DNA of 64,000 bases from contig OZ220733.1 of assembly GCA_965116875.1 (NCBI GenBank), forward strand, positions 4,384,001 through 4,448,000. The letters are read 5' to 3'. Positions 1-64,000 of this stretch are shown piece by piece. Each line of letters begins with the position of its first letter. Position 1 is the stretch's first letter. The notes beneath the pieces are model-generated. The model was not told where the DNA came from. It made no database searches and saw only the letters and a program-made list of their open reading frames with translations. The translations under genes were made by a program, and so were the position numbers. Source of the DNA: Candidatus Latescibacterota bacterium (lineage in GTDB: Bacteria > Latescibacterota > UBA2968 > GCA-2709665).

Positions 1-2
1 AC

Positions 3-38
3 TGTCGCAAATTGCGCCATCTGTAGCATATCGCGACA
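3..38. promoter_or_regulatory. Tandem 17-bp palindromic boxes (consensus TGTCGCAaatTGCGACA), putative transcription-factor sites
   Basis: TGTCGCAAATTGCGCCA (3-19) and TGTAGCATATCGCGACA (22-38); the same pair with the same 19-bp offset recurs at 1270/1289. Confidence 0.6.
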
Positions 39-236
39 CGACCGCGGCCGTCACGCCAGGCAATTCGGCCGCTTGGCGGTGTAGCGCCGGATCGAATAGA
101 AGATTCCCCTTTTGAGAATCGCACGACTTCCATCGACCAACCTGGTCGCGGGTGAAGCAGCGCCTGGACGGACGTCAGTGCATTCGTACCACCAACCTCG
201 GAATCGACTTGTAAGTCATCGTAGGGTAAAAATAGC

Positions 237-1097
237 ATGCGATCGATAATTTCAAGTGCATTCATCATAGTCCTTTTCGGGGCTTTCGCCAACGCATCCG
301 CCGATCTCCCTCCGGAAATCATGTCGGATCGATATCTGGTGAAGGCGGAACTGTTGGAGGCCAAGAAGGAATACGTGGCGACCTTCAATGTGATGGAGAA
401 AATCATCGCGCTCCATAAAGCGCACGATCTCAAACTGCCCGCCGACTTTCATTTCAAGTACGCGCGTGTTGCCATGGCAGCGGATTCCATCAGGGTCGCG
501 TACGACTCGGTGAACCTGTATCTGACGACGGCGGGACGGGACGGCGCGTTCTACAAAGAGGCGCTGCTCTTGTCGCTCGAGGCCGAGGAGGAATTGGTGG
601 TGCCTGAAATCCTTCCTGAGGATACGTGTGAAAGTAAGGAGGAAGGCGCATGCTGGATGGAATTGGCCAACCAACCCGGATGTTATGTGTGGGATAACCA
701 TAACCTTAACAACATCTACGTATCCAAGGTGACCGTCTCCTGGTCTGGTGCGTGTTACGGCGCCGCCGCTCGGGGCGAAGGAACGCTAGTCTGGAATATC
801 GGTAATAGTGAGGACACGTGGTCGGGGCGACTAAGACAAGGCAAACCTCATGGACATTGGGTCGTGAGAGAATCACATGGGAGTATACATGAGGGGCCTT
901 ATTTGAACGGTAAGCGGCATGGTCATTGGATTATGCATACCGCCTCGAATTATAAGGAAAGGGGTGACTATATCCACGGGAAAAGAGACGGCAGGTGGCT
1001 GAGAATGATTAACGAATCGTGCGGCTCCATAACCTACCAACAGGGCGAAGAGGTTTCTTCACGCCAAGTCGATATGTCGAAATGCGAGGGGTGGTAG
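237..1097 (+). CDS. Secreted protein: conserved helical N-terminal domain (LPPEIMxD) plus MORN/YwqK-like repeats
   Basis: Signal-peptide-like N-terminus ending ANASA; repeats GRLRQGKPHGHW, GPYLNGKRHGHW, GDYIHGKRDGRW; several Cys. Confidence 0.8.
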   Translation: MRSIISSAFIIVLFGAFANASADLPPEIMSDRYLVKAELLEAKKEYVATFNVMEKIIALHKAHDLKLPADFHFKYARVAMAADSIRVAYDSVNLYLTTAGRDGAFYKEALLLSLEAEEELVVPEILPEDTCESKEEGACWMELANQPGCYVWDNHNLNNIYVSKVTVSWSGACYGAAARGEGTLVWNIGNSEDTWSGRLRQGKPHGHWVVRESHGSIHEGPYLNGKRHGHWIMHTASNYKERGDYIHGKRDGRWLRMINESCGSITYQQGEEVSSRQVDMSKCEGW

Positions 1098-1243
1098 CGG
1101 GGTCTGATTCCATCGCGGAGTTGACTCCACAAGACAACCTGGTGCAAACCAGAGTACGGCAGCAACGGACTCTGCGGGAGTGTCACGAAAACAGTGAAGG
1201 TGTTGGCGTCAGATCAACGAAAGCGGATCCGATTATCGATCGA

Positions 1244-1305
1244 GTGACGCAAATTGCGTCACCTGCAACTGTCGCAAAACGCATCATACATCGCAATTCG
1301 CGACA
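1244..1305. promoter_or_regulatory. Three palindromic boxes upstream of the ankyrin gene
   Basis: Perfect inverted repeat GTGACGCAA-A-TTGCGTCAC (1244-1262), TGTCGCAAAACGCATCA (1270-1286), CATCGCAATTCGCGACA (1289-1305). Confidence 0.6.
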
Positions 1306-1323
1306 CATCCGCACAAAGCGACA

Positions 1324-3813
1324 ATGACAGGGATGATGGTAAGGAGAAACACCATGGGCGGTATTGCGAAGATTCTTTACATCCTGATCCTGTCTGGGAT
1401 CTCCACTCCCTCCTCCGCCCAGTTACCCCCCGAGATCATGGCGGACGCTTATCTTCTACAGGTGGAGCAGGCAGTACGCGACGGGGATCTTGACCGGGGT
1501 AGGACCGTCATTCACAAGATCCGCACGCTGAAGAACCAGAACGAATTGGACCTCGAGGTCGAGTTCTACTACAGATACGGGAAAGCAGCGGATGCACTCG
1601 GGATGTCCGATGTGGCGTTGGACTCCGTCGTGAAGTACCTGGCTGCGGCAGGACGCGAAGGCCAACATTACGGCGAGGCCCTTGCGTTGATGAACAGCTT
1701 GAGGGTCGGATCGCCGCAACGCGATGTATGGGTGAAGCTATCCCCGCATATCCTCGCGGACGCCAATCTAACGGACGCGGAGCAGGCGATTCTTGATGGC
1801 AACCTCGACCGGGCGCGAACCGCAATCCGGGACATCCGCGCATTGCAGGAACAGCACGAACTTGATCTCTTAGATGAGTTTCACTTCAGGTACGCGAAGG
1901 CTGCGAATTCCATTGACTTGCCTGAACTGGCGCTCGAATCGGTGATGAAGTACCTCGCGGCATCGGGGCGCGAGCGCCAGCACTACGTCGGGGCCCTGGA
2001 GCTGATGAACCGCGCGCAATTCGCGGTGAGTTGCAGGGGTTGGGACACGGAAGAATACTTCAAAACCGCGACCCTCGATGAGGTATCGGCCTGTCTTGAC
2101 ACGGGAATTGACGCGACAATGAAGGACGAATCCGGCGCCGATCCACGAGTTCGGGACAACGATAAACAGACGCCCTTGCTTGAAGCCTCAAAAATGACCA
2201 AGAATCCGGAGGTAATCGAGTACCTGCTCAATGCAGGCGCTGACAAGCAGGAAAGGGACAACGATGAACGGACACCCCTGCATCTGGCGGCAAAATTCAA
2301 CAATACGGTTGCAATAGCGGCACTCATTGAAGCGGGCGCCGACCTGGAAGTTCAGGATGAGAACGAAAGAACGCCCCTGCATTATGCCGCCGAACAGGGA
2401 CATCCCGATGCTATCGAATTGCTCCTCAAGGCCGGTGCAAACAGGGCGCGCGTGAAACCGAAATGGACGGCATTGCATTGGGCGGTATCGTACAACGGCG
2501 ACCCTGTTGATATCGAAGATTTGCTCAAAGCGGGAGCCAAATTGAATGCGCGTGACGACGCCAAATGGAGGCCGCTGCACGTGGCGGCCAAGTTCAACAA
2601 GAATCCGGAGGTCATCAGGCTTCTGGTGACCGCCGGCGCTGATCTGAAGGCGAAGAACAGAGACAAATGGACGCCCCTGCATGTTGCGGCCGCATATAAT
2701 GAGAATCCAGACGTTGCCAAAGCATTCATCCAGGCTGGCGCCGACGTCAATTCGCGTGCGAAACGGAAGTGGACACCGCTGCACGCGGCGGCCGCGCATA
2801 GCGACAATCCTGACGTCGTACAGGCCCTGATCGAAGCCGGTGCCGACCCAAATGCCAGGGCAGATTTCAAAGGGACAGCGCTGCATTGGGCAGCCTGGTA
2901 TAGCGACAATCCCGACGTCGTACACGCCCTGATCGAAGCCGGTGCCGACCCAAATGCCAGGGCAAACTACAAAGTGACAGCGCTGCATTGGGCAGCCCGT
3001 TTTAGCGACAATCCCGACGTCGTACAGGCCCTGATCAAAGCCGGTGCCGACCCAAATGCCAGGGACGACTACAAACGGACGCCGTTGCATCGGGCGGCCC
3101 GGGATAGCGATCATCCTGATGTCCTAAAGGTCCTGATCGATGCCAGTGGGGACCCGAACGCAAGAGATAATCACCGCTCATCGCCCCTGCACTACGCAGC
3201 CGCGAAGAGCCGGAATCCCGCTGTCGTCGAGGTTCTCCTGCATGCCGGCGCCGATTGGAGTGCGAAGGATGTCAATGGCTGGACACCCTTGCATAGAGCT
3301 GAGGACAACAAGAATTTCGCTGTCGCCAAACTCCTCATTGCAGCCGGAGCGACCAGGACGAAATCACAGAAAGAGGAAGGAACCGACTGGGGCAAGGTGG
3401 CCGTGGGCGTGTTGGGTGCGGCGGCGATCGCACATGCCGGCAAAGACGCGCCGCAGGAGGCTGTCGATCAGGCCATTTCGGATTGGGCCGCGGTGATGGC
3501 AGGCGTGGAAACTTCAACCAGTGCACCAACCGGTTCAAGCGGGTCGTCGTCGCAGTCGCAGGCAGCGACGTCGGAGGATCCGATGCAACAGGCGCTTCAG
3601 AACATGGAAGCCGTCTGCGGGGAGAAATACCAAAGCGGATTTGCAGCCAATGACCATGCCCGGTTCTATTGCCTGGCCGCGTTCGGCGACTATTGCGCCC
3701 TCAAGCGAGCGCCGAACGAACAAGCCAGGACGCAACTGCGCGCGAGCCTGACGCAGAATTGTGCCGTGCTGACCGGTATCGGCGCGGTGGGTAAATGTGG
3801 GTACTGTCGATAA
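1324..3813 (+). CDS. Secreted ankyrin-repeat protein with two LPPEIM-type N-terminal domains and a Cys-rich C-terminus
   Basis: About 12 TPLHxAA...LIxAGADxNA repeats; signal peptide ending PSSA; start could be 1324, 1333/1336 or 1354. Confidence 0.92.
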   Translation: MTGMMVRRNTMGGIAKILYILILSGISTPSSAQLPPEIMADAYLLQVEQAVRDGDLDRGRTVIHKIRTLKNQNELDLEVEFYYRYGKAADALGMSDVALDSVVKYLAAAGREGQHYGEALALMNSLRVGSPQRDVWVKLSPHILADANLTDAEQAILDGNLDRARTAIRDIRALQEQHELDLLDEFHFRYAKAANSIDLPELALESVMKYLAASGRERQHYVGALELMNRAQFAVSCRGWDTEEYFKTATLDEVSACLDTGIDATMKDESGADPRVRDNDKQTPLLEASKMTKNPEVIEYLLNAGADKQERDNDERTPLHLAAKFNNTVAIAALIEAGADLEVQDENERTPLHYAAEQGHPDAIELLLKAGANRARVKPKWTALHWAVSYNGDPVDIEDLLKAGAKLNARDDAKWRPLHVAAKFNKNPEVIRLLVTAGADLKAKNRDKWTPLHVAAAYNENPDVAKAFIQAGADVNSRAKRKWTPLHAAAAHSDNPDVVQALIEAGADPNARADFKGTALHWAAWYSDNPDVVHALIEAGADPNARANYKVTALHWAARFSDNPDVVQALIKAGADPNARDDYKRTPLHRAARDSDHPDVLKVLIDASGDPNARDNHRSSPLHYAAAKSRNPAVVEVLLHAGADWSAKDVNGWTPLHRAEDNKNFAVAKLLIAAGATRTKSQKEEGTDWGKVAVGVLGAAAIAHAGKDAPQEAVDQAISDWAAVMAGVETSTSAPTGSSGSSSQSQAATSEDPMQQALQNMEAVCGEKYQSGFAANDHARFYCLAAFGDYCALKRAPNEQARTQLRASLTQNCAVLTGIGAVGKCGYCR
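2799..3065 (+). repeat. Near-identical 102-bp-period DNA repeats within the ankyrin gene
   Basis: TAGCGACAATCCYGACGTCGTACASGCCCTGATCRAAGCCGGTGCCGACCCAAATGCCAGGG occurs three times. Confidence 0.9.
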
Positions 3814-3937
3814 TCGACGTCGCAACACCGTATGGCAGTCAGTGAGGTGATCGTTGTTGGGATGCGCTATGTAATCAGGCGCTGTACTTCCACGTCAACG
3901 CCACCGTGAAGTATTCGTCGCGGAAGCGGGTCTGAGG

Positions 3938-3961
3938 GTGGGGCGGACATTCCTGTATGCC
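3938..3961 (+). repeat. REP-like palindrome, GTGG family, copy 1
   Basis: GTGGGGCGGACATTCCTGTATGCC; related copies at 7199, 9749, 11039. Confidence 0.75.
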
Positions 3962-4090
3962 TACGTCATGGTTCTCCTGTCGAAATGCGGATAGAATCAG
4001 CAGGCGCCAGGCCGACAAAGCATCTGCTGTACCCGGAGACGGGCGGCCGAACGTCCGGCATTCGGTCCAAACTCTTGAGCAGGGATTTCT

Positions 4091-7000
4091 ATGAGATCGG
4101 TAACAGAGAAACCTCATCACTATCGGGTAGGCGCCGGAATCGGCGCCATTTTGATTCTCCTGTCGACCTGGTCCGACGCGGGGACTGCAACGCAGGGTAA
4201 GGTCGTCAAGCCGCCGCGGGGTGCGCCGCCGCCGGAAAACCGCACGCTGAATTTGCCCGAGGCCTTCACCGGGCGCGGTGCGGCGTCCCGACGTTCACAA
4301 CGGGGAATGGTCGCCAGTAAACTCGCCTCAAAAACGGCGCCGTGGACCGTGGTGCGCGAGCCGGAACATCAGACGCCGATCTTCCTGCAATTCAACGGGC
4401 CTCAAGGCGGCGCCGCAAAGCCCGCTCCGGGTGTGGTTCCCCATGAACAGGTGCTCCAATTCATCGCCGAGAACGCGGAGCTGTTCCGCCTTCGGGATCC
4501 GGCCTCGGAGCTCGTCCATCGCGGCACCCACAAGGACAGATACGGAAGGACGCACGTCCAGTTGGATCAACTTCACCTGGGTGTGCCGGTCTGGGGCGCC
4601 GCGATCATCGGTCATCGGAACGGAAATGATGGTCTCTACGCGATCAATGGCAGGTACTCGCCGTCCCCGGACCACGTTACCGAAGTTCAGCCGTCAATCA
4701 GTCGCGGGGCGGCGATTCACCGGGCGCTGGGCGACCTGCGCCTGCACAGAACGATCAATACGCTCAGTCCGAAGATGCGGGAGTTGCTGAATTACCAGGG
4801 TCCAGAGGCTGCCCTGTATCTATGGAACGCCCAGCTGGAGGATCCCCTGCGACTGACGTGGCACGTGGAGATTCGGCCCAATGCACACGAGCGCTGGCAT
4901 ACCTTTGTCGATGCCCACACGGGTGGGATACTCGAACGGTACCGGGCGTCGCCATCGGACGGACCGGCCATTGGCAGAGGCGTGGACCTGCATGGCAATA
5001 CGGTAAACCTGCATACGTACGAGAAGGGCGGCCTGTTCTGCCTGCTGGACGGAACGCGCGAGGGTTTCAATGCGGAAACCGGGCAATCGGCGCTGTTGAC
5101 GCTCGACGCCGGCTATACGGACGTTGAGACATGGGAGTTCATCTTCAGTACCAATAACGTGTTTATCGATCCGGTCGCCGTTTCCGCCCACGCCAACCTG
5201 TCTCGGATCTACGAGTACTTCCTCGAACACCATGGGCGGCGCGGCATCGTCGGAGACGGTTCGGGGATGATCTCGTTGGTACACGTGACCGAAGACGGGC
5301 AGCCGATGGACAACGCCACCTGGAACGGCGTCTTCATGTCCTACGGAGACGGCCGCGATGCGTTCGCCCCGCTCGCAGGCGCGCTGGACGTGGCCGCCCA
5401 CGAGATGACGCACGGAATCATCGAGCACACCGTGAATCTCGAATACCGGTTCCAGTCGGGCGCGCTCAACGAGTCCTTTGCCGACGTTTTCGGTGCGATG
5501 GTCGATGACGATGACTGGCTGATGGGCGAGGACATTGTCAGGAACCCGGCTCATTATCCATCCGGCGCCATGCGAGACCTCCGGGATCCGCACAACGGAG
5601 ACGAACCCGACGGATATGGCTGGCAGCCGGCGCACATGGACGAATTCCGCGAACTTCCCGTTGATGAAGACAACGGCGGCGTCCACGTCAACAGCGGCAT
5701 TCCGAACCGCGCGGCCTACCTGGTGGCTGAAGCCATCGGCCGCGAAAAGACGGCACGGATCTTTTACCACGTCCTGGATGCCCGCTATCTCGCGCCGCGC
5801 AGCCGGTTCGTCGATTGCCGCCTTGCAGCCGAGCGCGCGGCGCGGGACCTGTTCGGCGACCGCTCGACCGAAGTAAACGCCGTAATGCGCGCATACGACG
5901 CGGTGGGCATCGCCGTGGAGGAGGTTGCCGAACCCACGCCCGGCGAGATCGTGGTCGACCCGGGTGCGCACTGGGTGGCCACGGTGGCCGCGGAAGCGGA
6001 CGGCGACAACAGTCTGTGGTTCGCCAAGCCCACTTCCAACGCGTACGAATTGGAGAAAGGTTGGGAATACATCGCCCGCCTGACACCGACACAGGTTTAC
6101 ACGGGCACGGGGCGCGCTATAACAGCGCCGGTAAACTCCGACTTTCTGATTTTCATCGATAGCGACAACAACCTGCGTTTCATCGGCGCGGACGGCAACG
6201 AAGAGACCGTCATCAACGAGGACGGAGACTGGGCGTCCATTGCCATCTCACCTGACGGAAGCCGTCTGGTGGCGACGACCGTTTACGACGAAGCCGCCAT
6301 CTGGTACTTCGATCTCGAGACCCCTGATAACAGCCGCTCGATAGCGTTGTATCAGCCTACCACGCAGACCGGCGTCCGCCAGAATATCGCGCGCTACGCC
6401 GATGCGCTGCAGTGGGACGCCGGCGGAACGCTGGTCATCTACGACGTCTTTAACAGCCTGCCCGGTCCCGGAGGGCAAACGATCGTTTTCTGGACGGTGA
6501 ACGCGCTGGTCCCCGCCGGCAACACGATACTGCCCCTGTTTCCGCCACAGCCGGAGGGCGTGCAATTGGGCAACCCGTCTCTCTCCAGCGCAATCGGGCC
6601 CGACGGCGCGATAAACGACTGCAGGCTGTTGTACGAGCGCGTGGACGCGGGAACCGCGCGCACTGAAATCAGGGTGAAGGATTTCTGCACGGGCGCCGAA
6701 GGGGTCCTCTACACGTTCGCAGCACCGATACTCACGCATCCCGGATTCATCAACGATGACAGGGAGATCGTATTTCAAGTCCGGGACTTCGAAGCGGACT
6801 TTGAGACGGCCCACCTGTTTCGAATGCCGCTCTCGAACGACGGACTCTCGCCTGCGGGAGATCCGCTGGTCTTCGTTCCCTACTCGCAGTACCCAATGAC
6901 GCTTATCCTCTCGATGGCTGCCACAGACGTCATCGTCGGCGCCGGGGCGCGGCTCAATCCTGATTTCGACGGTGACGGCATCGTCGGCTTTGCCGACTTC

Positions 7001-7129
7001 CTCCAGTTCGCCGCGCGTTTCGGGTTGAGTCGAGACATGGAGGGGTACGATGCACGGTTCGATCTGGATGGGGACGGTTCCATCGCGTTCGGCGATTTCC
7101 TGATCTTTGCGGCCGCCTTCGGCACGTAA
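4091..7129 (+). CDS. M4 (thermolysin-family) zinc metalloprotease with propeptide, beta-propeller-like region and C-terminal dockerin/EF-hand-like module
   Basis: NATWNG, DVAAHEMTH, SGALNESFAD, DNGGVHVNSG motifs; C-terminal DFDGDGIVGFADF...DLDGDGSIAFGDF. Confidence 0.95.
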   Translation: MRSVTEKPHHYRVGAGIGAILILLSTWSDAGTATQGKVVKPPRGAPPPENRTLNLPEAFTGRGAASRRSQRGMVASKLASKTAPWTVVREPEHQTPIFLQFNGPQGGAAKPAPGVVPHEQVLQFIAENAELFRLRDPASELVHRGTHKDRYGRTHVQLDQLHLGVPVWGAAIIGHRNGNDGLYAINGRYSPSPDHVTEVQPSISRGAAIHRALGDLRLHRTINTLSPKMRELLNYQGPEAALYLWNAQLEDPLRLTWHVEIRPNAHERWHTFVDAHTGGILERYRASPSDGPAIGRGVDLHGNTVNLHTYEKGGLFCLLDGTREGFNAETGQSALLTLDAGYTDVETWEFIFSTNNVFIDPVAVSAHANLSRIYEYFLEHHGRRGIVGDGSGMISLVHVTEDGQPMDNATWNGVFMSYGDGRDAFAPLAGALDVAAHEMTHGIIEHTVNLEYRFQSGALNESFADVFGAMVDDDDWLMGEDIVRNPAHYPSGAMRDLRDPHNGDEPDGYGWQPAHMDEFRELPVDEDNGGVHVNSGIPNRAAYLVAEAIGREKTARIFYHVLDARYLAPRSRFVDCRLAAERAARDLFGDRSTEVNAVMRAYDAVGIAVEEVAEPTPGEIVVDPGAHWVATVAAEADGDNSLWFAKPTSNAYELEKGWEYIARLTPTQVYTGTGRAITAPVNSDFLIFIDSDNNLRFIGADGNEETVINEDGDWASIAISPDGSRLVATTVYDEAAIWYFDLETPDNSRSIALYQPTTQTGVRQNIARYADALQWDAGGTLVIYDVFNSLPGPGGQTIVFWTVNALVPAGNTILPLFPPQPEGVQLGNPSLSSAIGPDGAINDCRLLYERVDAGTARTEIRVKDFCTGAEGVLYTFAAPILTHPGFINDDREIVFQVRDFEADFETAHLFRMPLSNDGLSPAGDPLVFVPYSQYPMTLILSMAATDVIVGAGARLNPDFDGDGIVGFADFLQFAARFGLSRDMEGYDARFDLDGDGSIAFGDFLIFAAAFGT

Positions 7130-7198
7130 CGGTTATGGAGTCAATCGACACGTACTTATGCTTACAGGTGTGTCACACCTTGAGAAGCGCATGTGAGG

Positions 7199-7222
7199 GT
7201 GGGGCGGACATTCCTATCTGCC
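7199..7222 (+). repeat. REP-like palindrome, GTGG family, copy 2
   Basis: GTGGGGCGGACATTCCTATCTGCC. Confidence 0.75.
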
Positions 7223-7330
7223 GCTTCAGTTGGTTCTTCTGTGGCATTGGATCCTGCAAATCGAATAATTGCTCTGTGAGGTCCAATCGATGAATCCCGA
7301 TGGTGCGGTCAACGCGTCGGAAGGCTCAAT

Positions 7331-9670
7331 ATGAAACGTATCTGTATTGTCGTGGCGATCGCTACGTGCTGCCTCTGGGCATGGCCGTCGCTTCCATCTG
7401 CCTTCCAATCCGGACCCTTCCCCGACTTTGACGAAGACGGCGTCGTGGGCTTTGCGGACTTTCTACAATTCGCCGGGAGATTCGGTTCGGCGCGTGGCGA
7501 AGAGTCGTACGACGATCGGTTCGACCTCAATGGAGATGGCTCGATCGGATTTCCGGATTTCCTGATCTTCGCGGGAAGTTTCGGGAAGGCGTCTCCGTAT
7601 GCCGGCGATGAGAACGACGTGCTTATCCCCGATGCCAACCTCCGCGCCGTCATCGCCGACAGCCTCGGCAAGCCGCGCGATGCGCCGATCACCCGGGCGG
7701 AGATGGAGACCCTGACGCACTTCCAGGCGCCGGGAGCCAACATCAGACATATTATCGGGCTTCAGTTTGCCGTAAACCTGAAGGAATTGTGGCTTCAGGA
7801 CAACGCGATAACGGATCTCTCGCCGTTGTGCGACCTCACTGAACTGACGGATCTTGTTCTCTATTCCAACAAGATCTCAGACATATCCACGCTTTCCAAC
7901 CTGGTGAATCTGCACCACCTGAATCTCAGCCACAACAAGGTGTACGACATCTCGGTGCTGGCTGAATTGACAGATCTGGGTTACCTTGGGCTTGCTGATA
8001 GCCAGATCTCGGATTTCTCAACGCTTTCTAACCTGACCAATCTGATCGGGTTGTGGATTGGCAATTCCGGTATTGCGGACCTTTCCGTGCTGGATGGCCT
8101 GACAGAGCTTAAGGAACTTGACCTTGACAACAACAACGTCTCAGATGTATCTGCACTGGCTGGACTGAGAAAACTGACTCTCCTGCGGATGTCCAACAAC
8201 AAAATCGCCGTCGCTTCCGGACTGTCCGGCCTCACCAACCTGATCGGGTTGGATATCAGCGGCACCGGCATTGCGGATCTGTCCGTGTTGGCAAACCTGA
8301 CGAAGTTGACCAATCTGAATCTCAGCGGTAATTGCATATCTGACATTACTGCACTTTTCGCCCTGACCAATCTCACACGCCTGGACCTCAGTGACAACAG
8401 AATCAAGGATTTTTCTCCATTGGTAAGGAACTCGGGTATTGACAGCGGCGACATAGTGGATACGAGGGACAATCCGTCAAGTCCCGAATCGATACAAGCG
8501 CACCTTATTGCGCTTCGAATGCGGGGCGTTAACGTGCAATACGATGACAAACCGGAATCGGTATGTATTCCAGTTCTTCCCGACGACATGTCAGTGGACG
8601 CGGGAAGCTCTCACACACTACAGGCCAATCACCTCCACGTCGATCGAGAGGGAATTCGTCCGGAAGACCAGCGTGGTCGCGTTCATGCAGTTGCCTATTT
8701 GGACTTCAATGAAGACGGTCACCTCGACGTTTTTCTTGCACCGCTGGATGATACACCGAACAAGACACCTGCTGAGTTCTACCAGAACGACGGGGCAGGG
8801 TGTTTCTCGTTAGCGACCGGTTTCTTTGACGGAAATCCACCGGGGCAGGTACACCCGAGAAAGGCTCTGCATGGGGACTTCAATGGCGATGGACGAATGG
8901 ACGTCTTCGTGCTCGGCCACGGTTACGATCAACCACCTTTTCCTGGAGAGGCGCCCTATGTGATACTCTCATCGCCGAGCGGTTACGTGCTGGGTGAAGG
9001 GCTGGACGCATACGTCGGGTTTCAGCATGGCGGCGCATCGGCCGACATCGATGGGGATGGGGACATCGACGTGTTCGTCACCCACCTGAATGCCACTGAC
9101 GGACCGTTCTTCCTTATCAATGACGGCAGTGGCTCATTTGTTCCGGATACGGATCGGGTGGAAGGTCTTGCCCATAAGGCGCTGTTTACTGCTGAATTGG
9201 TTGACGTCGACGGCGACGGTTTCCTTGATCTCCTTGCCGCAGGTCACGAGTACGATCCTCCACAGGATTTACAGACGCAGATTTTGTGGGGTGACACCGA
9301 CGGCGTCTACAGCACGGACAATGCCACGATCCTGCCGGCTGTACAAGGGCGAGGAATCGTCGTCGATGTCGACGTGAGCGACACGGACGGAGATGGCGAT
9401 AAGGACATTGTTATTAACCGGACCGGCGATGAAAGGACGTCTACATATGACGGATATTACCTGCAATTGGTCGAGCAGGTCAACAAGCGCCGCTTTGAGG
9501 ACCGAACGAAGCGGTTGCTTTCCGAGAATGAAGACGCCGAAGCCACTTGGTTCGACTGGGTCCGCATGTGCGATTGCGACTCAGATGGAGACGTCGATAT
9601 CGTGGTCGATGATGCCGCCAGAAAGCTCATCTGGAAGAACGACGGGACGGGCAGGTTTCACCGGCGGTAG
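7331..9670 (+). CDS. Secreted dockerin/EF-hand-like + internalin-type LRR + FG-GAP/VCBS repeat protein
   Basis: Signal peptide; DFDEDGVVGFADF; IPDANLRA LRR cap; ~22-aa LxxLxxLxLxxNxIxDIS repeats; DFNxDGxxD repeats. Confidence 0.92.
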   Translation: MKRICIVVAIATCCLWAWPSLPSAFQSGPFPDFDEDGVVGFADFLQFAGRFGSARGEESYDDRFDLNGDGSIGFPDFLIFAGSFGKASPYAGDENDVLIPDANLRAVIADSLGKPRDAPITRAEMETLTHFQAPGANIRHIIGLQFAVNLKELWLQDNAITDLSPLCDLTELTDLVLYSNKISDISTLSNLVNLHHLNLSHNKVYDISVLAELTDLGYLGLADSQISDFSTLSNLTNLIGLWIGNSGIADLSVLDGLTELKELDLDNNNVSDVSALAGLRKLTLLRMSNNKIAVASGLSGLTNLIGLDISGTGIADLSVLANLTKLTNLNLSGNCISDITALFALTNLTRLDLSDNRIKDFSPLVRNSGIDSGDIVDTRDNPSSPESIQAHLIALRMRGVNVQYDDKPESVCIPVLPDDMSVDAGSSHTLQANHLHVDREGIRPEDQRGRVHAVAYLDFNEDGHLDVFLAPLDDTPNKTPAEFYQNDGAGCFSLATGFFDGNPPGQVHPRKALHGDFNGDGRMDVFVLGHGYDQPPFPGEAPYVILSSPSGYVLGEGLDAYVGFQHGGASADIDGDGDIDVFVTHLNATDGPFFLINDGSGSFVPDTDRVEGLAHKALFTAELVDVDGDGFLDLLAAGHEYDPPQDLQTQILWGDTDGVYSTDNATILPAVQGRGIVVDVDVSDTDGDGDKDIVINRTGDERTSTYDGYYLQLVEQVNKRRFEDRTKRLLSENEDAEATWFDWVRMCDCDSDGDVDIVVDDAARKLIWKNDGTGRFHRR

Positions 9671-9748
9671 AGAGCGGGAGGGGATGCCGTTGTCCTGTCA
9701 TGAATGACTGATGGGTTCAGCCGACGCCTCAAGCGGTAACTTGACAGG

Positions 9749-9772
9749 TTGGGGTGGACATTCCTGTCTGTC
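9749..9772 (+). repeat. REP-like palindrome, GTGG family, copy 3
   Basis: TTGGGGTGGACATTCCTGTCTGTC preceded by CTTGACAGG. Confidence 0.7.
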
Positions 9773-9797
9773 TGCGTCGCTTTCCCACGAGCCCCAC

Positions 9798-10053
9798 TGT
9801 CATCCAGAGGACTTGCCCTGCTTGTGCTGCTTGCACTGAGCCTGTGGTCCCTGAGCTTGTCGAAGGGTCGAAGTGGCCTGCCCGCAACGTCTGCGAAACG
9901 CTCCGGTCTACGTGCGACCAGCCTGTCATGCAGGGGGCCGGGGAGGGGTCTGCAGGCCGACGTAAGGATCTACTGCAGCAGGGGATCATCTCGGAGGGGC
10001 TATCGCCGTTGGATACCAGAGAAGCAGCACGTCCGCTCCCTCCTCAACTCCGC
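9798..10053. repeat. Isolated copy of the TGTCATCCAGAG repeat module carrying nested hairpin micro-elements
   Basis: Homologous by eye to 15728-15980 and 14856-14976 (TGTCATCCAGAGGA...CAGGCCGACG-AAGGATCTA...GCAGCACGT). Confidence 0.85.
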
Positions 10054-10125
10054 TTATTATGGCAGGTCCGCCTTTCACTACCTTGAGGCGTCGATCGGGT
10101 ACTCGACGTCCCGCCTGAACAGGCG

Positions 10126-10371
10126 CTATTCGCCTCGCCGTCCCCGTCCTCTTATCCTTCGTCTTTGATCTCTGATGAGCGTGACGATTTCCGGGGTGGC
10201 GATGTCCGCATGGATCGACCGAACGTCCAATGGTGACGCGGTGGGGCGTTCCGGCACAAGGGCGTACGTCCTGCCGTCTTTTCTGCGTATCAGGACCTTG
10301 CCGGTAGACTCGGCCCTGTCCAGCACCTTCGAGAAATTCTGTCGGGCTTCCGAGTACGTATAGACGTTCAT
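10126..10371 (-). CDS. Phd/YefM-family antitoxin
   Basis: MNVYTYSEARQNFSKVLDRAE...VLIRRKDG Phd-type N-terminus; ATG at 10371 directly after the PIN gene stop. Confidence 0.88.
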   Translation of the reverse strand: MNVYTYSEARQNFSKVLDRAESTGKVLIRRKDGRTYALVPERPTASPLDVRSIHADIATPEIVTLIRDQRRRIRGRGRRGE

Positions 10372-10372
10372 A

Positions 10373-10771
10373 CTATACCTCCAGGTCGACAAGATTGACA
10401 CCAAGAGTACGTGCCAACCGGCCGAGTTTTCGGTCCAGCGTCAATAGAGGGGCGGCATGCCTCAATGCGCAATCCAGAAAGTACGCGTCGTAGGCGTAGA
10501 CGTTCTCCGCGGCCGCAATGGACATCACATTCGACATGTCGACGCTCACGTATTGAATCGGGATGTCATCCAGAATCTCCATTCCCCGCTGTGCATCCGA
10601 AACGCTTACACGACGCTGCCTGATCATAGCTGAGAAGGCATTTCCGATTTCCCATGGTATGGATCCGGGACCGATCAGAGCATGACCCGATGTGGCCTCA
10701 ATGATTGTATCTTTTTCAGGTTCTGCGACGATTACCGCGACAATTGCTGAAGAGTCGATCACAATGTTCAT
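10373..10771 (-). CDS. vapC: VapC-like PIN-domain toxin
   Basis: IVIDSS, WEIGNA, AYDAYF, LLTLDRKL acidic PIN residues; 132 aa. Confidence 0.92.
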   Translation of the reverse strand: MNIVIDSSAIVAVIVAEPEKDTIIEATSGHALIGPGSIPWEIGNAFSAMIRQRRVSVSDAQRGMEILDDIPIQYVSVDMSNVMSIAAAENVYAYDAYFLDCALRHAAPLLTLDRKLGRLARTLGVNLVDLEV

Positions 10772-10793
10772 TCCCGCCCCCTCCGATAATAAT

Positions 10794-10823
10794 CAATTGT
10801 ACAATTGTCACAAGAATTGTCAA
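10794..10823 (-). promoter_or_regulatory. Sigma70-like promoter overlapped by a palindromic operator for the TA operon
   Basis: Minus strand TTGACA-16nt-TACAAT; perfect palindrome CAATTGTACAATTG (10794-10807) covers the -10 box. Confidence 0.7.
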
Positions 10824-11038
10824 GTGCTGAATTGAGATTTGATGATCGCTGAGATTGGTGACGCAAGTACAACCGCTGAATACGAAACGGTTGCCGTCGT
10901 AGTCTGTCTGTATGTACGTCACCGAAAGTCGACGGGTACAGCGACGCCCTTCTGTCAAACGAAGTGAAGACAAGGACCTGCGTTTTCTATGGGAATGTCA
11001 ATGTGGCCAGACGATACCTCGAACGCGATCTTGACAGG

Positions 11039-11063
11039 GTGGAGCAGACATTCCTGTCCGCTC
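11039..11063 (+). repeat. REP-like palindrome, GTGG family, copy 4
   Basis: GTGGAGCAGACATTCCTGTCCGCTC preceded by CTTGACAGG. Confidence 0.75.
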
Positions 11064-11353
11064 ACAAGGGAACAACCGTGATCCGGTTTCCCGTGTCCGG
11101 AAATGCATCGTCGCACTTGCCGGCCATTGAGAGCTTTCACCAGTCGAATTCGCAGTGGAAGGACGATGAGACTGGCAGACACACCTGTTAAAAGCCGTCT
11201 CTTCCAACCGCCATCACGACATGATCCACCTGTAACCGGAGCGAGGGCAGGATGCCCTCGCTCCCGGGAACGCAAACCACACCACCGCGTGCTCATCGGC
11301 TGGACCGGACGATGTGTGCGCGTGTATTCCGTTTGAGCGTCTATCTGGAAACG

Positions 11354-11389
11354 AAAACACCCTGCTGATCGACTTTCAGCAGGGCGTTT
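11354..11389 (-). terminator. Intrinsic terminator downstream of tRNA-Glu
   Basis: Stem CCCTGCTGA/TCAGCAGGG with flanking A/T runs. Confidence 0.75.
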
Positions 11390-11407
11390 CTATGTGCGGT
11401 TTATTTA

Positions 11408-11483
11408 TGGTGACCCCGAGGGGAGTCGAACCCCCGTTTCCAGGGTGAGAACCTGGTGTCCTAGGCCACTGAACGACGGGGTC
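11408..11483 (-). tRNA. tRNA-Glu (anticodon CTC)
   Basis: Reverse complement folds as a cloverleaf: GACCCCG acceptor, CCAGG-TTCTCAC-CCTGG anticodon arm, TTCGACT T-loop, encoded CCA. Confidence 0.97.
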
Positions 11484-11502
11484 ACCTTGTCAAATCGGGC
11501 GA

Positions 11503-11531
11503 AATCTACCCAAATCGGCCCATTTTGTCAA
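11503..11531 (-). promoter_or_regulatory. Sigma70-like promoter of tRNA-Glu
   Basis: Minus strand TTGACA-17nt-TAGATT. Confidence 0.65.
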
Positions 11532-11644
11532 GGGATACCGGTTTTTCGCGGCGTCGCCTCGATGTACATTTCGAACCGAACCCTTCTGTGCCTTTTGTGC
11601 TTTTTTTGTGGCAAATAAAACGGCTTTGTCTTTTCGAAATGAGA

Positions 11645-12016
11645 TCAGTCTCTCGGCGGCACGGCGCACAGGAAACTCAGGGGCTCGTCCCCGGTATTTT
11701 CGAACTGGTGCTGCTCGTTCGGCGGAATGTACACGATGTCTCCCGGGCCGATTTCGTACATCTCCCATCCCATCAACAGGCGGGCGGTGCCCCTGAGGAC
11801 GTACACGCCGTGGTCGTGGTCGTGACGGTCGAAGGAAGTCTGTCCTCCGGGCGCGATCTCGTAGTACCGCATGCCGAAGTTGACGGCGCCGTCCCGCTTG
11901 CCGATGACGACCTGCCTGCTGCCGCCCACCGCGCCGCCCATGTCGTAGGTCTCGACTTCGACGCCTTCCCACGCGTAGTTGCCCTGTTCTCCCGTAAAGC
12001 GATGCAGAACGCCCAT
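11645..12016 (-). CDS. Cupin-domain protein
   Basis: APGG...HDHDHGVYVLRG and GDIVYIPPNEQHQFENTG cupin motifs. Confidence 0.9.
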   Translation of the reverse strand: MGVLHRFTGEQGNYAWEGVEVETYDMGGAVGGSRQVVIGKRDGAVNFGMRYYEIAPGGQTSFDRHDHDHGVYVLRGTARLLMGWEMYEIGPGDIVYIPPNEQHQFENTGDEPLSFLCAVPPRD

Positions 12017-12044
12017 GGAAGCCTCTCATGTAACCATAGCGCGA

Positions 12045-12090
12045 CCCTTCGACCCTTCGACAAGCTCAGGGACCGCAATCTCAGTGAGCG
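12045..12090 (-). repeat. Two-level nested hairpin micro-element
   Basis: Reverse complement reads CACTGAGATTG[CGGT-CCCTGAGCTTGTCGAAGGG]TCGAAGGG. Confidence 0.85.
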
Positions 12091-12152
12091 GCTCGGGATC
12101 GGCGGACCAGGGATGCTGGATACCTGCCCTCGACGTCACTCAACCGGAACAT

Positions 12153-13232
12153 TTACATGAAGTTCCTGACGCCGCTGCCGTGGAGTTCGGAGATACGGGC
12201 GGCGGTCTCTTCGTCGAAGCCCACCTGGACCAGTTCCTGAATGCGCTTGTTGTGCATCGTACTGTAGAGGTCTCGCACGAGGCCGCGGCCCTTTTCGATC
12301 TGTTCGGGCGAGGACCCGCCGCCGGCGAGCGTCATCATCGCCTTCAGCACGAAGGGACTCGCGCCCGAAACCTGCTGCAGAAAGGCGGTTCGTTTCTCCG
12401 CCGCCTGTGCGAGCCGGCTGATGACTTCCGGTCGCTGCTGGACGTGGTACCCGATGTGCGAGAGGCCGTAGCCGACGTGACGGCCTTCGTCTTGCCGGGC
12501 GAGTTTGAAGACCCGGGCCGTGACGGGGTCCGGCGACACTTCCTCGAGAAACCTGAGTAACTCCATGAACGTGCCTTCCCCCAGCACGTGGAGAAGGAAC
12601 GACGCGTCCGTGAAGTCCTCCTGGGCGAGCAGGCTTTGAAGCGACCACTCCGTGGCCGAGGAGACGTACTGCAGCCCGCCGCCGTTGGCCAGCGCACGCT
12701 TGGTGAAGACTTCCACGTGCCTGGCCTCGTCCATCACCTGGCTGGAAAGAAACAGGATGACTTCGGAAAAACACGGGTCGATGCGCCCGATGAACTTCGC
12801 GGGCAGGTACAGGGCCAGGTATTCGTTCTGGATCATGAACGTACAGATCTGGCAGACCGCGCGTTCCAGATCTTCCTCGAGTTCCGGCAGGTCGCGCCAG
12901 GGGATATCCGTCGTGGCGTTCCATTGTCCCTGTTTGGCCTGTTCGACCAGTTCGGCGATATTCTCGGCCCAGACCTCGGTCTTCTGAACGATGCCGAAGT
13001 CGAATTTAGGGGTCTTTGGGTCCACGACCGAGCCCCGCTGCGCCAAACCGTGGTTGGGAGGCGCCCGGTCCGGAACGACGCCAGGACTGCCCACGAGACA
13101 GTCAGGAAGGAAAATGCCCCGGTCGTCGCGCGGCGGCACCCTGATGCCCCAGTCGGGGTCGCCCCAGGCGGAGGTATCCGGGAGATTTGGGTCCACGATT
13201 CGATGCTCCTCTTTTGTACTATCGTGCTTCAA
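12153..13232 (-). CDS. Ferritin-like di-iron carboxylate protein
   Basis: QNEYLA...DEARH and LGEGTF...DEGRH, two ExxH ligand sets. Confidence 0.85.
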   Translation of the reverse strand: MKHDSTKEEHRIVDPNLPDTSAWGDPDWGIRVPPRDDRGIFLPDCLVGSPGVVPDRAPPNHGLAQRGSVVDPKTPKFDFGIVQKTEVWAENIAELVEQAKQGQWNATTDIPWRDLPELEEDLERAVCQICTFMIQNEYLALYLPAKFIGRIDPCFSEVILFLSSQVMDEARHVEVFTKRALANGGGLQYVSSATEWSLQSLLAQEDFTDASFLLHVLGEGTFMELLRFLEEVSPDPVTARVFKLARQDEGRHVGYGLSHIGYHVQQRPEVISRLAQAAEKRTAFLQQVSGASPFVLKAMMTLAGGGSSPEQIEKGRGLVRDLYSTMHNKRIQELVQVGFDEETAARISELHGSGVRNFM

Positions 13233-13238
13233 CGGGAT

Positions 13239-14405
13239 TTATCGCCCGTTGTTGAGAACCAGCTTGACGAAGTCGCCGAAGTCGGTCGTGTCGAAGGTCC
13301 TGAACGAAGTCAACATCGATGGCGTCCACTCGTCGTGCCAGATCCAGGCGGTCCATCCAATATTCCGGGTCTTGCAGAAGTCGACCAGGGGCATGGCGTA
13401 TTCCCGCCTGGTTCTCTCGGGATCTTCCGAATGACCGTAGCCCCATTCGCCCAGGAAGACCGCATCGGTTTTATCCAGATTGAAGAGTACGCCCTTCCAC
13501 GCTTCGCCCTTCCAGGGGTACGGATGCGTCTCGTACACGACGTTGGGCCGGTCCACGGGATCGTCCAGGGCGCCGCTGAGGTCGTATCCCCAGTCGATGC
13601 CGGAAACCAGGACGAGCGCGCGGGGATCCACGGCGTGGATGACGTCGACAAGTGACTCGGCGACCGGGCGCCATTCTTCCCAGGTGATAAACGCGGGTTC
13701 GTTGAACGTGCCGTATATGACATGCGGCAGGTCGCTGTACCTTCGGACGATTGCGTCCAGCCCCTCGATCGCCAGTGACAGGTCGGGGTTGTACGGATTG
13801 CCTCGCCACGGGTGTCGATACCCCCAATCGGGGTGTTCCGTCTGCCCGGTGAGCGGGTTCCCGTGCGCGTGCCAGCCAAGAAAGACGTAGACGCCGCGCC
13901 GCTGCCCCCAGTCGACGATCGGGTCCACGAACGCGGGCAGATAGTCCCGGTACCGTTGCCAGAGGTCGGGGTGAATGGGCACGCGGATGACGTTCACGTT
14001 CCACTCGTCCGCCAGAATGTCAAGGGCCTCCGTCCCGTTGCGGCGGGCGGCGTGAAGAAAGTACGGGTCGATGACGGCAACGCCCCGCAGCACCACGTCC
14101 ACGTTCTGCCCGAATGCGTCCGCAAAGGCCAGAAAGTCGGCGAAGTCGACGTCGCCGCTGTCGTCGAGGTCGTATTCAGCCTGGCTTGTGCCGAAGGCTT
14201 CCGAAAACAGAAGAAAGTCCGAAAGGTCCACCCGCCCGCCGCCGTCGAAGTCCGCATCGGCTGCCTTCGCGCTGACGATTCTGTGTCCGTCCACCCGCAG
14301 TCTCGAAAGGCTTTCGGCGGCCCCCACAAGGGTTGCCGGAAACGACAGGGCCAGGATCAGAATGGAAACGACGATGCTTCTGGATTTCCGGACTTTCATG
14401 GACAT
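13239..14405 (-). CDS. Secreted glycoside hydrolase family 5 with inserted dockerin/EF-hand-like module
   Basis: NVIRVP, FNEP acid/base, HPY, FLGEWG nucleophile, GWTAW; signal peptide. Confidence 0.88.
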   Translation of the reverse strand: MSMKVRKSRSIVVSILILALSFPATLVGAAESLSRLRVDGHRIVSAKAADADFDGGGRVDLSDFLLFSEAFGTSQAEYDLDDSGDVDFADFLAFADAFGQNVDVVLRGVAVIDPYFLHAARRNGTEALDILADEWNVNVIRVPIHPDLWQRYRDYLPAFVDPIVDWGQRRGVYVFLGWHAHGNPLTGQTEHPDWGYRHPWRGNPYNPDLSLAIEGLDAIVRRYSDLPHVIYGTFNEPAFITWEEWRPVAESLVDVIHAVDPRALVLVSGIDWGYDLSGALDDPVDRPNVVYETHPYPWKGEAWKGVLFNLDKTDAVFLGEWGYGHSEDPERTRREYAMPLVDFCKTRNIGWTAWIWHDEWTPSMLTSFRTFDTTDFGDFVKLVLNNGR

Positions 14406-14450
14406 TCCGGGTTCGCTCGCGAGTCAATTTCGTCACTCGTTCGCAAAGAC

Positions 14451-14976
14451 TGTCATCCAGAGGAGGCCTGCGCGCGACGTCGCCGAAACACATCCGGTCC
14501 ACGTGAGAACAGCCTGCCATGCAGCGCAGGCCGACGAAGGATCTACTGCAGCATCGGTTCATCATCACGCGGTTTGCACGTTGCGACACCGACGAGGCAG
14601 CACGTCCGCCAAGACTGTCATCCAGAGAAGGCCGAAAAGCAGGCGATGGGTCCGCGCACAAGTTCGTCTGCGAAGGGCATGTACTCCACGTCCAATCGAG
14701 AAGACGGGAGATTCTTCGCTCCGCTCTGAATGACATGACTTTCAATTGCCATTAGTAAATCGCTTCCTTCAAGTGTTCGCCTGGACTGTTGTGCTGAGAA
14801 GGCAGGCGCGCTCAGAATGACATGTTGGCCGATAGCCAGGCGCGTTGCTTCCCACTGTCATCCAGAGGAGGCCCCCCAGGCCGACGAAGGATCTAATGCG
14901 GCATGGTATTGTCCCAGCGCGATTTGTACGTGGCGATACCTGAGAGGCAGCACGTTCGCTTCCTGCTACGACTCCG
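14451..14976. repeat. Left cluster of TGTCA...TGACA palindromic repeat modules
   Basis: TGTCATCCAGAG at 14451, 14616, 14856; CTCWGAATGACA at 14724, 14811; inner IR CGAAGGATCT (14535) / AGATTCTTCG (14709). Confidence 0.9.
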
Positions 14977-15039
14977 CTCAATGAGACGAAGTTCGAACAA
15001 TACAAGCGTGGGCATATCTGACAATTATCCGCAAACCAC

Positions 15040-15321
15040 CTACCAATCTATGGAAAGGTCTCCCATGGCCGGATTGGCACGATTTATCAATTCGAGTTTT
15101 TTCTGTCGACTCCAACCCTTCAGTTCCTTCTCTCTCGAAATTGCTCGGTGTATGTCAGATGTTGTTTCAAAGTACACCAGCCTATTCATCCGGTACTTGC
15201 TTGTGAACCCTGCAGAGAGCGTGTGTCTGTGTTCATAAACTCGTCGTTTGAGATCGTTGGTTACACCAATATATAACGTTCCACTCCGATTTGTCATGAT
15301 GTAGACGAAGTATTGGTTCAT
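15040..15321 (-). CDS. Stand-alone GIY-YIG nuclease (YhbQ/UPF0213-like)
   Basis: YFVYIM...LYIGVTNDLKRRVYEH...AISREKELKGWSRQKK; visibly lower GC than neighbours. Confidence 0.95.
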   Translation of the reverse strand: MNQYFVYIMTNRSGTLYIGVTNDLKRRVYEHRHTLSAGFTSKYRMNRLVYFETTSDIHRAISREKELKGWSRQKKLELINRANPAMGDLSIDW

Positions 15322-15363
15322 CGAATGTTAGAATTATGGGATTGAACGACGGTGCGCCCACCA

Positions 15364-16031
15364 CACATCCGCCGAGATTGCCATGTTGAGAAAGCCGCCA
15401 GGCAGGCGAAGCGTCCGCGCACAAGTTCATCCGCCAAAGGTCTGCGGGACACGTACTGCCCGGAAGACGGGAGATTCTTCGCTGCGCACTGAATGACATG
15501 TCCTGCAATGACCATCGGCGAAATGTATCCTTCACACATCGGCGCGTACAGTTATGCAGCAAAGGCCTGCGCGCTCAGAATGACATGTTTTGCAATAACT
15601 ATTGGCGAAATGTAACGGCCAAACCTTCGCCGATACTGTCATCCAGAGGACTTGCACTGAGCATGTCGAAGTGCCCTTCACGCTCTGAATGACACGTTGG
15701 CCCATAGCCAGGCGTGTTGCTTCCCACTGTCATCCAGAGGACTTGCACTGAGCTTGTGGTCCCTGAGCCGTTGTCCTGCTTGTGCTGAGCCTGTCGAAGC
15801 AAGCCTGCCGAAGGATTGTCGAAGGGTCGAAGTGGCATGCGCGCGACGTCGGCGAAACACATCCGTTACACGTGAGAGCAGACTACCTTGCAGAGCAGGC
15901 CGACGAAGGATCTACTGCAGCATCGGTTCGTCCCTGAGAGAATTTCACGTGGCGACACCTCAGAGGCGGCACAAACACGTCCTTCGCAGAATGGAAGTGA
16001 CGGGAGGTTCTTCGCCGCGGCCAGAATGACA
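15364..16031. repeat. Right cluster of TGTCA...TGACA palindromic repeat modules, including a four-level nested micro-element
   Basis: TGTCATCCAGAG at 15637, 15728; ...GAATGACA ends at 15498, 15585, 15694, 16031; 15364-15498 is a 135-bp diverged direct repeat of 14601-14735. Confidence 0.9.
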
Positions 16032-16173
16032 GGCTGCTCTTAATCATGCCAGCGCGACCTCTCTGCGAAAGATAGGAACAAAGCCGGCGTCGAGCAAGGC
16101 CGAAGGGTGAATTGCGTCGCTGATGCGTCGACATACGGGTCCCGAAATGTGACGGTCGAGTCACGGAAATATC

Positions 16174-16202
16174 TTGTAAGCCCCGTCGGTTGGCGTTATA
16201 TT
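16174..16202 (+). promoter_or_regulatory. Possible sigma70 promoter of the ABC operon
   Basis: TTGTAA-17nt-TATATT. Confidence 0.4.
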
Positions 16203-16278
16203 TGAAGCTTTTGTGCGGACCTGCGCAAAGACCGCTCTGTCTGTCCGGCGCAGCCATGACGGAAACGGAGACTGCTTG

Positions 16279-17265
16279 ATGCTGAAATATATCGCATGGC
16301 GAATCCTGATGATGATTCCCACGCTCTTCGCCATTTCGATCGTGTCGTTCCTGATCATCCAGCTTCCGCCCGGAGACTTCCTCACGTCGTACCTGGCGCA
16401 ACTCACGTCGATGGGGGAAACGGTGAGCGAGGAAGTCATCGAGGCGCTCCGCGCGCGCTACGGGCTGGGCAGTCCGGTCTACGTCCAGTACTGGACGTGG
16501 ATAACGGGCATCGTCACCCAGGGCGATTTCGGGATGTCCCTGCTGTGGGGCAGGCCGGTGAGCGAGCTGTTGTGGGAGCGGGTCAGCCTCACGGTGATGG
16601 TGAGCGCGAGTTCGGTGCTCTTCATCTGGGTGGTCGCGATACCCATCGGCATCTATTCCGCGGTGCGGCAATATTCCATTGGCGACTACATCTTCACGTT
16701 CCTGGGTTTCCTCGGGCTGGCCACGCCGCCGTTCATGCTGGCCCTGATCGCGCTGTGGATCGTCTTCGTGTCCACCGGCAGCGTACTGGTGGGGCTCTTC
16801 TCACCGGAATACATCGACGCGTCCTGGTCGTTCGGCAAGGCGTTGGACCTGCTTGCGCACCTGTGGATTCCGATGGTGATTCTGGGCACCGCGGGGACGG
16901 CCGGAACAATCCGCGTGATCCGCGCCCAGATGCTGGATGAATTGCACAAACCCTATGTGGTCACCGCCAGGGCGAAAGGCGTTTCGGAACTGAAGCTTCT
17001 CTTCAAATACCCGGTGAGGATCGCCCTGAATCCCTTCTTCAGCACCCTGGGCTGGCTGCTGCCCCGGCTGATCGCCGGTGAGATCCTGGTGTCCATCGTG
17101 CTGAATCTGCCCACCACCGGGCCGCTTCTGCTGGGCGCACTCACCAATCAGGATATGTACCTGGCCGGGAGCTTCATGCTGATCCTGAGTACATTGACCG
17201 TGATCGGGACGCTGATTTCGGATATTCTGCTCGCCTGGGTGGATCCGAGAATCCGCTACTCATAG
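16279..17265 (+). CDS. Opp/Dpp-family ABC transporter permease (OppB-like)
   Basis: LPPGD, YVVTARAKG EAA loop, DPRIRY end; start chosen at MLKYIAWR. Confidence 0.93.
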   Translation: MLKYIAWRILMMIPTLFAISIVSFLIIQLPPGDFLTSYLAQLTSMGETVSEEVIEALRARYGLGSPVYVQYWTWITGIVTQGDFGMSLLWGRPVSELLWERVSLTVMVSASSVLFIWVVAIPIGIYSAVRQYSIGDYIFTFLGFLGLATPPFMLALIALWIVFVSTGSVLVGLFSPEYIDASWSFGKALDLLAHLWIPMVILGTAGTAGTIRVIRAQMLDELHKPYVVTARAKGVSELKLLFKYPVRIALNPFFSTLGWLLPRLIAGEILVSIVLNLPTTGPLLLGALTNQDMYLAGSFMLILSTLTVIGTLISDILLAWVDPRIRYS

Positions 17266-17371
17266 ACATCCGGTAATCCGGTAGAATGAACAGGAGTCGA
17301 TTAAGATCGCTACGGAACCGCAGGACAGAACACGCTCGGAGAATCCGCTACCGCGGAAGTCGATAAGGGAT

Positions 17372-18538
17372 GTGGTCGGGAAGCTGCGTAAGAACGGATT
17401 CCCCGGATTTCGTCGTCGCCGGCAGGGCCCGCGATCCGGCGAGGAGTCCGGGGCGAAGGTGCTTGTGGCTTCCCAGTGGCGGCTGATGTGGTGGAAGTTC
17501 CGGAAGCATCAGCTGGCGAAGATCGCCGGCGCGGTCCTGATTCTCTTTTATCTGGTGGCTGGATTCTGCGAGTTCGTGGCGCCGCACGATCCGCACCGCC
17601 TGAATACGAAATATATCCATGCGCCTCCACAAAAGGTCCGATTCTTCGACGCCGCGGGGGCTGTTCATTTCTGGCCCTTCGTGTACCGGCACGTACAGCA
17701 GCGCGACCCCGTCACGCTCCGGCTCTCGTATCACGAAGACCACTCCGAACGTTTCCCGATACGGTTCTTCGTCCAGGGTGATCCATATACGTTGTGGGGG
17801 TGGATCCCCATGCAGCGCCACCTGATCGGTCTCGACAACGGGGAGCGCCTGTTCCTGCTGGGGGCGGACCGGATGGGCAGGGACCTGCTTTCGCGAATCG
17901 CTTACGGGGCGCGGATCTCCCTGTCGATCGGTCTGATCGGCATTGCCATCAGTTTCGTGCTGGGACTGATCATGGGCGGCATCTCCGGCTATTTCGGAGG
18001 GAGAATCGACGACGTGATCCAGCGGCTGATCGAGTTCATCATGGGCATTCCGGGCCTGCCGCTCTGGATGACGCTCAGCGCGGCGCTGCCGCCCGACTGG
18101 CCGATCATCCGCGTCTATTTCGGTATTACGATCATCCTGGCATTTGTGGGTTGGACCGGGCTGGCGCGGGTCGTGCGCGGTCGGTTTCTGGCGTTGAGGG
18201 AAGAGGACTTCGTGATGGCCGCGCGCCTGGGCGGCGCCCGCGAGAGCCGGATCATCGCCAAACACATGGTGCCTTCGTTCCTGAGTTATATCATCGCCGC
18301 GCTCACGCTGGCGGTGCCGCAGATGATCCTGGGCGAGACGGCGCTGAGCTTCATCGGGCTGGGGTTGCGTTCGCCGGCCATCAGCTGGGGGGTGCTGTTG
18401 CAGGACGCGATGAATATCCGCGCGGTGGCGCATTTCCCCTGGCTGCTGCTGCCGGGCGCGTTCGTCATCGTCGCGGTGCTGGCATTCAACTTTCTGGGGG
18501 ACGGGCTGAGAGACGCGGCCGACCCGTACTCCAGGTAG
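17372..18538 (+). CDS. Opp/Dpp-family ABC transporter permease (OppC-like)
   Basis: LLGADRMGRD, FVMAARLGGA, FNFLGDGLRDAADP. Confidence 0.93.
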   Translation: MVGKLRKNGFPGFRRRRQGPRSGEESGAKVLVASQWRLMWWKFRKHQLAKIAGAVLILFYLVAGFCEFVAPHDPHRLNTKYIHAPPQKVRFFDAAGAVHFWPFVYRHVQQRDPVTLRLSYHEDHSERFPIRFFVQGDPYTLWGWIPMQRHLIGLDNGERLFLLGADRMGRDLLSRIAYGARISLSIGLIGIAISFVLGLIMGGISGYFGGRIDDVIQRLIEFIMGIPGLPLWMTLSAALPPDWPIIRVYFGITIILAFVGWTGLARVVRGRFLALREEDFVMAARLGGARESRIIAKHMVPSFLSYIIAALTLAVPQMILGETALSFIGLGLRSPAISWGVLLQDAMNIRAVAHFPWLLLPGAFVIVAVLAFNFLGDGLRDAADPYSR

Positions 18539-18547
18539 AAGGGATTT

Positions 18548-19549
18548 ATGGATCCATCGGTTCTGCTCGACGTCCGCCATTTGCGCGCACACTTCTTCTC
18601 CGACGAAGGTACAGTGCGGGCCGTGGACGGCGTGGATTTCCGGATCATGAAGGGAGAGACGCTGGGCGTGGTGGGAGAAAGCGGCTGCGGCAAGAGCGTG
18701 ACCGCCCAGGCCATTCTCCAGATTCTGCCCAAAAACGGGCGGATCGTCTCGGGTGAAGTGCTGCTGCAAGCCAACGGGAAGGTCGTCGACCTGGCGAAGC
18801 TGAGGCCGAACGGCAGGGAGATCCGGAATATCCGCGGCAAGGAAATCGCCATGATGTTCCAGGAGCCCATGACCTGCCTGAGTCCGGTCCATACCATCGG
18901 GAACCAGATCGAGGAGGCCATCCGGCTGCATCGGAGCGCGGACCGGAAGGAAGCGCGTGAAATCGCCGTCGACATGCTGCGCAAGTGCGGAATCCCGGAG
19001 CCGGAGCGGCGGGTGGACGCCTACCCCCATCAGTTGAGCGGTGGCATGCGGCAGCGGGCGATGATCGCAATGAGTCTGTCCTGCCGGCCGCGTCTGCTGA
19101 TCGCCGACGAGCCCACCACGGCGCTGGACGTGACCACGCAGGCGCAGATTCTGGATCTGCTGAAGGCGCTGCAGGAGGAAATCCATACCTCCATTATGAT
19201 GATTACGCACAATCTCGGTGTGGTGGCGGAACTGGCAGACCACGCGATGGTGATGTACCTGGGCAGGGTCGCCGAGTTCGCCCGGTGCGAGACCATATTC
19301 GACGATCCAAAACATCCGTATACCCGCGCCCTGCTGAAATCCATCCCCAGGCTGGGACGCAAGGCGAAGGAAGGACTGCTGTCCATCGAAGGATCGGTGC
19401 CGAATCCGTACGAGTTGCCCAGGGGATGCATGTTTCATCCGCGTTGCCCGGACCGGATCGACGGCGTCTGCGATCGGTACGAGCCGGAGTTGACAATGAT
19501 CGGTTCCGAGCACGGCGTGAGTTGTTTCCTGTATTCCGACCCGAACTGA
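18548..19549 (+). CDS. Opp/Dpp ABC ATP-binding subunit (OppD-like)
   Basis: [25 protein letters not shown]. Confidence 0.95.
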
Positions 19550-19688
19550 CATGGGTGGACAGGATAAACAGGATGAAAGGCGATAGGCCTGACACACACG
19601 ACATTTGCCTGACGAAAGCGATGAATCTACAGATAAGGAATCACGGGACGTCATAAAGGCCTCACCGTTTCCATCGCTTGCCGAAACG

Positions 19689-19711
19689 TGGTCATTGAGC
19701 TTGTCGAAATG
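19689..19711 (+). repeat. Solitary hairpin micro-element
   Basis: TGGT-CATTGAGCTTGTCGAAATG (CAT/ATG arms). Confidence 0.8.
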
Positions 19712-19922
19712 CCAGTGTTCCGCGATACGTTCGGCGCGTACATGGAGTTCTTCACCGACCCTTCGAAAAGCGAACCGGCCGCAGGCTCAGCGATCTGCAC
19801 CAAAATCGGGCGCGTTTCTGGCCGCGCGACCCGGCGACAGAATCCTGCCAACCTGCTTCAGAATTAGAAAGCCTGAGCCTGCAACGTCGCATGAAGCCAA
19901 TCATCCGCGAAGAAAGAAGACC

Positions 19923-20951
19923 ATGTCCGATAGCAATTCCGTACTCCTGGACGTGAAGAACCTCCGGAAGTACTTCCCCATCACCGAGGGGTTTCTCAAA
20001 CGCGTGGTGGGGCAGGTGAAGGCCGTTGACGGCGTCAGTTTCGCCGTGAAGAAACAGGAGACGCTGGGCCTGATCGGCGAGAGCGGGTGCGGAAAGACAA
20101 CGGTTGGCAGGAGCATTCTGCGGGCAATCGAACCCACGGACGGCGAGGTGCTCTTCGAGGACGAGGGAACGATGGTCGACGTCTGCCGGTTGTCACCCAG
20201 GGAGTTGAGGACGTTCCGCAGACATATGCAGATGGTGTTTCAGGATCCGTATTCGTCGCTGAATCCCAGGATGACGGTCTTCGACATCGTGGCCGAGCCG
20301 CTGGTTGTGAACCGGATCTCCCGTGGGGCCGAACTGGAGGACCGGGTCGCGGAACTGCTCAGGGTCGTCGGTCTGGATCCGCAGTTCATGCGCCGCTATC
20401 CTCATGCGTTCAGCGGCGGCCAGCGCCAGCGGATCGGCGTCGCCAGGGCCCTGGCGCTGAACCCCAGGCTGATCATCGGCGATGAACCCGTTTCGGCGCT
20501 GGACGTGTCGGTCCAGGCGCAGGTGTTGAACCTGCTCCAGGAACTGCAGGAGCGGATGGGGCTCACGTATCTGTTCATTTCCCACGATCTGGCGGTCGTG
20601 GAGCACATCAGCGACCGGGTCGCCATCATGTACGTGGGGCAGATCGTGGAACTGGCAGACGAGGAGACGTTGTTCGCCACACCGAAACATCCCTATACCG
20701 AAGCGCTGCTTTCGGCCGTCCCCAAGCCCGATCCGGCATACAGGAAACGGAAGATCCCGCTGCAGGGTGAGGTGGCCGATCCCGCCAATCCGCCGTCAGG
20801 GTGTTATTTCCACCCCCGCTGCCCGTACGTGGAGGACGTGTGCCGGGAGGAATCGCCGGAACTCGTCAACGTCGCACCGGCGGATGCAGACCCGCATTTC
20901 GTCCGCTGCCATTTCAGCGACACGCTGAGTCTGGTCGGCATCGAAGCATGA
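19923..20951 (+). CDS. Opp/Dpp ABC ATP-binding subunit (OppF-like)
   Basis: [24 protein letters not shown]; start chosen at [11 protein letters not shown]. Confidence 0.95.
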
Positions 20952-22879
20952 GAGTCTTCCACAACATACGGTGCCACAAAGTGGGCATCCTGGCGAATCC
21001 AGTCATCCTGCTCGCGTGGTTGTGTTCGCCGGTCGCACCTGACGTGCGGGCTTCCGGCGTTACGCTGAATGAAGCGCCGATGCTTCGTGAACGTGTTGCG
21101 GCAGGAGCGCTACCGCCATTGCGGGAGCGGTTGCCGGAGGCGCCGGCGGTGGTGCGGCCCGTGGAGCGGATCGGCCGGTACGGCGGGACCTGGCGTCGCG
21201 TGCACATGGGCATGCCGGACCGGGCCGGGTGGATGCGGCTGACCTACGATCCGCTTCTTCGCTGGTCCAGGGACTACGCGAGGGTGGAGCCCAATCTCGC
21301 CCACGCCTGGGAGGTTTCGGAAGACGGCCGGGAATTCACCTTCCATCTGCGAAAGGGGATTCGCTGGTCCGACGGGGCGCCGTTCACGGCTGACGACTAC
21401 ATGTTCTGGTACGAAGACGTGATCCTGAACGACGACCTGAATCCCGTCAAGCCGAGCTGGCTCTCGATTGCGGGTGAACTGGGCGTTGTCGAGCGCGTGG
21501 ACGACCATACCATCCGGTTTCGTTTCGTGAAGCCGAACGGCGTGATCCTGCAGTGGCTGGCCTCCTGGACGGACATCGTTGCCGGTCCGCCGCCGAAACA
21601 CTATCTCAAGCAGTTCCACCCCAGCTACGTTTCGAAGGAGAAACTGGACGCCGTCGTGGTCGCCGAGGGGTACGACACCTGGATGGCGTTGTACGATACC
21701 AAGAGCATTGCGTTTCTGAATCCGGACCGGCCGGTTCTGTGCGCATGGCAGGCGAGGACCGGAGCGGACGCGGCCATCTTCATCGCGGAACGCAACCCGT
21801 ATTACTGGAAAGTGGACCCGGCGGGCAACCAGCTTCCCTACATCGACCGGGTGGAAATGACGCTCGTACAGAGCGCGGAGACGGTCACGCTGAAGGCCAT
21901 CGCAGGCGAGATCGATATGCAGAGCCGGCGGGTCGAGTTCATGAATTACCCGCTGTTGATGGAGCATCGGGAGAGCGGCGGTTACCGCGTCCTTCGCTGG
22001 AAGCCGGCCACGACGGGGCAGGGCACCGTGTATCTGAATCAGAACTACACCCACCAGGACCCGGTAATGGGGGCACTGCTGAGGAATCGACGGTTCAGAA
22101 GGGCGCTGTCGCTCGGGATCGACAGGCGTCAGATCATCGACCTCTTCTACATGGGCGTCACCGAACCCAGGCAGGTGGTCCCGTATATTGATGAATTGCA
22201 TGGCGTACCCAGTACCGATACACTGTACGCCACGCATGATCCGGACCGGGCGAACCGTATTCTGGATGAGCTCGGGCTGGACAGGCGGGACGGCGCGGGA
22301 TACCGGCTGCGCCCCGACGGAAAGAGGCTGAAATTCACCATCGCGGGATTCACGCCGGGTACGGCATACGTGGACGTGGCGGAATTGCTGGCCGCACAGT
22401 GGACCGCGCTGGGCATCCAGTCCACCGTCAAACCCGAAGACGTGGCGCTGTGGGTGACGCGCGCCACGGCCGGCGAACACCACGTCTCCGTATACGCGGC
22501 GTCGGGCGGATTCCGACCGCTGATGGATCCCGTGTGGTTCTTCCCGTCGGCGTCAACGGCATACTGGGCGCCGCTCCACGGACTCTGGTACAGCAGCGGC
22601 GGCAGGGCGGGAGAAAAACCCACCGGGGAAATCGCCCGCATCGTGGAGATCTACGAGCAGGCAATGACCACGATGGACGAAGACGAGCAGGTGGCGCTCG
22701 TGAAGCAGGCCGTGCGGATGCACTCGGAAAACCTCTGGCGAATCGGCGTGTGCGGCGGGTTTGACCAGGTATTCGTGGTCAAGAACGACTTCCGCAACGT
22801 CCCCGAAACCGGTCTGGGCGATAACCCGCTGCTCACACCGGGCTACACCCATACCGAGCAGTATTTCTTCGATCGGTAG
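20948..22879 (+). CDS. Family 5 ABC substrate-binding protein
   Basis: EAPML...[40 protein letters not shown]; ATGA overlap with upstream gene. Confidence 0.93.
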
Positions 22880-22930
22880 GCACGTCCGTCACGTCAGGAT
22901 TTGCGGGTTGGAACAGCGACAAACACAGAA

Positions 22931-22963
22931 ACGGGAAGTTGAGAATTGCTCCCAACTTCCCGT
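22931..22963. terminator. Hairpin between the convergent SBP gene and tRNA-Arg
   Basis: ACGGGAAGTTG / CAACTTCCCGT 11-bp perfect stem. Confidence 0.75.
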
Positions 22964-22970
22964 GATCATA

Positions 22971-23047
22971 TGGTGCGGATGCCAGGATTCGAACCCGGAA
23001 CCGCCTGGTCCGTAGCCAGGTGCTCTATCCAGTTGAGCCACATCCGC
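22971..23047 (-). tRNA. tRNA-Arg (anticodon ACG)
   Basis: GCGGATG acceptor, CCTGG-CTACGGA-CCAGG anticodon arm, TTCGAAT T-loop, encoded CCA. Confidence 0.97.
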
Positions 23048-23094
23048 ACCGATTCGATGGGCCGAAGCGCGTTTTTTCAGGATTGCGGCCAGAT

Positions 23095-23123
23095 AAATTA
23101 ACCAAAACGCAGGGCGGTGTCAA
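23095..23123 (-). promoter_or_regulatory. Sigma70-like promoter of tRNA-Arg
   Basis: Minus strand TTGACA-17nt-TAATTT. Confidence 0.65.
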
Positions 23124-23204
23124 GGAATCCGGCGGAAAGGGAAGAAATGCTCCGGGCGGGTCCGGAACCGAAACCGGGAGTAAAAACATACGCGGGAGGA
23201 TACC

Positions 23205-25289
23205 GTGAGTGAATCTGAAGCGCCAGTTTACGTGGCCGGGGAATTCTGGGGGCAGGTAAAACGCGGTGTTGCAGGTCTGGACCTGCCGGACGACGTGTCC
23301 GGCCCCGCGGACGAAGCGGCCGCATGGCGCGCGTGGCACGGCTATCTGGCCGGCAGGACGGAGCCCACGTGGCACTTCGACACGGAGCGGTTCGGCGATA
23401 CCATCCGTACGCACTGGCCGGCGCTGGCGCGCGTGTGGGTCGAGCAGTCGGATCTCCTGATCGACGGGAAGATGATCTACGGCGAAGGTACGGTGGATTA
23501 CGTACCGGGAGTCGGCCTGGACTGGAACGCGAATCCGGACAGGACGTCGAACTGGGGCGGGATACACTACATGTTCTTCGTCAGGTGGCCGATCCGGGCG
23601 GCGATGTTGACCGGCGAGGGGAAGTACGTCCGCGTGGTTGGGGACTGTTTGCGAAGCTACTTCGAACAGATGGACGATATCCGCGACGAAGCGCTTGTGA
23701 TGGGGCGGGGCGAGGAGGAGGGTGGATTCTACGCGGTGTGGAACACGCTTGCCGTGGGGCTGAAGCTGAAGGCGCTCGGCGAGGCGTTGTACGCGCTGCG
23801 CGCCCATCCGGACTGGACAGCGGAAGACTGCCGGGCCGTTTCCATCATGATCTGGCGCCTGGCGCGGCATCTGTACGGTCAGGTGGCCTCGCAGACCGCG
23901 GTGGAATGGCAGCAGCAACTGAACTTCATCTCGTCAGGCAGCGGGGGATTGGGCGGCGTGGGCGCGCTGCTGCCGGAGTGGGCGTCCGCGGAAGACTGGC
24001 TCGAAATCACGCGGCAGATCCAGGAAGTGCTGCTCCTGAACCAGGTGTATCCTGACGGATTTCAGAAGGAAATATGCACGCAGTACCATAAAACCGTTAT
24101 GCGTTCGTTCGCCACGCTGCAGACGATCCTTGCCCGCCGCGGGCTTCCGAGTTTCTACGATACGGAGCCGTTCCGGACGCGTTTTCTCGCGATGCACCGC
24201 TTCCTCGCCGAAATCGTCACGCCGGACGGGTTCACGCCGGCCATCAATTCGGCGGTGTACGCGCAGGACTGGCCGGCTTTTCTGGCCGCGGGAAACGCCT
24301 TCTTCAAGAATCCCGTCCTGCAGTGGCACATCAACCGAGGGTACCATCCGGATCTGGTGCCTGTCCAGAAAGGCGGCGTGGGGTGGGGCAATACGATACT
24401 GAACGACCTGTGCGTACCCAGGGCCGGCGGTGTGCCCGCTCATGCGCCCGCCCCGGACTCGCGCCTGTTTCCCGACTCCGGTGTGGCGGTACTTCGCGAC
24501 GGGTGGGACGGGGACGCGAACGTCCTGGTGCTGGACTTCGGACATCCCGAAGGCGGTCACGCCTACGGGGCGCAGGCTTCGTTTTCTGCCTGGGTGAAGG
24601 GTCGCCCGGCAGCACTCTCTCCCGGATCGCCGTTCGCATACAGCGACCCGGACTACATGCCCTGGTATTACAGCACGCAGGGGCAGAATACGGTCTGGAT
24701 CGACGGGGACGACCAGGAACCCTGGCGACAGGGTAACAAGCGGCGGATCTGGGGCCGGCTGATGGACTGGCGGGATACCGAAGAAGAGACCCGGTTACGC
24801 GTCTCGCACGAGGGATACCTGCGCTCGAAGGGCGTCCGGCACGAACGCACGGTCGTGTTGAAAAAGAGGAGGTATTTCCTGATATACGACCTGCTGGATG
24901 CCGCGGAGAGCGAGGCCATGCGCACGCTTCGCTGGTCGTTGCGCTGCCCGGACGAACTGCGGGAGGCAGACAATCGCGCGGTTGCCAGCGAAGGCGCTCC
25001 CGGCGTCAGGTTGGTGCCCGCGTGGGCGGAAACGATCCGAAGCGTGGAGTTGGGCTGGGGTCCGAGCATGGTCCCGCTGAGCTATCAGCCGGATATGTCG
25101 GCACAGAGGGCGCGGGTATGCCATGCGCGTTTCGTGCAGGAGGCATCCGCGGGCCAACAGGCGCGCTTTCTTGTTCTTATGGTTTCGGGGGACTGTCCGG
25201 ACGGTGCGGTCAAGGGCGAGGTGGTCGAGGGCGGGGTTGCGGCCGCCGTGACCGCATGGGGCGAAACGGAACGCGTTTTGTTGGAATAA
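23205..25289 (+). CDS. Heparinase II/III-like polysaccharide lyase
   Basis: QVYPDGFQKE..YH, FPDSGVAVLRDGW, GGHAY, NTVWIDG. Confidence 0.8.
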   Translation: MSESEAPVYVAGEFWGQVKRGVAGLDLPDDVSGPADEAAAWRAWHGYLAGRTEPTWHFDTERFGDTIRTHWPALARVWVEQSDLLIDGKMIYGEGTVDYVPGVGLDWNANPDRTSNWGGIHYMFFVRWPIRAAMLTGEGKYVRVVGDCLRSYFEQMDDIRDEALVMGRGEEEGGFYAVWNTLAVGLKLKALGEALYALRAHPDWTAEDCRAVSIMIWRLARHLYGQVASQTAVEWQQQLNFISSGSGGLGGVGALLPEWASAEDWLEITRQIQEVLLLNQVYPDGFQKEICTQYHKTVMRSFATLQTILARRGLPSFYDTEPFRTRFLAMHRFLAEIVTPDGFTPAINSAVYAQDWPAFLAAGNAFFKNPVLQWHINRGYHPDLVPVQKGGVGWGNTILNDLCVPRAGGVPAHAPAPDSRLFPDSGVAVLRDGWDGDANVLVLDFGHPEGGHAYGAQASFSAWVKGRPAALSPGSPFAYSDPDYMPWYYSTQGQNTVWIDGDDQEPWRQGNKRRIWGRLMDWRDTEEETRLRVSHEGYLRSKGVRHERTVVLKKRRYFLIYDLLDAAESEAMRTLRWSLRCPDELREADNRAVASEGAPGVRLVPAWAETIRSVELGWGPSMVPLSYQPDMSAQRARVCHARFVQEASAGQQARFLVLMVSGDCPDGAVKGEVVEGGVAAAVTAWGETERVLLE

Positions 25290-27002
25290 ATGACGGACCC
25301 AGGGGGCAAGGCCGTGGCAACGCAGTCGGAGCAATTCAAAGTTCGAGTCGAGCGCAACGTGGAAACAAGGATGCGGGACGGCGTGGTGCTTCGCGCCGAC
25401 GTGGCCCGTCCGGCCGCACCGGGGAAGTTCCCGGCGCTCGTCCAGCGTACGCCGTACGGTAAGGCGGCGAACGCGCAACTGGCGGAGGCGGGGTACGTTG
25501 TCATTTCCCAGGACATGCGCGGCCGTTACGCTTCCGAGGGCGATTTCACACCCAAATTCATGCCCGGGTACCGGGATGCCGAGGACGGCTTCGATACCGT
25601 CGAGTGGGCGGCCTGCCTGCCGTACGTGAATGGAATGGTCGGGGTGTACGGGATCTCCTATCCATCCTGGGCGTCGTGGGAACTCGCGTCCGTCCGGCCG
25701 CCGCACCTGGTCGCCATGTTCAACGGCGGGTACGCCACGCGGCTGACGGACTGGGAACTGGGCGGCGTGCTGCGAACCGGACGCGTGCAGCAGTGGCTTT
25801 TCCGGACCCTGGGTCCGGACCTGCGGCGGCGCAAGGGTCTGCCTCCGCCGCACACGCCGGCCGAGGCGGGGGAATCGGCCGGCAAGGACAGAGAAAAGCC
25901 CCTGTGGTTCGTGCCCCTGAAGGACATGCCGGAGGAATACGCCGGCGGCTGCCGGGAGATCTGGCACTACTGGCTGGACCACCATCACAAGGATATTTTC
26001 GATTTTCAGAAGCGCCATGGTGACGTGGACGTGCCGGTCATGCACGTCACGGGTTGGCACGACAGGCTGGTCCTGACGGTCGATCATTTCGCGGGCATGC
26101 GCAGGAACGGCCGCACGCCGGCCGCCCGAAAGGCGCAGCGGCTGGTTGTCGGGCCCTGGTCCCATGGATCGCAGGGGCCCCGGCAGGTCGGCGAAATGGA
26201 CTTCGGGAAATCGGCGGCGGTCGACTTCAACGCACTGATGGTCCGCTGGTTCGATTACTGGCTGAAAGGCAAGCCCAACGGAATGATGCGCACGGCGCCC
26301 GTCCGGTATTTCGTGATGGGAGAGAACCGTTGGCGCACCGCGCCGGCGTGGCCGGTGCCCGGTGCGAAGCCCGTGTCGTTCCACATGGTCTCCGGCGGTG
26401 ACGCAAACGGCGTATCGGGCGGAGGGCGGCTGGTCAGGAGCCGTCCCCGGGACGCGGGTTGCGACCGGTACGATTACGACCCCCGCGACCCGGTGATGTC
26501 GCTGTTCTACGAGAGCTGCCAGGATGCCCCGTACGATCAGAGCCGGCTGGACGGCCGGAAGGACGTGCTTGTCTACCGGACGCGTCCCCTGCGGGCGGGG
26601 CTGCGCGTGGTCGGCAGACCGGAAGTGGTGCTGCACGCGGCTTCCAGCGCCAGAGACACGGACTTTATCGTCAAGTTGATGGACGTCCATCCGGACGGAT
26701 TCGCGCATCAGGTGAGCTACGGAATCGTGCGGGCCAGATTCCGGAACGGGTTCGATTGTCCCCGGACTCTGACGCCCGGGCAAATCTGTCAATACCGGAT
26801 CCGGATGCTCCCCACGGCCGTTCTCTTCCTGCCCGGCCACCGCATCCGGTTGGACGTGACGAGTTCGGACTTTCCGAATTTCGACCGGAATCACAACACC
26901 GGCGGAGACGACTACGGCGAAGCCGACTTCGCGGTCGCCCGCCAGGAAGTCTTCCACGGCGCCGGTCACCCTTCTCGTGTGGTTCTTCCCGTTGCCGGTT
27001 GA
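25290..27002 (+). CDS. CocE/NonD-family (S15) hydrolase
   Basis: MRDGVVL, RTPYGK, QDMRG, GISYP nucleophile elbow, GWHD, GPWSH. Confidence 0.93.
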   Translation: MTDPGGKAVATQSEQFKVRVERNVETRMRDGVVLRADVARPAAPGKFPALVQRTPYGKAANAQLAEAGYVVISQDMRGRYASEGDFTPKFMPGYRDAEDGFDTVEWAACLPYVNGMVGVYGISYPSWASWELASVRPPHLVAMFNGGYATRLTDWELGGVLRTGRVQQWLFRTLGPDLRRRKGLPPPHTPAEAGESAGKDREKPLWFVPLKDMPEEYAGGCREIWHYWLDHHHKDIFDFQKRHGDVDVPVMHVTGWHDRLVLTVDHFAGMRRNGRTPAARKAQRLVVGPWSHGSQGPRQVGEMDFGKSAAVDFNALMVRWFDYWLKGKPNGMMRTAPVRYFVMGENRWRTAPAWPVPGAKPVSFHMVSGGDANGVSGGGRLVRSRPRDAGCDRYDYDPRDPVMSLFYESCQDAPYDQSRLDGRKDVLVYRTRPLRAGLRVVGRPEVVLHAASSARDTDFIVKLMDVHPDGFAHQVSYGIVRARFRNGFDCPRTLTPGQICQYRIRMLPTAVLFLPGHRIRLDVTSSDFPNFDRNHNTGGDDYGEADFAVARQEVFHGAGHPSRVVLPVAG

Positions 27003-27014
27003 CGGGTCATGGGC

Positions 27015-27043
27015 TTGACACATACCGGCCGCCGCCGTATTTT
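27015..27043 (+). promoter_or_regulatory. Possible sigma70 promoter
   Basis: TTGACA-17nt-TATTTT upstream of 27135. Confidence 0.45.
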
Positions 27044-27134
27044 GCGTTCTCGGGAGACCGGGCGCCGTCCCGTCTTGCGGCGTCGGGCTCGATCGTCCGC
27101 GGGGTTTCCCGCGAATTGAATCGGTGAGGAAGCT

Positions 27135-28391
27135 ATGGACGAACTTTCAACCAACCGGCCGATGACGGCGCGCAGGGAAATGGTGCTGCGGGTGGGGCAG
27201 GGCGAGGGCGACCTGCAGGGGACCGACGACAAGGCGCTTCAGGCCGGCGCGGACTATCTGAGGCGGATTGGCGGCGGGATTCTGCGGATTTTGCCCGGGG
27301 TGTACACCATGCGCAACGCGCTCTATCTGCATCCGAATCTGACGGTTCGGGGAGAGGGTGAAGCCACGGTGCTGAAAAAGGCGCCGGGATTCAAAACGGA
27401 TCTGGTGCGGGACTCGGACTGGTACGAGGCGCGCGTGGCCGTCCGGGACCCGGAAGGGTTCGGTGCGGGGTGCGGCGTGATGCTGCGGGCGTTTCGCGGC
27501 GGAGACGGGCGGATGGAGGTCGTGAAAGACACCGTTACGGCGGTGGAGGGCAACCTGGTTTCGCTGAGCAGGCGGATCTACAAGAACATGTGGCTGGAAG
27601 AACGCGCGACGCTGGCAACGGTTTTTCCAATCCTGACGGCGGAGGAAGGCGTGCACGACGTCCGGGTTGAGGACCTGGTGCTCGACGGCAACCGCGATGA
27701 AAACGAGGAGATAAACGGGAACTATTCCGGAGCGGTGTTCCTGCAGCGCTGTCACAGGTACCGGTTCACGAACGTAACCGCACGGAACTACAACGGGGAC
27801 GGATTCAGCTTTCAGATCTGCGACGACTTCGTCTTTGAGAGCTGCGTGTCGCAGCAGAATGCCAATCTGGGTTTTCATCCGGGCAGCGGGTCGCAGCGGC
27901 CGGTGTTCCGGGACTGCCGATCCACCGGCAACAGCCAGGGCATCTTCTTCTGCTGGGGGGTATCGGACGGGCTTGCTGAGCGTTGCATCTGCTCGGACAA
28001 TCTCGACTTCGGCATTTCCATCGGGCACAGAGATACGGACAACCGGATCCGGGACTGCAGCATCGAGCGCAACCACAAGGTGGGCGTGCTTTTTCGGGAG
28101 CCCCAGTCGGAATTCAGAGGCGCCCATCGAAACGTCCTGGACTCCTGCCGCATCCGGGACAACGGATTTGCGGCCGAAGGTACGGGCGTGGACGTTCTCG
28201 GGGAGACGCATCAGGTCGAGATACGCAACTGCCGGATCGAAGACAGCGGCGACGGCAGGCAGAAAACCGGTATACGCATCGGCGGGCGGGCGAAGGAGAT
28301 TGTGGTCGACGGGAATCAGTTCCGGAACATGGAGGAAAACGTGAGGATGGAAGGCGTCCGGGAGGCAGCGCTGACCGGAGCCGCTCCCTGA
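27135..28391 (+). CDS. Right-handed parallel beta-helix protein (pectate-lyase-like fold)
   Basis: DDKALQAGAD..GGG.L.ILPGVY cap; repeated NxxxG stacks. Confidence 0.85.
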   Translation: MDELSTNRPMTARREMVLRVGQGEGDLQGTDDKALQAGADYLRRIGGGILRILPGVYTMRNALYLHPNLTVRGEGEATVLKKAPGFKTDLVRDSDWYEARVAVRDPEGFGAGCGVMLRAFRGGDGRMEVVKDTVTAVEGNLVSLSRRIYKNMWLEERATLATVFPILTAEEGVHDVRVEDLVLDGNRDENEEINGNYSGAVFLQRCHRYRFTNVTARNYNGDGFSFQICDDFVFESCVSQQNANLGFHPGSGSQRPVFRDCRSTGNSQGIFFCWGVSDGLAERCICSDNLDFGISIGHRDTDNRIRDCSIERNHKVGVLFREPQSEFRGAHRNVLDSCRIRDNGFAAEGTGVDVLGETHQVEIRNCRIEDSGDGRQKTGIRIGGRAKEIVVDGNQFRNMEENVRMEGVREAALTGAAP

Positions 28392-28404
28392 GCATGTCGA
28401 AGGG
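28382..28404 (+). repeat. Solitary hairpin micro-element overlapping a stop codon
   Basis: CGCT-CCCTGAGCATGTCGAAGGG; its TGA (28389-28391) terminates the beta-helix gene. Confidence 0.8.
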
Positions 28405-28429
28405 TCGGCGCAGGAACAAGGAGGAAGCC

Positions 28430-28663
28430 ATGGCGCTACCGTTGAGTGAAGCCGAAATGAAAGAAAAGGCGATCCGGTACCTGAAAACGCAATACGGCGA
28501 GGATACGGTTCGGATGGATATCCGCAACAATGGCGTGGAAGACGGCAGCGGCGTGCTGCACGTGGACTGCACCGTCAGCGTGGGCGGATCGCATTCGGAC
28601 TGGACCAAGTGGTTCACGTTCAGGCAGGGCGACGTGGTGAGCATGCGCTGGCAGATGCGGTAG
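28430..28663 (+). CDS. Small hypothetical protein (77 aa)
   Basis: AAGGAGG RBS before MALPLSEAE; fills the gap between co-oriented genes. Confidence 0.75.
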   Translation: MALPLSEAEMKEKAIRYLKTQYGEDTVRMDIRNNGVEDGSGVLHVDCTVSVGGSHSDWTKWFTFRQGDVVSMRWQMR

Positions 28664-28714
28664 GGTGCAGTCCCGGCGCGGCGTTCGTCGCCGGGGCTCA
28701 GTCCCGGAAGTGCG

Positions 28715-29584
28715 ATGATGCCCGATGGAGACACACCGCCCATGCCATTACAGAATCGCAGCGTTCGCATCGGCTTGCTGAAAGCGTTGCCCGCCAAATG
28801 GGACGTTGAAGCAAACTGGGACGTGTTCGAGGAGCAGTTCACGCGGCATCGCGACAGCGGACTGGACGTGTTCGTCACGCCGGAGTGTTTCCTCGACGGA
28901 TACGCCGTGACAGAGGCCGACTGGAATGTCCCGAGGTTCCGGAGCGTTGCGCAGACCGTGGGGGAGAGTTCATTCATCCAACGCGTTCTGGATCTCGCCG
29001 GGGCGTCAGACACGCACATCGTGTTCGGTTTTACGGAATTGAAGAACGGCCGTTTCTACAACGCGGCGTTGCTTGCCGGCCGCAACGGCGAGATTGTGGG
29101 CACGTATTACAAGACCCATCTGCAGAACCACGACCGCCGGTTCGCCGCAGGGCCGGACCTACCCGTGTTCGAACTGGAATTCGGCGCCGCGGGCGTCGCG
29201 ATCTGCGCCGATCGCCGATGGCCGGAATCCATCCGTGTACTGCGGTTGAAGGGCGCCGAGGTCTGTCTTCTTCCAACCTACGGAATGTGGCACCTGGACA
29301 ACGAATGGTGGATGCGCACCCGGTCTTACGAAAACCAGATGTACGTCTGCTTCGCCCATCCCAACGTGGCGCTGATCACAGGTCCGGGGGGTCAGCTGGA
29401 CGCGAAGCTTCAGTCAAACGTGCCCGATGTGCTGGTGCACGACATCGATCTCGCGACGGTTACCGACGGAAACCATCTGGCCGACCGGAGGCCTGAATTG
29501 TACGGAATCCTCTCAGACGAGACGCATCCGTCCCGACAGGATCCCTTCAATCCGCCGACCGTCGACGGCGACGGGAGGAACTGA
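28715..29584 (+). CDS. Carbon-nitrogen hydrolase (nitrilase superfamily)
   Basis: TPE, YKTHL, ICAD Glu-Lys-Cys triad. Confidence 0.92.
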   Translation: MMPDGDTPPMPLQNRSVRIGLLKALPAKWDVEANWDVFEEQFTRHRDSGLDVFVTPECFLDGYAVTEADWNVPRFRSVAQTVGESSFIQRVLDLAGASDTHIVFGFTELKNGRFYNAALLAGRNGEIVGTYYKTHLQNHDRRFAAGPDLPVFELEFGAAGVAICADRRWPESIRVLRLKGAEVCLLPTYGMWHLDNEWWMRTRSYENQMYVCFAHPNVALITGPGGQLDAKLQSNVPDVLVHDIDLATVTDGNHLADRRPELYGILSDETHPSRQDPFNPPTVDGDGRN

Positions 29585-29585
29585 C

Positions 29586-30605
29586 GTGACGGAACGCACA
29601 CTCGGAGCGGCCATTATCGGTTGCGGAAACATGGGGCGTACCCACGCGCGCCTGCTGGCCGCGTTCGAGGACGTAACCCTGCGAATGCTGGTCGATTCCA
29701 GTCCGGAAGCCGCCGGGGCCCTGAACGCGGAAGTCGGCCCGGCCATCGTCAGCACGGATTACGAGCGGGCGCTGCGGGACGATGCCGTCGACGTGGTGTT
29801 CATCTGCACGCACCACCATCTCCACGCGCCCATGTGCGTGGCGGCGGCCCAATCCGGCAAGGATATCTTCTGTGAGAAGCCGCTGGCGATATGCGCCGAG
29901 GATTGCGCCGCGATCGAGAAGGCGGTTCGTGCGGCCGGCGTCAGGTTCATGACGGGTTTTCAGGCGCGGTTCTCCCCGTTCTTCCTGAAATTGAAGGAGG
30001 TTGCGCCCCGTCCCTGGTTGACGATCGGCCAGTATTTCGATCCCAGGTGGGGAGAGCAGAGCTGGGCGAACGACCCGGTTGCCGGCGGCGGCAACGTGCT
30101 GAGCCAGGGATGTCACTGCTTCGACGCCGTCCGCTTCCTGAGTGGGTCCGAGGTAGTCTCGATTTACGCGGCAGGCGGGAACTACCACCATCCCACGCTG
30201 CCCATCACCGACGCGGTTGCGTGTACGCTCAGGTTTGCGGACGGGGCCGTCGCCAACGTCGCGATTGGGGACGTGGGCAAGCCGGCGTTGATGGGAAAAG
30301 CGGCCTATCAGGTCTTCGCAGGCGAAACAACGGCCAGCCTCTTCAATTACCACTGGAACCCCGAGATTCGACTGTGGGGCGCCGAGCCAGGCCGGCTGAC
30401 CGTCGACGACATGCCCGGATGTGACGATACGGACTTCGCACACGGCTATGTACAGCAGTTGCGGGCGGTCGTGGACTGGTCGCTGAATGGGTTAGAGCCG
30501 GTGAATGCGGCGAAACTGGACGACGGCGTCCGGGCGACCACGCTCGCGCTGCGGGCTGTCGAAGCGATCCGCACCGGAGAAGTGCAGGAATTGAGCTGGC
30601 GATAG
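29586..30605 (+). CDS. Gfo/Idh/MocA oxidoreductase
   Basis: IIGCGNMG, CEKPLA; GTG start chosen 1 nt after upstream stop. Confidence 0.92.
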   Translation: MTERTLGAAIIGCGNMGRTHARLLAAFEDVTLRMLVDSSPEAAGALNAEVGPAIVSTDYERALRDDAVDVVFICTHHHLHAPMCVAAAQSGKDIFCEKPLAICAEDCAAIEKAVRAAGVRFMTGFQARFSPFFLKLKEVAPRPWLTIGQYFDPRWGEQSWANDPVAGGGNVLSQGCHCFDAVRFLSGSEVVSIYAAGGNYHHPTLPITDAVACTLRFADGAVANVAIGDVGKPALMGKAAYQVFAGETTASLFNYHWNPEIRLWGAEPGRLTVDDMPGCDDTDFAHGYVQQLRAVVDWSLNGLEPVNAAKLDDGVRATTLALRAVEAIRTGEVQELSWR

Positions 30606-30676
30606 GGGGCGGCCGGTGTCTGAGAGCATGCCGGATGTCGGTCTGTGTCGCCATTGAACAAGAAAGGAACACCGGA

Positions 30677-31732
30677 ATGAGTTACGGCGTCGGATTGTTG
30701 GGAAACCGTGCCCACCAGATGAGCTATGGCCCGATTCTGGAAGCCCGCCGGGACTGCCGGATCGTCGCCGCTGCGGAACACAGGGCGGACAAGGCCGGCC
30801 CACTCGAGGAGCGGTTCGGGGTCGCCTGTGGCCCGGACTATGACGCGGTACTGGAAGATCCGGACGTACAGATTGTATCCATCGCCACCGACTTCTATCT
30901 GAAGCGCACCCTGATCGCGAAGGCGATTGCCTGCGGAAACCACGTGCTTGTGGATAAACCGCTGGCGCGAACCGTATCGGAAGCCAGGGAGATCGTCGAC
31001 GCTGCCGAAGGCTCGGGGACCAGGATCGTGTTGAGCTACCCCATTCGATTCGAGCCCGGGCTTGCGGCCCTCGCGCGGGGAATACGTTCGGGCGCCTATG
31101 CGAATATCACGTCCTATACGCATCACTTCGTTCGTCAGTTCAAGGACAGCGACCTGATGCAATACGTGAGCTACCCCACGCCGGTACACGTGAACGGCGG
31201 CGGCGAACTGATGAATCTGGGCAGTCACGCCGTGGACTATCTGCACCACCTGTTCGGCCTGCCCCGGCGCGTCTTCAGCAGCATGCGGAATGCCTATTGG
31301 GACGAGTACCGGGCGTTCGGAACGGAAGACATGGCGACGGTTGTGTGCGACTACGGAGAACTCGTCGCAACGCTGGTGACCGGCCGCAACAAGCTCGAGG
31401 AGGAAGGTCCGCCGGCGAACGCGGTGGATGTGACCGCGCAGGGCCGATGGATCCACGCTGAGCCCGATAAAATGCTGGTGAATGGCGTGCCTTCAGACTT
31501 GCCGGCGTCGCCCCTGCCGCAGTCGGAGGCGTGCGTGCAGGAGTTGATTGACTGTATTGAAGAGGATCGGGAACCCGTGATGGGCGTCACGGACGGTCTT
31601 GCGGTTGCCGAAATGACGACGGCGGCGTACCAGTCGGCGCAGACCGGCGAATTCGTGACGCTGCCGCTCGAAAACGCGAATCATCCGATGATCGACGCGG
31701 ATAAGCAGGTGATCGAGGGTTTTCTGGACTGA
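30677..31732 (+). CDS. Gfo/Idh/MocA oxidoreductase
   Basis: VLVDKPLA, GGGELMNLGSHAVD. Confidence 0.9.
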   Translation: MSYGVGLLGNRAHQMSYGPILEARRDCRIVAAAEHRADKAGPLEERFGVACGPDYDAVLEDPDVQIVSIATDFYLKRTLIAKAIACGNHVLVDKPLARTVSEAREIVDAAEGSGTRIVLSYPIRFEPGLAALARGIRSGAYANITSYTHHFVRQFKDSDLMQYVSYPTPVHVNGGGELMNLGSHAVDYLHHLFGLPRRVFSSMRNAYWDEYRAFGTEDMATVVCDYGELVATLVTGRNKLEEEGPPANAVDVTAQGRWIHAEPDKMLVNGVPSDLPASPLPQSEACVQELIDCIEEDREPVMGVTDGLAVAEMTTAAYQSAQTGEFVTLPLENANHPMIDADKQVIEGFLD

Positions 31733-31905
31733 CGGTCCGATGCCGCTTCGGGTCCCTGGATGCATCCCGGACCCGTCTCCCCGGGGGGAAGGCCGTTCCG
31801 TTTCTCCGCGGATTTGGACACGGGTGAATTCGACAGAGAAGAGTTGCGTCAGACGGGCGGGAACGCCGTCGACAATCGGCCCGGGAGGTCAGCTTCCGGG
31901 CCGAT

Positions 31906-33258
31906 TCAGTCCATCAGGCGGGCATTGTACTGACGGGGGCCGGCACGATAGCCGGAGTAGGCGGTCGGGTCGAACGGCGCGGGCGTGTAGATGTAGACGG
32001 CGTCCGACCAGGGGTTGTACACCAGCAGGTCCTCGCGATCGTCGCCGCACAGGTTGGCGGGTACGGCGTGATACCAGCCCATTTTCTCAGGACCGGTCGG
32101 AGGCGGCAGGTCCGGAAGGACCACCGCGGGATCGCCATTGCCGTGAAAGAGAATCCCGCCGTTGTACAGCATTGCGGGCGAGTCGAATCCGTTCCAGTAA
32201 ACCGTTTCCATCCCTGTTTCGTTCGGCGACCGGTTGAGTCGGAATCGCCGTACGATCTTTCCGCCGTTATCCGCCAGAAGAACGTCGGGATGGTGCCCGA
32301 GATACCGGATGGCCATTTGAGGCGCAGGTTCGTCCGGCAAAAAGGCGGCCACCCTGACTTCCTGTCCGTGCGGGACCGTACCTTCGCCCAACGCCAGAAC
32401 GGTCCTGCCGTTTTCGTCCAGTACGTGACCGCCGCCTGAACAGATGGCGCGCATTCGTCCGTTGTCCCACGGCTGGATGCAGACGGAGTCCATATTGGGC
32501 GCAAGCTGGCATTCCCAGCGGGGCGCGCCGTCCGAATCCAGAATGAAGTACCCGCCCAGGACCTCGTCACGCCCGTCGCCGGTCAGGTCGCCCACGGCGG
32601 GAATGTACGCGGAGCAGCGGCCGTATTCGTTCCACGGGATGACGTAGTCCCACAGAAGGTCCAGGTTCTGGTCGAACGCAAGGACCCGATCACCCAGCTT
32701 GACGACGATATCCCGGGCAGCGGCTGTGCCTCTCAGGTTGGCAATCAACAGGCGCTGATGAAACCAGTTGGCGCCCCAGCCTTTGCATGCCTTGAGAATC
32801 TCCGGTCGGGACTCCAGCTTCAGCGCACCGGTCGCGCCGTCACGGATCTGGACCGTTACATCCTCGAGGGACTCTTTGGCGGTGGCGCCGTCGGGGCGAT
32901 GGAAGAAGCAGATGACCTCGCTCCTGCCGTCGGCGTCAATGTCATGGATCGACACGGAACACGGACGAAGGGGTTGTACGCCGCCTCCGCCGTCACTCCA
33001 GAGAATGTCACCGTCGAGGGTAAAGGCGCCCAGAAAACAGGGTTTGAGTTCACTCGCCTGATCGCAGCGGTAGACCAGCAGATCGGCGCGCCCGTCTCCC
33101 GTGAGATCGCCCAGCCGGAGATCCCCGCCAAAGCACAGATTCCGGCACTCGAACCCGCGGTGCGTGAGGAGCGCGTCCGGAATCCGGACTCGCCGGTAGA
33201 GAACGGCCGGGGCGGCGTGGTACTTCATCCGGCTGCCGGCCGAATGCGATAAAGGCAT
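31906..33258 (-). CDS. FG-GAP-like repeat beta-propeller protein, resembling PL11 rhamnogalacturonan lyases
   Basis: DLTGDGRAD, DIDADGRSE, DLTGDGRDE repeats; start uncertain (33258 or 33228). Confidence 0.7.
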   Translation of the reverse strand: MPLSHSAGSRMKYHAAPAVLYRRVRIPDALLTHRGFECRNLCFGGDLRLGDLTGDGRADLLVYRCDQASELKPCFLGAFTLDGDILWSDGGGGVQPLRPCSVSIHDIDADGRSEVICFFHRPDGATAKESLEDVTVQIRDGATGALKLESRPEILKACKGWGANWFHQRLLIANLRGTAAARDIVVKLGDRVLAFDQNLDLLWDYVIPWNEYGRCSAYIPAVGDLTGDGRDEVLGGYFILDSDGAPRWECQLAPNMDSVCIQPWDNGRMRAICSGGGHVLDENGRTVLALGEGTVPHGQEVRVAAFLPDEPAPQMAIRYLGHHPDVLLADNGGKIVRRFRLNRSPNETGMETVYWNGFDSPAMLYNGGILFHGNGDPAVVLPDLPPPTGPEKMGWYHAVPANLCGDDREDLLVYNPWSDAVYIYTPAPFDPTAYSGYRAGPRQYNARLMD

Positions 33259-33275
33259 GTGAGCTGTTTCTGAGG

Positions 33276-33341
33276 GTAGCAGCCCGTTGAAAAAGTCCAT
33301 CCGGCCTCGCCTGCAGAGCGACTTTATCAACGGACTGGTAG
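33276..33341. mobile_element. 58-bp MITE with 18-bp TIRs and 4-bp target-site duplication
   Basis: GTAG|CAGCCCGTTGAAAAAGTC...GACTTTATCAACGGACTG|GTAG; TIRs match 16/18. Confidence 0.75.
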
Positions 33342-33354
33342 CGAAGCGCGAGGA

Positions 33355-33660
33355 CTACTCCTGCCGGTCCGCCTCGTGCTCTCGCCGAAGTCGGAGCACG
33401 CGATCGAATTTTTCAGACAGGCTTTCTCCGGGTCGGGAAAACCGGAGCATGGTCTCGTGAGACATCACCATCATCGTGCCCAGTTCCGGGTCGGGATACC
33501 GGCAGAAGCTGTGTTTGACTTCCTGTCCGGTAACGCAGCAGTGGGTTTCGAGGGGAAATTCGAAATCGCCGTCGAGCAGACTGCCTGATTTGCTGCCAAC
33601 GTCCGAATCACTTTCGGCAGGTATCTTGTAGTCGGGGTAGAACTGGTCCTGGTCAGACAT
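33355..33660 (-). CDS. Hypothetical protein (101 aa)
   Basis: AAGGAG RBS upstream; plausible composition. Confidence 0.7.
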   Translation of the reverse strand: MSDQDQFYPDYKIPAESDSDVGSKSGSLLDGDFEFPLETHCCVTGQEVKHSFCRYPDPELGTMMVMSHETMLRFSRPGESLSEKFDRVLRLRREHEADRQE

Positions 33661-34018
33661 CTGATATTCACTCCTTGAACTTGGTTCCAGGTTGCCTCCG
33701 GGGGTTTCCCCGGCCGGTCGAACCCGATGAACCTCGGCTGGTTGATGCGCGCGATGAAGAGCAGAGAAATATATGCTTCCGGACCGTCGTTTGTCAACAG
33801 AAACAGACGGATTTCCCGAGACCGTGTGCGAAAATCGCCGGTTTGGCGGGCAATCCGGTGCGCCGGCAGGCCGGCGGACCCGGCTGGAGATCAGGCGGGT
33901 TCGGGTGCCTCCCTCCGGCCCCGCGCGAGTGCTTTGGGCTTGATTTCAGCATCCGGAATTGCTTATTTTTGTGTTGAACCTTTGTGGTCCTGAGGAGGAA
34001 CCGAGTGGTGGAGGGTTG

Positions 34019-35539
34019 ATGGAGATTGAATTGCTGATCGACTGGCTACAGTCGGCATTGCTGATCCTGTATGGCGTTACCCTTGGTCTGTTGCTGATCT
34101 TCAGTCTGCACCGGCACGTGATGGTGCGATTGTATTACAAGAATCGGCGCAAGCGTCCCGCCCCGGCCGGCCGGTTCGAGGAATTGCCGCGCGTGACGGT
34201 ACAGTTGCCGGTCTACAACGAACTGTACGTTGTGGAACGTCTGATCCGGGCGGTGGCGGACTTCGACTATCCGCGGGACCGCCTGGAAATCCAGGTCCTT
34301 GACGATTCAACGGACGAGACCACCGAGGTGGCCAGGCGCTGCGTGGCGGAATTGAGAGCGGCCGGACACAATATCGTCTGCCTGCATCGAACGGACCGCA
34401 CGGGCTATAAAGCCGGCGCTCTTGGTGAGGGCCTGCGAGTTGCCGGCGGCGAGTACGTGGCCGTATTCGACGCCGATTTTCTGCCGCCCAGAGAATTCCT
34501 CAAAAAGACGATCCACTATTTTACCGATGAGGGAGTGGGTCTGGTGCAGGCCAGGTGGGAGCACCTGAACCGGGACTATTCACTGCTGACGCAGGTACAG
34601 GCTATTTTCCTCGACGGGCATTTCGTCATGGAACACGGCGCCCGCAGCAGATCCGGGTTTTTCTTCAATTTTAACGGCACGGCGGGAATATGGCGCAGAA
34701 CGTGCATCGACGATGCCGGTGGATGGGAGAACGACACGCTGACGGAAGACCTGGACCTGAGCTATCGTGCGCAACTGGCGGGGTGGCGGTTTCTGTTTCT
34801 GGATGACCTGGCTGCGCCGGCGGAATTGCCGGTTGAGATGAATGCGTGGAAGACACAGCAGTTCCGCTGGTCCAAGGGCTCGGCGCAGACCGCCCGCAAG
34901 CTGATCGGGCGCGTCCTGCGTGCGAAATTGCGGTGGCGCGTAAAGCTCGAAGCGCTGATCCATCTCAGCGGCAATTTCGCTTATCTGCTGATGGCTATGC
35001 TGGCCGCTTTGATCTTTCCTGCCGTACTCGCCCGTCTCGAACTCGGGTGGTTTCGTGTTGTCTTCGTAGACCTTCCTCTGTTTGTTTCCGCGACCGGGGC
35101 GGTATCCCGGTTTTATATCTATTCGCAGAAGGAACTCTATCCGGACTGGATCCGCCGCATCAAATATATGCCGTGCGTGCTGGCCGCGGGTATGGGAATC
35201 TCGTTCAACAACGCCCGGGCGGTACTCGAAGCGCTGGCGGGGCACCAGACTGAATTTACGCGCACGCCGAAGTACCAGGTCGTGGACCGCCGTGACACCT
35301 GGCGCGGCAAGCGATACGCGGTGAACAAGAATGTCCTGTCCGTCGTCGAACTCGCCGTTGGATTGTATTTCCTCTGGGTGATCGGCTTTGCGATCGACAA
35401 TGCGATCTATTTCCCGGTACCCTTTCTCGCGCTCTTCAGCCTGGGTTTCTTCTACGTGGGATGGCTGTCGCTGTTTCAGGGGCGTTTTGAGCGACTGCGT
35501 GCCGCACTCTCGAGAACGGAAGCACCCGCTGCCGATTAA
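34019..35539 (+). CDS. Processive GT2 glycosyltransferase (cellulose synthase-like)
   Basis: QLPVYNE, DDSTD, GYKAG, FDADF, TEDLD, QQFRW and TM helices. Confidence 0.93.
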   Translation: MEIELLIDWLQSALLILYGVTLGLLLIFSLHRHVMVRLYYKNRRKRPAPAGRFEELPRVTVQLPVYNELYVVERLIRAVADFDYPRDRLEIQVLDDSTDETTEVARRCVAELRAAGHNIVCLHRTDRTGYKAGALGEGLRVAGGEYVAVFDADFLPPREFLKKTIHYFTDEGVGLVQARWEHLNRDYSLLTQVQAIFLDGHFVMEHGARSRSGFFFNFNGTAGIWRRTCIDDAGGWENDTLTEDLDLSYRAQLAGWRFLFLDDLAAPAELPVEMNAWKTQQFRWSKGSAQTARKLIGRVLRAKLRWRVKLEALIHLSGNFAYLLMAMLAALIFPAVLARLELGWFRVVFVDLPLFVSATGAVSRFYIYSQKELYPDWIRRIKYMPCVLAAGMGISFNNARAVLEALAGHQTEFTRTPKYQVVDRRDTWRGKRYAVNKNVLSVVELAVGLYFLWVIGFAIDNAIYFPVPFLALFSLGFFYVGWLSLFQGRFERLRAALSRTEAPAAD

Positions 35540-35596
35540 CCCCATCGTTGTGTCAACGAACTGTTGGAAACCTGTTGACCAGGCGGATTCCCGGTC

Positions 35597-36490
35597 ATGG
35601 CAACCATCGGACGATTATTCGCGAATCGTTATACGCTGGCATACGCGGCGGCGCTGGCTGTACATCTGCTGTTTTTTGTCTTCTACGTCCCCCTGTTGAG
35701 CCTTGTGCCGGAACCGCTTCTCGACGCGGCCGTCCCCGAGTTCAGTCCGATGTCGTTCGAGTTCGTCGAACTGCCCCGCACGGCGCCGGACGAACAGCCG
35801 CCCGACGAGACACCGTTGCGGTCAGACCGGGTCTCGCGGGCGAAGGACATGGCCGACGCGGACCTGCCCGCATCGCACCTTCCCTACGCCGCCGGTCTCG
35901 CGCAGTCACCCTCAGAGCCCCGGACCGGGATCGGTCTGGAGGGCGAGGGAGGTGCGCGCGGCGAGGCCGATGCCCGGGCGGACGTCGACCCCGTCCGGCG
36001 TACGGACGCGGAAGACGAGACGAATCTCACGGATTTCGCGTCCGAGTTGAAGGAACGGAATGCGTGGTCCCCGGAACCATCCGGGCGTGCACTGTTCGGA
36101 CGTCCGGACGCGCCGGGCGTCATTCCCATGAAGAACCTGCAAAGCCACGCCCTTGAGCAGGGAGGCCTGCAACTGAGCACGTATGACTGGGAATTTGCGC
36201 CGTACCTGGCATACCTCAAACGCCATATTGGAGACCACATTCATCCGCCGGCCGCATTTACGAAACTGGGCATTATTCAGGGCCGGACCCGGCTGAAATT
36301 CAGGATAATGCCCGACGGCCGCCTCGCGTATCTGGAGGTGATCGACTTCGACGGCAGCCCGTACCTGCGGGATACCAGCATTCGTGCGGTGGAGCTGTCA
36401 GCCGATTTCCGACCTCTGCCGGCGCATTTTCCGGACGACTTTCTGGATATCTCCGCCCTGTTCCACTATCTGATACTTGATCCCCGATAA
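35597..36490 (+). CDS. TonB/TolA-like energy transducer
   Basis: N-terminal TM with VH (ALAVHLL), Pro/acidic linker, TonB-C-like end (FRIMPDG...D.SIRAV...FRPLP). Confidence 0.8.
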   Translation: MATIGRLFANRYTLAYAAALAVHLLFFVFYVPLLSLVPEPLLDAAVPEFSPMSFEFVELPRTAPDEQPPDETPLRSDRVSRAKDMADADLPASHLPYAAGLAQSPSEPRTGIGLEGEGGARGEADARADVDPVRRTDAEDETNLTDFASELKERNAWSPEPSGRALFGRPDAPGVIPMKNLQSHALEQGGLQLSTYDWEFAPYLAYLKRHIGDHIHPPAAFTKLGIIQGRTRLKFRIMPDGRLAYLEVIDFDGSPYLRDTSIRAVELSADFRPLPAHFPDDFLDISALFHYLILDPR

Positions 36491-36505
36491 CACCGGAGCT
36501 GCCGC

Positions 36506-37129
36506 ATGGGATGGGAGCTGTTCGAGCAGGGTGGTCTGATGATGTATCCGCTTTCTCTTTGTTCGATCCTCACCCTGGCCATCACGCTTGAGCGGGCGTT
36601 CAGTCTGCGCCGCCACCGGATCATCCGGGGGGAGATCGTCAGCGTGATCGAGAACATAAAGGGCCAGGCGGACATCGGTCTTGCGGTGTCCGTGTGCAAC
36701 CAGTACGAAGGACCCTTCGCCCAGGTTGTTCGCACGGCGCTGGAAAGCCGCCACCTTCCTCCGGATGAGATTAAGGAGAGCATTGTGGATCAGGGCCGCC
36801 AGGAAATGGGCAAGTTGCAGAAGGGGATCGTCATCCTGGAGACCGTTGCCAGTGTTTCCCCGCTGCTGGGTCTTCTGGGTACCGTTCTCGGGATGATCAA
36901 GGTTTTTCGTGAAATATCGGAAGTGGGCATCGGACAGGGCAACCTGCTTGCGGGAGGTATCGCGGAAGCGATTCTGACAACCGGCGCGGGGTTGTTTATC
37001 GCGATACCGGCACTGGTCTTCTTCAACTATTTCAGCAGCAAGGCGGAGAGTCTTGTTCTCGAGATCGAGAAATATTCCAATACGCTTCTGAAGAAGCTAC
37101 GCGGCTTCCAGGTTCGCGAACCCGAATAA
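36506..37129 (+). CDS. exbB: ExbB/TolQ/MotA proton channel
   Basis: SPLLGLLGTVLGMI, GIAEAILTTGAGL. Confidence 0.92.
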   Translation: MGWELFEQGGLMMYPLSLCSILTLAITLERAFSLRRHRIIRGEIVSVIENIKGQADIGLAVSVCNQYEGPFAQVVRTALESRHLPPDEIKESIVDQGRQEMGKLQKGIVILETVASVSPLLGLLGTVLGMIKVFREISEVGIGQGNLLAGGIAEAILTTGAGLFIAIPALVFFNYFSSKAESLVLEIEKYSNTLLKKLRGFQVREPE

Positions 37130-37142
37130 TAGTGGCGGCGCC

Positions 37143-37556
37143 ATGCAGTTTTATCAGAAACCGAAACGTCGGCCGTACATCAATATCACGTCGCTGATCG
37201 ACGTGCTGTTCCTGCTGCTTACATTCTTTCTTGTGACGACGTCTTTCATCGAGCAGTCCGCGTTGAAGGTGGAACTGCCGTCCATGGAAAACGCGGACCG
37301 GGTTCAGCAGCCGAAACGTTTTGTGCTGGACGTGGATCCGGATGGCGGGATCCAGTACGACGGCCAACCGGTGGAGCGTGCCGGGCTCGGGGTACGGCTG
37401 CAGGCGGCTTCCGATGAGATCAACGCCTCCGGCGGCCTTGTGCTGCGCGCCGATCGGGATCTTCCGCATGGCGAGGTGGTTGGCGTTCTGGATATTATAC
37501 GGGGGGCCGGGATCCGGCGTTTCGTTATTGCAACGGAGACCGCCGGACCCGGATGA
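37143..37556 (+). CDS. exbD: ExbD/TolR
   Basis: INITSLIDVLFLLLTFFL, LRAD. Confidence 0.93.
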   Translation: MQFYQKPKRRPYINITSLIDVLFLLLTFFLVTTSFIEQSALKVELPSMENADRVQQPKRFVLDVDPDGGIQYDGQPVERAGLGVRLQAASDEINASGGLVLRADRDLPHGEVVGVLDIIRGAGIRRFVIATETAGPG

Positions 37557-38944
37557 GAGTCTTCCTCTCGCAACGTCTTTGGTTGGGCGATCTGCCCGGG
37601 TCAGGTTCTACAGGAGGAGGCATGCCCAGTTTTCAGCGATGGTTCGTCATTGGCGTCATTGCGGTTCTGGCGGGGTGCGGGGAGGATGAGAGAGGACCGT
37701 CACGCCGTGGCGGGCAGCGACGGGGCGCGGCGGTACCCGTGAAGGTGGAACCGGTGAGTCGTCGCGATATTTCGAGTTCAATTCTGGCCAATACGACGCT
37801 GGAGGCGTTTCAGTGGGTCGAGGTGCGTTCCAGGACGTCGGGACAGGTCGTGGCAATCCACAGAGAAGAGGGTGACCGCGTAAGCCCGGGCGCGGTGCTG
37901 GCGCGTCTGGATTCCACGGAGCCGGCGCTGCAGGTCAGACGCATGGAGGTGGCCTACCAGGACGCGCGCCGCGCTTACGAGAGAGACGAAAAACTGTTCA
38001 AGCGGGAACTTCTCAGCAACGAGATGTATGAGAATTCCAGGGGGCAGATGGACCGGGCGCAGACCGAACTGGAGCAGGCGAAGCTGAACCTGAGTTATAC
38101 CTCCATCGTTTCGCCGCTTGCCGGCACGGTGACCATTCGAAGCGTGGAGGTCGGCAACATGGTCACCGCGAATCAGGCCGTGTTTTCGGTGGCGGACTTC
38201 GACCCGCTGCTGGCGCGCATCAGGATCCCGGAGAAGAATATGGGCAAAGTCGCGATCGGCCAGGGCGCGAAGGTCTCGGTGGAGTCCGATCCGGGCCGGC
38301 TGTTCCGCGGCGTCGTGAAGATGATCAGCCCCGTTGTGGATCCGGAAAGCGGGACCATCAAAGTCACCATCCAGATTCCAGGCGGCGGAAACGGAATCCT
38401 CCGGCCCGGCATGTTCGCATCCGTACACATCATTACCGAGGTCCACAGGAACACGCTGGTAATACCCAAGAAAGCGCTCGTCCTGGAGGGGGAAGGAAAT
38501 CACGTGTTCGTATATGAGCCGGACGGGGAGCAGGGTGGAGGAAAGGCGGTTCGCAGGAAGGTCGGTATGGGGTTTGCGGACAATGAGCACCTGGAGATTC
38601 TGAAGGGCCTGGCCGAAGGCGAGCGGGTCATCACCGTCGGTTACGACGGCCTGCGCCCGGGCACTGCCGTGCGGCTTGTCGGCGAAGGGGTTCCGGAAAC
38701 GGCCGCGGCCGGCGCCGCGCCGGGCGGAGGGCGCGAAAGCGGGCGGCCTGCGGGGGGTGATAGCGGTCAGCTGAATGCAATGAAGGAGAGGATGTTCGCC
38801 CGGTTTCCCGATCTGAAAAAGGCCTACGACGCACGCGTGAAGAAAGACCCGGACCTCGCGACAAGCGGTGAAAAGTGGCGCGCGTTCATGGGTGAGATGC
38901 GGCGGCAGGGCATCCTTCCGGCAAGAGGCGGGAGACCGCAATGA
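37553..38944 (+). CDS. RND efflux periplasmic adaptor (MFP), probable lipoprotein
   Basis: LAGC lipobox, EGDRV, SPLAG, LRPGM; true start may be 37622. Confidence 0.92.
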   Translation: MRVFLSQRLWLGDLPGSGSTGGGMPSFQRWFVIGVIAVLAGCGEDERGPSRRGGQRRGAAVPVKVEPVSRRDISSSILANTTLEAFQWVEVRSRTSGQVVAIHREEGDRVSPGAVLARLDSTEPALQVRRMEVAYQDARRAYERDEKLFKRELLSNEMYENSRGQMDRAQTELEQAKLNLSYTSIVSPLAGTVTIRSVEVGNMVTANQAVFSVADFDPLLARIRIPEKNMGKVAIGQGAKVSVESDPGRLFRGVVKMISPVVDPESGTIKVTIQIPGGGNGILRPGMFASVHIITEVHRNTLVIPKKALVLEGEGNHVFVYEPDGEQGGGKAVRRKVGMGFADNEHLEILKGLAEGERVITVGYDGLRPGTAVRLVGEGVPETAAAGAAPGGGRESGRPAGGDSGQLNAMKERMFARFPDLKKAYDARVKKDPDLATSGEKWRAFMGEMRRQGILPARGGRPQ

Positions 38945-41900
38945 AGCTGATCGAGTTTTCGACGCGCCGACGGGTTACGGTTACGATGTTTGTCGTCGCG
39001 GCCGTGATCTTCGGTCTGGTTGCGTTCCGCAGGCTCGCGATCAATCTGCTGCCCGACATCACGTATCCCACGCTCACGGTGCGGACGGAATACGAAGGCA
39101 CGGCGCCGTCGGAAATGGAGCGCCTGGTGACGGAGCCGGTGGAGGGGGCAATCGGGGTGGTGACGAATGTCGTCCGGGTGAGTTCCACGTCCCGCCCCGG
39201 CGTGTCCGAGGTGATCGTGGAGTTTTCCTGGGGTACGGACATGGACTTCGCATCCCTGGACGTGAGGGAAAAACTGGACCGGTTGCAGCTTCCCCAGGGA
39301 GCGGAAAAACCGGTCCTCTTGCGTTTCGATCCGTCACTGGACCCGATCATGCGGATCGGGCTGTACGGGCCCGAAAGCCTGGTCGCGCTTCGGCTGTTGG
39401 CCGAGGAGCACATCAAACTGGACCTGGAAAGCCTCGAGGGGGTCGCCGCGGCGCGCGTGAACGGAGGGTTGGAAGAGGAAATACACATTGAAATTGATGA
39501 ACCCAGGCTGGCGGCGCTGCGCATCCCGGTACAACAGGTCGTGGCGCGCCTGGGACAGGAGAACGTGAATCTGACCGGCGGACAGCTTAAGGATGGCGAG
39601 GCGGAATATGTTGTGCGCACGGTGAACGAGTTCCGTTCGGTCGAGGAGATTCGGGACATCGTTGTGGGCGAACGCCAGGAGGCCGCGATTACGCTTGCCG
39701 ACGTGGGCCGCGTGTTTCGGGGGCACAAGGAACGGAAAGTCATCAACAGAATGAACGGGCGCGAAAGTGTGGAACTGGCGGTGTACAAGGAGGGCGACGC
39801 CAATACAGTGACCGTGGCCGCGCGGGTTTCCACAGCGCTGGAACGATTCAGGAAAGAGGCGGGCGCGGTGCCCGCGGGCACCCGAATCGAGGTGGTTTTC
39901 AGCCAGGCGACGTTCATCAGGGCATCTGTCGGTGAGGTGCTCAATACTGCAATTCTTGGCGGGATCCTGGCGGTGGTGGTGCTTTATCTGTTCCTGGGTA
40001 ATCCCGGAAGCACGGCGATCATCAGCCTTTCCATCCCGATTTCCGTCGTATGCACCTTTCTGTTGATGTTCAGTTCGGACGTCAGCCTGAATATCATGTC
40101 CCTCGGCGGGTTGGCGCTGGGCATCGGCATGCTGGTGGACAATTCTATTGTCGTGCTCGAAAGCGTTCAGCGGTACCGGGAGGAGGGTCTGGCGTCCCGG
40201 GAGGCGACGGTCAAGGGAGCCGGTGAAGTCGGGAAAGCGGTCGTTGCATCCACCCTGACTACGATCTGCGTCTTCGTGCCCATCGTCTTCGTGGAAGGAA
40301 TCGCCGGCCAGTTGTTCCGGGACCAGGCGCTGACCGTCACGTATTCGCTGGTCGCCTCTCTACTGGTGGCGCTCACCCTGATCCCCATGCTGGCGTCGAT
40401 CGATTTCGGCCGGAATGACCCGGCGTCGGGAACCGCCCACGGCCGCCCGCGCCCGGACGTCAATCCGGGTCTCGCGACCGTATTCCGCACTTTTCTGCGC
40501 GTGGGCAGGGCGCTGGGGAAAGTGGTGATCTCCCTGCTGAACCCGGTTTTCTGGCTCTTCGACCGGATATTGGGGAGTGCGTACCGGCTGTATCCCCGGG
40601 TGATCGGCTGGGCGCTGGGTCATCGCGCGGTGGTGCTCATTGTCGCGCTGTCGCTTGCCGGGGTGTCAGGATTGCTCGCAGGGTTTCTCGGCAGCGAGTT
40701 GATTCCGGAGATGAGCCAGGGCGAATTCAGCATCTCCGTGACCATGCCGGTGGGTACCCCTCTGGTCGCCACCGAACGGGCGATACGCGGCATGGAACGG
40801 ATTGTCCAGGCTCAGCCGGAGGTGGAACTGGTTTACAGTACCGTGGGCCTGAGCGGGTCGTCCGACGGTTCGGCCGGAGAGGAGCGCGAGAACGTCGGCC
40901 AGATCCACGTGGCGTTGAAAGACGGTATCATACGGGAGCGGGAAGACGCCGTGATGGAACGGCTGAGGAGTGCGTTCCGGGGGATGCCGGCCGCGGAGAG
41001 CAAATTCGCCCGCCCGTCGTTTTTTTCCTCACGGACGCCCATCGAGGTTGAGATATCGGGATATAACCTCGGCACGTTGCGGACGCTTTCCGACGAACTT
41101 GCGGGCCGGCTCGAGAACCTCCCCGGCCTTGTCGACGTAAAAACAAGCGCGGAGGGTGGCAATCCGGAGGTGCAGATCCGGTTCAATCGGAAATGGGTGG
41201 CGCAGATGGGGACAAGCATCAGCGAGATTGGCAGGCTCGTGAGGAACAAGATCCAGGGCGAGGTGGCCACGGAGTTCGCCCGGGGCGACAGGAAGGTGGA
41301 TATTCGCGTGCGTGCGGACGAGCGGCACCGTGCGACCGTGGACGATCTCAAACGTCTGATTGTGAGTCCGCCGGGTGCGTCGGCTCCCATCCCCCTCGAG
41401 GTGGTTGCCGACCTGTCCGTCGAAATGGGTCCTGCCGAGATCCTGCGGACGGACCAGGAGCGCGTCGCAGTCGTCTCCGCAAACCTCGAGGGACGGAGTC
41501 TGAGCGAGGCGGTGGCCGACATCGAGTCCTTGATTCGGGATATAGTCTATCCTCCTGACTATCATGTCAAAATCGGCGGTCAGAACGAGGAGCGCGAACG
41601 GTCGTTCGAGAGTATGCGGCTGGCCATCCTGCTGGCGGTCTTCCTGGTGTACCTGGTGATGGCTTCCCAGTTCGAGTCCCTGGTCCATCCATTTGTCATC
41701 ATGTTCTCGATTCCGTTCGGCCTCGTCGGCGTGGTCTGGATGTTGCTGGTTACAGGTCAGACGGTGAGCGTGGTCGTGCTGATCGGGCTGATTATGCTCG
41801 CGGGAATCGTCGTAAATAACGCGATTGTTTTAATTGACTACATCAATGCCCTGCGCAGGGAGCATGGAATGGGGAAGCGGGAGGCCATCGAGCGCGCATG

Positions 41901-42207
41901 CCAGGTACGGCTGCGTCCCATTCTGATGACCACGTCCACAACGGTGTTGGGTCTGTTGCCCATGGCCCTCGGCATCTTCGATTTCAGGCCTTTCGTGGCA
42001 AGCGTGGAATCCGGCCTGGCCAACCTGCTGCCCGGCGGAGCGCCGGATTCAATCATGGGGGCCCTGAACGTCGTCTTCCCCGTGGGTCAGGGCGCGGAAA
42101 TCCGCGCCCCGATGGCGATCACCGTAATTGGCGGCCTGGTGATTTCGACCCTGGTCACGCTGGTCTTGATACCCACGCTCTATTCGCTCGTCGACCGCAA
42201 GGAGTGA
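38941..42207 (+). CDS. RND efflux permease (AcrB/MdtB family)
   Basis: GMLVDNSIVV, IVVNNAIVL, RLRPILMT. Confidence 0.95.
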   Translation: MKLIEFSTRRRVTVTMFVVAAVIFGLVAFRRLAINLLPDITYPTLTVRTEYEGTAPSEMERLVTEPVEGAIGVVTNVVRVSSTSRPGVSEVIVEFSWGTDMDFASLDVREKLDRLQLPQGAEKPVLLRFDPSLDPIMRIGLYGPESLVALRLLAEEHIKLDLESLEGVAAARVNGGLEEEIHIEIDEPRLAALRIPVQQVVARLGQENVNLTGGQLKDGEAEYVVRTVNEFRSVEEIRDIVVGERQEAAITLADVGRVFRGHKERKVINRMNGRESVELAVYKEGDANTVTVAARVSTALERFRKEAGAVPAGTRIEVVFSQATFIRASVGEVLNTAILGGILAVVVLYLFLGNPGSTAIISLSIPISVVCTFLLMFSSDVSLNIMSLGGLALGIGMLVDNSIVVLESVQRYREEGLASREATVKGAGEVGKAVVASTLTTICVFVPIVFVEGIAGQLFRDQALTVTYSLVASLLVALTLIPMLASIDFGRNDPASGTAHGRPRPDVNPGLATVFRTFLRVGRALGKVVISLLNPVFWLFDRILGSAYRLYPRVIGWALGHRAVVLIVALSLAGVSGLLAGFLGSELIPEMSQGEFSISVTMPVGTPLVATERAIRGMERIVQAQPEVELVYSTVGLSGSSDGSAGEERENVGQIHVALKDGIIREREDAVMERLRSAFRGMPAAESKFARPSFFSSRTPIEVEISGYNLGTLRTLSDELAGRLENLPGLVDVKTSAEGGNPEVQIRFNRKWVAQMGTSISEIGRLVRNKIQGEVATEFARGDRKVDIRVRADERHRATVDDLKRLIVSPPGASAPIPLEVVADLSVEMGPAEILRTDQERVAVVSANLEGRSLSEAVADIESLIRDIVYPPDYHVKIGGQNEERERSFESMRLAILLAVFLVYLVMASQFESLVHPFVIMFSIPFGLVGVVWMLLVTGQTVSVVVLIGLIMLAGIVVNNAIVLIDYINALRREHGMGKREAIERACQVRLRPILMTTSTTVLGLLPMALGIFDFRPFVASVESGLANLLPGGAPDSIMGALNVVFPVGQGAEIRAPMAITVIGGLVISTLVTLVLIPTLYSLVDRKE

Positions 42208-42240
42208 GCGTTGGTCTCCGGGGGGTCTGCTGGAGAGGAT

Positions 42241-43011
42241 ATGGCAACCGGTGACGAAAGGGGCCCGGAGGAAATCGCCTACGAGGACCGCATCCGGTCC
42301 AGTTCGCTGTCAGAACTGGAAGACATGTCCGCCCAGGTGGACCGTGGGGAATTTCCGTTGCGGGCCAGGAAGCTGCTCGAGGAGATCGGGCGGCGGCGTG
42401 CGGGTCCGGAGCGCCGATCCGAACGGAGGGCCCCGGAAAAGGCGGTGCCCGCGGGCGTGTCCCGGCGTCTCTGGGCAAGCCTGATCGATCTCTTCATTCA
42501 TCTCCTGATTCTGGGCGCGCTATTTCTGGCAGGGTGGTCGGCAATTCAACTTGTCTCGAGCCTCGGAAGCGACGAGCCGCCGCCCGCCGCCGTCTCCGCC
42601 CGCCGGGGTCCATCTCCGCTGCGACAGTTCGCCGCCGGACTGCTTGCCGGCGACCCGGCGGCCTGGGGGAACCGGGAACGGTGGATTCAGGTGGGTCTGG
42701 TTACCCTGGGATTCCTGAATTTCAGGGCGCTATTCATGGTACCGGCCTGGGGGCGAACGGGCAGTACGCCGGGAATGCGTGAGGTCGGCATCAGGCTTGT
42801 CCGGACGACGGGGGAATCCGTCGGTGTGAAGCGGGCGCTGATACGGTTCTGGGGGCAGTGTGTGCTATTCGTGCTGACGCTGGGCGTCAGCACGTTCTGG
42901 ATGATCTGGGACCCGCGAAGACAGGCGTTTCACGACAAACTGACGGACACGTGCATCGTGCGGCAACAACGCACGTGGGAAAAGACCGAAGAAGATCGTA
43001 TCTATGATTAG
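42241..43011 (+). CDS. RDD-family membrane protein
   Basis: RRLWASLID, TPG, HDKLTDT. Confidence 0.85.
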   Translation: MATGDERGPEEIAYEDRIRSSSLSELEDMSAQVDRGEFPLRARKLLEEIGRRRAGPERRSERRAPEKAVPAGVSRRLWASLIDLFIHLLILGALFLAGWSAIQLVSSLGSDEPPPAAVSARRGPSPLRQFAAGLLAGDPAAWGNRERWIQVGLVTLGFLNFRALFMVPAWGRTGSTPGMREVGIRLVRTTGESVGVKRALIRFWGQCVLFVLTLGVSTFWMIWDPRRQAFHDKLTDTCIVRQQRTWEKTEEDRIYD

Positions 43012-43081
43012 CCTCAATCCGAAAAAACAGCAACGCGGCGACGCGATAAAACCCTCCGAAATAGGTCGTTATCGACGTAAA

Positions 43082-43204
43082 GAAAGACGTTTTTTCCCTT
43101 CACGTCCAGTGACCTGGTGTATCCTGGTAATCAGCAGTTGAATCGCCTTTATTTACAATCACATAATCGAATTAACGTCCCCGAAGACTTACGAATCAAG
43201 GTTA
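43082..43204. repeat. AT-rich ~123-bp intergenic repeat, copy 1
   Basis: Aligns by eye with 48204-48326 (TTCACGTCCAGTG.CCTGGTGTATCCTG.TAATCAGCAGTTGAATCGCCTTTATT...GAATCAAGGTTA). Confidence 0.9.
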
Positions 43205-43487
43205 GGCGAATGCGGCATGGCGTTTTCCGGTTGCCTTCCGTCACCTGTTTTGTTATACTTTTCCGGGTTTTTCCTCCATGGTCACCGCCTTTCTGCGGCA
43301 CCTTCCTTCCGCAATGAAATCATTTCCAGGCTCTATCGAATTTCAGGCATCCGTCGAACGGCCCCCGGGGTCGCGGCATCTCCGGAAAGGAATTCGCGTG
43401 TGAGGAGAATCCGCGAAACTTTTGGACGTTTCATGTTGTCTAAGTTTACTGACGGGAGAACGGTGTTCGATTTGCAGGAGTCCGACG

Positions 43488-43925
43488 ATGCGTAAGCGGT
43501 TTCCACAGACCCTATGGTTCCTTGTTGCAGTTGCGGTTGGACTGACCGCCGAACCGGTTCAGGCGAAGTCTTTCTTTACGTCCCGTCGAACGTTCGGCGT
43601 ACTCTTTCTGGGCGGAAGCGCGTTCATGGCCAAGAAGGCCGTTGATTTCCGCCGGGACGCAAACAGGATCTACGACGACTACAAACTTGCTCGAACTTCC
43701 GATGAGGCGGAGCGTCTGTTCGACCGTACGGGCGAATACGATACCAAGAGCAAAATGAGTGTCGGGCTCTCTATCGTTCTGCTTGCCAGCGGGTTGCGTC
43801 TGATTCTCTCAAGCGGCGTGGACGAGGGCTCCGCGAAGATTCGTCAGAAGAAGAAGCTCAAATTGGACATGACGAGCGACGTCAACAAGAGAATGGTCAA
43901 ATTCGCAGTCAAGAGACATTTTTAG
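43488..43925 (+). CDS. Hypothetical exported/membrane protein
   Basis: Signal peptide ending VQA, two hydrophobic segments, C-terminal Phe. Confidence 0.75.
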   Translation: MRKRFPQTLWFLVAVAVGLTAEPVQAKSFFTSRRTFGVLFLGGSAFMAKKAVDFRRDANRIYDDYKLARTSDEAERLFDRTGEYDTKSKMSVGLSIVLLASGLRLILSSGVDEGSAKIRQKKKLKLDMTSDVNKRMVKFAVKRHF

Positions 43926-43995
43926 TCGCGGCGGCCGGGCTGGTCTGCCGGCGGGCCGTATATATCAGCAGTTCTTGTGCATGAAGGAGAGGTTT

Positions 43996-46272
43996 ATGGC
44001 GCGTCGGAAATTCAGCCCGGTCCGACTCGGGGTGTGGGGTATGCTGGTCATTGTCCTCGCCGGGGCGGGGCGTTGCGGTCGTGAGCGGGAAAACCCGGTC
44101 GATCCGAATTTTCCCGGAGGCGGGGCGCTCCAACCCCCCGGAAACATACGTGCGCAGGGAGACATCGGCCGAATCCTGCTGACCTGGGACGCCGTAAAAA
44201 TCAACGAACTTGCAGGGTACGGCGTCTGGCGCGCCACGTCGGCCACGGGCGATTATACCCGGCTGCGCGGCGAGTCGAACGATTCGAATGTAACCACCGG
44301 CCGCACGGTCTTTGTCGACTCCACGATGGACGTTTCGGGTTCAAAGGTTTATTTCTACCGGCTCACCACCGTGGATGTGAACGGACAATCCAGCGAAAGG
44401 TCCGCCTTTGTCAGCGCCGAGGTACACGAGGACAAGAGGCCGCCGGCTTCCCCCGTCAATCTTTCCGCAGTCAGAAACGAAAACACCGATCACATAGCGC
44501 TTGTCTGGGACGCGCCGAAAACGGACGCAGACAACCTGGATCTGACCGGACTGGAGGGCTACCGGGTCTTCAGGGCAAAAGACACCGAAGACTCGTACGT
44601 ACAGATTGCTACGGTTCCGGCCACGCGGACGACATTTACGGATACCACGCAGCTGGATCCGGATTTCCGGTATTTCTATCAGGTTTCCGCAATCGACCGG
44701 TTCAACAACGAAAGCGCGCGTTCCCGTTCCGCGTCGGTGAGCGCGCCGGAAACCGGGGTCCTTCCACCGGGCGGCTTGCGGACCGTAAGCAAGGTTGGCA
44801 AGATCGAGTTGCATTGGAATCCGTCGAACGAAGACAACCTCCTGGGATATCTGGTGCTTCGTTCAACGTCCACCCAGGCGCCGTTCGAGCCGGTATCGTC
44901 GAATCGTCCGTATACAACGGCCCAGACCGTTTATATGGATACAGATGTACAGGTCGACGTTGTTTATTTCTACCGGATTCAGACGGTTGTACATGATCCC
45001 GACCGCGGAATTGTCGCGGGCGAAGCGTCGCCCTTTGTCGACGGACAGGCCGAACCGGATGAATCGCCGCCGGCCGCGCCGTCAGACTTGAGCGTGAGTC
45101 TGGACGATGAAGATGCCGGCGTTGTACAACTCAATTGGGCGCCTCCCACAAAGGATGACGGGGGCGACGAACTGACAGGGCTTTCCCACTACCGGATCTT
45201 CCGATCGAAAGAGACGGCCAATTCATTCGTGGAGGTGGCGCAGGTTCCAGGCACGCAGACCCATTTCCGGGACACAACGGTGGAGCCGCTTACCCTTTAT
45301 TATTACACCTTGAACGCGGTCGACTTCGAGAAGAATGGCGGACCGCGTTCCGCGCCCCTTTCCGTCAGCACCCCCGGTCTTGCCACGCCTGAACGGGTTA
45401 CTGCGATTGCCGGCAAGGCGAAAATCTCGCTGGCATGGGCGCCGAACCAGGAGCAGCAGCTGAGCGGGTACGAAGTGTTGCGTTACAGCGACCCGCTCCG
45501 GCCAGACCTGTTTTCTACGTTCATCACCCCGTGGCCGGCCTATGTGGATTCGCCTCTGGTCGGGGGCAAGACCTATGCGTACCGCGTGCGTGCATTGGGC
45601 TCGGGCGGGCTGAACAGCAGATTGTCAGATTTCGTATTGGCAACCGTAATGGACGACGACCTGGCGCCCGCTCCTCCCGAATTCCTGTACGCGAAGTTGT
45701 CGGGGAATACGGACATCGAACTGAGTTGGCGCGCTTCCACGACCGATGAGGACGGATCCGAGCAGACAGGCCTTCATCAGTACAGGATCTACAGGTCGGA
45801 AGCGTCAGGATCAGCCGGGTTCGAGTGGCTGGCGACTGTGGACTCTACCACGCTGAACTACGTGGACAAAGACCTGGAGCCATCCACAACGTACAGTTAC
45901 CAGGTGCGAGCGATCGACGCCAATGGAAACGAGGGCCCGGCATCGAGTACCGTGTCGCTGCAGACCGGACCGGACAGCAGAATTGGCAGGCCGACCAATG
46001 TCGCCGCGGTCGTGCGAAATCTGCCGGAGGAAGGCACCGTCGTGATCGTTACCTGGAGGGCGCCTCCCGGCATCACGCAATTCCGTGTGAATCGTCAGCG
46101 GGTGGGCGCGCGATCCAGCGACGTTTTCGAGACCGTGTCATACCAGCTGAGAGACAACAAGTATATCGACGCCAACGTCGAATCCGGCAGCACGTACATC
46201 TATCACGTGGTTTCCGTTAGAGGAGAGGACATCAGTCGTCCGTCGGATCCGGTCGTTGTTTCGGTGCCGTAG
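43996..46272 (+). CDS. Multi-fibronectin type III repeat exported protein, possible lipoprotein
   Basis: About 7 PxxL...I.L.W...GY.V.R...YxYxV repeats; N-terminal hydrophobic stretch then C-GRERENPVDP. Confidence 0.9.
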   Translation: MARRKFSPVRLGVWGMLVIVLAGAGRCGRERENPVDPNFPGGGALQPPGNIRAQGDIGRILLTWDAVKINELAGYGVWRATSATGDYTRLRGESNDSNVTTGRTVFVDSTMDVSGSKVYFYRLTTVDVNGQSSERSAFVSAEVHEDKRPPASPVNLSAVRNENTDHIALVWDAPKTDADNLDLTGLEGYRVFRAKDTEDSYVQIATVPATRTTFTDTTQLDPDFRYFYQVSAIDRFNNESARSRSASVSAPETGVLPPGGLRTVSKVGKIELHWNPSNEDNLLGYLVLRSTSTQAPFEPVSSNRPYTTAQTVYMDTDVQVDVVYFYRIQTVVHDPDRGIVAGEASPFVDGQAEPDESPPAAPSDLSVSLDDEDAGVVQLNWAPPTKDDGGDELTGLSHYRIFRSKETANSFVEVAQVPGTQTHFRDTTVEPLTLYYYTLNAVDFEKNGGPRSAPLSVSTPGLATPERVTAIAGKAKISLAWAPNQEQQLSGYEVLRYSDPLRPDLFSTFITPWPAYVDSPLVGGKTYAYRVRALGSGGLNSRLSDFVLATVMDDDLAPAPPEFLYAKLSGNTDIELSWRASTTDEDGSEQTGLHQYRIYRSEASGSAGFEWLATVDSTTLNYVDKDLEPSTTYSYQVRAIDANGNEGPASSTVSLQTGPDSRIGRPTNVAAVVRNLPEEGTVVIVTWRAPPGITQFRVNRQRVGARSSDVFETVSYQLRDNKYIDANVESGSTYIYHVVSVRGEDISRPSDPVVVSVP

Positions 46273-46301
46273 GATTCTCTTCGATAAAAAAGGGTATATA
46301 T

Positions 46302-46341
46302 ACAGCAGAGCGCCGTAACGGATTGCGCTCTGCTGTTTCTT
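46302..46341 (+). terminator. Intrinsic terminator
   Basis: ACAGCAGAGCGC / GCGCTCTGCTGT stem followed by TTCTT. Confidence 0.75.
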
Positions 46342-46635
46342 GTTAGAGGGAAGCGCCGGGGTCGGGGCCCACGTCCGGCTTTCCGTCCTTGAGACGGCTT
46401 CTCCTGGTTGGGCCATTGACGCACGGCGCACGACGGTCTCCGTGTGATCTGTCCTGTATTGCCCGACAGTCGTTCGAGATCGGCCGTGTTCGTGTCATGA
46501 GAACGATGGGTACTGGTTCCTGTAAACACGGTACTTGCGGTTTTTCGTTTGCTGAGCGCGTCTGTCCGGCACGCGGACTGCATAACCACCAGGAGTTCAT
46601 CGGTGGTGTACGGGTCACGAAACGGAGGATGGTCT

Positions 46636-47958
46636 ATGCAGCGCGTGCTTCTGTTGGATGGCGACAGTCGATTCCGGAGGGAAATGAAGGACCGTTTGAC
46701 GCGGCGCGGCGTGAGCGTCGCGTGTGCGGGGACCGCCCGCGAGGGTTTGAGACTTTACAGGCGCGGCCGTCCCGCATGTGTGTTTGCCGAGGCCGAACTC
46801 CCGGACGGGAGCGGATTTCCGGTACTTGAAGAAGCGCACCGCCATACGCCGGTGGTTATGGTGAGCGAGGGGTTTTCTCCCGACAAGGTTTACACGGCCA
46901 TCTCGGGTGGCGCTTTTGACTGTCTTTCCAAGCCCGTTGATGATCCCACCCTGGACGGATTGCTGTACCGGTTGCGCAACGAGCGGGAACCGCCGCCGAC
47001 AGAGACGGGCCCGGCCGGACCCGTCCCGGACGCCGGCGGCGAAATGGTTGTGGGACGTTCCCAGAAAATGGTTGAGGCGTTAAAGACGGTTGCCGCGGTC
47101 GCCGGTACTTCGGCCACGGTACTGGTCTGCGGCGAAAGCGGAACCGGAAAGGAGTTGATGGCCAGGGAAATCCATCGTGCGTCGCGAAGGCCCGGGGCTT
47201 TCGTGGCCGTCAATTGTGTGGCGGTTATGGAAACCCTCACGGAGAGTGAACTGTTCGGGCACGAGCGAGGCGCCTTCACGGGTGCGGCGGGGCGGCGTGC
47301 GGGGTATTTCGAACAGGCGAACCACGGCACGCTTTTTCTGGATGAAATCGGCGACGCGCTTCCGGGTTTTCAGGCCAAGTTGCTTCGCGTGCTGGACCAG
47401 GTTGAATTCCGTCGCGTCGGCGGCCAGGAATCGATCCGCCCGGATGTGCGGGTTGTTGCGGCCACGAATGCCGATCTGGAAAATCAGGTGGCGAACGGTA
47501 CGTTCAGGGCGGATCTCTATTACCGGCTGAGCGAGGTGACCGTCCATTTGCCGCCGCTGCGTGACCGCCTTGCGGACATTCCCTTGCTTGTGCGGCGCAC
47601 GCTTGGCGAGATCCGGCACCGTACCGGCCGGAGCCTGGGTGGCGTTTCTCAGGAGGCCATGCACAGGCTGATGGACCATCCGTGGCCGGGAAACGTCAGA
47701 GAACTGCAGAATGTTCTTGTGAGGGCGGCGCTTCATTGCCGGGGATGTACGATCCAGCGTAATCACCTGAAGGATCTGATCTCGGGCGAGTCACCCGACA
47801 ATGACGAATCGCTGTCCCTGTCGGACGTGGAACGCCGGCACATTGAGCAGGTTCTGAATGCTACAGGCTGGAACCGGGGCATGGCTTGCGAGATCCTGGG
47901 CGTGTCGCGTCCCACGCTCCGGAGGAAGATCAGGGACTATGGACTTCACGGAGGGTGA
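46636..47958 (+). CDS. Sigma54-dependent NtrC-family activator with atypical receiver
   Basis: GESGTGKE, ESELFGHERGAFTGA, LFLDE, WPGNVRE, Fis-type HTH. Confidence 0.93.
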   Translation: MQRVLLLDGDSRFRREMKDRLTRRGVSVACAGTAREGLRLYRRGRPACVFAEAELPDGSGFPVLEEAHRHTPVVMVSEGFSPDKVYTAISGGAFDCLSKPVDDPTLDGLLYRLRNEREPPPTETGPAGPVPDAGGEMVVGRSQKMVEALKTVAAVAGTSATVLVCGESGTGKELMAREIHRASRRPGAFVAVNCVAVMETLTESELFGHERGAFTGAAGRRAGYFEQANHGTLFLDEIGDALPGFQAKLLRVLDQVEFRRVGGQESIRPDVRVVAATNADLENQVANGTFRADLYYRLSEVTVHLPPLRDRLADIPLLVRRTLGEIRHRTGRSLGGVSQEAMHRLMDHPWPGNVRELQNVLVRAALHCRGCTIQRNHLKDLISGESPDNDESLSLSDVERRHIEQVLNATGWNRGMACEILGVSRPTLRRKIRDYGLHGG

Positions 47959-48018
47959 GGGCGTCCTTGTGCGGGAATGCACGTTTGGCGACGCCCCGGA
48001 CCCAACCCGCGCCGGCGC

Positions 48019-48046
48019 TTGACTTCCTGGGAAGTTGTTTTAAAAT
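48019..48046 (+). promoter_or_regulatory. Possible sigma70 promoter upstream of thrC
   Basis: TTGACT-16nt-TAAAAT. Confidence 0.45.
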
Positions 48047-48203
48047 TACCGGTGAGCTCCCGAGCGCGAGCGAAAAAGTGGCGGTTATGAGGCGCGAGGG
48101 GCGCACAGCGCCGACCTGTTTGCCGTCATTAACCTCAATACTGCAAAAGCCGCAACGCGGCACCGCGACGAAACCCTTCAAAACGGACTGAAATGGTCGT
48201 CAG

Positions 48204-48326
48204 GAAGGACATTTTATCCGTTCACGTCCAGTGTCCTGGTGTATCCTGTTAATCAGCAGTTGAATCGCCTTTATTAACTCGCACATATTCGAATGAACAT
48301 CCCCGAAAAATGATGAATCAAGGTTA
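48204..48326. repeat. AT-rich ~123-bp intergenic repeat, copy 2
   Basis: Direct repeat of 43082-43204; ends at the thrC RBS. Confidence 0.9.
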
Positions 48327-48338
48327 ACAGGAGGATGG

Positions 48339-49529
48339 ATGGGATACCTGGTGGACCTCATATGCACCCGCTGCGGCCGAAGCCACGACAAACGGAGACT
48401 TTGGAATCTGAGCGCCTGCTGCGAGGCGCCGCTCTTCGCCCGGTACGATCTGGAGAAAGCGTCGAATGCCCTCAGTAAAGAGAATCTACCGGAACGGGAG
48501 CCGACGATGTGGCGGTACGAGGAAGTGCTGCCCGTCGAACGGGCTGCACACCGGATCAGCCTGGGTGAGGGATTTACGCCGTTGCTGAAGGCGGGCGCAC
48601 TGGGGGCGCGGGTCGGCGTCCCGGACCTCTTCGTCAAGGATGAGGGTGTCAATCCCACAGGATCGTTCAAGGCGCGTGGGTTGTCGGCTGCGATATCCAG
48701 GGCCGTGGAATTGGGAGCGGATGCCGTGGCCATCCCGTCGGCCGGGAATGCCGGCGGGGCAACGGCGGCGTACGCGGCGAGGGCCGGGATGGAGGCGTAC
48801 ATTTTCATGCCAACCGATGCTCCCGAGGCAAACATGGTGGAGTGCCAGCGTCTGGGTGCGCGCCTGACGCTCGTGGACGGTCTGATTACGGATTGCGGGA
48901 AGATGGTGGCCGATCGAAGAGTCGCTGAGGGCTGGTTCGACGTCTCGACACTCAAGGAGCCGTACCGGGTGGAAGGAAAGAAGACGATGGGATACGAACT
49001 CGCCGAACAGTTTAACTGGGAGTTGCCGGACGTCGTACTCTACCCGACCGGCGGCGGTACCGGCCTGATCGGAATGTGGAAAGCGTTCGACGAGATGGAA
49101 GAAATGGGGTGGATCGGCTCCGCGAGACCCCGAATGGTGGCTGTACAAGCGGAGGGCTGCGCGCCTGTTGTCAGGGCGTATGAAACGGGCGCCGAATCGG
49201 CCGAGTTCTGGGAAAACGCCGAAACCGTTGCATCGGGACTCCGGGTGCCTGGCGCCGTGGGTGATTTTCTTATGCTTGGAGCCATCAGGGAAAGCCGCGG
49301 CACGGCTATTGCCGTTACCGACGGCGCCTTGCTGGCCTGCGTCGACGAAATGGCCTCGTTGACTGGCATTTTCCCGGCGCCTGAAGGCGCGGCGACGCTT
49401 GCCGGGCTGAAAGAACTCGTGGGAGACGGGCGGGTCTCTTCCGGGGAGCGGGTGGTGCTGTTCAATACCGGGACGGGGTTGAAATATATCGAGGCCATGG
49501 GCGCGGCGGACCACACGGTCGGCCGATGA
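48339..49529 (+). CDS. thrC: Threonine synthase-family PLP enzyme
   Basis: SLGEGFTP, NPTGSFKARG, SAGNAG, PYRVEGKKT. Confidence 0.88.
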   Translation: MGYLVDLICTRCGRSHDKRRLWNLSACCEAPLFARYDLEKASNALSKENLPEREPTMWRYEEVLPVERAAHRISLGEGFTPLLKAGALGARVGVPDLFVKDEGVNPTGSFKARGLSAAISRAVELGADAVAIPSAGNAGGATAAYAARAGMEAYIFMPTDAPEANMVECQRLGARLTLVDGLITDCGKMVADRRVAEGWFDVSTLKEPYRVEGKKTMGYELAEQFNWELPDVVLYPTGGGTGLIGMWKAFDEMEEMGWIGSARPRMVAVQAEGCAPVVRAYETGAESAEFWENAETVASGLRVPGAVGDFLMLGAIRESRGTAIAVTDGALLACVDEMASLTGIFPAPEGAATLAGLKELVGDGRVSSGERVVLFNTGTGLKYIEAMGAADHTVGR

Positions 49530-49665
49530 TCCGTTTGACCCGGGGGCATGCGTTCCGTGCCGGATTTTCACCGGGGCGGACGCCGGGAGTTGCCGTGGGA
49601 AAACGAAATGATCCACCGGCACGGCGGAGGGTCGTCACCGGTGCACGAAAGGAGGTACCCGGCCA

Positions 49666-50055
49666 ATGAAGAGGCGAGAGATCGGGAGATTCCAGAGTTT
49701 CATTCTTGAGGAAGAGGATACAGTCGTGGTGATGGGTAACCTGAACGCCCATGCGGACTTCCTCACGCGGTGCGGGTTCAGCCGTCACCCCGATACGGGC
49801 GAGTACGTCGGCACTGGCGCCAATCTCTACGCAATGGCTCCCGGTGATTTCTACGACCGGTTCAGCGCGCGTACCGGCGCGGATCCGGAACTGACCGCGC
49901 AGGCTTACGACGGGGAGGACTTCTACCAGATCGACGGACTGCCGCTGGCCGCGGTGGATGCAGAGGGCGATCCCTGCATCGAGGGAATCACCGCCGTAGA
50001 CATCGAGACCCGGGTCTACATCGAACAGGGGATAGCGAACTTCAGGGTCGGTTAG
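49666..50055 (+). CDS. Hypothetical acidic protein
   Basis: AAGGAGG RBS; convergent with hpnE. Confidence 0.75.
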   Translation: MKRREIGRFQSFILEEEDTVVVMGNLNAHADFLTRCGFSRHPDTGEYVGTGANLYAMAPGDFYDRFSARTGADPELTAQAYDGEDFYQIDGLPLAAVDAEGDPCIEGITAVDIETRVYIEQGIANFRVG

Positions 50056-51392
50056 ACGTGAACGCGTCTTGCTTTCAGGTATTCCAGAGTGTGCGCCGCC
50101 GCCCGGTATCCGCTTTCCACGGCGCTCTCAACCGTGGCCGGGAGGCCGGTGTCGGTCCAGTCTCCTGCGATATAGAGTCCCGGCGCGGCCGTACGGTTCG
50201 GCGGGGGAGAATGACCCTTTGGTAGTGCGAATGTAGCATGCCGTTCCCGCACAACCAGATGGCGTTCCAAGGGGATGTTTCTGGTTTCCGGCAGGAACTT
50301 GTGGATATCACCCATCGCAATCTCCACGAGTTTTTCCTCATGCTGGTCCACCAGACCGTCGGCGGCGCTGGCAACCATCGTTACATGTCCGGGTGATGCT
50401 TTGTCACGACCGTTGTACAGCATCGGCTTATTGAATATCCAGTCCATACGACCATTCAGGAGGCCGACGAAAGGCCGGTTCAGGACGGGCGCCCGAAACC
50501 AGAGGTTAACGGACAGGATCGGGGAAGGATAGAAGGATTTCAAGCGAATCTTGAGATTGTCAAGCCCCTCCGGCAGCAGGCGAGACAGTGCCGGCGGCGT
50601 GATCGCGCAGATGGCGGCATCGGCCGTCACAGCCGCGCCGGACCTGAGTCGGATCCGTATCTTGCCGTTTTCGGCAACGCGCAGCTCCGTGGCCGCTTCG
50701 CCGACGTGGCATGTGCCTCCGTGCCGGTGGATGAAGTTCCTTGCCGCGTCCGTGTACATCGCGCTGAGCCCCACGCCGGGATAGCCCATCAGGGTTGAGT
50801 CGGCGTGCCCGAGAAAGGCGAGTTTCAGGACGGAAGCCAGGTGCCGGGCCGGGGCGGAATCGGGATGTTGATTCAGCGCGGAGATGCAGAGCGGGTCCCA
50901 GAATGCCTGCCGGATGGCTGGAGACTGTCTGCATTCCTCCAGCCATTCATGAACCGTGATCCCGCATGGCAACGACGCCGCCAGGGCCGTCCTGACGCGC
51001 CTCAGCCCCATGACGTCCCCAAGGTTGACCGGTCTGTATCGCATGAAGCCGGCCAGCAGATTGAGGGGGGGCGGCAGCAATCCGGGAAACCTGAGGGCAG
51101 AATGGCCCAGCTCGGGATGTAAAAAATCCAGACGGAACTCTTCCTGAAACCGCAGGCGGTCCCCCGTGCCAATGGTCTCCAGGAACTCCCTGGTCTGGAG
51201 ATAACATTTCATGAAGAGGTGCTGGCCGTTGTCTACGGTATCGCCCGTCGCTCGATCGGCAAATGAATACGCCCGCCCGCCCAGATGTTTCCTGCGCTCA
51301 AACAGGTTGACGACGCACGCGCCCCGTTCCGCAAGGCGAACGCCCGCGGCGAGACCCGCAAATCCGCCGCCGATTATGATCACGCGGCTCAC
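50052..51392 (-). CDS. hpnE: Hydroxysqualene dehydroxylase
   Basis: GGGFAGL FAD motif, GGRAYSF, DNGQH, AGDWTDTGLPATVESAV; adjacent to hpnCD. Confidence 0.92.
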   Translation of the reverse strand: MSRVIIIGGGFAGLAAGVRLAERGACVVNLFERRKHLGGRAYSFADRATGDTVDNGQHLFMKCYLQTREFLETIGTGDRLRFQEEFRLDFLHPELGHSALRFPGLLPPPLNLLAGFMRYRPVNLGDVMGLRRVRTALAASLPCGITVHEWLEECRQSPAIRQAFWDPLCISALNQHPDSAPARHLASVLKLAFLGHADSTLMGYPGVGLSAMYTDAARNFIHRHGGTCHVGEAATELRVAENGKIRIRLRSGAAVTADAAICAITPPALSRLLPEGLDNLKIRLKSFYPSPILSVNLWFRAPVLNRPFVGLLNGRMDWIFNKPMLYNGRDKASPGHVTMVASAADGLVDQHEEKLVEIAMGDIHKFLPETRNIPLERHLVVRERHATFALPKGHSPPPNRTAAPGLYIAGDWTDTGLPATVESAVESGYRAAAHTLEYLKARRVHV

Positions 51393-52249
51393 GGCGGCTT
51401 CTCCCGTATTCCAACCCGGTTACGAAGGCAGAACCCAAGCGCGATGCCCAGCTTTTTCAGGTTGTTTACACGAATCGGATGATGGTACACGTTGTAATTA
51501 ACGGCTTCGATGCGGCTGAGAAGACGACTGTAGATACAACCCATGATTTCGGCCGCAAACAGGCTCTGGCGATCCTCTCTTGGCAGGCATTGCGCCGCTT
51601 TCCTGTAGTAGCTCCGCGCCCGATTGCACTGGAATCGCATCAGCTTCCGGAACCTGGATGTGGCGATTCCGTTGAAGAGGTCTTCTTCGGTGTAGTTGAA
51701 ACGCTGCAGGTCTTCCAGCGGGAGATAGATACGGTCTCTCTTTGCATCGGTCTTGATGTCCCGGAGGATGTTCGTAAGTTGCAGTGCAATCCCCAGATTG
51801 ACGGCGTAATCCCGGGATGCCCGCCTGGTGTAGCCGAAGATCTCAATGCATATCAGGCCGACAATGGAGGCGACGCGGTAACAGTACTCGTACAGATCGC
51901 CGAAGGTCTGGTAGCGGTTTTTCACCAGGTCCATCTCCACGCCGTCTATCAGCTTGAGAAAGTGTTCTTTCGGTATCTTGAAGCGCTTGAGCGCTTTGTG
52001 CAGGTTTACGGTAATCGGGTGCTTTGGCCTGCCGTCGAAGCAGGCGTGGGTTTCGGCGCGCCACTTCGCGAGATTTCGGGTGGCGGCTTCCGGCGATGCC
52101 GCGTCGTCGACCAGGTCGTCGGTGTGCCGGCTGAAGGCGTACGCGGCGAAAATGGCGTCACGCTTGGACCGCGGCAGAAAAACGAACGCGTAGTAAAAGT
52201 TGCTGCGCGCGTTTCGTACGAGCGCCGCTGTGTAGGATCTGATGTTCAT
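51389..52249 (-). CDS. hpnD: Presqualene diphosphate synthase
   Basis: SNFYYAF, DDLVD, YCYRVA, LQLTNILRD. Confidence 0.9.
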   Translation of the reverse strand: MNIRSYTAALVRNARSNFYYAFVFLPRSKRDAIFAAYAFSRHTDDLVDDAASPEAATRNLAKWRAETHACFDGRPKHPITVNLHKALKRFKIPKEHFLKLIDGVEMDLVKNRYQTFGDLYEYCYRVASIVGLICIEIFGYTRRASRDYAVNLGIALQLTNILRDIKTDAKRDRIYLPLEDLQRFNYTEEDLFNGIATSRFRKLMRFQCNRARSYYRKAAQCLPREDRQSLFAAEIMGCIYSRLLSRIEAVNYNVYHHPIRVNNLKKLGIALGFCLRNRVGIREKPP

Positions 52250-53175
52250 AGGGTACGGATGCTGGAACTGTCGCGAACACGCGGGTTCCTGAAGAGGGCT
52301 CGGAAGAACAGGCCTGGAAGTTCCCGTTTTTCAATTTTCGGACGACAGTTGAATACGTCGCATCCGCCCGTAAGGAGCTTGTCCAGAATTCGCATCCCGC
52401 CCAGCCAGGTGAGTCGAAGTTCGTATTTGAGGCGGCCGGAGACCAGATCCGGCAGTTCGGCGCCCCGTCGAAAGAGCATCCTCGTTCGTTCGATTTCGCA
52501 GGCCAATAATGACCTGAAGCCGTCGGTAGCGCGGCCGTGTGCCAGGTCGTCCTCCGTAACGTCGAAACGGTCCATATCGTCCTGGGGCAGGTAGATACGA
52601 CCTCGGGAATAGTCAATTGCAATGTCCTGCCAGAAGTTGGCCAGTTGTAGCGCCGTACAGATCCGATCGGAAAGCAATCTGCGGCGCTCGTCCGTGTAGG
52701 AAAACAGGTGCAGAATGAGGCGCCCCACCGGAGCAGCGGAATACCTGCAATAGGACAGCAGATGGTTGAAAGTCCTGTGCCGCTGCGTGACGACGTCCAT
52801 CTTGAATGCGTGGAGCAGATCGTGCAGATGCCGGCGGGGTATATGCCGCGATCGGATCGTTTCTCCGAGGGCGGTCAGTATGGGGCCTTCCGGCGCGACC
52901 GTGCAGGACGCGAGTCTCGCATCCCACTCATCCAGCCGCTGCGTGCGTTCGGCCGGAGCCAGGCCGGGTTCGTCCGCAAGGTCGTCGGCGGTACGCGCGA
53001 AGGCATAGATGCTGTACACGTGGGGCCGTATCCCGGCGGGAATCATACGGGATCCCACCGGGAAGTTTTCATAGTGACTGCGCGTAAGGGCTTCGCAATA
53101 GGCGAATGCGTCATCGAGTGACGTCGTCGCGCGTAAGCCGGATGACGCGGCGGCCCGATCTGCAGAGGTTCCCAT
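52246..53175 (-). CDS. hpnC: Hydroxysqualene synthase
   Basis: HYENFPVGS, ARTADDLADE, ALQLANFWQD. Confidence 0.92.
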   Translation of the reverse strand: MGTSADRAAASSGLRATTSLDDAFAYCEALTRSHYENFPVGSRMIPAGIRPHVYSIYAFARTADDLADEPGLAPAERTQRLDEWDARLASCTVAPEGPILTALGETIRSRHIPRRHLHDLLHAFKMDVVTQRHRTFNHLLSYCRYSAAPVGRLILHLFSYTDERRRLLSDRICTALQLANFWQDIAIDYSRGRIYLPQDDMDRFDVTEDDLAHGRATDGFRSLLACEIERTRMLFRRGAELPDLVSGRLKYELRLTWLGGMRILDKLLTGGCDVFNCRPKIEKRELPGLFFRALFRNPRVRDSSSIRTL

Positions 53176-53275
53176 ACGTAAAAGATAATTGATAAGTATC
53201 GAATTCGCCAGAACCAGGCGCCCGGGGGAAGGGTACCGGATTCAATTTCAAATTTCGGCAAGAGGCGACATACGG

Positions 53276-53887
53276 ATGGCAAAGCAGAGACGAACACCAT
53301 CGGGACCACGAGTCATACCACCGGCGCACGGTGAAGAACGCGTTCATCAGGCTCACGTCTATTACGGTTACGGCAAGGGCAAGACGACATGTTGCGTCGG
53401 GCTGTCAATCCGTGCGGCCGGGGCCGGGAGGAAGGTAGCCCTGGTGCAGTTCGACAAGGGGTACGACGGAGAGACAGAGCACTATTCCGAACGCCACGTC
53501 CTGAGGCGGATTGACGGGATCGAGTTGCATCCGACCGGATGTGAACGAATGATGCCGGACGGCTCGTTTCGATTCGGGGCGGAGCCCCGGGACATTGAGG
53601 AAGCGCGGCGCGGACTCGAAACCGCCCGCCGGCTGCTTCGGAAGGGCGCTCAGGATCTGCTGATTCTGGACGAGATTCTCGCAGCGGTCGCCTATGGTCT
53701 GCTGCGGCCGGAGGACGTGATGGGCCTGCTCGATCTGTACGACGAGGAACGCCGGTGCGAACTGGTGCTGTCAGGCCACAAGGTCTGGGACGCGCTTGTT
53801 GAACGCGCAGACCTGGTGACGGAGATGCGCAAAGTCAAACACTATTACGCCAGGGGGGTACCGGCGCGTGAAGGCATCGAATTCTAG
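53276..53887 (+). CDS. cobO: Cob(I)yrinic acid a,c-diamide adenosyltransferase (CobO/BtuR family)
   Basis: GxGKGKTT, VQFDKG, LILDEI, ADLVTEM..VKHY...AREGIEF. Confidence 0.88.
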   Translation: MAKQRRTPSGPRVIPPAHGEERVHQAHVYYGYGKGKTTCCVGLSIRAAGAGRKVALVQFDKGYDGETEHYSERHVLRRIDGIELHPTGCERMMPDGSFRFGAEPRDIEEARRGLETARRLLRKGAQDLLILDEILAAVAYGLLRPEDVMGLLDLYDEERRCELVLSGHKVWDALVERADLVTEMRKVKHYYARGVPAREGIEF

Positions 53888-54116
53888 TGTACCATGGCCT
53901 GGACCTGATACCGGTCGTACGAGTACGGCGCGTATCCCGTATTGCCGAGGGTACAGGAAAAGTGTTTGTTTCGTCCTGACCGTGCAATTATCTTGAGGTC
54001 GCAACGCATGATGCGCTTTGTCGATAGAAAACAGACCCCCGGATCCGCGTTCCAGAGGTCTGTTTTTGGTGTATCGCGACTCATACCCGTAATTGAATGA
54101 CTGGGGATGCCGGCTG

Positions 54117-56516
54117 ATGCGGAATAAGAACCTGTTTCACACGGGTCGAGTGAAGATCATCGGATCCGCCCCGCCCAACCTCGCGTGCCTGTGGGACGGG
54201 AACATCGAAACCGCCGTAAACTGGTCGCAGGTGTCCGGAGAATGCGGGTTCGACGTCCGGTTTGACGGATCCGTCGTGTGCCGGGTGGTGGTGCTGAGAT
54301 GGAAGGCGATGCCCGCGGATTACGATCTCGCCGTTCGCCGGTCCCACAGGTGGCAGGTGCAGGATTCGATTCGAAACAACGTCGTCATCGGGCCCAGGGT
54401 GAAGCTCCATTTGCTCGACGACGTCCGGACGGACGGGCTGCGCGTCCGGATTGCACGTTCTGTCAGTGAAGACCTGCACGGCAGAAGGGCAAACCCGGGT
54501 GAGGAGGTCGCCCTGTACGGGGTGGAAGCGTACGCGGCGGACCGGCTTCCGTCATACATTCAGGCATTTCTGAATCGGGACACGCCGAGGCTGGGGTCCA
54601 CGTCGGGCGATCTGTCGAAACGCAACCATGAGACGCCGGACCCTTCTCTTCTGGATGTCGAGGTCCCCGCCTGGGCGCCGATTCCGAAGCGTCTCTACAA
54701 CGGGCAAGAGACCGGGCGGGCGGTCAACGAAAAGGATTCCGCGAGACGGACGATGCTTCAGGGGTGCGCGGGCGCTTTTGCACGGACCGGCGACCTGCGA
54801 TTTGCGTTGAAGGCGCGGGAGGTACTGCTGGCGAATCTGGACCATTACGACAGGTACCAGTCGTTTCGGTTTACAGGAATAGCCTGGAAGGCCGTCACCT
54901 TTCAGGATCCGGCGTACAACCTCAGGGAGATGATGGCGTCGTACGACATGCTCGTCGCTTTGCCGCTCCTTGAGTTGCGCGACCGCATGCGTTTTCTCTT
55001 CTTTCTGCTGGACCTGGGTGAGTTCCAGTACCTGGCGATGCGGGACCGTTTCGAGGCACGGGAAAACTGGGCGTCGTGTTCGCTGGCCGAGATGGTCTTT
55101 CTGGCTTACTATCTGGAGGATTTCCCAGAGGTCGGTCGCTGGTTGAAGCTGGCCGACGAGCGATACGGGTCCTGTTTCGAACCCTTTCTGGACGACGGAT
55201 ACTGGTGGGAATGTTCGCCTTCGCACTCGGTTTATATGATCAGGGGCATGTGCAGGTACGCGCTGGGCAAACATCTGATCGGGGATCCGGTCTGGTCGAA
55301 GGCGTATCACGGTAAATCGCTGGCGTACGTGTTGGAGGCGCTGTGCAAGACGCTTACGCCCTTCGGGGAAGTGCCCTCCATCAACGACTCCAACGGAAAC
55401 GACGGCCATCTGCTCACGGACTATCCGGAACTCCGGGTCCCGCTGTACCTGATCGGCCGCGGGGATCTGTTGCGGATGGCAGGGGATTCAGGAATCGCGC
55501 CTTCCATGCCCGGCGTGGAGTTAAGGCCGGTCCCGCAGGAAGACCCTCCCTATACCTCTGTGATGTTGCCCGACGCAGGCTTGGCGGTGATGCGGGACGG
55601 ATGGTCGAAAGACGACGCGTATCTGATTCTTGATTTCGGGCCGCACGGAGGCGGGCACGGACACCCTGACAAGCTGAGCTTCGTTATGTTCGCCAACGGG
55701 CACCACTGGATTCCGGATGCGTCGAATTCGCCGCATTATTCCATCTTTCCGGAACAGTACACCTGGCACAAGCAGACCATTTCGCACAATACCGTGCTGG
55801 CGAATCACGGGAGTCAGAACGAATGCACCGGTCAACTCGTGTTCTGGCATACCGATGACGACGTCGATATGGTCTGTGCGTTCCACGACGAGGGCTATGA
55901 AGGCCTGGTGCACCGGCGTACGATCGTTCATCCCCGGCACGGATATTTCCTCATCCACGACGAGCTTCGCGCCGAAGCGAACGGATTCGAACTGGATTGG
56001 CTCTTGCACGTCTATGGCGAGGTCGAGTCGCAGGCGGCAGGCAGGGTGTGTTTCAGCAACGGCAGCGGGAAACAGCGTCTGTTGTGGTGTTCCGAGGATA
56101 TTGGAACCACGCCCATGGCCGCTTCCCGCGGCCTCTGCGGCGGGTTCCGGAAACAGGACTGGACCGGTCGCGGGTACCCGCCGAAAGGGGGGCCGGGCTG
56201 GGTCTACATCCCGTATTTCCGGCTGCCGGCCCGGATCGAGCCGGGTGGCGGGCGCGCCGAGTTTTTTTCAGTTCTCTATCCGTTTGCGGGAGACGTACCG
56301 GATGTGGCCTTCGAACGCGTCGGCGACAGGCGGGGGCGGGCGTCCGGAATCAGAATCAGCTTCAATGGGCTTGTGGATTTCTATGCCGGCGCCGATTCCC
56401 TCTACGACGCGGGGCGGGACGGCGACTTCAGGTGCGGGGGCCTGACCGGACGCTGCAAAGCCGTATTCGAGCGGCGCGATGGCGCGGATCTGGTCTTTCG
56501 GAAGGAATGTGACTGA
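54117..56516 (+). CDS. Heparinase II/III-like lyase with N-terminal beta-sandwich-like domain
   Basis: DDGYWWE, AGLAVMRDGW, GGHGHPDKLS, SHNTV. Confidence 0.85.
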   Translation: MRNKNLFHTGRVKIIGSAPPNLACLWDGNIETAVNWSQVSGECGFDVRFDGSVVCRVVVLRWKAMPADYDLAVRRSHRWQVQDSIRNNVVIGPRVKLHLLDDVRTDGLRVRIARSVSEDLHGRRANPGEEVALYGVEAYAADRLPSYIQAFLNRDTPRLGSTSGDLSKRNHETPDPSLLDVEVPAWAPIPKRLYNGQETGRAVNEKDSARRTMLQGCAGAFARTGDLRFALKAREVLLANLDHYDRYQSFRFTGIAWKAVTFQDPAYNLREMMASYDMLVALPLLELRDRMRFLFFLLDLGEFQYLAMRDRFEARENWASCSLAEMVFLAYYLEDFPEVGRWLKLADERYGSCFEPFLDDGYWWECSPSHSVYMIRGMCRYALGKHLIGDPVWSKAYHGKSLAYVLEALCKTLTPFGEVPSINDSNGNDGHLLTDYPELRVPLYLIGRGDLLRMAGDSGIAPSMPGVELRPVPQEDPPYTSVMLPDAGLAVMRDGWSKDDAYLILDFGPHGGGHGHPDKLSFVMFANGHHWIPDASNSPHYSIFPEQYTWHKQTISHNTVLANHGSQNECTGQLVFWHTDDDVDMVCAFHDEGYEGLVHRRTIVHPRHGYFLIHDELRAEANGFELDWLLHVYGEVESQAAGRVCFSNGSGKQRLLWCSEDIGTTPMAASRGLCGGFRKQDWTGRGYPPKGGPGWVYIPYFRLPARIEPGGGRAEFFSVLYPFAGDVPDVAFERVGDRRGRASGIRISFNGLVDFYAGADSLYDAGRDGDFRCGGLTGRCKAVFERRDGADLVFRKECD

Positions 56517-56621
56517 TCGCCGCCGCGCGCCGGGCACCCTTGGATGCGCCGTCGGGCTGCGGCTGACGAAAACCGGTCTTGCCAATGCCGGAACCGAACA
56601 CCGGGGAGGAGGGTGCGCATT

Positions 56622-57413
56622 TTGAACGACGAACACGTCTTTGGTGGGCTGGACGGCCGCCGTCGGTCGCGAAAACCCCGGGATGTGGGGTTGACCATGG
56701 TGGTGGACTGGGGTCTTGGGTCGGGGGCGCAGTCTGATCTTATAGAGACCGCGGCCCCCTTTTTTGATTTCGCAAAGGTGGCCGTTGGGATTTCGAGGCT
56801 GCTGGCCGGCGAATTGCTCAAAGCGAAAATCAGGGACTATCTGAAGCATCGTATCGAACCGTTTCCGGGAGGGCAGTACCTGGAGTATGCCGAGGTGCAC
56901 GGCACGGCCCACCTGTATCTTCCCGCCGTGGCGGAAGCAGGGTATCGTTGGGTGGAAGTGTCGGACAATCTCGCCGCGGTAACGCACAGATGGAAGTTGA
57001 AGATGATCCGTGAGGCGGTGGAAGTCCACGGGCTGACGGTGCTGGGCGAAGTGGGGCAGAAGGAGGGGCTGGATGCGGGCATCCCCATGGCCGACGACGT
57101 GAAGGCGTGTCTCGATGCGGGGTCCCATGTCGTTCTGCTGGAGGCGGCGGAACTGGTGGACGAGGATGCCGGCACGGCGCGGCAGGTTGAGCAGGCCGTG
57201 GAGGCGGCCGGTCTGGATAAAGTCATGTTCGAATTGCCGGGACCATGGATAGAGGGCGTGCATCCGCACGACGTCCACCGGATGCGGCGGACCCTCGTCG
57301 ACCGGTACGGTCCGGAGGTGAATCTGGGCAACGTGCTTCCGGATGATCTGATGACGCTGGAAGCCTATCGCCGGGGATTGGGCGTCAACGCGGGAAGCCA
57401 GGAGGTGGAGTGA
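56622..57413 (+). CDS. comA: Phosphosulfolactate synthase family protein
   Basis: RKPRDVGLTMVVDWG, EVSD, EVGQK, VNLGNV, LEAYRRGL; TTG start after GGAGGA. Confidence 0.88.
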   Translation: MNDEHVFGGLDGRRRSRKPRDVGLTMVVDWGLGSGAQSDLIETAAPFFDFAKVAVGISRLLAGELLKAKIRDYLKHRIEPFPGGQYLEYAEVHGTAHLYLPAVAEAGYRWVEVSDNLAAVTHRWKLKMIREAVEVHGLTVLGEVGQKEGLDAGIPMADDVKACLDAGSHVVLLEAAELVDEDAGTARQVEQAVEAAGLDKVMFELPGPWIEGVHPHDVHRMRRTLVDRYGPEVNLGNVLPDDLMTLEAYRRGLGVNAGSQEVE

Positions 57414-57416
57414 ACG

Positions 57417-58601
57417 ATGAGACTCGAGGATGCCGGCATTGAGATCGATGACGAGTTTCCGTGCGGCAGCGCGGGTGAGATGCGTATCACGACCGACGGC
57501 CGCTATGAGATCGGCTACCAGCCCGAGGAGATTCCACGGTGGTTTCAGGACCTGCTGGATGAGTTGTTCGACGGGGCGGGTGTCCCAAAGGAGTACATGG
57601 CCCATGTGCGCGTACGCAACACGGGCGATGCCCCGCGGCGCGCGAAGCTCCGGTTTCTGCTGAGCCGAAAGGGCTCGAATTATATGTACCCGCCGTGGTG
57701 GGTGTGGCGGGAAGATAGTGGTTGGGCCTGGCTGCCGCCGGAAGACACGGACTATCGCGAACACGAGTATATGGACGCGCAGGTTGACGTTCGACCGGGG
57801 GAAGCCGTTCGAATCGCCTCGGCGCCGTATGAGACACCGGATGCGGTACTGGAGAAGGCGCGCCGGCTGGCGGAAAGTTCAGACGTCTGGACATACCGGG
57901 AGATCGGGACGTCCGCGCAGGGTCGGCCCCTTCCGGTTCTCGAGTCGCCGCCGCGCGAACTGAAGCTTCTTGTGGATGCGACCATGCAGTCCTGTGAGCC
58001 GGTTTCGTGGGGGATCATGCACGTCGCCCACTGGTTGACCATTCCATCGGCGCGGGCGCAACGGCTTCTGGAGAATGTGCAGTTCTGCCTCTTGCCGATG
58101 ATGAATCCGGATGGCGTCTTCGTGGGCCACAGCGTGACAAACGCGGTCGGGGAGGTGCCCAAGTTCGGGATCAACAACCTCGTTGAGGGCAGGGGCGCGG
58201 CCAGGGAAACCGAGGCACTCTGGAAGTACCTGCTGGACACCCGGCCGGATGCCGCGATCGAGGTGCATGCCCACTTCACCCGGGCGGGATTCACCCGGAG
58301 TATCGGAATGCACGACAAGGAGGCCCTGCCCCGTCATCTGCGAGAAAAAGGCGCCGTCATCGAGGCGTCGATCACGGAGAATTATCACACCCCGCCGCTC
58401 GAGAACCGGCGGGTACTGATCGACCCTCGAGAGCCGGAGCTCAACGTATATGGCGACAGGTACGTGAGCGAGCATGCGGGTACGATCCGGACGTTTCTTC
58501 AGGCCGTCCCCGACAGCATCGAGTCCCATTGCGCCGACGTAAGAGAAATGACGGAAACAATCGGGAACGCCCTGATTTCGTGGAAGACGCCCCACACATA
58601 G
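57417..58601 (+). CDS. M14 zinc carboxypeptidase-like protein
   Basis: IGTSAQGRPL, LPMMNPDG, ARETEA, IEVHAH. Confidence 0.75.
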   Translation: MRLEDAGIEIDDEFPCGSAGEMRITTDGRYEIGYQPEEIPRWFQDLLDELFDGAGVPKEYMAHVRVRNTGDAPRRAKLRFLLSRKGSNYMYPPWWVWREDSGWAWLPPEDTDYREHEYMDAQVDVRPGEAVRIASAPYETPDAVLEKARRLAESSDVWTYREIGTSAQGRPLPVLESPPRELKLLVDATMQSCEPVSWGIMHVAHWLTIPSARAQRLLENVQFCLLPMMNPDGVFVGHSVTNAVGEVPKFGINNLVEGRGAARETEALWKYLLDTRPDAAIEVHAHFTRAGFTRSIGMHDKEALPRHLREKGAVIEASITENYHTPPLENRRVLIDPREPELNVYGDRYVSEHAGTIRTFLQAVPDSIESHCADVREMTETIGNALISWKTPHT

Positions 58602-58670
58602 GCTGCCGGAAGGAGAACCGCGTCGCGCGTCTCGGAAGACCGGGCACGGGTTCATCACGAGGAGAAGAAC

Positions 58671-59462
58671 ATGAAAATTGGTGTAACGCAGATCATTCTG
58701 GGCCGGTTTTCGCTGGACGAAACGCTGGAGCTGTGCGGGACAGCCGGATACGAGGCGCTGGAGCTCGTGTTCAGCGAAGGCGGCGATCCGGATGTGAATA
58801 TGAGCGACGACGAAATACGGTCGACACGCCGGAAGTGCGAAGCCGCCGGACTCGAAATCGGCAGTTCGATAGCGCAATATGCGGATCGGGGAAACTTCCT
58901 CAGCCTGCATTCGAATCACCGCGAGCAGGGCGTCCGGTGTCTCGCCCGGTCCATTGAAATCGCGCATGTTCTGGGAACCGACGCTGTGCTGTTGCACCCC
59001 GGCCAGCTCACTGCCGAAGGAACCTATGAACAGGCCTGGGACCTGATGCTGGGCGCGCTCCGGGACCTGGCGCCCCTGGCCGAGGAGAAGGCCGTGTCCG
59101 TGGGCATCGAGAATGTCTGGAACAAGTTCCTCTTGAGCCCGCGGGAGATGGCGGCGTTTGTGGACGCCGTGGGAAGTCCCCGGGTGGGAACCTATCTCGA
59201 CACCGCGAACATGATGGCCTACGGCTATCCGGAACACTGGATTCGCGGTCTTGGGAGTCGCATCGTACGCGTGCATTTCAAGGATTTCAGCCGCAGCGAA
59301 CACCGATTCGTGGATCTCCTGGACGGAGATACCGATTGGCCCGCGGTCATGGCCGAACTGCGCGCCATCGGATATGGTTCTCCGGTCGTACACGAGGTTT
59401 CGGGAAATCGCGAGGCGCAGATCGAAACGGCGAGACGAATGAGGACGATCGTGGCGATGTGA
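58671..59462 (+). CDS. Sugar phosphate isomerase/epimerase (xylose isomerase-like TIM barrel)
   Basis: GIENVWNKFL, YLDTAN, VHFKD, VVHE. Confidence 0.92.
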   Translation: MKIGVTQIILGRFSLDETLELCGTAGYEALELVFSEGGDPDVNMSDDEIRSTRRKCEAAGLEIGSSIAQYADRGNFLSLHSNHREQGVRCLARSIEIAHVLGTDAVLLHPGQLTAEGTYEQAWDLMLGALRDLAPLAEEKAVSVGIENVWNKFLLSPREMAAFVDAVGSPRVGTYLDTANMMAYGYPEHWIRGLGSRIVRVHFKDFSRSEHRFVDLLDGDTDWPAVMAELRAIGYGSPVVHEVSGNREAQIETARRMRTIVAM

Positions 59463-59520
59463 CTGCGATTGCCGTTGCAGTTGAAGATCCACTGTAATGA
59501 TGGGGTTTGAAGGAGCATCG

Positions 59521-61533
59521 ATGGCTGAACCGGACAGGATTTCCTCACGGGGTCTGGCCCGGCTGGCGAGAAGTCCCGTGGACGTCGCAGTCGAAGACAG
59601 GGGAACGACTGTACGGGCGCTGATTTTCGGGCTGTGTCTGTCCCTCGTCATCAGCGTTCTGGGAAACGTCGTACGGTATATTCTCCACTCATCATTTATG
59701 GCGTACAGCCATATGCCAATGGGCAACCTGATTGTCTGGCTGCTGTCGATCCTGCTCTGTGCGGCGCTGGCAAAAGTGTTCGGCCGAAGGTTCGTGTTTT
59801 CACCCAGCGAATGGATCACGGTCTTCGCAATGGGGTTTATCGCTTCGCTGGGGCCCACCTACGGCGTTAGCGGCTATCTCGTGGGTGTCATCGTGACACC
59901 CTATTATTTCGCCACACCCGAAAACCGCTGGGCCGAATTCCTGCATCCGTACCTCCCGGAATGGATGATCCCAACCAACAAGGACGGGGCAATGACCTGG
60001 TTTTACGACGGGTTGCCCCATGGCGCCCCCATTCCGTGGGAAGCCTGGACGATGCCCCTGTTCTGGTGGTTTACGTTCGTCTGTGCGGTCGCGCTTGCGT
60101 GTCTGTGCGCGTCGGTGATCATCCACAGGCAGTGGTCCGAGAACGAGAAGATCGTGTTTCCCGCGATGGAACCCATCGTGGAGATAGCGGCAAACGCAGG
60201 CAAGGGCAGAAGCTGGCTCCCCGAATTCATGACCGGCAAGGCGTTCTGGACGGGATTCGGCATCGTCTTTTTTGTGTTCAGTTGGAATATCATCGGGTGG
60301 TTCAAACCGGGTTTCCCCGTTTTTCCAACGGCGAGGGGGACCTGGATACCGCTGGGGCAGGCCTTCCCGCCGCAGTGGATTTTCGTAAGCACGGTCGTCA
60401 TCTGTTTTTCCTATTTCGCCAGCCTCGAGGTGTTGTTCAGTCTCTGGTTTTTTGACCTGGTCTTCATTTTCGAGGGCGGATTCCTCAACCGGCTCGGCGT
60501 CGAGGCGATTTCACCTCACTATATGACGGGTCGCTACGGCTGGCAGACGGCGGGCGCCTTCGTCGGAATTGCCGTCTGGTGGCTGCTGGTATCCCGGACG
60601 CATCTCTGGCAGGCGTTTCGCAAGGCGCTCCGGCCCGATCGCAGCCCCATCGACGACCGTCGGGAACTGATATCCTATCGTGGGGCGTTTATCTGGCTGG
60701 GCATCTCCACGGCTTATACGGTCGCCTGGCTGTCCCAGGCGGGAATGGACCTCAAGATTATCTGTCTCCTGATTCCCACCATGTTCCTGATCTATTTCGG
60801 CGTGGCTAAAATACTGGCCGAGACGGGGCACATATATATTGGATCGGCGACCAGGGGATGGGAGCTGGCGGCGGCGGCGCTCGGCGGCGCCAGGGCCGTT
60901 CCCGCCGCCACCCACGCGGTCATGTACCCTGCGTCGGTATCCATCAACCACTTTCGCGCGTACACGTTTTCTCTGGGGATGCACCTGAATCGGCTGGGAG
61001 ACTTTCTTACCGGCGGGCACAGGGGGTTCTTCGGCGGCGTTTTCGGCGCGTTTGTCGTGGGTGTCGTGGGGTCCACGCTGTTTACGGTCTGGCTGGGATA
61101 TACGATCGGCGGGTACAACTTCCAGCCAAACTGGCTGATCATTCGCGCGGGCGTGGGGGGCTATCAGCGGGGCGTGAACGATATTCTCTCGCCCGAGCCG
61201 ACCGAAGTGGAGGACTACTGGTTCTTCCTGGCCGGCTTTATCGCCATGATGGCGTTGAATCTGCTGAGATACCGCCTCAGCTGGTGGCCGGTCCATCCGG
61301 TGGGATTCGCCATCTCGGGCGCGTGGCTGACGCGGCTGACGAGTTTCACGCTGTTTCTGGCGTGGCTGGTGAAGTTCATTCTGTTAAAGCTGGTCGGCGC
61401 CGGATTCTACAGGAAGTCGCGTCCGTTCTTCATCGGTGCGCTGACGGCATATATCCTGGTTACAACGCTCGGGTTGATCGTGGACGCCGTATTCTTCGGA
61501 AAACAGGGGCACACGCTCCACAAATGGTATTAG
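59521..61533 (+). CDS. Polytopic membrane protein, DUF6785/DUF6784-like putative transporter, paralog 1
   Basis: Many TM helices; YFATPENRW, RQW..NEKIVFP, WWPVHPVGF motifs. Confidence 0.75.
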   Translation: MAEPDRISSRGLARLARSPVDVAVEDRGTTVRALIFGLCLSLVISVLGNVVRYILHSSFMAYSHMPMGNLIVWLLSILLCAALAKVFGRRFVFSPSEWITVFAMGFIASLGPTYGVSGYLVGVIVTPYYFATPENRWAEFLHPYLPEWMIPTNKDGAMTWFYDGLPHGAPIPWEAWTMPLFWWFTFVCAVALACLCASVIIHRQWSENEKIVFPAMEPIVEIAANAGKGRSWLPEFMTGKAFWTGFGIVFFVFSWNIIGWFKPGFPVFPTARGTWIPLGQAFPPQWIFVSTVVICFSYFASLEVLFSLWFFDLVFIFEGGFLNRLGVEAISPHYMTGRYGWQTAGAFVGIAVWWLLVSRTHLWQAFRKALRPDRSPIDDRRELISYRGAFIWLGISTAYTVAWLSQAGMDLKIICLLIPTMFLIYFGVAKILAETGHIYIGSATRGWELAAAALGGARAVPAATHAVMYPASVSINHFRAYTFSLGMHLNRLGDFLTGGHRGFFGGVFGAFVVGVVGSTLFTVWLGYTIGGYNFQPNWLIIRAGVGGYQRGVNDILSPEPTEVEDYWFFLAGFIAMMALNLLRYRLSWWPVHPVGFAISGAWLTRLTSFTLFLAWLVKFILLKLVGAGFYRKSRPFFIGALTAYILVTTLGLIVDAVFFGKQGHTLHKWY

Positions 61534-61580
61534 CGCGATGGCGGGCGGTATTTCCTTTCACGCAAGTCGAGGGCTGATCC

Positions 61581-63584
61581 ATGCCTGAAAGCGGTGCGGC
61601 GGTTACACGGGCCGCACAACCGGATCCCGAAACGTCCGTGGCGGCAGCCGACCGGGGCGTCACGCTTCGATCGATCGCGTTCGGACTGTGTCTGGCCGTG
61701 GCGGTCAGTCTTCTGGCCAACACCGTACTCTATCTTGTTCATGGCTCATTGATGGCGTACAGCCATATGCCAATGGGCAACCTGATACTGACCATGCTGT
61801 CCATGGTTGTCTGTTCAGTACTGGCCTTTCGATTCGGAAGGCCCTTTGTGTTTTCGCGAACAGAGTGGCTTACGGTTTTCACCATGGGATTCGTGAGTTC
61901 GCTTGGGCCCACGTACGGCGTGAGCGGATATCTGGTGGGTGTGATCGTGTCCCCGTACTATTTCGCCACACCCGAGAACCGCTGGTCGGAGTTCCTGCAT
62001 CCCTATCTTCCGGAATTTATCTTTCCCCAGAACAGAAAAGGGGAAATGAGCTGGTTTTACAACGGATTGCCTCCCGACGCCGCCGTGCCATGGGAAAGCT
62101 GGGCCGGGCCGCTGTTCTGGTGGTTTACCTTTATTGCGGCGGTGGCATTCGCCTGTTTCTGTGCGTCGATCATCATCCACCGCCAGTGGTCGGAATACGA
62201 AAAGCTCGTCTTTCCGGCGATGGAGCCGATCGTGGAAATCGCTTCGCAGGGAGGCTCCGGGAAGCGGCTGCTTCCGGAATTGATGCAGGGCCGGATGTTC
62301 TGGGCCGGATTCTCGGTCAGCGCCTTCATCTATTGCTGGAACATGATCGGCTGGTTCTATCCCGCATTTCCGAGTTTTCGCATGACGCCGGGATGGTACC
62401 TTCCCCTGGCGCGCGACTTTCCCGCGCTGTGGATTTCTTTCAATACGTTCGTGATCTGCTTCGCGTATTTTGCCAGCCTGGAAGTCCTGTTCAGTCTCTG
62501 GTTTTTCGACCTCTTTTTCGTGGTGGAATCGGGTATCCTGACCCGGCTGGGCATGCCGTCCTGGCATTCCTACCGGTCCGCCGGCCCGTACACATGGCAG
62601 ACCACCGGCGCATTCGTGTGCCTGGCGGTCTTCTGGGTGCTGATTTCGAGGCGTCATCTCAAGGACGCTTTTTTGAAAGCGCTTAGACCGCAAAGCAAGC
62701 ATATAGACGACAGTCGCGAACTCATCTCCTACCGCGGGGCGTTTCTCGGCCTTGGAATCGCATGCTGTTACGCCGTCGCCTGGCTCTGGAACGCCGGGAT
62801 GGATACCGGCGTGATCGCGCTGACCATTCCGACCATGTTTCTCGTCTATCTGGCGATGGGCAAGATCCTTGCGGATTCAGGGCTGGTTTTTCTGAGTTCG
62901 CCCACGTCGGCCCGAAATCTTGTACAGGCTGCGTTCGGAGGGGCTGGCGGTATTCCGGCGGCGACCCACGCCTTATTCTATCCGACCGCGGTGGCATTGA
63001 GCCACTTCAAAGGAACCATATTCACTTTCGGTATGCATGCCAACCGGTTGGGCGACTTCATCTCAGGCAACAAGAGACGGTTGTTCTGGGCGGTATGCGC
63101 CGCGTTTCTGGTGGGGCTGGTGGCATCCACGCTGTACGTCGTCTGGCTCGGATACACCGTTGGCGGGTACAACTTCGAGCCGAACTGGCTGGTGACGCGG
63201 GCCGGACACAGCGGTTTCCAGGGTGCCGTCAGCGACATCATCTCGCCCAAACCGATGCAGTCCAGCGAGTATGTGTTCTTCATCGTCGGTGCGGTTGCCA
63301 TGGCGGCAATCACGTTCATGCGGTACCGGTTTACGTGGTGGCCGTTTCATCCCATTGGCTTCGCGCTTTCCGGCTCCGCCCTTTCGCATCTGACGGGATT
63401 TACGATTTTTCTGGCGTGGAGCCTGAAGGCGATTCTGCTGAGGTTTTTCGGCGCCGCGTTCTATCGGCGCTCTCGTCCGTTTTTTATCGGCCTGCTCATC
63501 GGGTATATATTCGCGATCGCGCTGGGACTCGTGCTGGATGCTGTCTGGTTCATGCCGCAGGGCCACCGCATCCATGTGTATTGA
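61581..63584 (+). CDS. Polytopic membrane protein, DUF6785/DUF6784-like putative transporter, paralog 2
   Basis: Collinear homology with 59521-61533 over its full length. Confidence 0.75.
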   Translation: MPESGAAVTRAAQPDPETSVAAADRGVTLRSIAFGLCLAVAVSLLANTVLYLVHGSLMAYSHMPMGNLILTMLSMVVCSVLAFRFGRPFVFSRTEWLTVFTMGFVSSLGPTYGVSGYLVGVIVSPYYFATPENRWSEFLHPYLPEFIFPQNRKGEMSWFYNGLPPDAAVPWESWAGPLFWWFTFIAAVAFACFCASIIIHRQWSEYEKLVFPAMEPIVEIASQGGSGKRLLPELMQGRMFWAGFSVSAFIYCWNMIGWFYPAFPSFRMTPGWYLPLARDFPALWISFNTFVICFAYFASLEVLFSLWFFDLFFVVESGILTRLGMPSWHSYRSAGPYTWQTTGAFVCLAVFWVLISRRHLKDAFLKALRPQSKHIDDSRELISYRGAFLGLGIACCYAVAWLWNAGMDTGVIALTIPTMFLVYLAMGKILADSGLVFLSSPTSARNLVQAAFGGAGGIPAATHALFYPTAVALSHFKGTIFTFGMHANRLGDFISGNKRRLFWAVCAAFLVGLVASTLYVVWLGYTVGGYNFEPNWLVTRAGHSGFQGAVSDIISPKPMQSSEYVFFIVGAVAMAAITFMRYRFTWWPFHPIGFALSGSALSHLTGFTIFLAWSLKAILLRFFGAAFYRRSRPFFIGLLIGYIFAIALGLVLDAVWFMPQGHRIHVY

Positions 63585-63750
63585 CTCAATTTGAGGCGAT
63601 GTTACCGGAAAATCGGCCACAGGAGTCCTGAATGCGGGGAGAAGGTAGAGGCGAGAAAACCCGGGTAGACGGGAGAAGAAGCCTTTGCCGGTCTGTTCTT
63701 CCGACTTGCCCGCAGCCCAAGAGGAGAACCGATACGGCAGGCAATCTCTT

Positions 63751-63785
63751 CCCTCTCCCGCGGGAGAGAGAGCCGGGGAGAGAGG
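63751..63785. repeat. REP-like GA-rich hairpin
   Basis: CCCTCTCCCGCGGGAGAGAGAGCCGGGGAGAGAGG; degraded relative near 63632. Confidence 0.5.
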
Positions 63786-63810
63786 TCCCGTACACAAAAG
63801 GAGAAATGGT

Positions 63811-64000
63811 ATGCCACAAGGTTTGCGCAAGGTAGCAGCCAAAGACGGCGCCGGTCGGATTGTCATGATCGAGGAACCGATTCCACGGCCTGGACCCGGA
63901 CAGGTCCTGGTTGAGGTCCGAGCGAGTTTTGTGAGTCCGGGTACGGAACTGGGCGCCGTGGCGAGGACCCGTAAGAATCCCGGAAGCGCACCGCCGCGTC
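63811..64000 (+). CDS. MDR/zinc-binding dehydrogenase family protein, truncated by window end
   Basis: Hand translation MPQGLRKVAAKDGAGRIVMIEEPIPRPGPGQVLVEVRASFVSPGTE; AAGGAG upstream. Confidence 0.75.
   Translation, partial: MPQGLRKVAAKDGAGRIVMIEEPIPRPGPGQVLVEVRASFVSPGTELGAVARTRKNPGSAPPR

What the first reader, a model, noticed from the sequence alone, without database searches (positions are those of the whole stretch)
15742..15834. Russian-doll nest: a ~23-nt hairpin micro-element inserted into itself four levels deep
Seen: the stretch parses exactly as L1 CTTG-CACTGAGCTTG[ L2 TGGT-CCCTGAGC[ L3 CGTTG-TCCTG[ L4 CTTG-TGCTGAGCCTGTCGAAGCA ]AGCCTGCCGAAGGA ]TTGTCGAAGGG ]TCGAAGTG. Removing each inner unit restores an intact 19-nt hairpin NNN-TGAGC(H)TG(Y)CGAA-NNN with a 4-5 nt leader. 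The outer arms covary (CAC/GTG, CCC/GGG, TCC/GGA, TGC/GCA, and CAT/ATG at 19693). Earlier stages lie in the same window: empty host site TGTCATCCAGAGGA|GGCC (14451, 14856), one level (15651-15673), two levels (9830-9875; 12045-12090). I see no target-site duplication. Inference: this is an extremely small mobile or templated-insertion unit that targets its own structure, below typical MITE size.
Basis: partly seen in the sequence, partly recalled or inferred. Interest (0 to 1): 0.88.

Follow-up and report, generated by a model that had tools for sequence, protein, structure and literature searches.

The report
Tiny hairpin DNA units nested repeatedly
A 23-base hairpin-forming DNA unit sits inside copies of itself four levels deep, and comparison with sister species shows that such units come and go as exact 23-base pieces, which would make them among the smallest insertion elements known in bacteria.

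Summary
Window 15742-15834 parses with no mismatch as four units (4-5 nt leader plus the 19-mer N3-TGAGC-N-TG-N-CGAA-N3'), each sitting inside the next.

It is not chance. The closed 5.45 Mb genome holds 149 such trees, 63 of them nests, against 1 in the reversed genome. Arms are complementary in 129 of 156 exact units, against a shuffle mean of 37.

Children sit at sub-family-specific positions, after unit position 5, 8, 9 or 11. They always lie on the host's strand.

At three orthologous sites, sister species differ by one exact 23-nt unit without target duplication.

The organism belongs to a Candidatus Latescibacterota genus. All 14 congeners carry the family. The 13-nt core is also high-copy in unrelated phyla.

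No Y1/RAYT association and no reverse transcriptase were found, so the inserting activity is unknown.

The closest precedent is the 21-27 nt nested SDR repeats of Nostocaceae (Elhai 2008, recalled; the paper is not held).

Sub-nests also move as blocks, so four levels need not mean four local events.

The parts
15742..15834 (+). Level 1: leader cttg (15742-15745) plus the CAC unit. Its 5' part CACTGAGCTTG is at 15746-15756 and its 3' part TCGAAGTG at 15827-15834. It is split after unit position 11.
15757..15826 (+). Level 2: leader tggt (15757-15760) plus the CCC unit. Its 5' part is at 15761-15768 and its 3' part TTGTCGAAGGG at 15816-15826. It is split after position 8.
15769..15815 (+). Level 3: leader cgttg (15769-15773) plus the TCC unit. 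Its 5' part TCCTG is at 15774-15778 and its 3' part at 15802-15815. It is split after position 5.
15779..15801 (+). Level 4: leader cttg (15779-15782) plus the intact TGC unit TGCTGAGCCTGTCGAAGCA (15783-15801).
15726..16036 (+). Host: a MITE-like repeat that begins ACTGTCATCCAGAGGA and ends ...CCAGAATGACAGG. The nest sits directly after its left end. Paralogous copies lie at 14449-14737 and elsewhere.
15635..15699 (+). Short palindromic copy of the host ends, holding one un-nested unit (cttg plus CACTGAGCATGTCGAAGTG at 15651-15673).
14449..14468 (+). Empty paralogous host site ...CCAGAGGA|GGCC. A second one lies at 14854-14873.
9797..9880 (+). Unbalanced nest in another host copy. The 5' halves of a CCC and a TGC unit are present without their 3' halves, followed by balanced CAC[11:tggt-CCC] at 9834-9875.
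12040..12100 (-). Degenerate three-level nest inside a block of about 100 nt that is absent from the same intergenic site in 5 of 5 alignable relatives.
19689..19711 (+). Single CAT unit (tggt plus CATTGAGCTTGTCGAAATG). The orthologous unit in G014 carries an extra 23-nt TGC child after position 5.
28382..28404 (+). Single CCC unit with leader cgct, inside a looser hairpin ...GGAGC|...|TCGGCGCAGG.

Best explanation
The stretch is built from a family of non-autonomous insertion units of 23-24 nt. Each unit is a 4-5 nt leader followed by a 19-nt unit: three variable bases, the fixed core T-GAGC-N-TG-Y-CGA-A, then the complement of the three bases.

A copy of a unit, or of a unit that already carries children, is put into a resident unit of the same super-family. 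It goes in on the same strand, in the 5' half or the loop (after position 5, 8, 9 or 11, depending on the sub-family). The join is exact and there is no target duplication.

Repetition gives nests. Nests are then copied as blocks and decay by small deletions.

Shown: the anatomy, the genome-wide regularities, and exact 23-nt presence/absence at orthologous sites.

Inferred:
- that the differences are gains;
- that the substrate is the folded single strand, with a stem of 3 variable pairs plus T-A, probably tandem G.A/A.G pairs and a G-C pair closing a 5-nt loop;
- that a trans-acting activity recognises the fixed core.

That activity is unknown. It is probably not a Y1/RAYT transposase and not a reverse transcriptase.
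For: Anatomy. The nest parses exactly.

Regularity across 97 child insertions:
- TGC children are at position 5 in 21 of 21 cases;
- CAT children at 11 in 18 of 19;
- TCC children at 8 in 10 of 11;
- CCC children at 11, 9 or 8 in 37 of 38.
The same child type occurs in hosts with different arms: TGC occurs in TCC, CCC, CAT and CAC hosts. Six hosts carry two children, at positions 5 and 11. The 63 nests have 43 distinct architectures.

Strand rule. All 225 host solutions found around 158 intact units have child and host on the same strand. None is opposite.

Stem limits. The pair just outside the 3-bp arms is complementary in only 8 of 156 units.

Orthologous sites (alignments; sequences):
- G014 has a single 23-nt gap relative to G000, and G012 also lacks the piece;
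- G008 has 23 nt more than G005, in flanks that differ at 2 of about 105 aligned bases;
- G000 has 23 nt more than G004.
The gap boundaries at the G014 site cannot be slid, and no flank is repeated (my reading). At G000 3249742 the unit is depth 1 in G003 and G014 but carries two more levels in G000.

Polarity. On a one-locus tree, 2 cases place the extra unit in a single tip lineage: G014, and G000 at 3249742. A third, G008, is polarised only by flank likeness, because that part of the tree is an open fork. All three read as gains.

Mobile-type distribution:
- all 14 of 14 congeners carry 24-64 exact CCC units, while other genera of the family carry 0-5;
- blooms in the phylum are patchy, for example G024 with 53 core copies against 0-3 in its 20 sampled congeners;
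- intergenic sites hold different elements in different species;
- 119 of 149 sites lie outside crude gene calls that cover 80% of the genome.
Against: - No inserting enzyme was found.
- RAYT-like genes exist in the genus, but none of the 7 loci examined has a unit flanking the gene. The only unit found lies about 1 kb away, in L148.
- G000's only copy carries an in-frame stop and has a different palindrome beside it.
- G065, with 351 core copies, has no PF01797 hit, while G022 and G059, with 1-2 copies, do.
- There is no strand bias relative to GC-skew replichores (27/24 and 49/49), unlike IS200/IS605-type insertion.
- No RVT_1 was found in the closed genome.
- Many nests are block copies, so the counts are not independent events.
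- Leaders track the host type: CAT hosts carry cctg, cgtg or cccg, while CCC and TCC hosts carry cttg. Descent or conversion would also give this.
- Polarity rests on a single-locus, midpoint-rooted tree. The whole outer elements have patchy presence, which suggests recombination between species.
- No presence/absence polymorphism was seen within a population. The unitigs cannot show it.
- Predicted folding energy is negligible.
Confidence: 0.5

Rival explanations
1. There is no dedicated element. Hairpins stall or are cut during replication (for instance by a hairpin nuclease acting 5' of the loop; named from general knowledge). Repair or copy-choice then uses a paralogous unit that already holds a child as template. 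Children would spread by short-tract gene conversion or template switching between the many paralogous units.
For: - The same leader/child/position combinations recur, and leaders correlate with host type.
- The leader CYTG equals unit positions 8-11 (my reading).
- In the MITE-like host the junction loses or overlaps 1 nt: filled ...GAAGGG|GCCTGG against empty GA|GGCCTGG.
- All breakpoints lie in the 5' half or loop.
- The same core blooms in phyla that share no obvious transposase.
- There is no strand bias with replication and no association with a Y1 gene.
Against: - Left-hand homology at position-5 insertions is only TG, and host arms differ: TGC children occur in four host types.
- Hosts keep their own sub-type letters directly beside the child. 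For example the TCC host keeps its own C at position 12.
- This does not explain how the first nest of each kind arose, nor why the orientation is always the same.
Confidence: 0.27
2. Deep nests are the ancestral full-length form of a longer repeat, and shallower forms are derived by exact deletion of the inner hairpins.
For: - Unbalanced nests that have lost halves by deletion do exist (window 9797-9880; G000 2235388 and 3249742).
- Sub-nests are copied as blocks.
Against: - There are no direct repeats at the child boundaries that would guide an exact 23-nt deletion (my reading).
- All 3 polarisable orthologous cases place the extra unit in one lineage.
- 43 architectures with children in varying combinations, including two children in one host, do not fit one ancestral form.
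Confidence: 0.08
3. The nests are selected, structured RNA or DNA modules, such as arrays of protein-binding hairpins, and nesting is how a functional multi-hairpin fold is built.
For: - The 13-nt core is invariant, with covarying arms, across phyla.
- The strand relation between child and host is strict.
Against: - There is no orientation preference relative to neighbouring genes (31/26 and 17/13).
- Presence and depth differ between sister species at the same site.
- No Rfam family matches.
- The fold is no better than shuffles.
- Position-5 insertions interrupt the host's own putative G.A pairs (my reading).
Confidence: 0.1
4. The nest is an assembly artefact of a repeat-rich region.
For: The innermost 22 nt (15785-15806) are not bridged by a listed exact unitig.
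Against: - Exact unitigs in two runs of two studies cover the 5' halves of all four levels, and one run covers all the 3' halves.
- The same architecture occurs at other loci and in other genomes.
Confidence: 0.02

Closest known systems
SDR (small dispersed repeat) elements of Nostoc punctiforme and relatives (Elhai et al. 2008, Genome Res 18:1484)
   Same: Recalled from the abstract, since the paper is not held: 21-27 nt repeats, shared hairpin structure supported by compensatory changes, elements found inside copies of themselves giving nested insertions, insertion at exact positions, and proposed as the smallest mobile elements. Passages I did see say that SDR5 inserts precisely between the third and fourth base of HIP1 (PMC4390886), and that no SDR-like repeat was found outside Nostocaceae among HIP1-rich cyanobacteria (PMC5861425).
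   Different: - A different phylum (Latescibacterota genus).
- The sequence relation is untested, because I do not have the SDR consensus sequences.
- Here the target is the unit's own hairpin, at sub-family-specific positions.
- The 13-nt core is high-copy in many phyla.
- An RNA intermediate was proposed for SDRs (recalled), whereas this genome shows no RVT_1.
REP / REPIN elements with RAYT transposases, and the GTAG- and CGTC-tagged REP super-families (Di Nocera et al. 2013, PMC3733652; Bertels and Rainey 2011, PMC3116915)
   Same: Short extragenic palindromes with an unpaired tetranucleotide at one end, often in inverted pairs, with patchy distribution. CGTC-type REPs lack a dedicated transposase, and some REPs lie inside other palindromes (passages seen). 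The host repeat's ends here (TGTC plus AT..., inverted pairs) resemble the text description of CGTC REPs: tag CGTC/TGTC/CCTC, stems starting with A-T, loops of 4-5.
   Different: - The unit's stem has only 3 variable pairs plus a fixed 13-nt core.
- The leaders are CTTG, TGGT, CGGT, CGCT and CCTG. CGTC occurs in 3 of 156 units and GTAG in none of the 15 commonest leaders.
[quoted passage not shown]
- Self-nesting is not described in the passages I read: 'nested' occurs 0 times in PMC3733652 and PMC3116915. The consensus figures of that paper are not held.
IS200/IS605-type single-strand 'peel and paste' transposition and its miniature derivatives
   Same: No target duplication, hairpin-dependent recognition, and a short sequence 5' of the hairpin foot that matters for cleavage (established knowledge). 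Insertion is strand-specific relative to the target structure.
   Different: - No replication-strand bias.
- No correlation with Y1 genes in the 5 genomes checked.
- A single hairpin of 19 nt instead of two distinct ends.
Bacterial MITEs (including nested MITEs)
   Same: Non-coding, high-copy and intergenic, with presence/absence between relatives.
   Different: The unit is 23 nt, has no terminal inverted repeats beyond 3 bp, and makes no target duplication. MITEs are 70-300 bp with TIRs (passage in PMC3733652).

Membership tests
REP/REPIN-RAYT system | Short, high-copy, mostly extragenic imperfect palindrome | tested here: met
   246 units in 149 places. 119 of 149 lie outside crude gene calls.
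REP/REPIN-RAYT system | Conserved GTAG (or CGTC) tetranucleotide at one end | tested here: not met
   Leaders are CTTG 32, TGGT 24, CGGT 20, CGCT 17, CCTG 15, CGTT 8 and CGTC 3 of 156. GTAG is not among the 15 commonest.
REP/REPIN-RAYT system | A RAYT gene flanked by the family's own repeats | tested here: not met
   G000's one RAYT-like gene (NF047646 at 33 bits, below the cut-off of 80; in-frame TGA) is flanked by another palindrome. None of 7 RAYT-like loci of relatives has a unit flanking the gene; one unit lies about 1 kb away in L148.
SDR elements (Elhai 2008) | 21-27 nt dispersed repeat with a hairpin supported by compensatory change | tested here: met
   23-24 nt. 129 of 156 arms are complementary against a shuffle mean of 36.8, with 8 arm types.
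SDR elements (Elhai 2008) | Found within copies of themselves (nested insertions) | tested here: met
   63 nests, up to depth 4. That this feature defines SDR1/SDR4 is recalled.
SDR elements (Elhai 2008) | Sequence likeness to the SDR1-8 consensus; confinement to Nostocaceae | not testable with these tools
   The paper and its sequences are not held. The organism here is not a cyanobacterium.
IS200/IS605-type single-strand transposition | No target-site duplication | tested here: met
   Exact 23-nt gaps without repeated flanks at 3 orthologous sites.
IS200/IS605-type single-strand transposition | Orientation bias with the direction of replication | tested here: not met
   27 + / 24 - and 49 + / 49 - in the two GC-skew replichores. 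Inverted pairs may mask a bias.
IS200/IS605-type single-strand transposition | Y1 (HUH) transposase present where the element thrives | tested here: not met
   G065 has 351 core copies and no PF01797 hit. G022 and G059 have 1-2 copies and do have hits. Only 5 genomes were checked.
MITE | Terminal inverted repeats of 15-30 bp, target-site duplication, 70-300 bp | tested here: not met
   For the unit: 23 nt, 3-bp arms, no duplication. The 310-nt host repeat does have inverted ends. Its target duplication was not examined.
Known RNA families (Rfam 15) | Match to a curated covariance model | tested here: not met
   Only a tRNA in 8000-21000. In 15620-15860 the best match is sR17 at 13 bits against a gathering score of 36.

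The most novel reading that the evidence does not exclude
The 19-nt unit would be a pan-bacterial, self-targeting insertion module that needs no element-encoded enzyme. Ordinary replication or repair machinery acting on the folded G.A hairpin would copy units into the loops of other units. This recursive growth would be a general way in which REP-like and MITE-like repeat families are built from a seed of about 20 nt. It would be the smallest mobile DNA known, and it is present in cultured Sphingomonas, Microbacterium and Moraxella, where it can be tested.
Probability: 0.2. Interest if true: 0.9.

Novelty: new variant of a known kind. Interest (0 to 1): 0.68.

Why it matters
How the shortest bacterial repeats (REPs, SDRs) arise and multiply is still unsettled. 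For CGTC-type REPs no transposase is known (PMC3733652, abstract and passages seen).

This genus offers an unusually readable record:
- a fixed 13-nt core with a 3-bp clamp;
- sub-family-specific insertion points;
- exact 23-nt gains between sister species;
- nests that keep the history of events.

The same core is abundant in cultured bacteria of three phyla, so the mechanism could be tested at the bench.

There are also practical sides. Such nests break short-read assemblies: G004's contigs end at one. They spawn spurious ORFs: 30 of 149 sites fall in my crude ORF calls. They make intergenic regions change quickly.

Tried and rejected
- Thermodynamic support for the hairpin was sought and not found. 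The nest folds no better than shuffles and single units give 0 to -1.1 kcal/mol. The energy model gives little credit to G.A pairs, so this neither proves nor disproves the fold.
- K-turn, hammerhead, loop-E, attC and CRISPR readings were considered from memory and dropped. There is no 3-nt bulge next to the G.A pairs, no CUGANGA...GAAA core, no R-box and no spaced array (one search shows no such tandem array there).
- RAYT/Y1 as the mobiliser was rejected.
- A reverse transcriptase was sought. RVT_1 gave no hit in G000.
- Genes flanked by inverted units, as in REPtrons, were sought. Only ordinary genes turned up: MacB/FtsX permeases, an LRR protein, GH5 and an ABC permease.
- The orthologue of the nest itself is unresolved. 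The intergenic block 14477-16017 is replaced by a 38-nt palindrome in G014 and G008. G005's single CAC unit shares its left flank with the 15635-15699 copy, so I do not count it as an empty allele of the nest.
- Site 5347441 had no alignable relative. Sites 3242927, 1347965, 5351258 and w12045 showed only absence of the whole element in relatives.
- Reads: no RNA holder is listed. Raw-read run X5 laid nothing. X3 and X4 hold only a small share, and X3's pieces carry many differences. The joints seen, such as 15741 to 15896 with GGCCCC between, are paralogous empty copies and not alleles. Presence/absence within a population could not be tested.
- Literature: the 13-nt core strings in both orientations gave no relevant paper (3 papers, none relevant by title). 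'repetitive extragenic palindromic' + nested + 'inserted into' + hairpin gave 0 papers. For Latescibacter + repeat + palindromic I saw the listing only, and nothing on such repeats by title. The supplements of PMC3733652, which list REP sequences, are closed and may bear on whether this core was already catalogued.
- L030's apparent depth-3 tree is a tandem array, not a nest (my reading).
Full report
WHAT IS THERE

Window 15742-15834 reads cttgCACTGAGCTTG tggtCCCTGAGC cgttgTCCTG cttgTGCTGAGCCTGTCGAAGCA AGCCTGCCGAAGGA TTGTCGAAGGG TCGAAGTG.

I wrote a parser for the grammar 'leader of 3-6 nt + N3-TGAGC-N-TG-N-CGAA-rc(N3), with further such units allowed between any two positions'. It returns one tree of depth 4 with no mismatch: CAC[11: tggt-CCC[8: cgttg-TCC[5: cttg-TGC]]]. 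The numbers are the unit position after which the child sits.

The nest lies directly behind the left end (ACTGTCATCCAGAGGA) of a MITE-like repeat of about 310 nt, at 15726-16036. Other copies of that repeat in the window are empty at this point (14451, 14856) or hold one unit (15651-15673).

The surrounding 1.8 kb, between a GH5-like gene and an ABC permease gene, consists of such repeats.

MORE THAN CHANCE

The window belongs to a closed genome of 5,453,092 bases.

- The strict regex has 156 hits on both strands, 129 of them with complementary arms.
- Re-dealing the 3' arms gives a mean of 36.8 and at most 54 in 2000 shuffles.
- Eight arm types occur: CCC 62, CAT 26, TGC 13, CAC 11, TCC 10, CGC 4, CGT 2, GAT 1.
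- The pair outside the arms is complementary in only 8 of 156 units, so the stem is sharply limited.
- The parser finds 125 outermost trees (41 nests, 182 units) without mismatch. It finds 149 trees (63 nests, 246 units; depths 1/2/3/4 = 86/43/13/7) with up to one mismatch per unit. The reversed genome gives 0 and 1.

IS THE ASSEMBLY SOUND

Short-read unitigs of two runs from two studies match 15717-15784 exactly. That stretch holds the 5' halves of all four levels. One run also matches 15807-15918 exactly, which holds all the 3' halves. The innermost core is too repeated to be bridged. X1 may be the source sample, so X2 is the independent support, and only for the 5' part.

RULES OF NESTING

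Among 97 children the breakpoints are 5 (22), 6 (5), 8 (17), 9 (11), 11 (39), 17 (2) and 18 (1). None lies at positions 12-16.

Child type fixes the position:
- TGC at 5 in 21 of 21;
- CAT at 11 in 18 of 19;
- TCC at 8 in 10 of 11;
- CCC at 11, 9 or 8 (21, 11, 5);
- CAC at 6 inside TGC in 5 of 5, a block with one base missing.

The same child occurs in hosts with different arms. Six hosts hold two children, at 5 and 11.

Child and host are on the same strand in all 225 host solutions.

There are 43 architectures among the 63 nests. The block xGGT-CCC[8:cgttg-TCC[5:cttg-TGC]] recurs in four different hosts, this window's nest among them. The four-level nest could therefore be a CAC unit that received one ready-made three-level block.

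Nests also decay. At 9797-9880 two outer 5' halves have lost their 3' partners.

ORTHOLOGOUS SITES

I compared 11 places of G000 with congeners. One had no alignable relative. At five, the whole element is simply absent from the relatives or replaced by other repeats.

At four, a relative has the same outer element with another depth:
- (a) w19693: G000 and G012 have CAT at depth 1, while G014 has CATTG[cctg-TGC unit]AGC...
- (b) G000 5334604: G000 and G005 lack, and G008 has, a tggt-CCC child at position 11.
- (c) G000 5339819: G004 lacks the innermost cttg-TGC child.
- (d) G000 3249742: G003 and G014 have depth 1, and G000 has two more levels.

Pairwise alignments give one gap of exactly 23 nt for (a), (b) and (c). 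In (b) the flanks of about 105 bases differ at 2 places, so the event is recent. At (a) the gap cannot be slid and no flank is repeated, so there is no target duplication.

On a one-locus tree (midpoint root) G014 groups with G000's clade and G012 lies outside it. G003 groups with G000, with G014 outside. Cases (a) and (d) therefore read as gains. Case (b) reads as a gain only by flank likeness, because that fork is open.

The eleventh place is the nest's own locus, and it is unresolved. In G014 and G008 the block 14477-16017 is replaced by a 38-nt palindrome made of the host repeat's two ends. G005's single CAC unit shares its left flank with the 15635-15699 copy, not with the nest.

WHO HAS IT

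A congener's contig (G011:C5, 3,112,756 bases) has the same length as a record titled Candidatus Latescibacterota bacterium. The locus from that record is syntenic with G000 at 83-88% identity.

- All 14 of 14 congeners hold 24-64 exact CCC units. Other genera of the family hold 0-5.
- Across 120 other genomes of the phylum, the 13-nt core runs at 41-162 copies in the genus, against 0-3 for the reversed control.
- Elsewhere it blooms in single species: G024 has 53 against 0-3 in its congeners, G093 has 53, G054 59, G064 115 and G065 351.
My estimate of chance for the whole collection is about 35.
- Those 8-kb loci hold 237 trees with many other covarying arms (GGC, TGG, GTC and more). They also hold true nests at position 11 with 4-nt leaders in a Pseudomonadota MAG and a Binatia MAG.
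- Five cultured strains have 57-153 core copies, with a reversed control of 0.

WHAT IT IS NOT

- No Rfam family matches.
- There is no orientation preference towards neighbouring genes or replichores.
- RAYT-like Y1 genes exist. However, G000's copy has an in-frame stop and its own different palindrome.
- None of the 7 RAYT-like loci of relatives is flanked by the units.
- Y1 presence does not follow core abundance in the 5 genomes checked.
- No RVT_1 was found.

HOW IT MOST LIKELY WORKS

Shown: discrete units of 23-24 nt, and blocks of them, are present or absent at exact positions inside other units. The position is sub-family specific, the strand is the same, and there is no duplication.

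Inferred: these are insertions into the folded single strand of the host unit. A fixed 13-nt core would be recognised by something acting in trans. Three free base pairs, T-A, two probable G.A pairs and G-C would hold a 5-nt loop.

I put 0.5 on a trans-mobilised insertion element with an unknown enzyme. I put 0.27 on template switching or short-tract conversion between paralogous hairpins without a dedicated enzyme, and small weights on the other rivals.

COMPARISON WITH WHAT IS KNOWN

The closest known kind is the SDR family of Nostocaceae: 21-27 nt, hairpins with compensatory change, and nesting in copies of themselves. This is recalled, because the paper is not held. Passages on SDR5 and HIP1 were seen.

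REP/REPIN-RAYT and CGTC-tagged REPs are the wider class (passages seen). Their tag and their transposase link were tested here and not met.

I therefore file this as a new variant of a known kind. It works like an SDR or REP, but membership in any named family is not shown. The pan-bacterial core and the readable nesting rules are the new parts.

Noticed in passing
genomes of L126, L025, L137, L073, L061; loci L022-L141: The 13-nt core TGAGCYTGYCGAA occurs 57-153 times per genome in cultured Sphingomonas, Microbacterium, Moraxella, Sphingopyxis and Microlunatus, with a reversed control of 0. The exact 19-mer occurs in at least 120 loci from many phyla, including candidate-phyla-radiation MAGs. 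The arms covary there as well.
   Followed up: partly
G000:C1:2123471-2124073 (L001 1195-1797): A RAYT-like Y1 transposase gene with an in-frame TGA where relatives have an open frame. It sits in a short tandem repeat and is flanked by inverted copies of a different palindrome family (47 + 37 regex matches in the genome).
   Followed up: partly
window 14449-16036 against G014 and G008 (L003, L006): In two congeners the whole 1.55-kb block of MITE-like repeats is replaced by a 38-nt palindrome made of the two repeat ends alone (actgtcatccagagga...gcgctcagaatgac). The 310-nt repeat therefore looks as if it grew from a small palindrome by internal additions.
   Followed up: partly
G000:C1:1778000-1790100 (L192): A tandem array of MacB/FtsX-like permease paralogues of about 790 aa. 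Each is followed by the same repeat end, carrying 0, 1, 2, 2 and 2 levels of units (3 by eye at 1790027). This is a natural series of nesting stages among paralogues.
   Followed up: partly
G000:C1:3245723-3245893 (L149 4723-4893): A repeat of about 170 nt with dozens of copies, 94-98% identical, in each of five congeners. It is far better conserved than the genes around it.
   Followed up: no
window 2758-3227: A tandem repeat with a period of 102/204 nt (3.9 copies, 75-79% matches), probably a repeat-protein gene.
   Followed up: no
window 11411-11483 (-): A tRNA gene (Rfam RF00005, 59.5 bits) about 550 nt from the minus-strand nest at 12045-12090.
   Followed up: no
G000 whole genome: Cumulative GC skew has its minimum at 2.76 Mb and its maximum at 4.70 Mb, giving very unequal arms of 1.9 and 3.5 Mb. 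Either the replichores are asymmetric or skew is a poor guide here. This weakens the strand-bias test.
   Followed up: no
G004 contigs C3 and C313 against G000 3249715-3249800: In a short-read congener assembly two contigs end at the site where G000 has a nest, so these units break assemblies.
   Followed up: no
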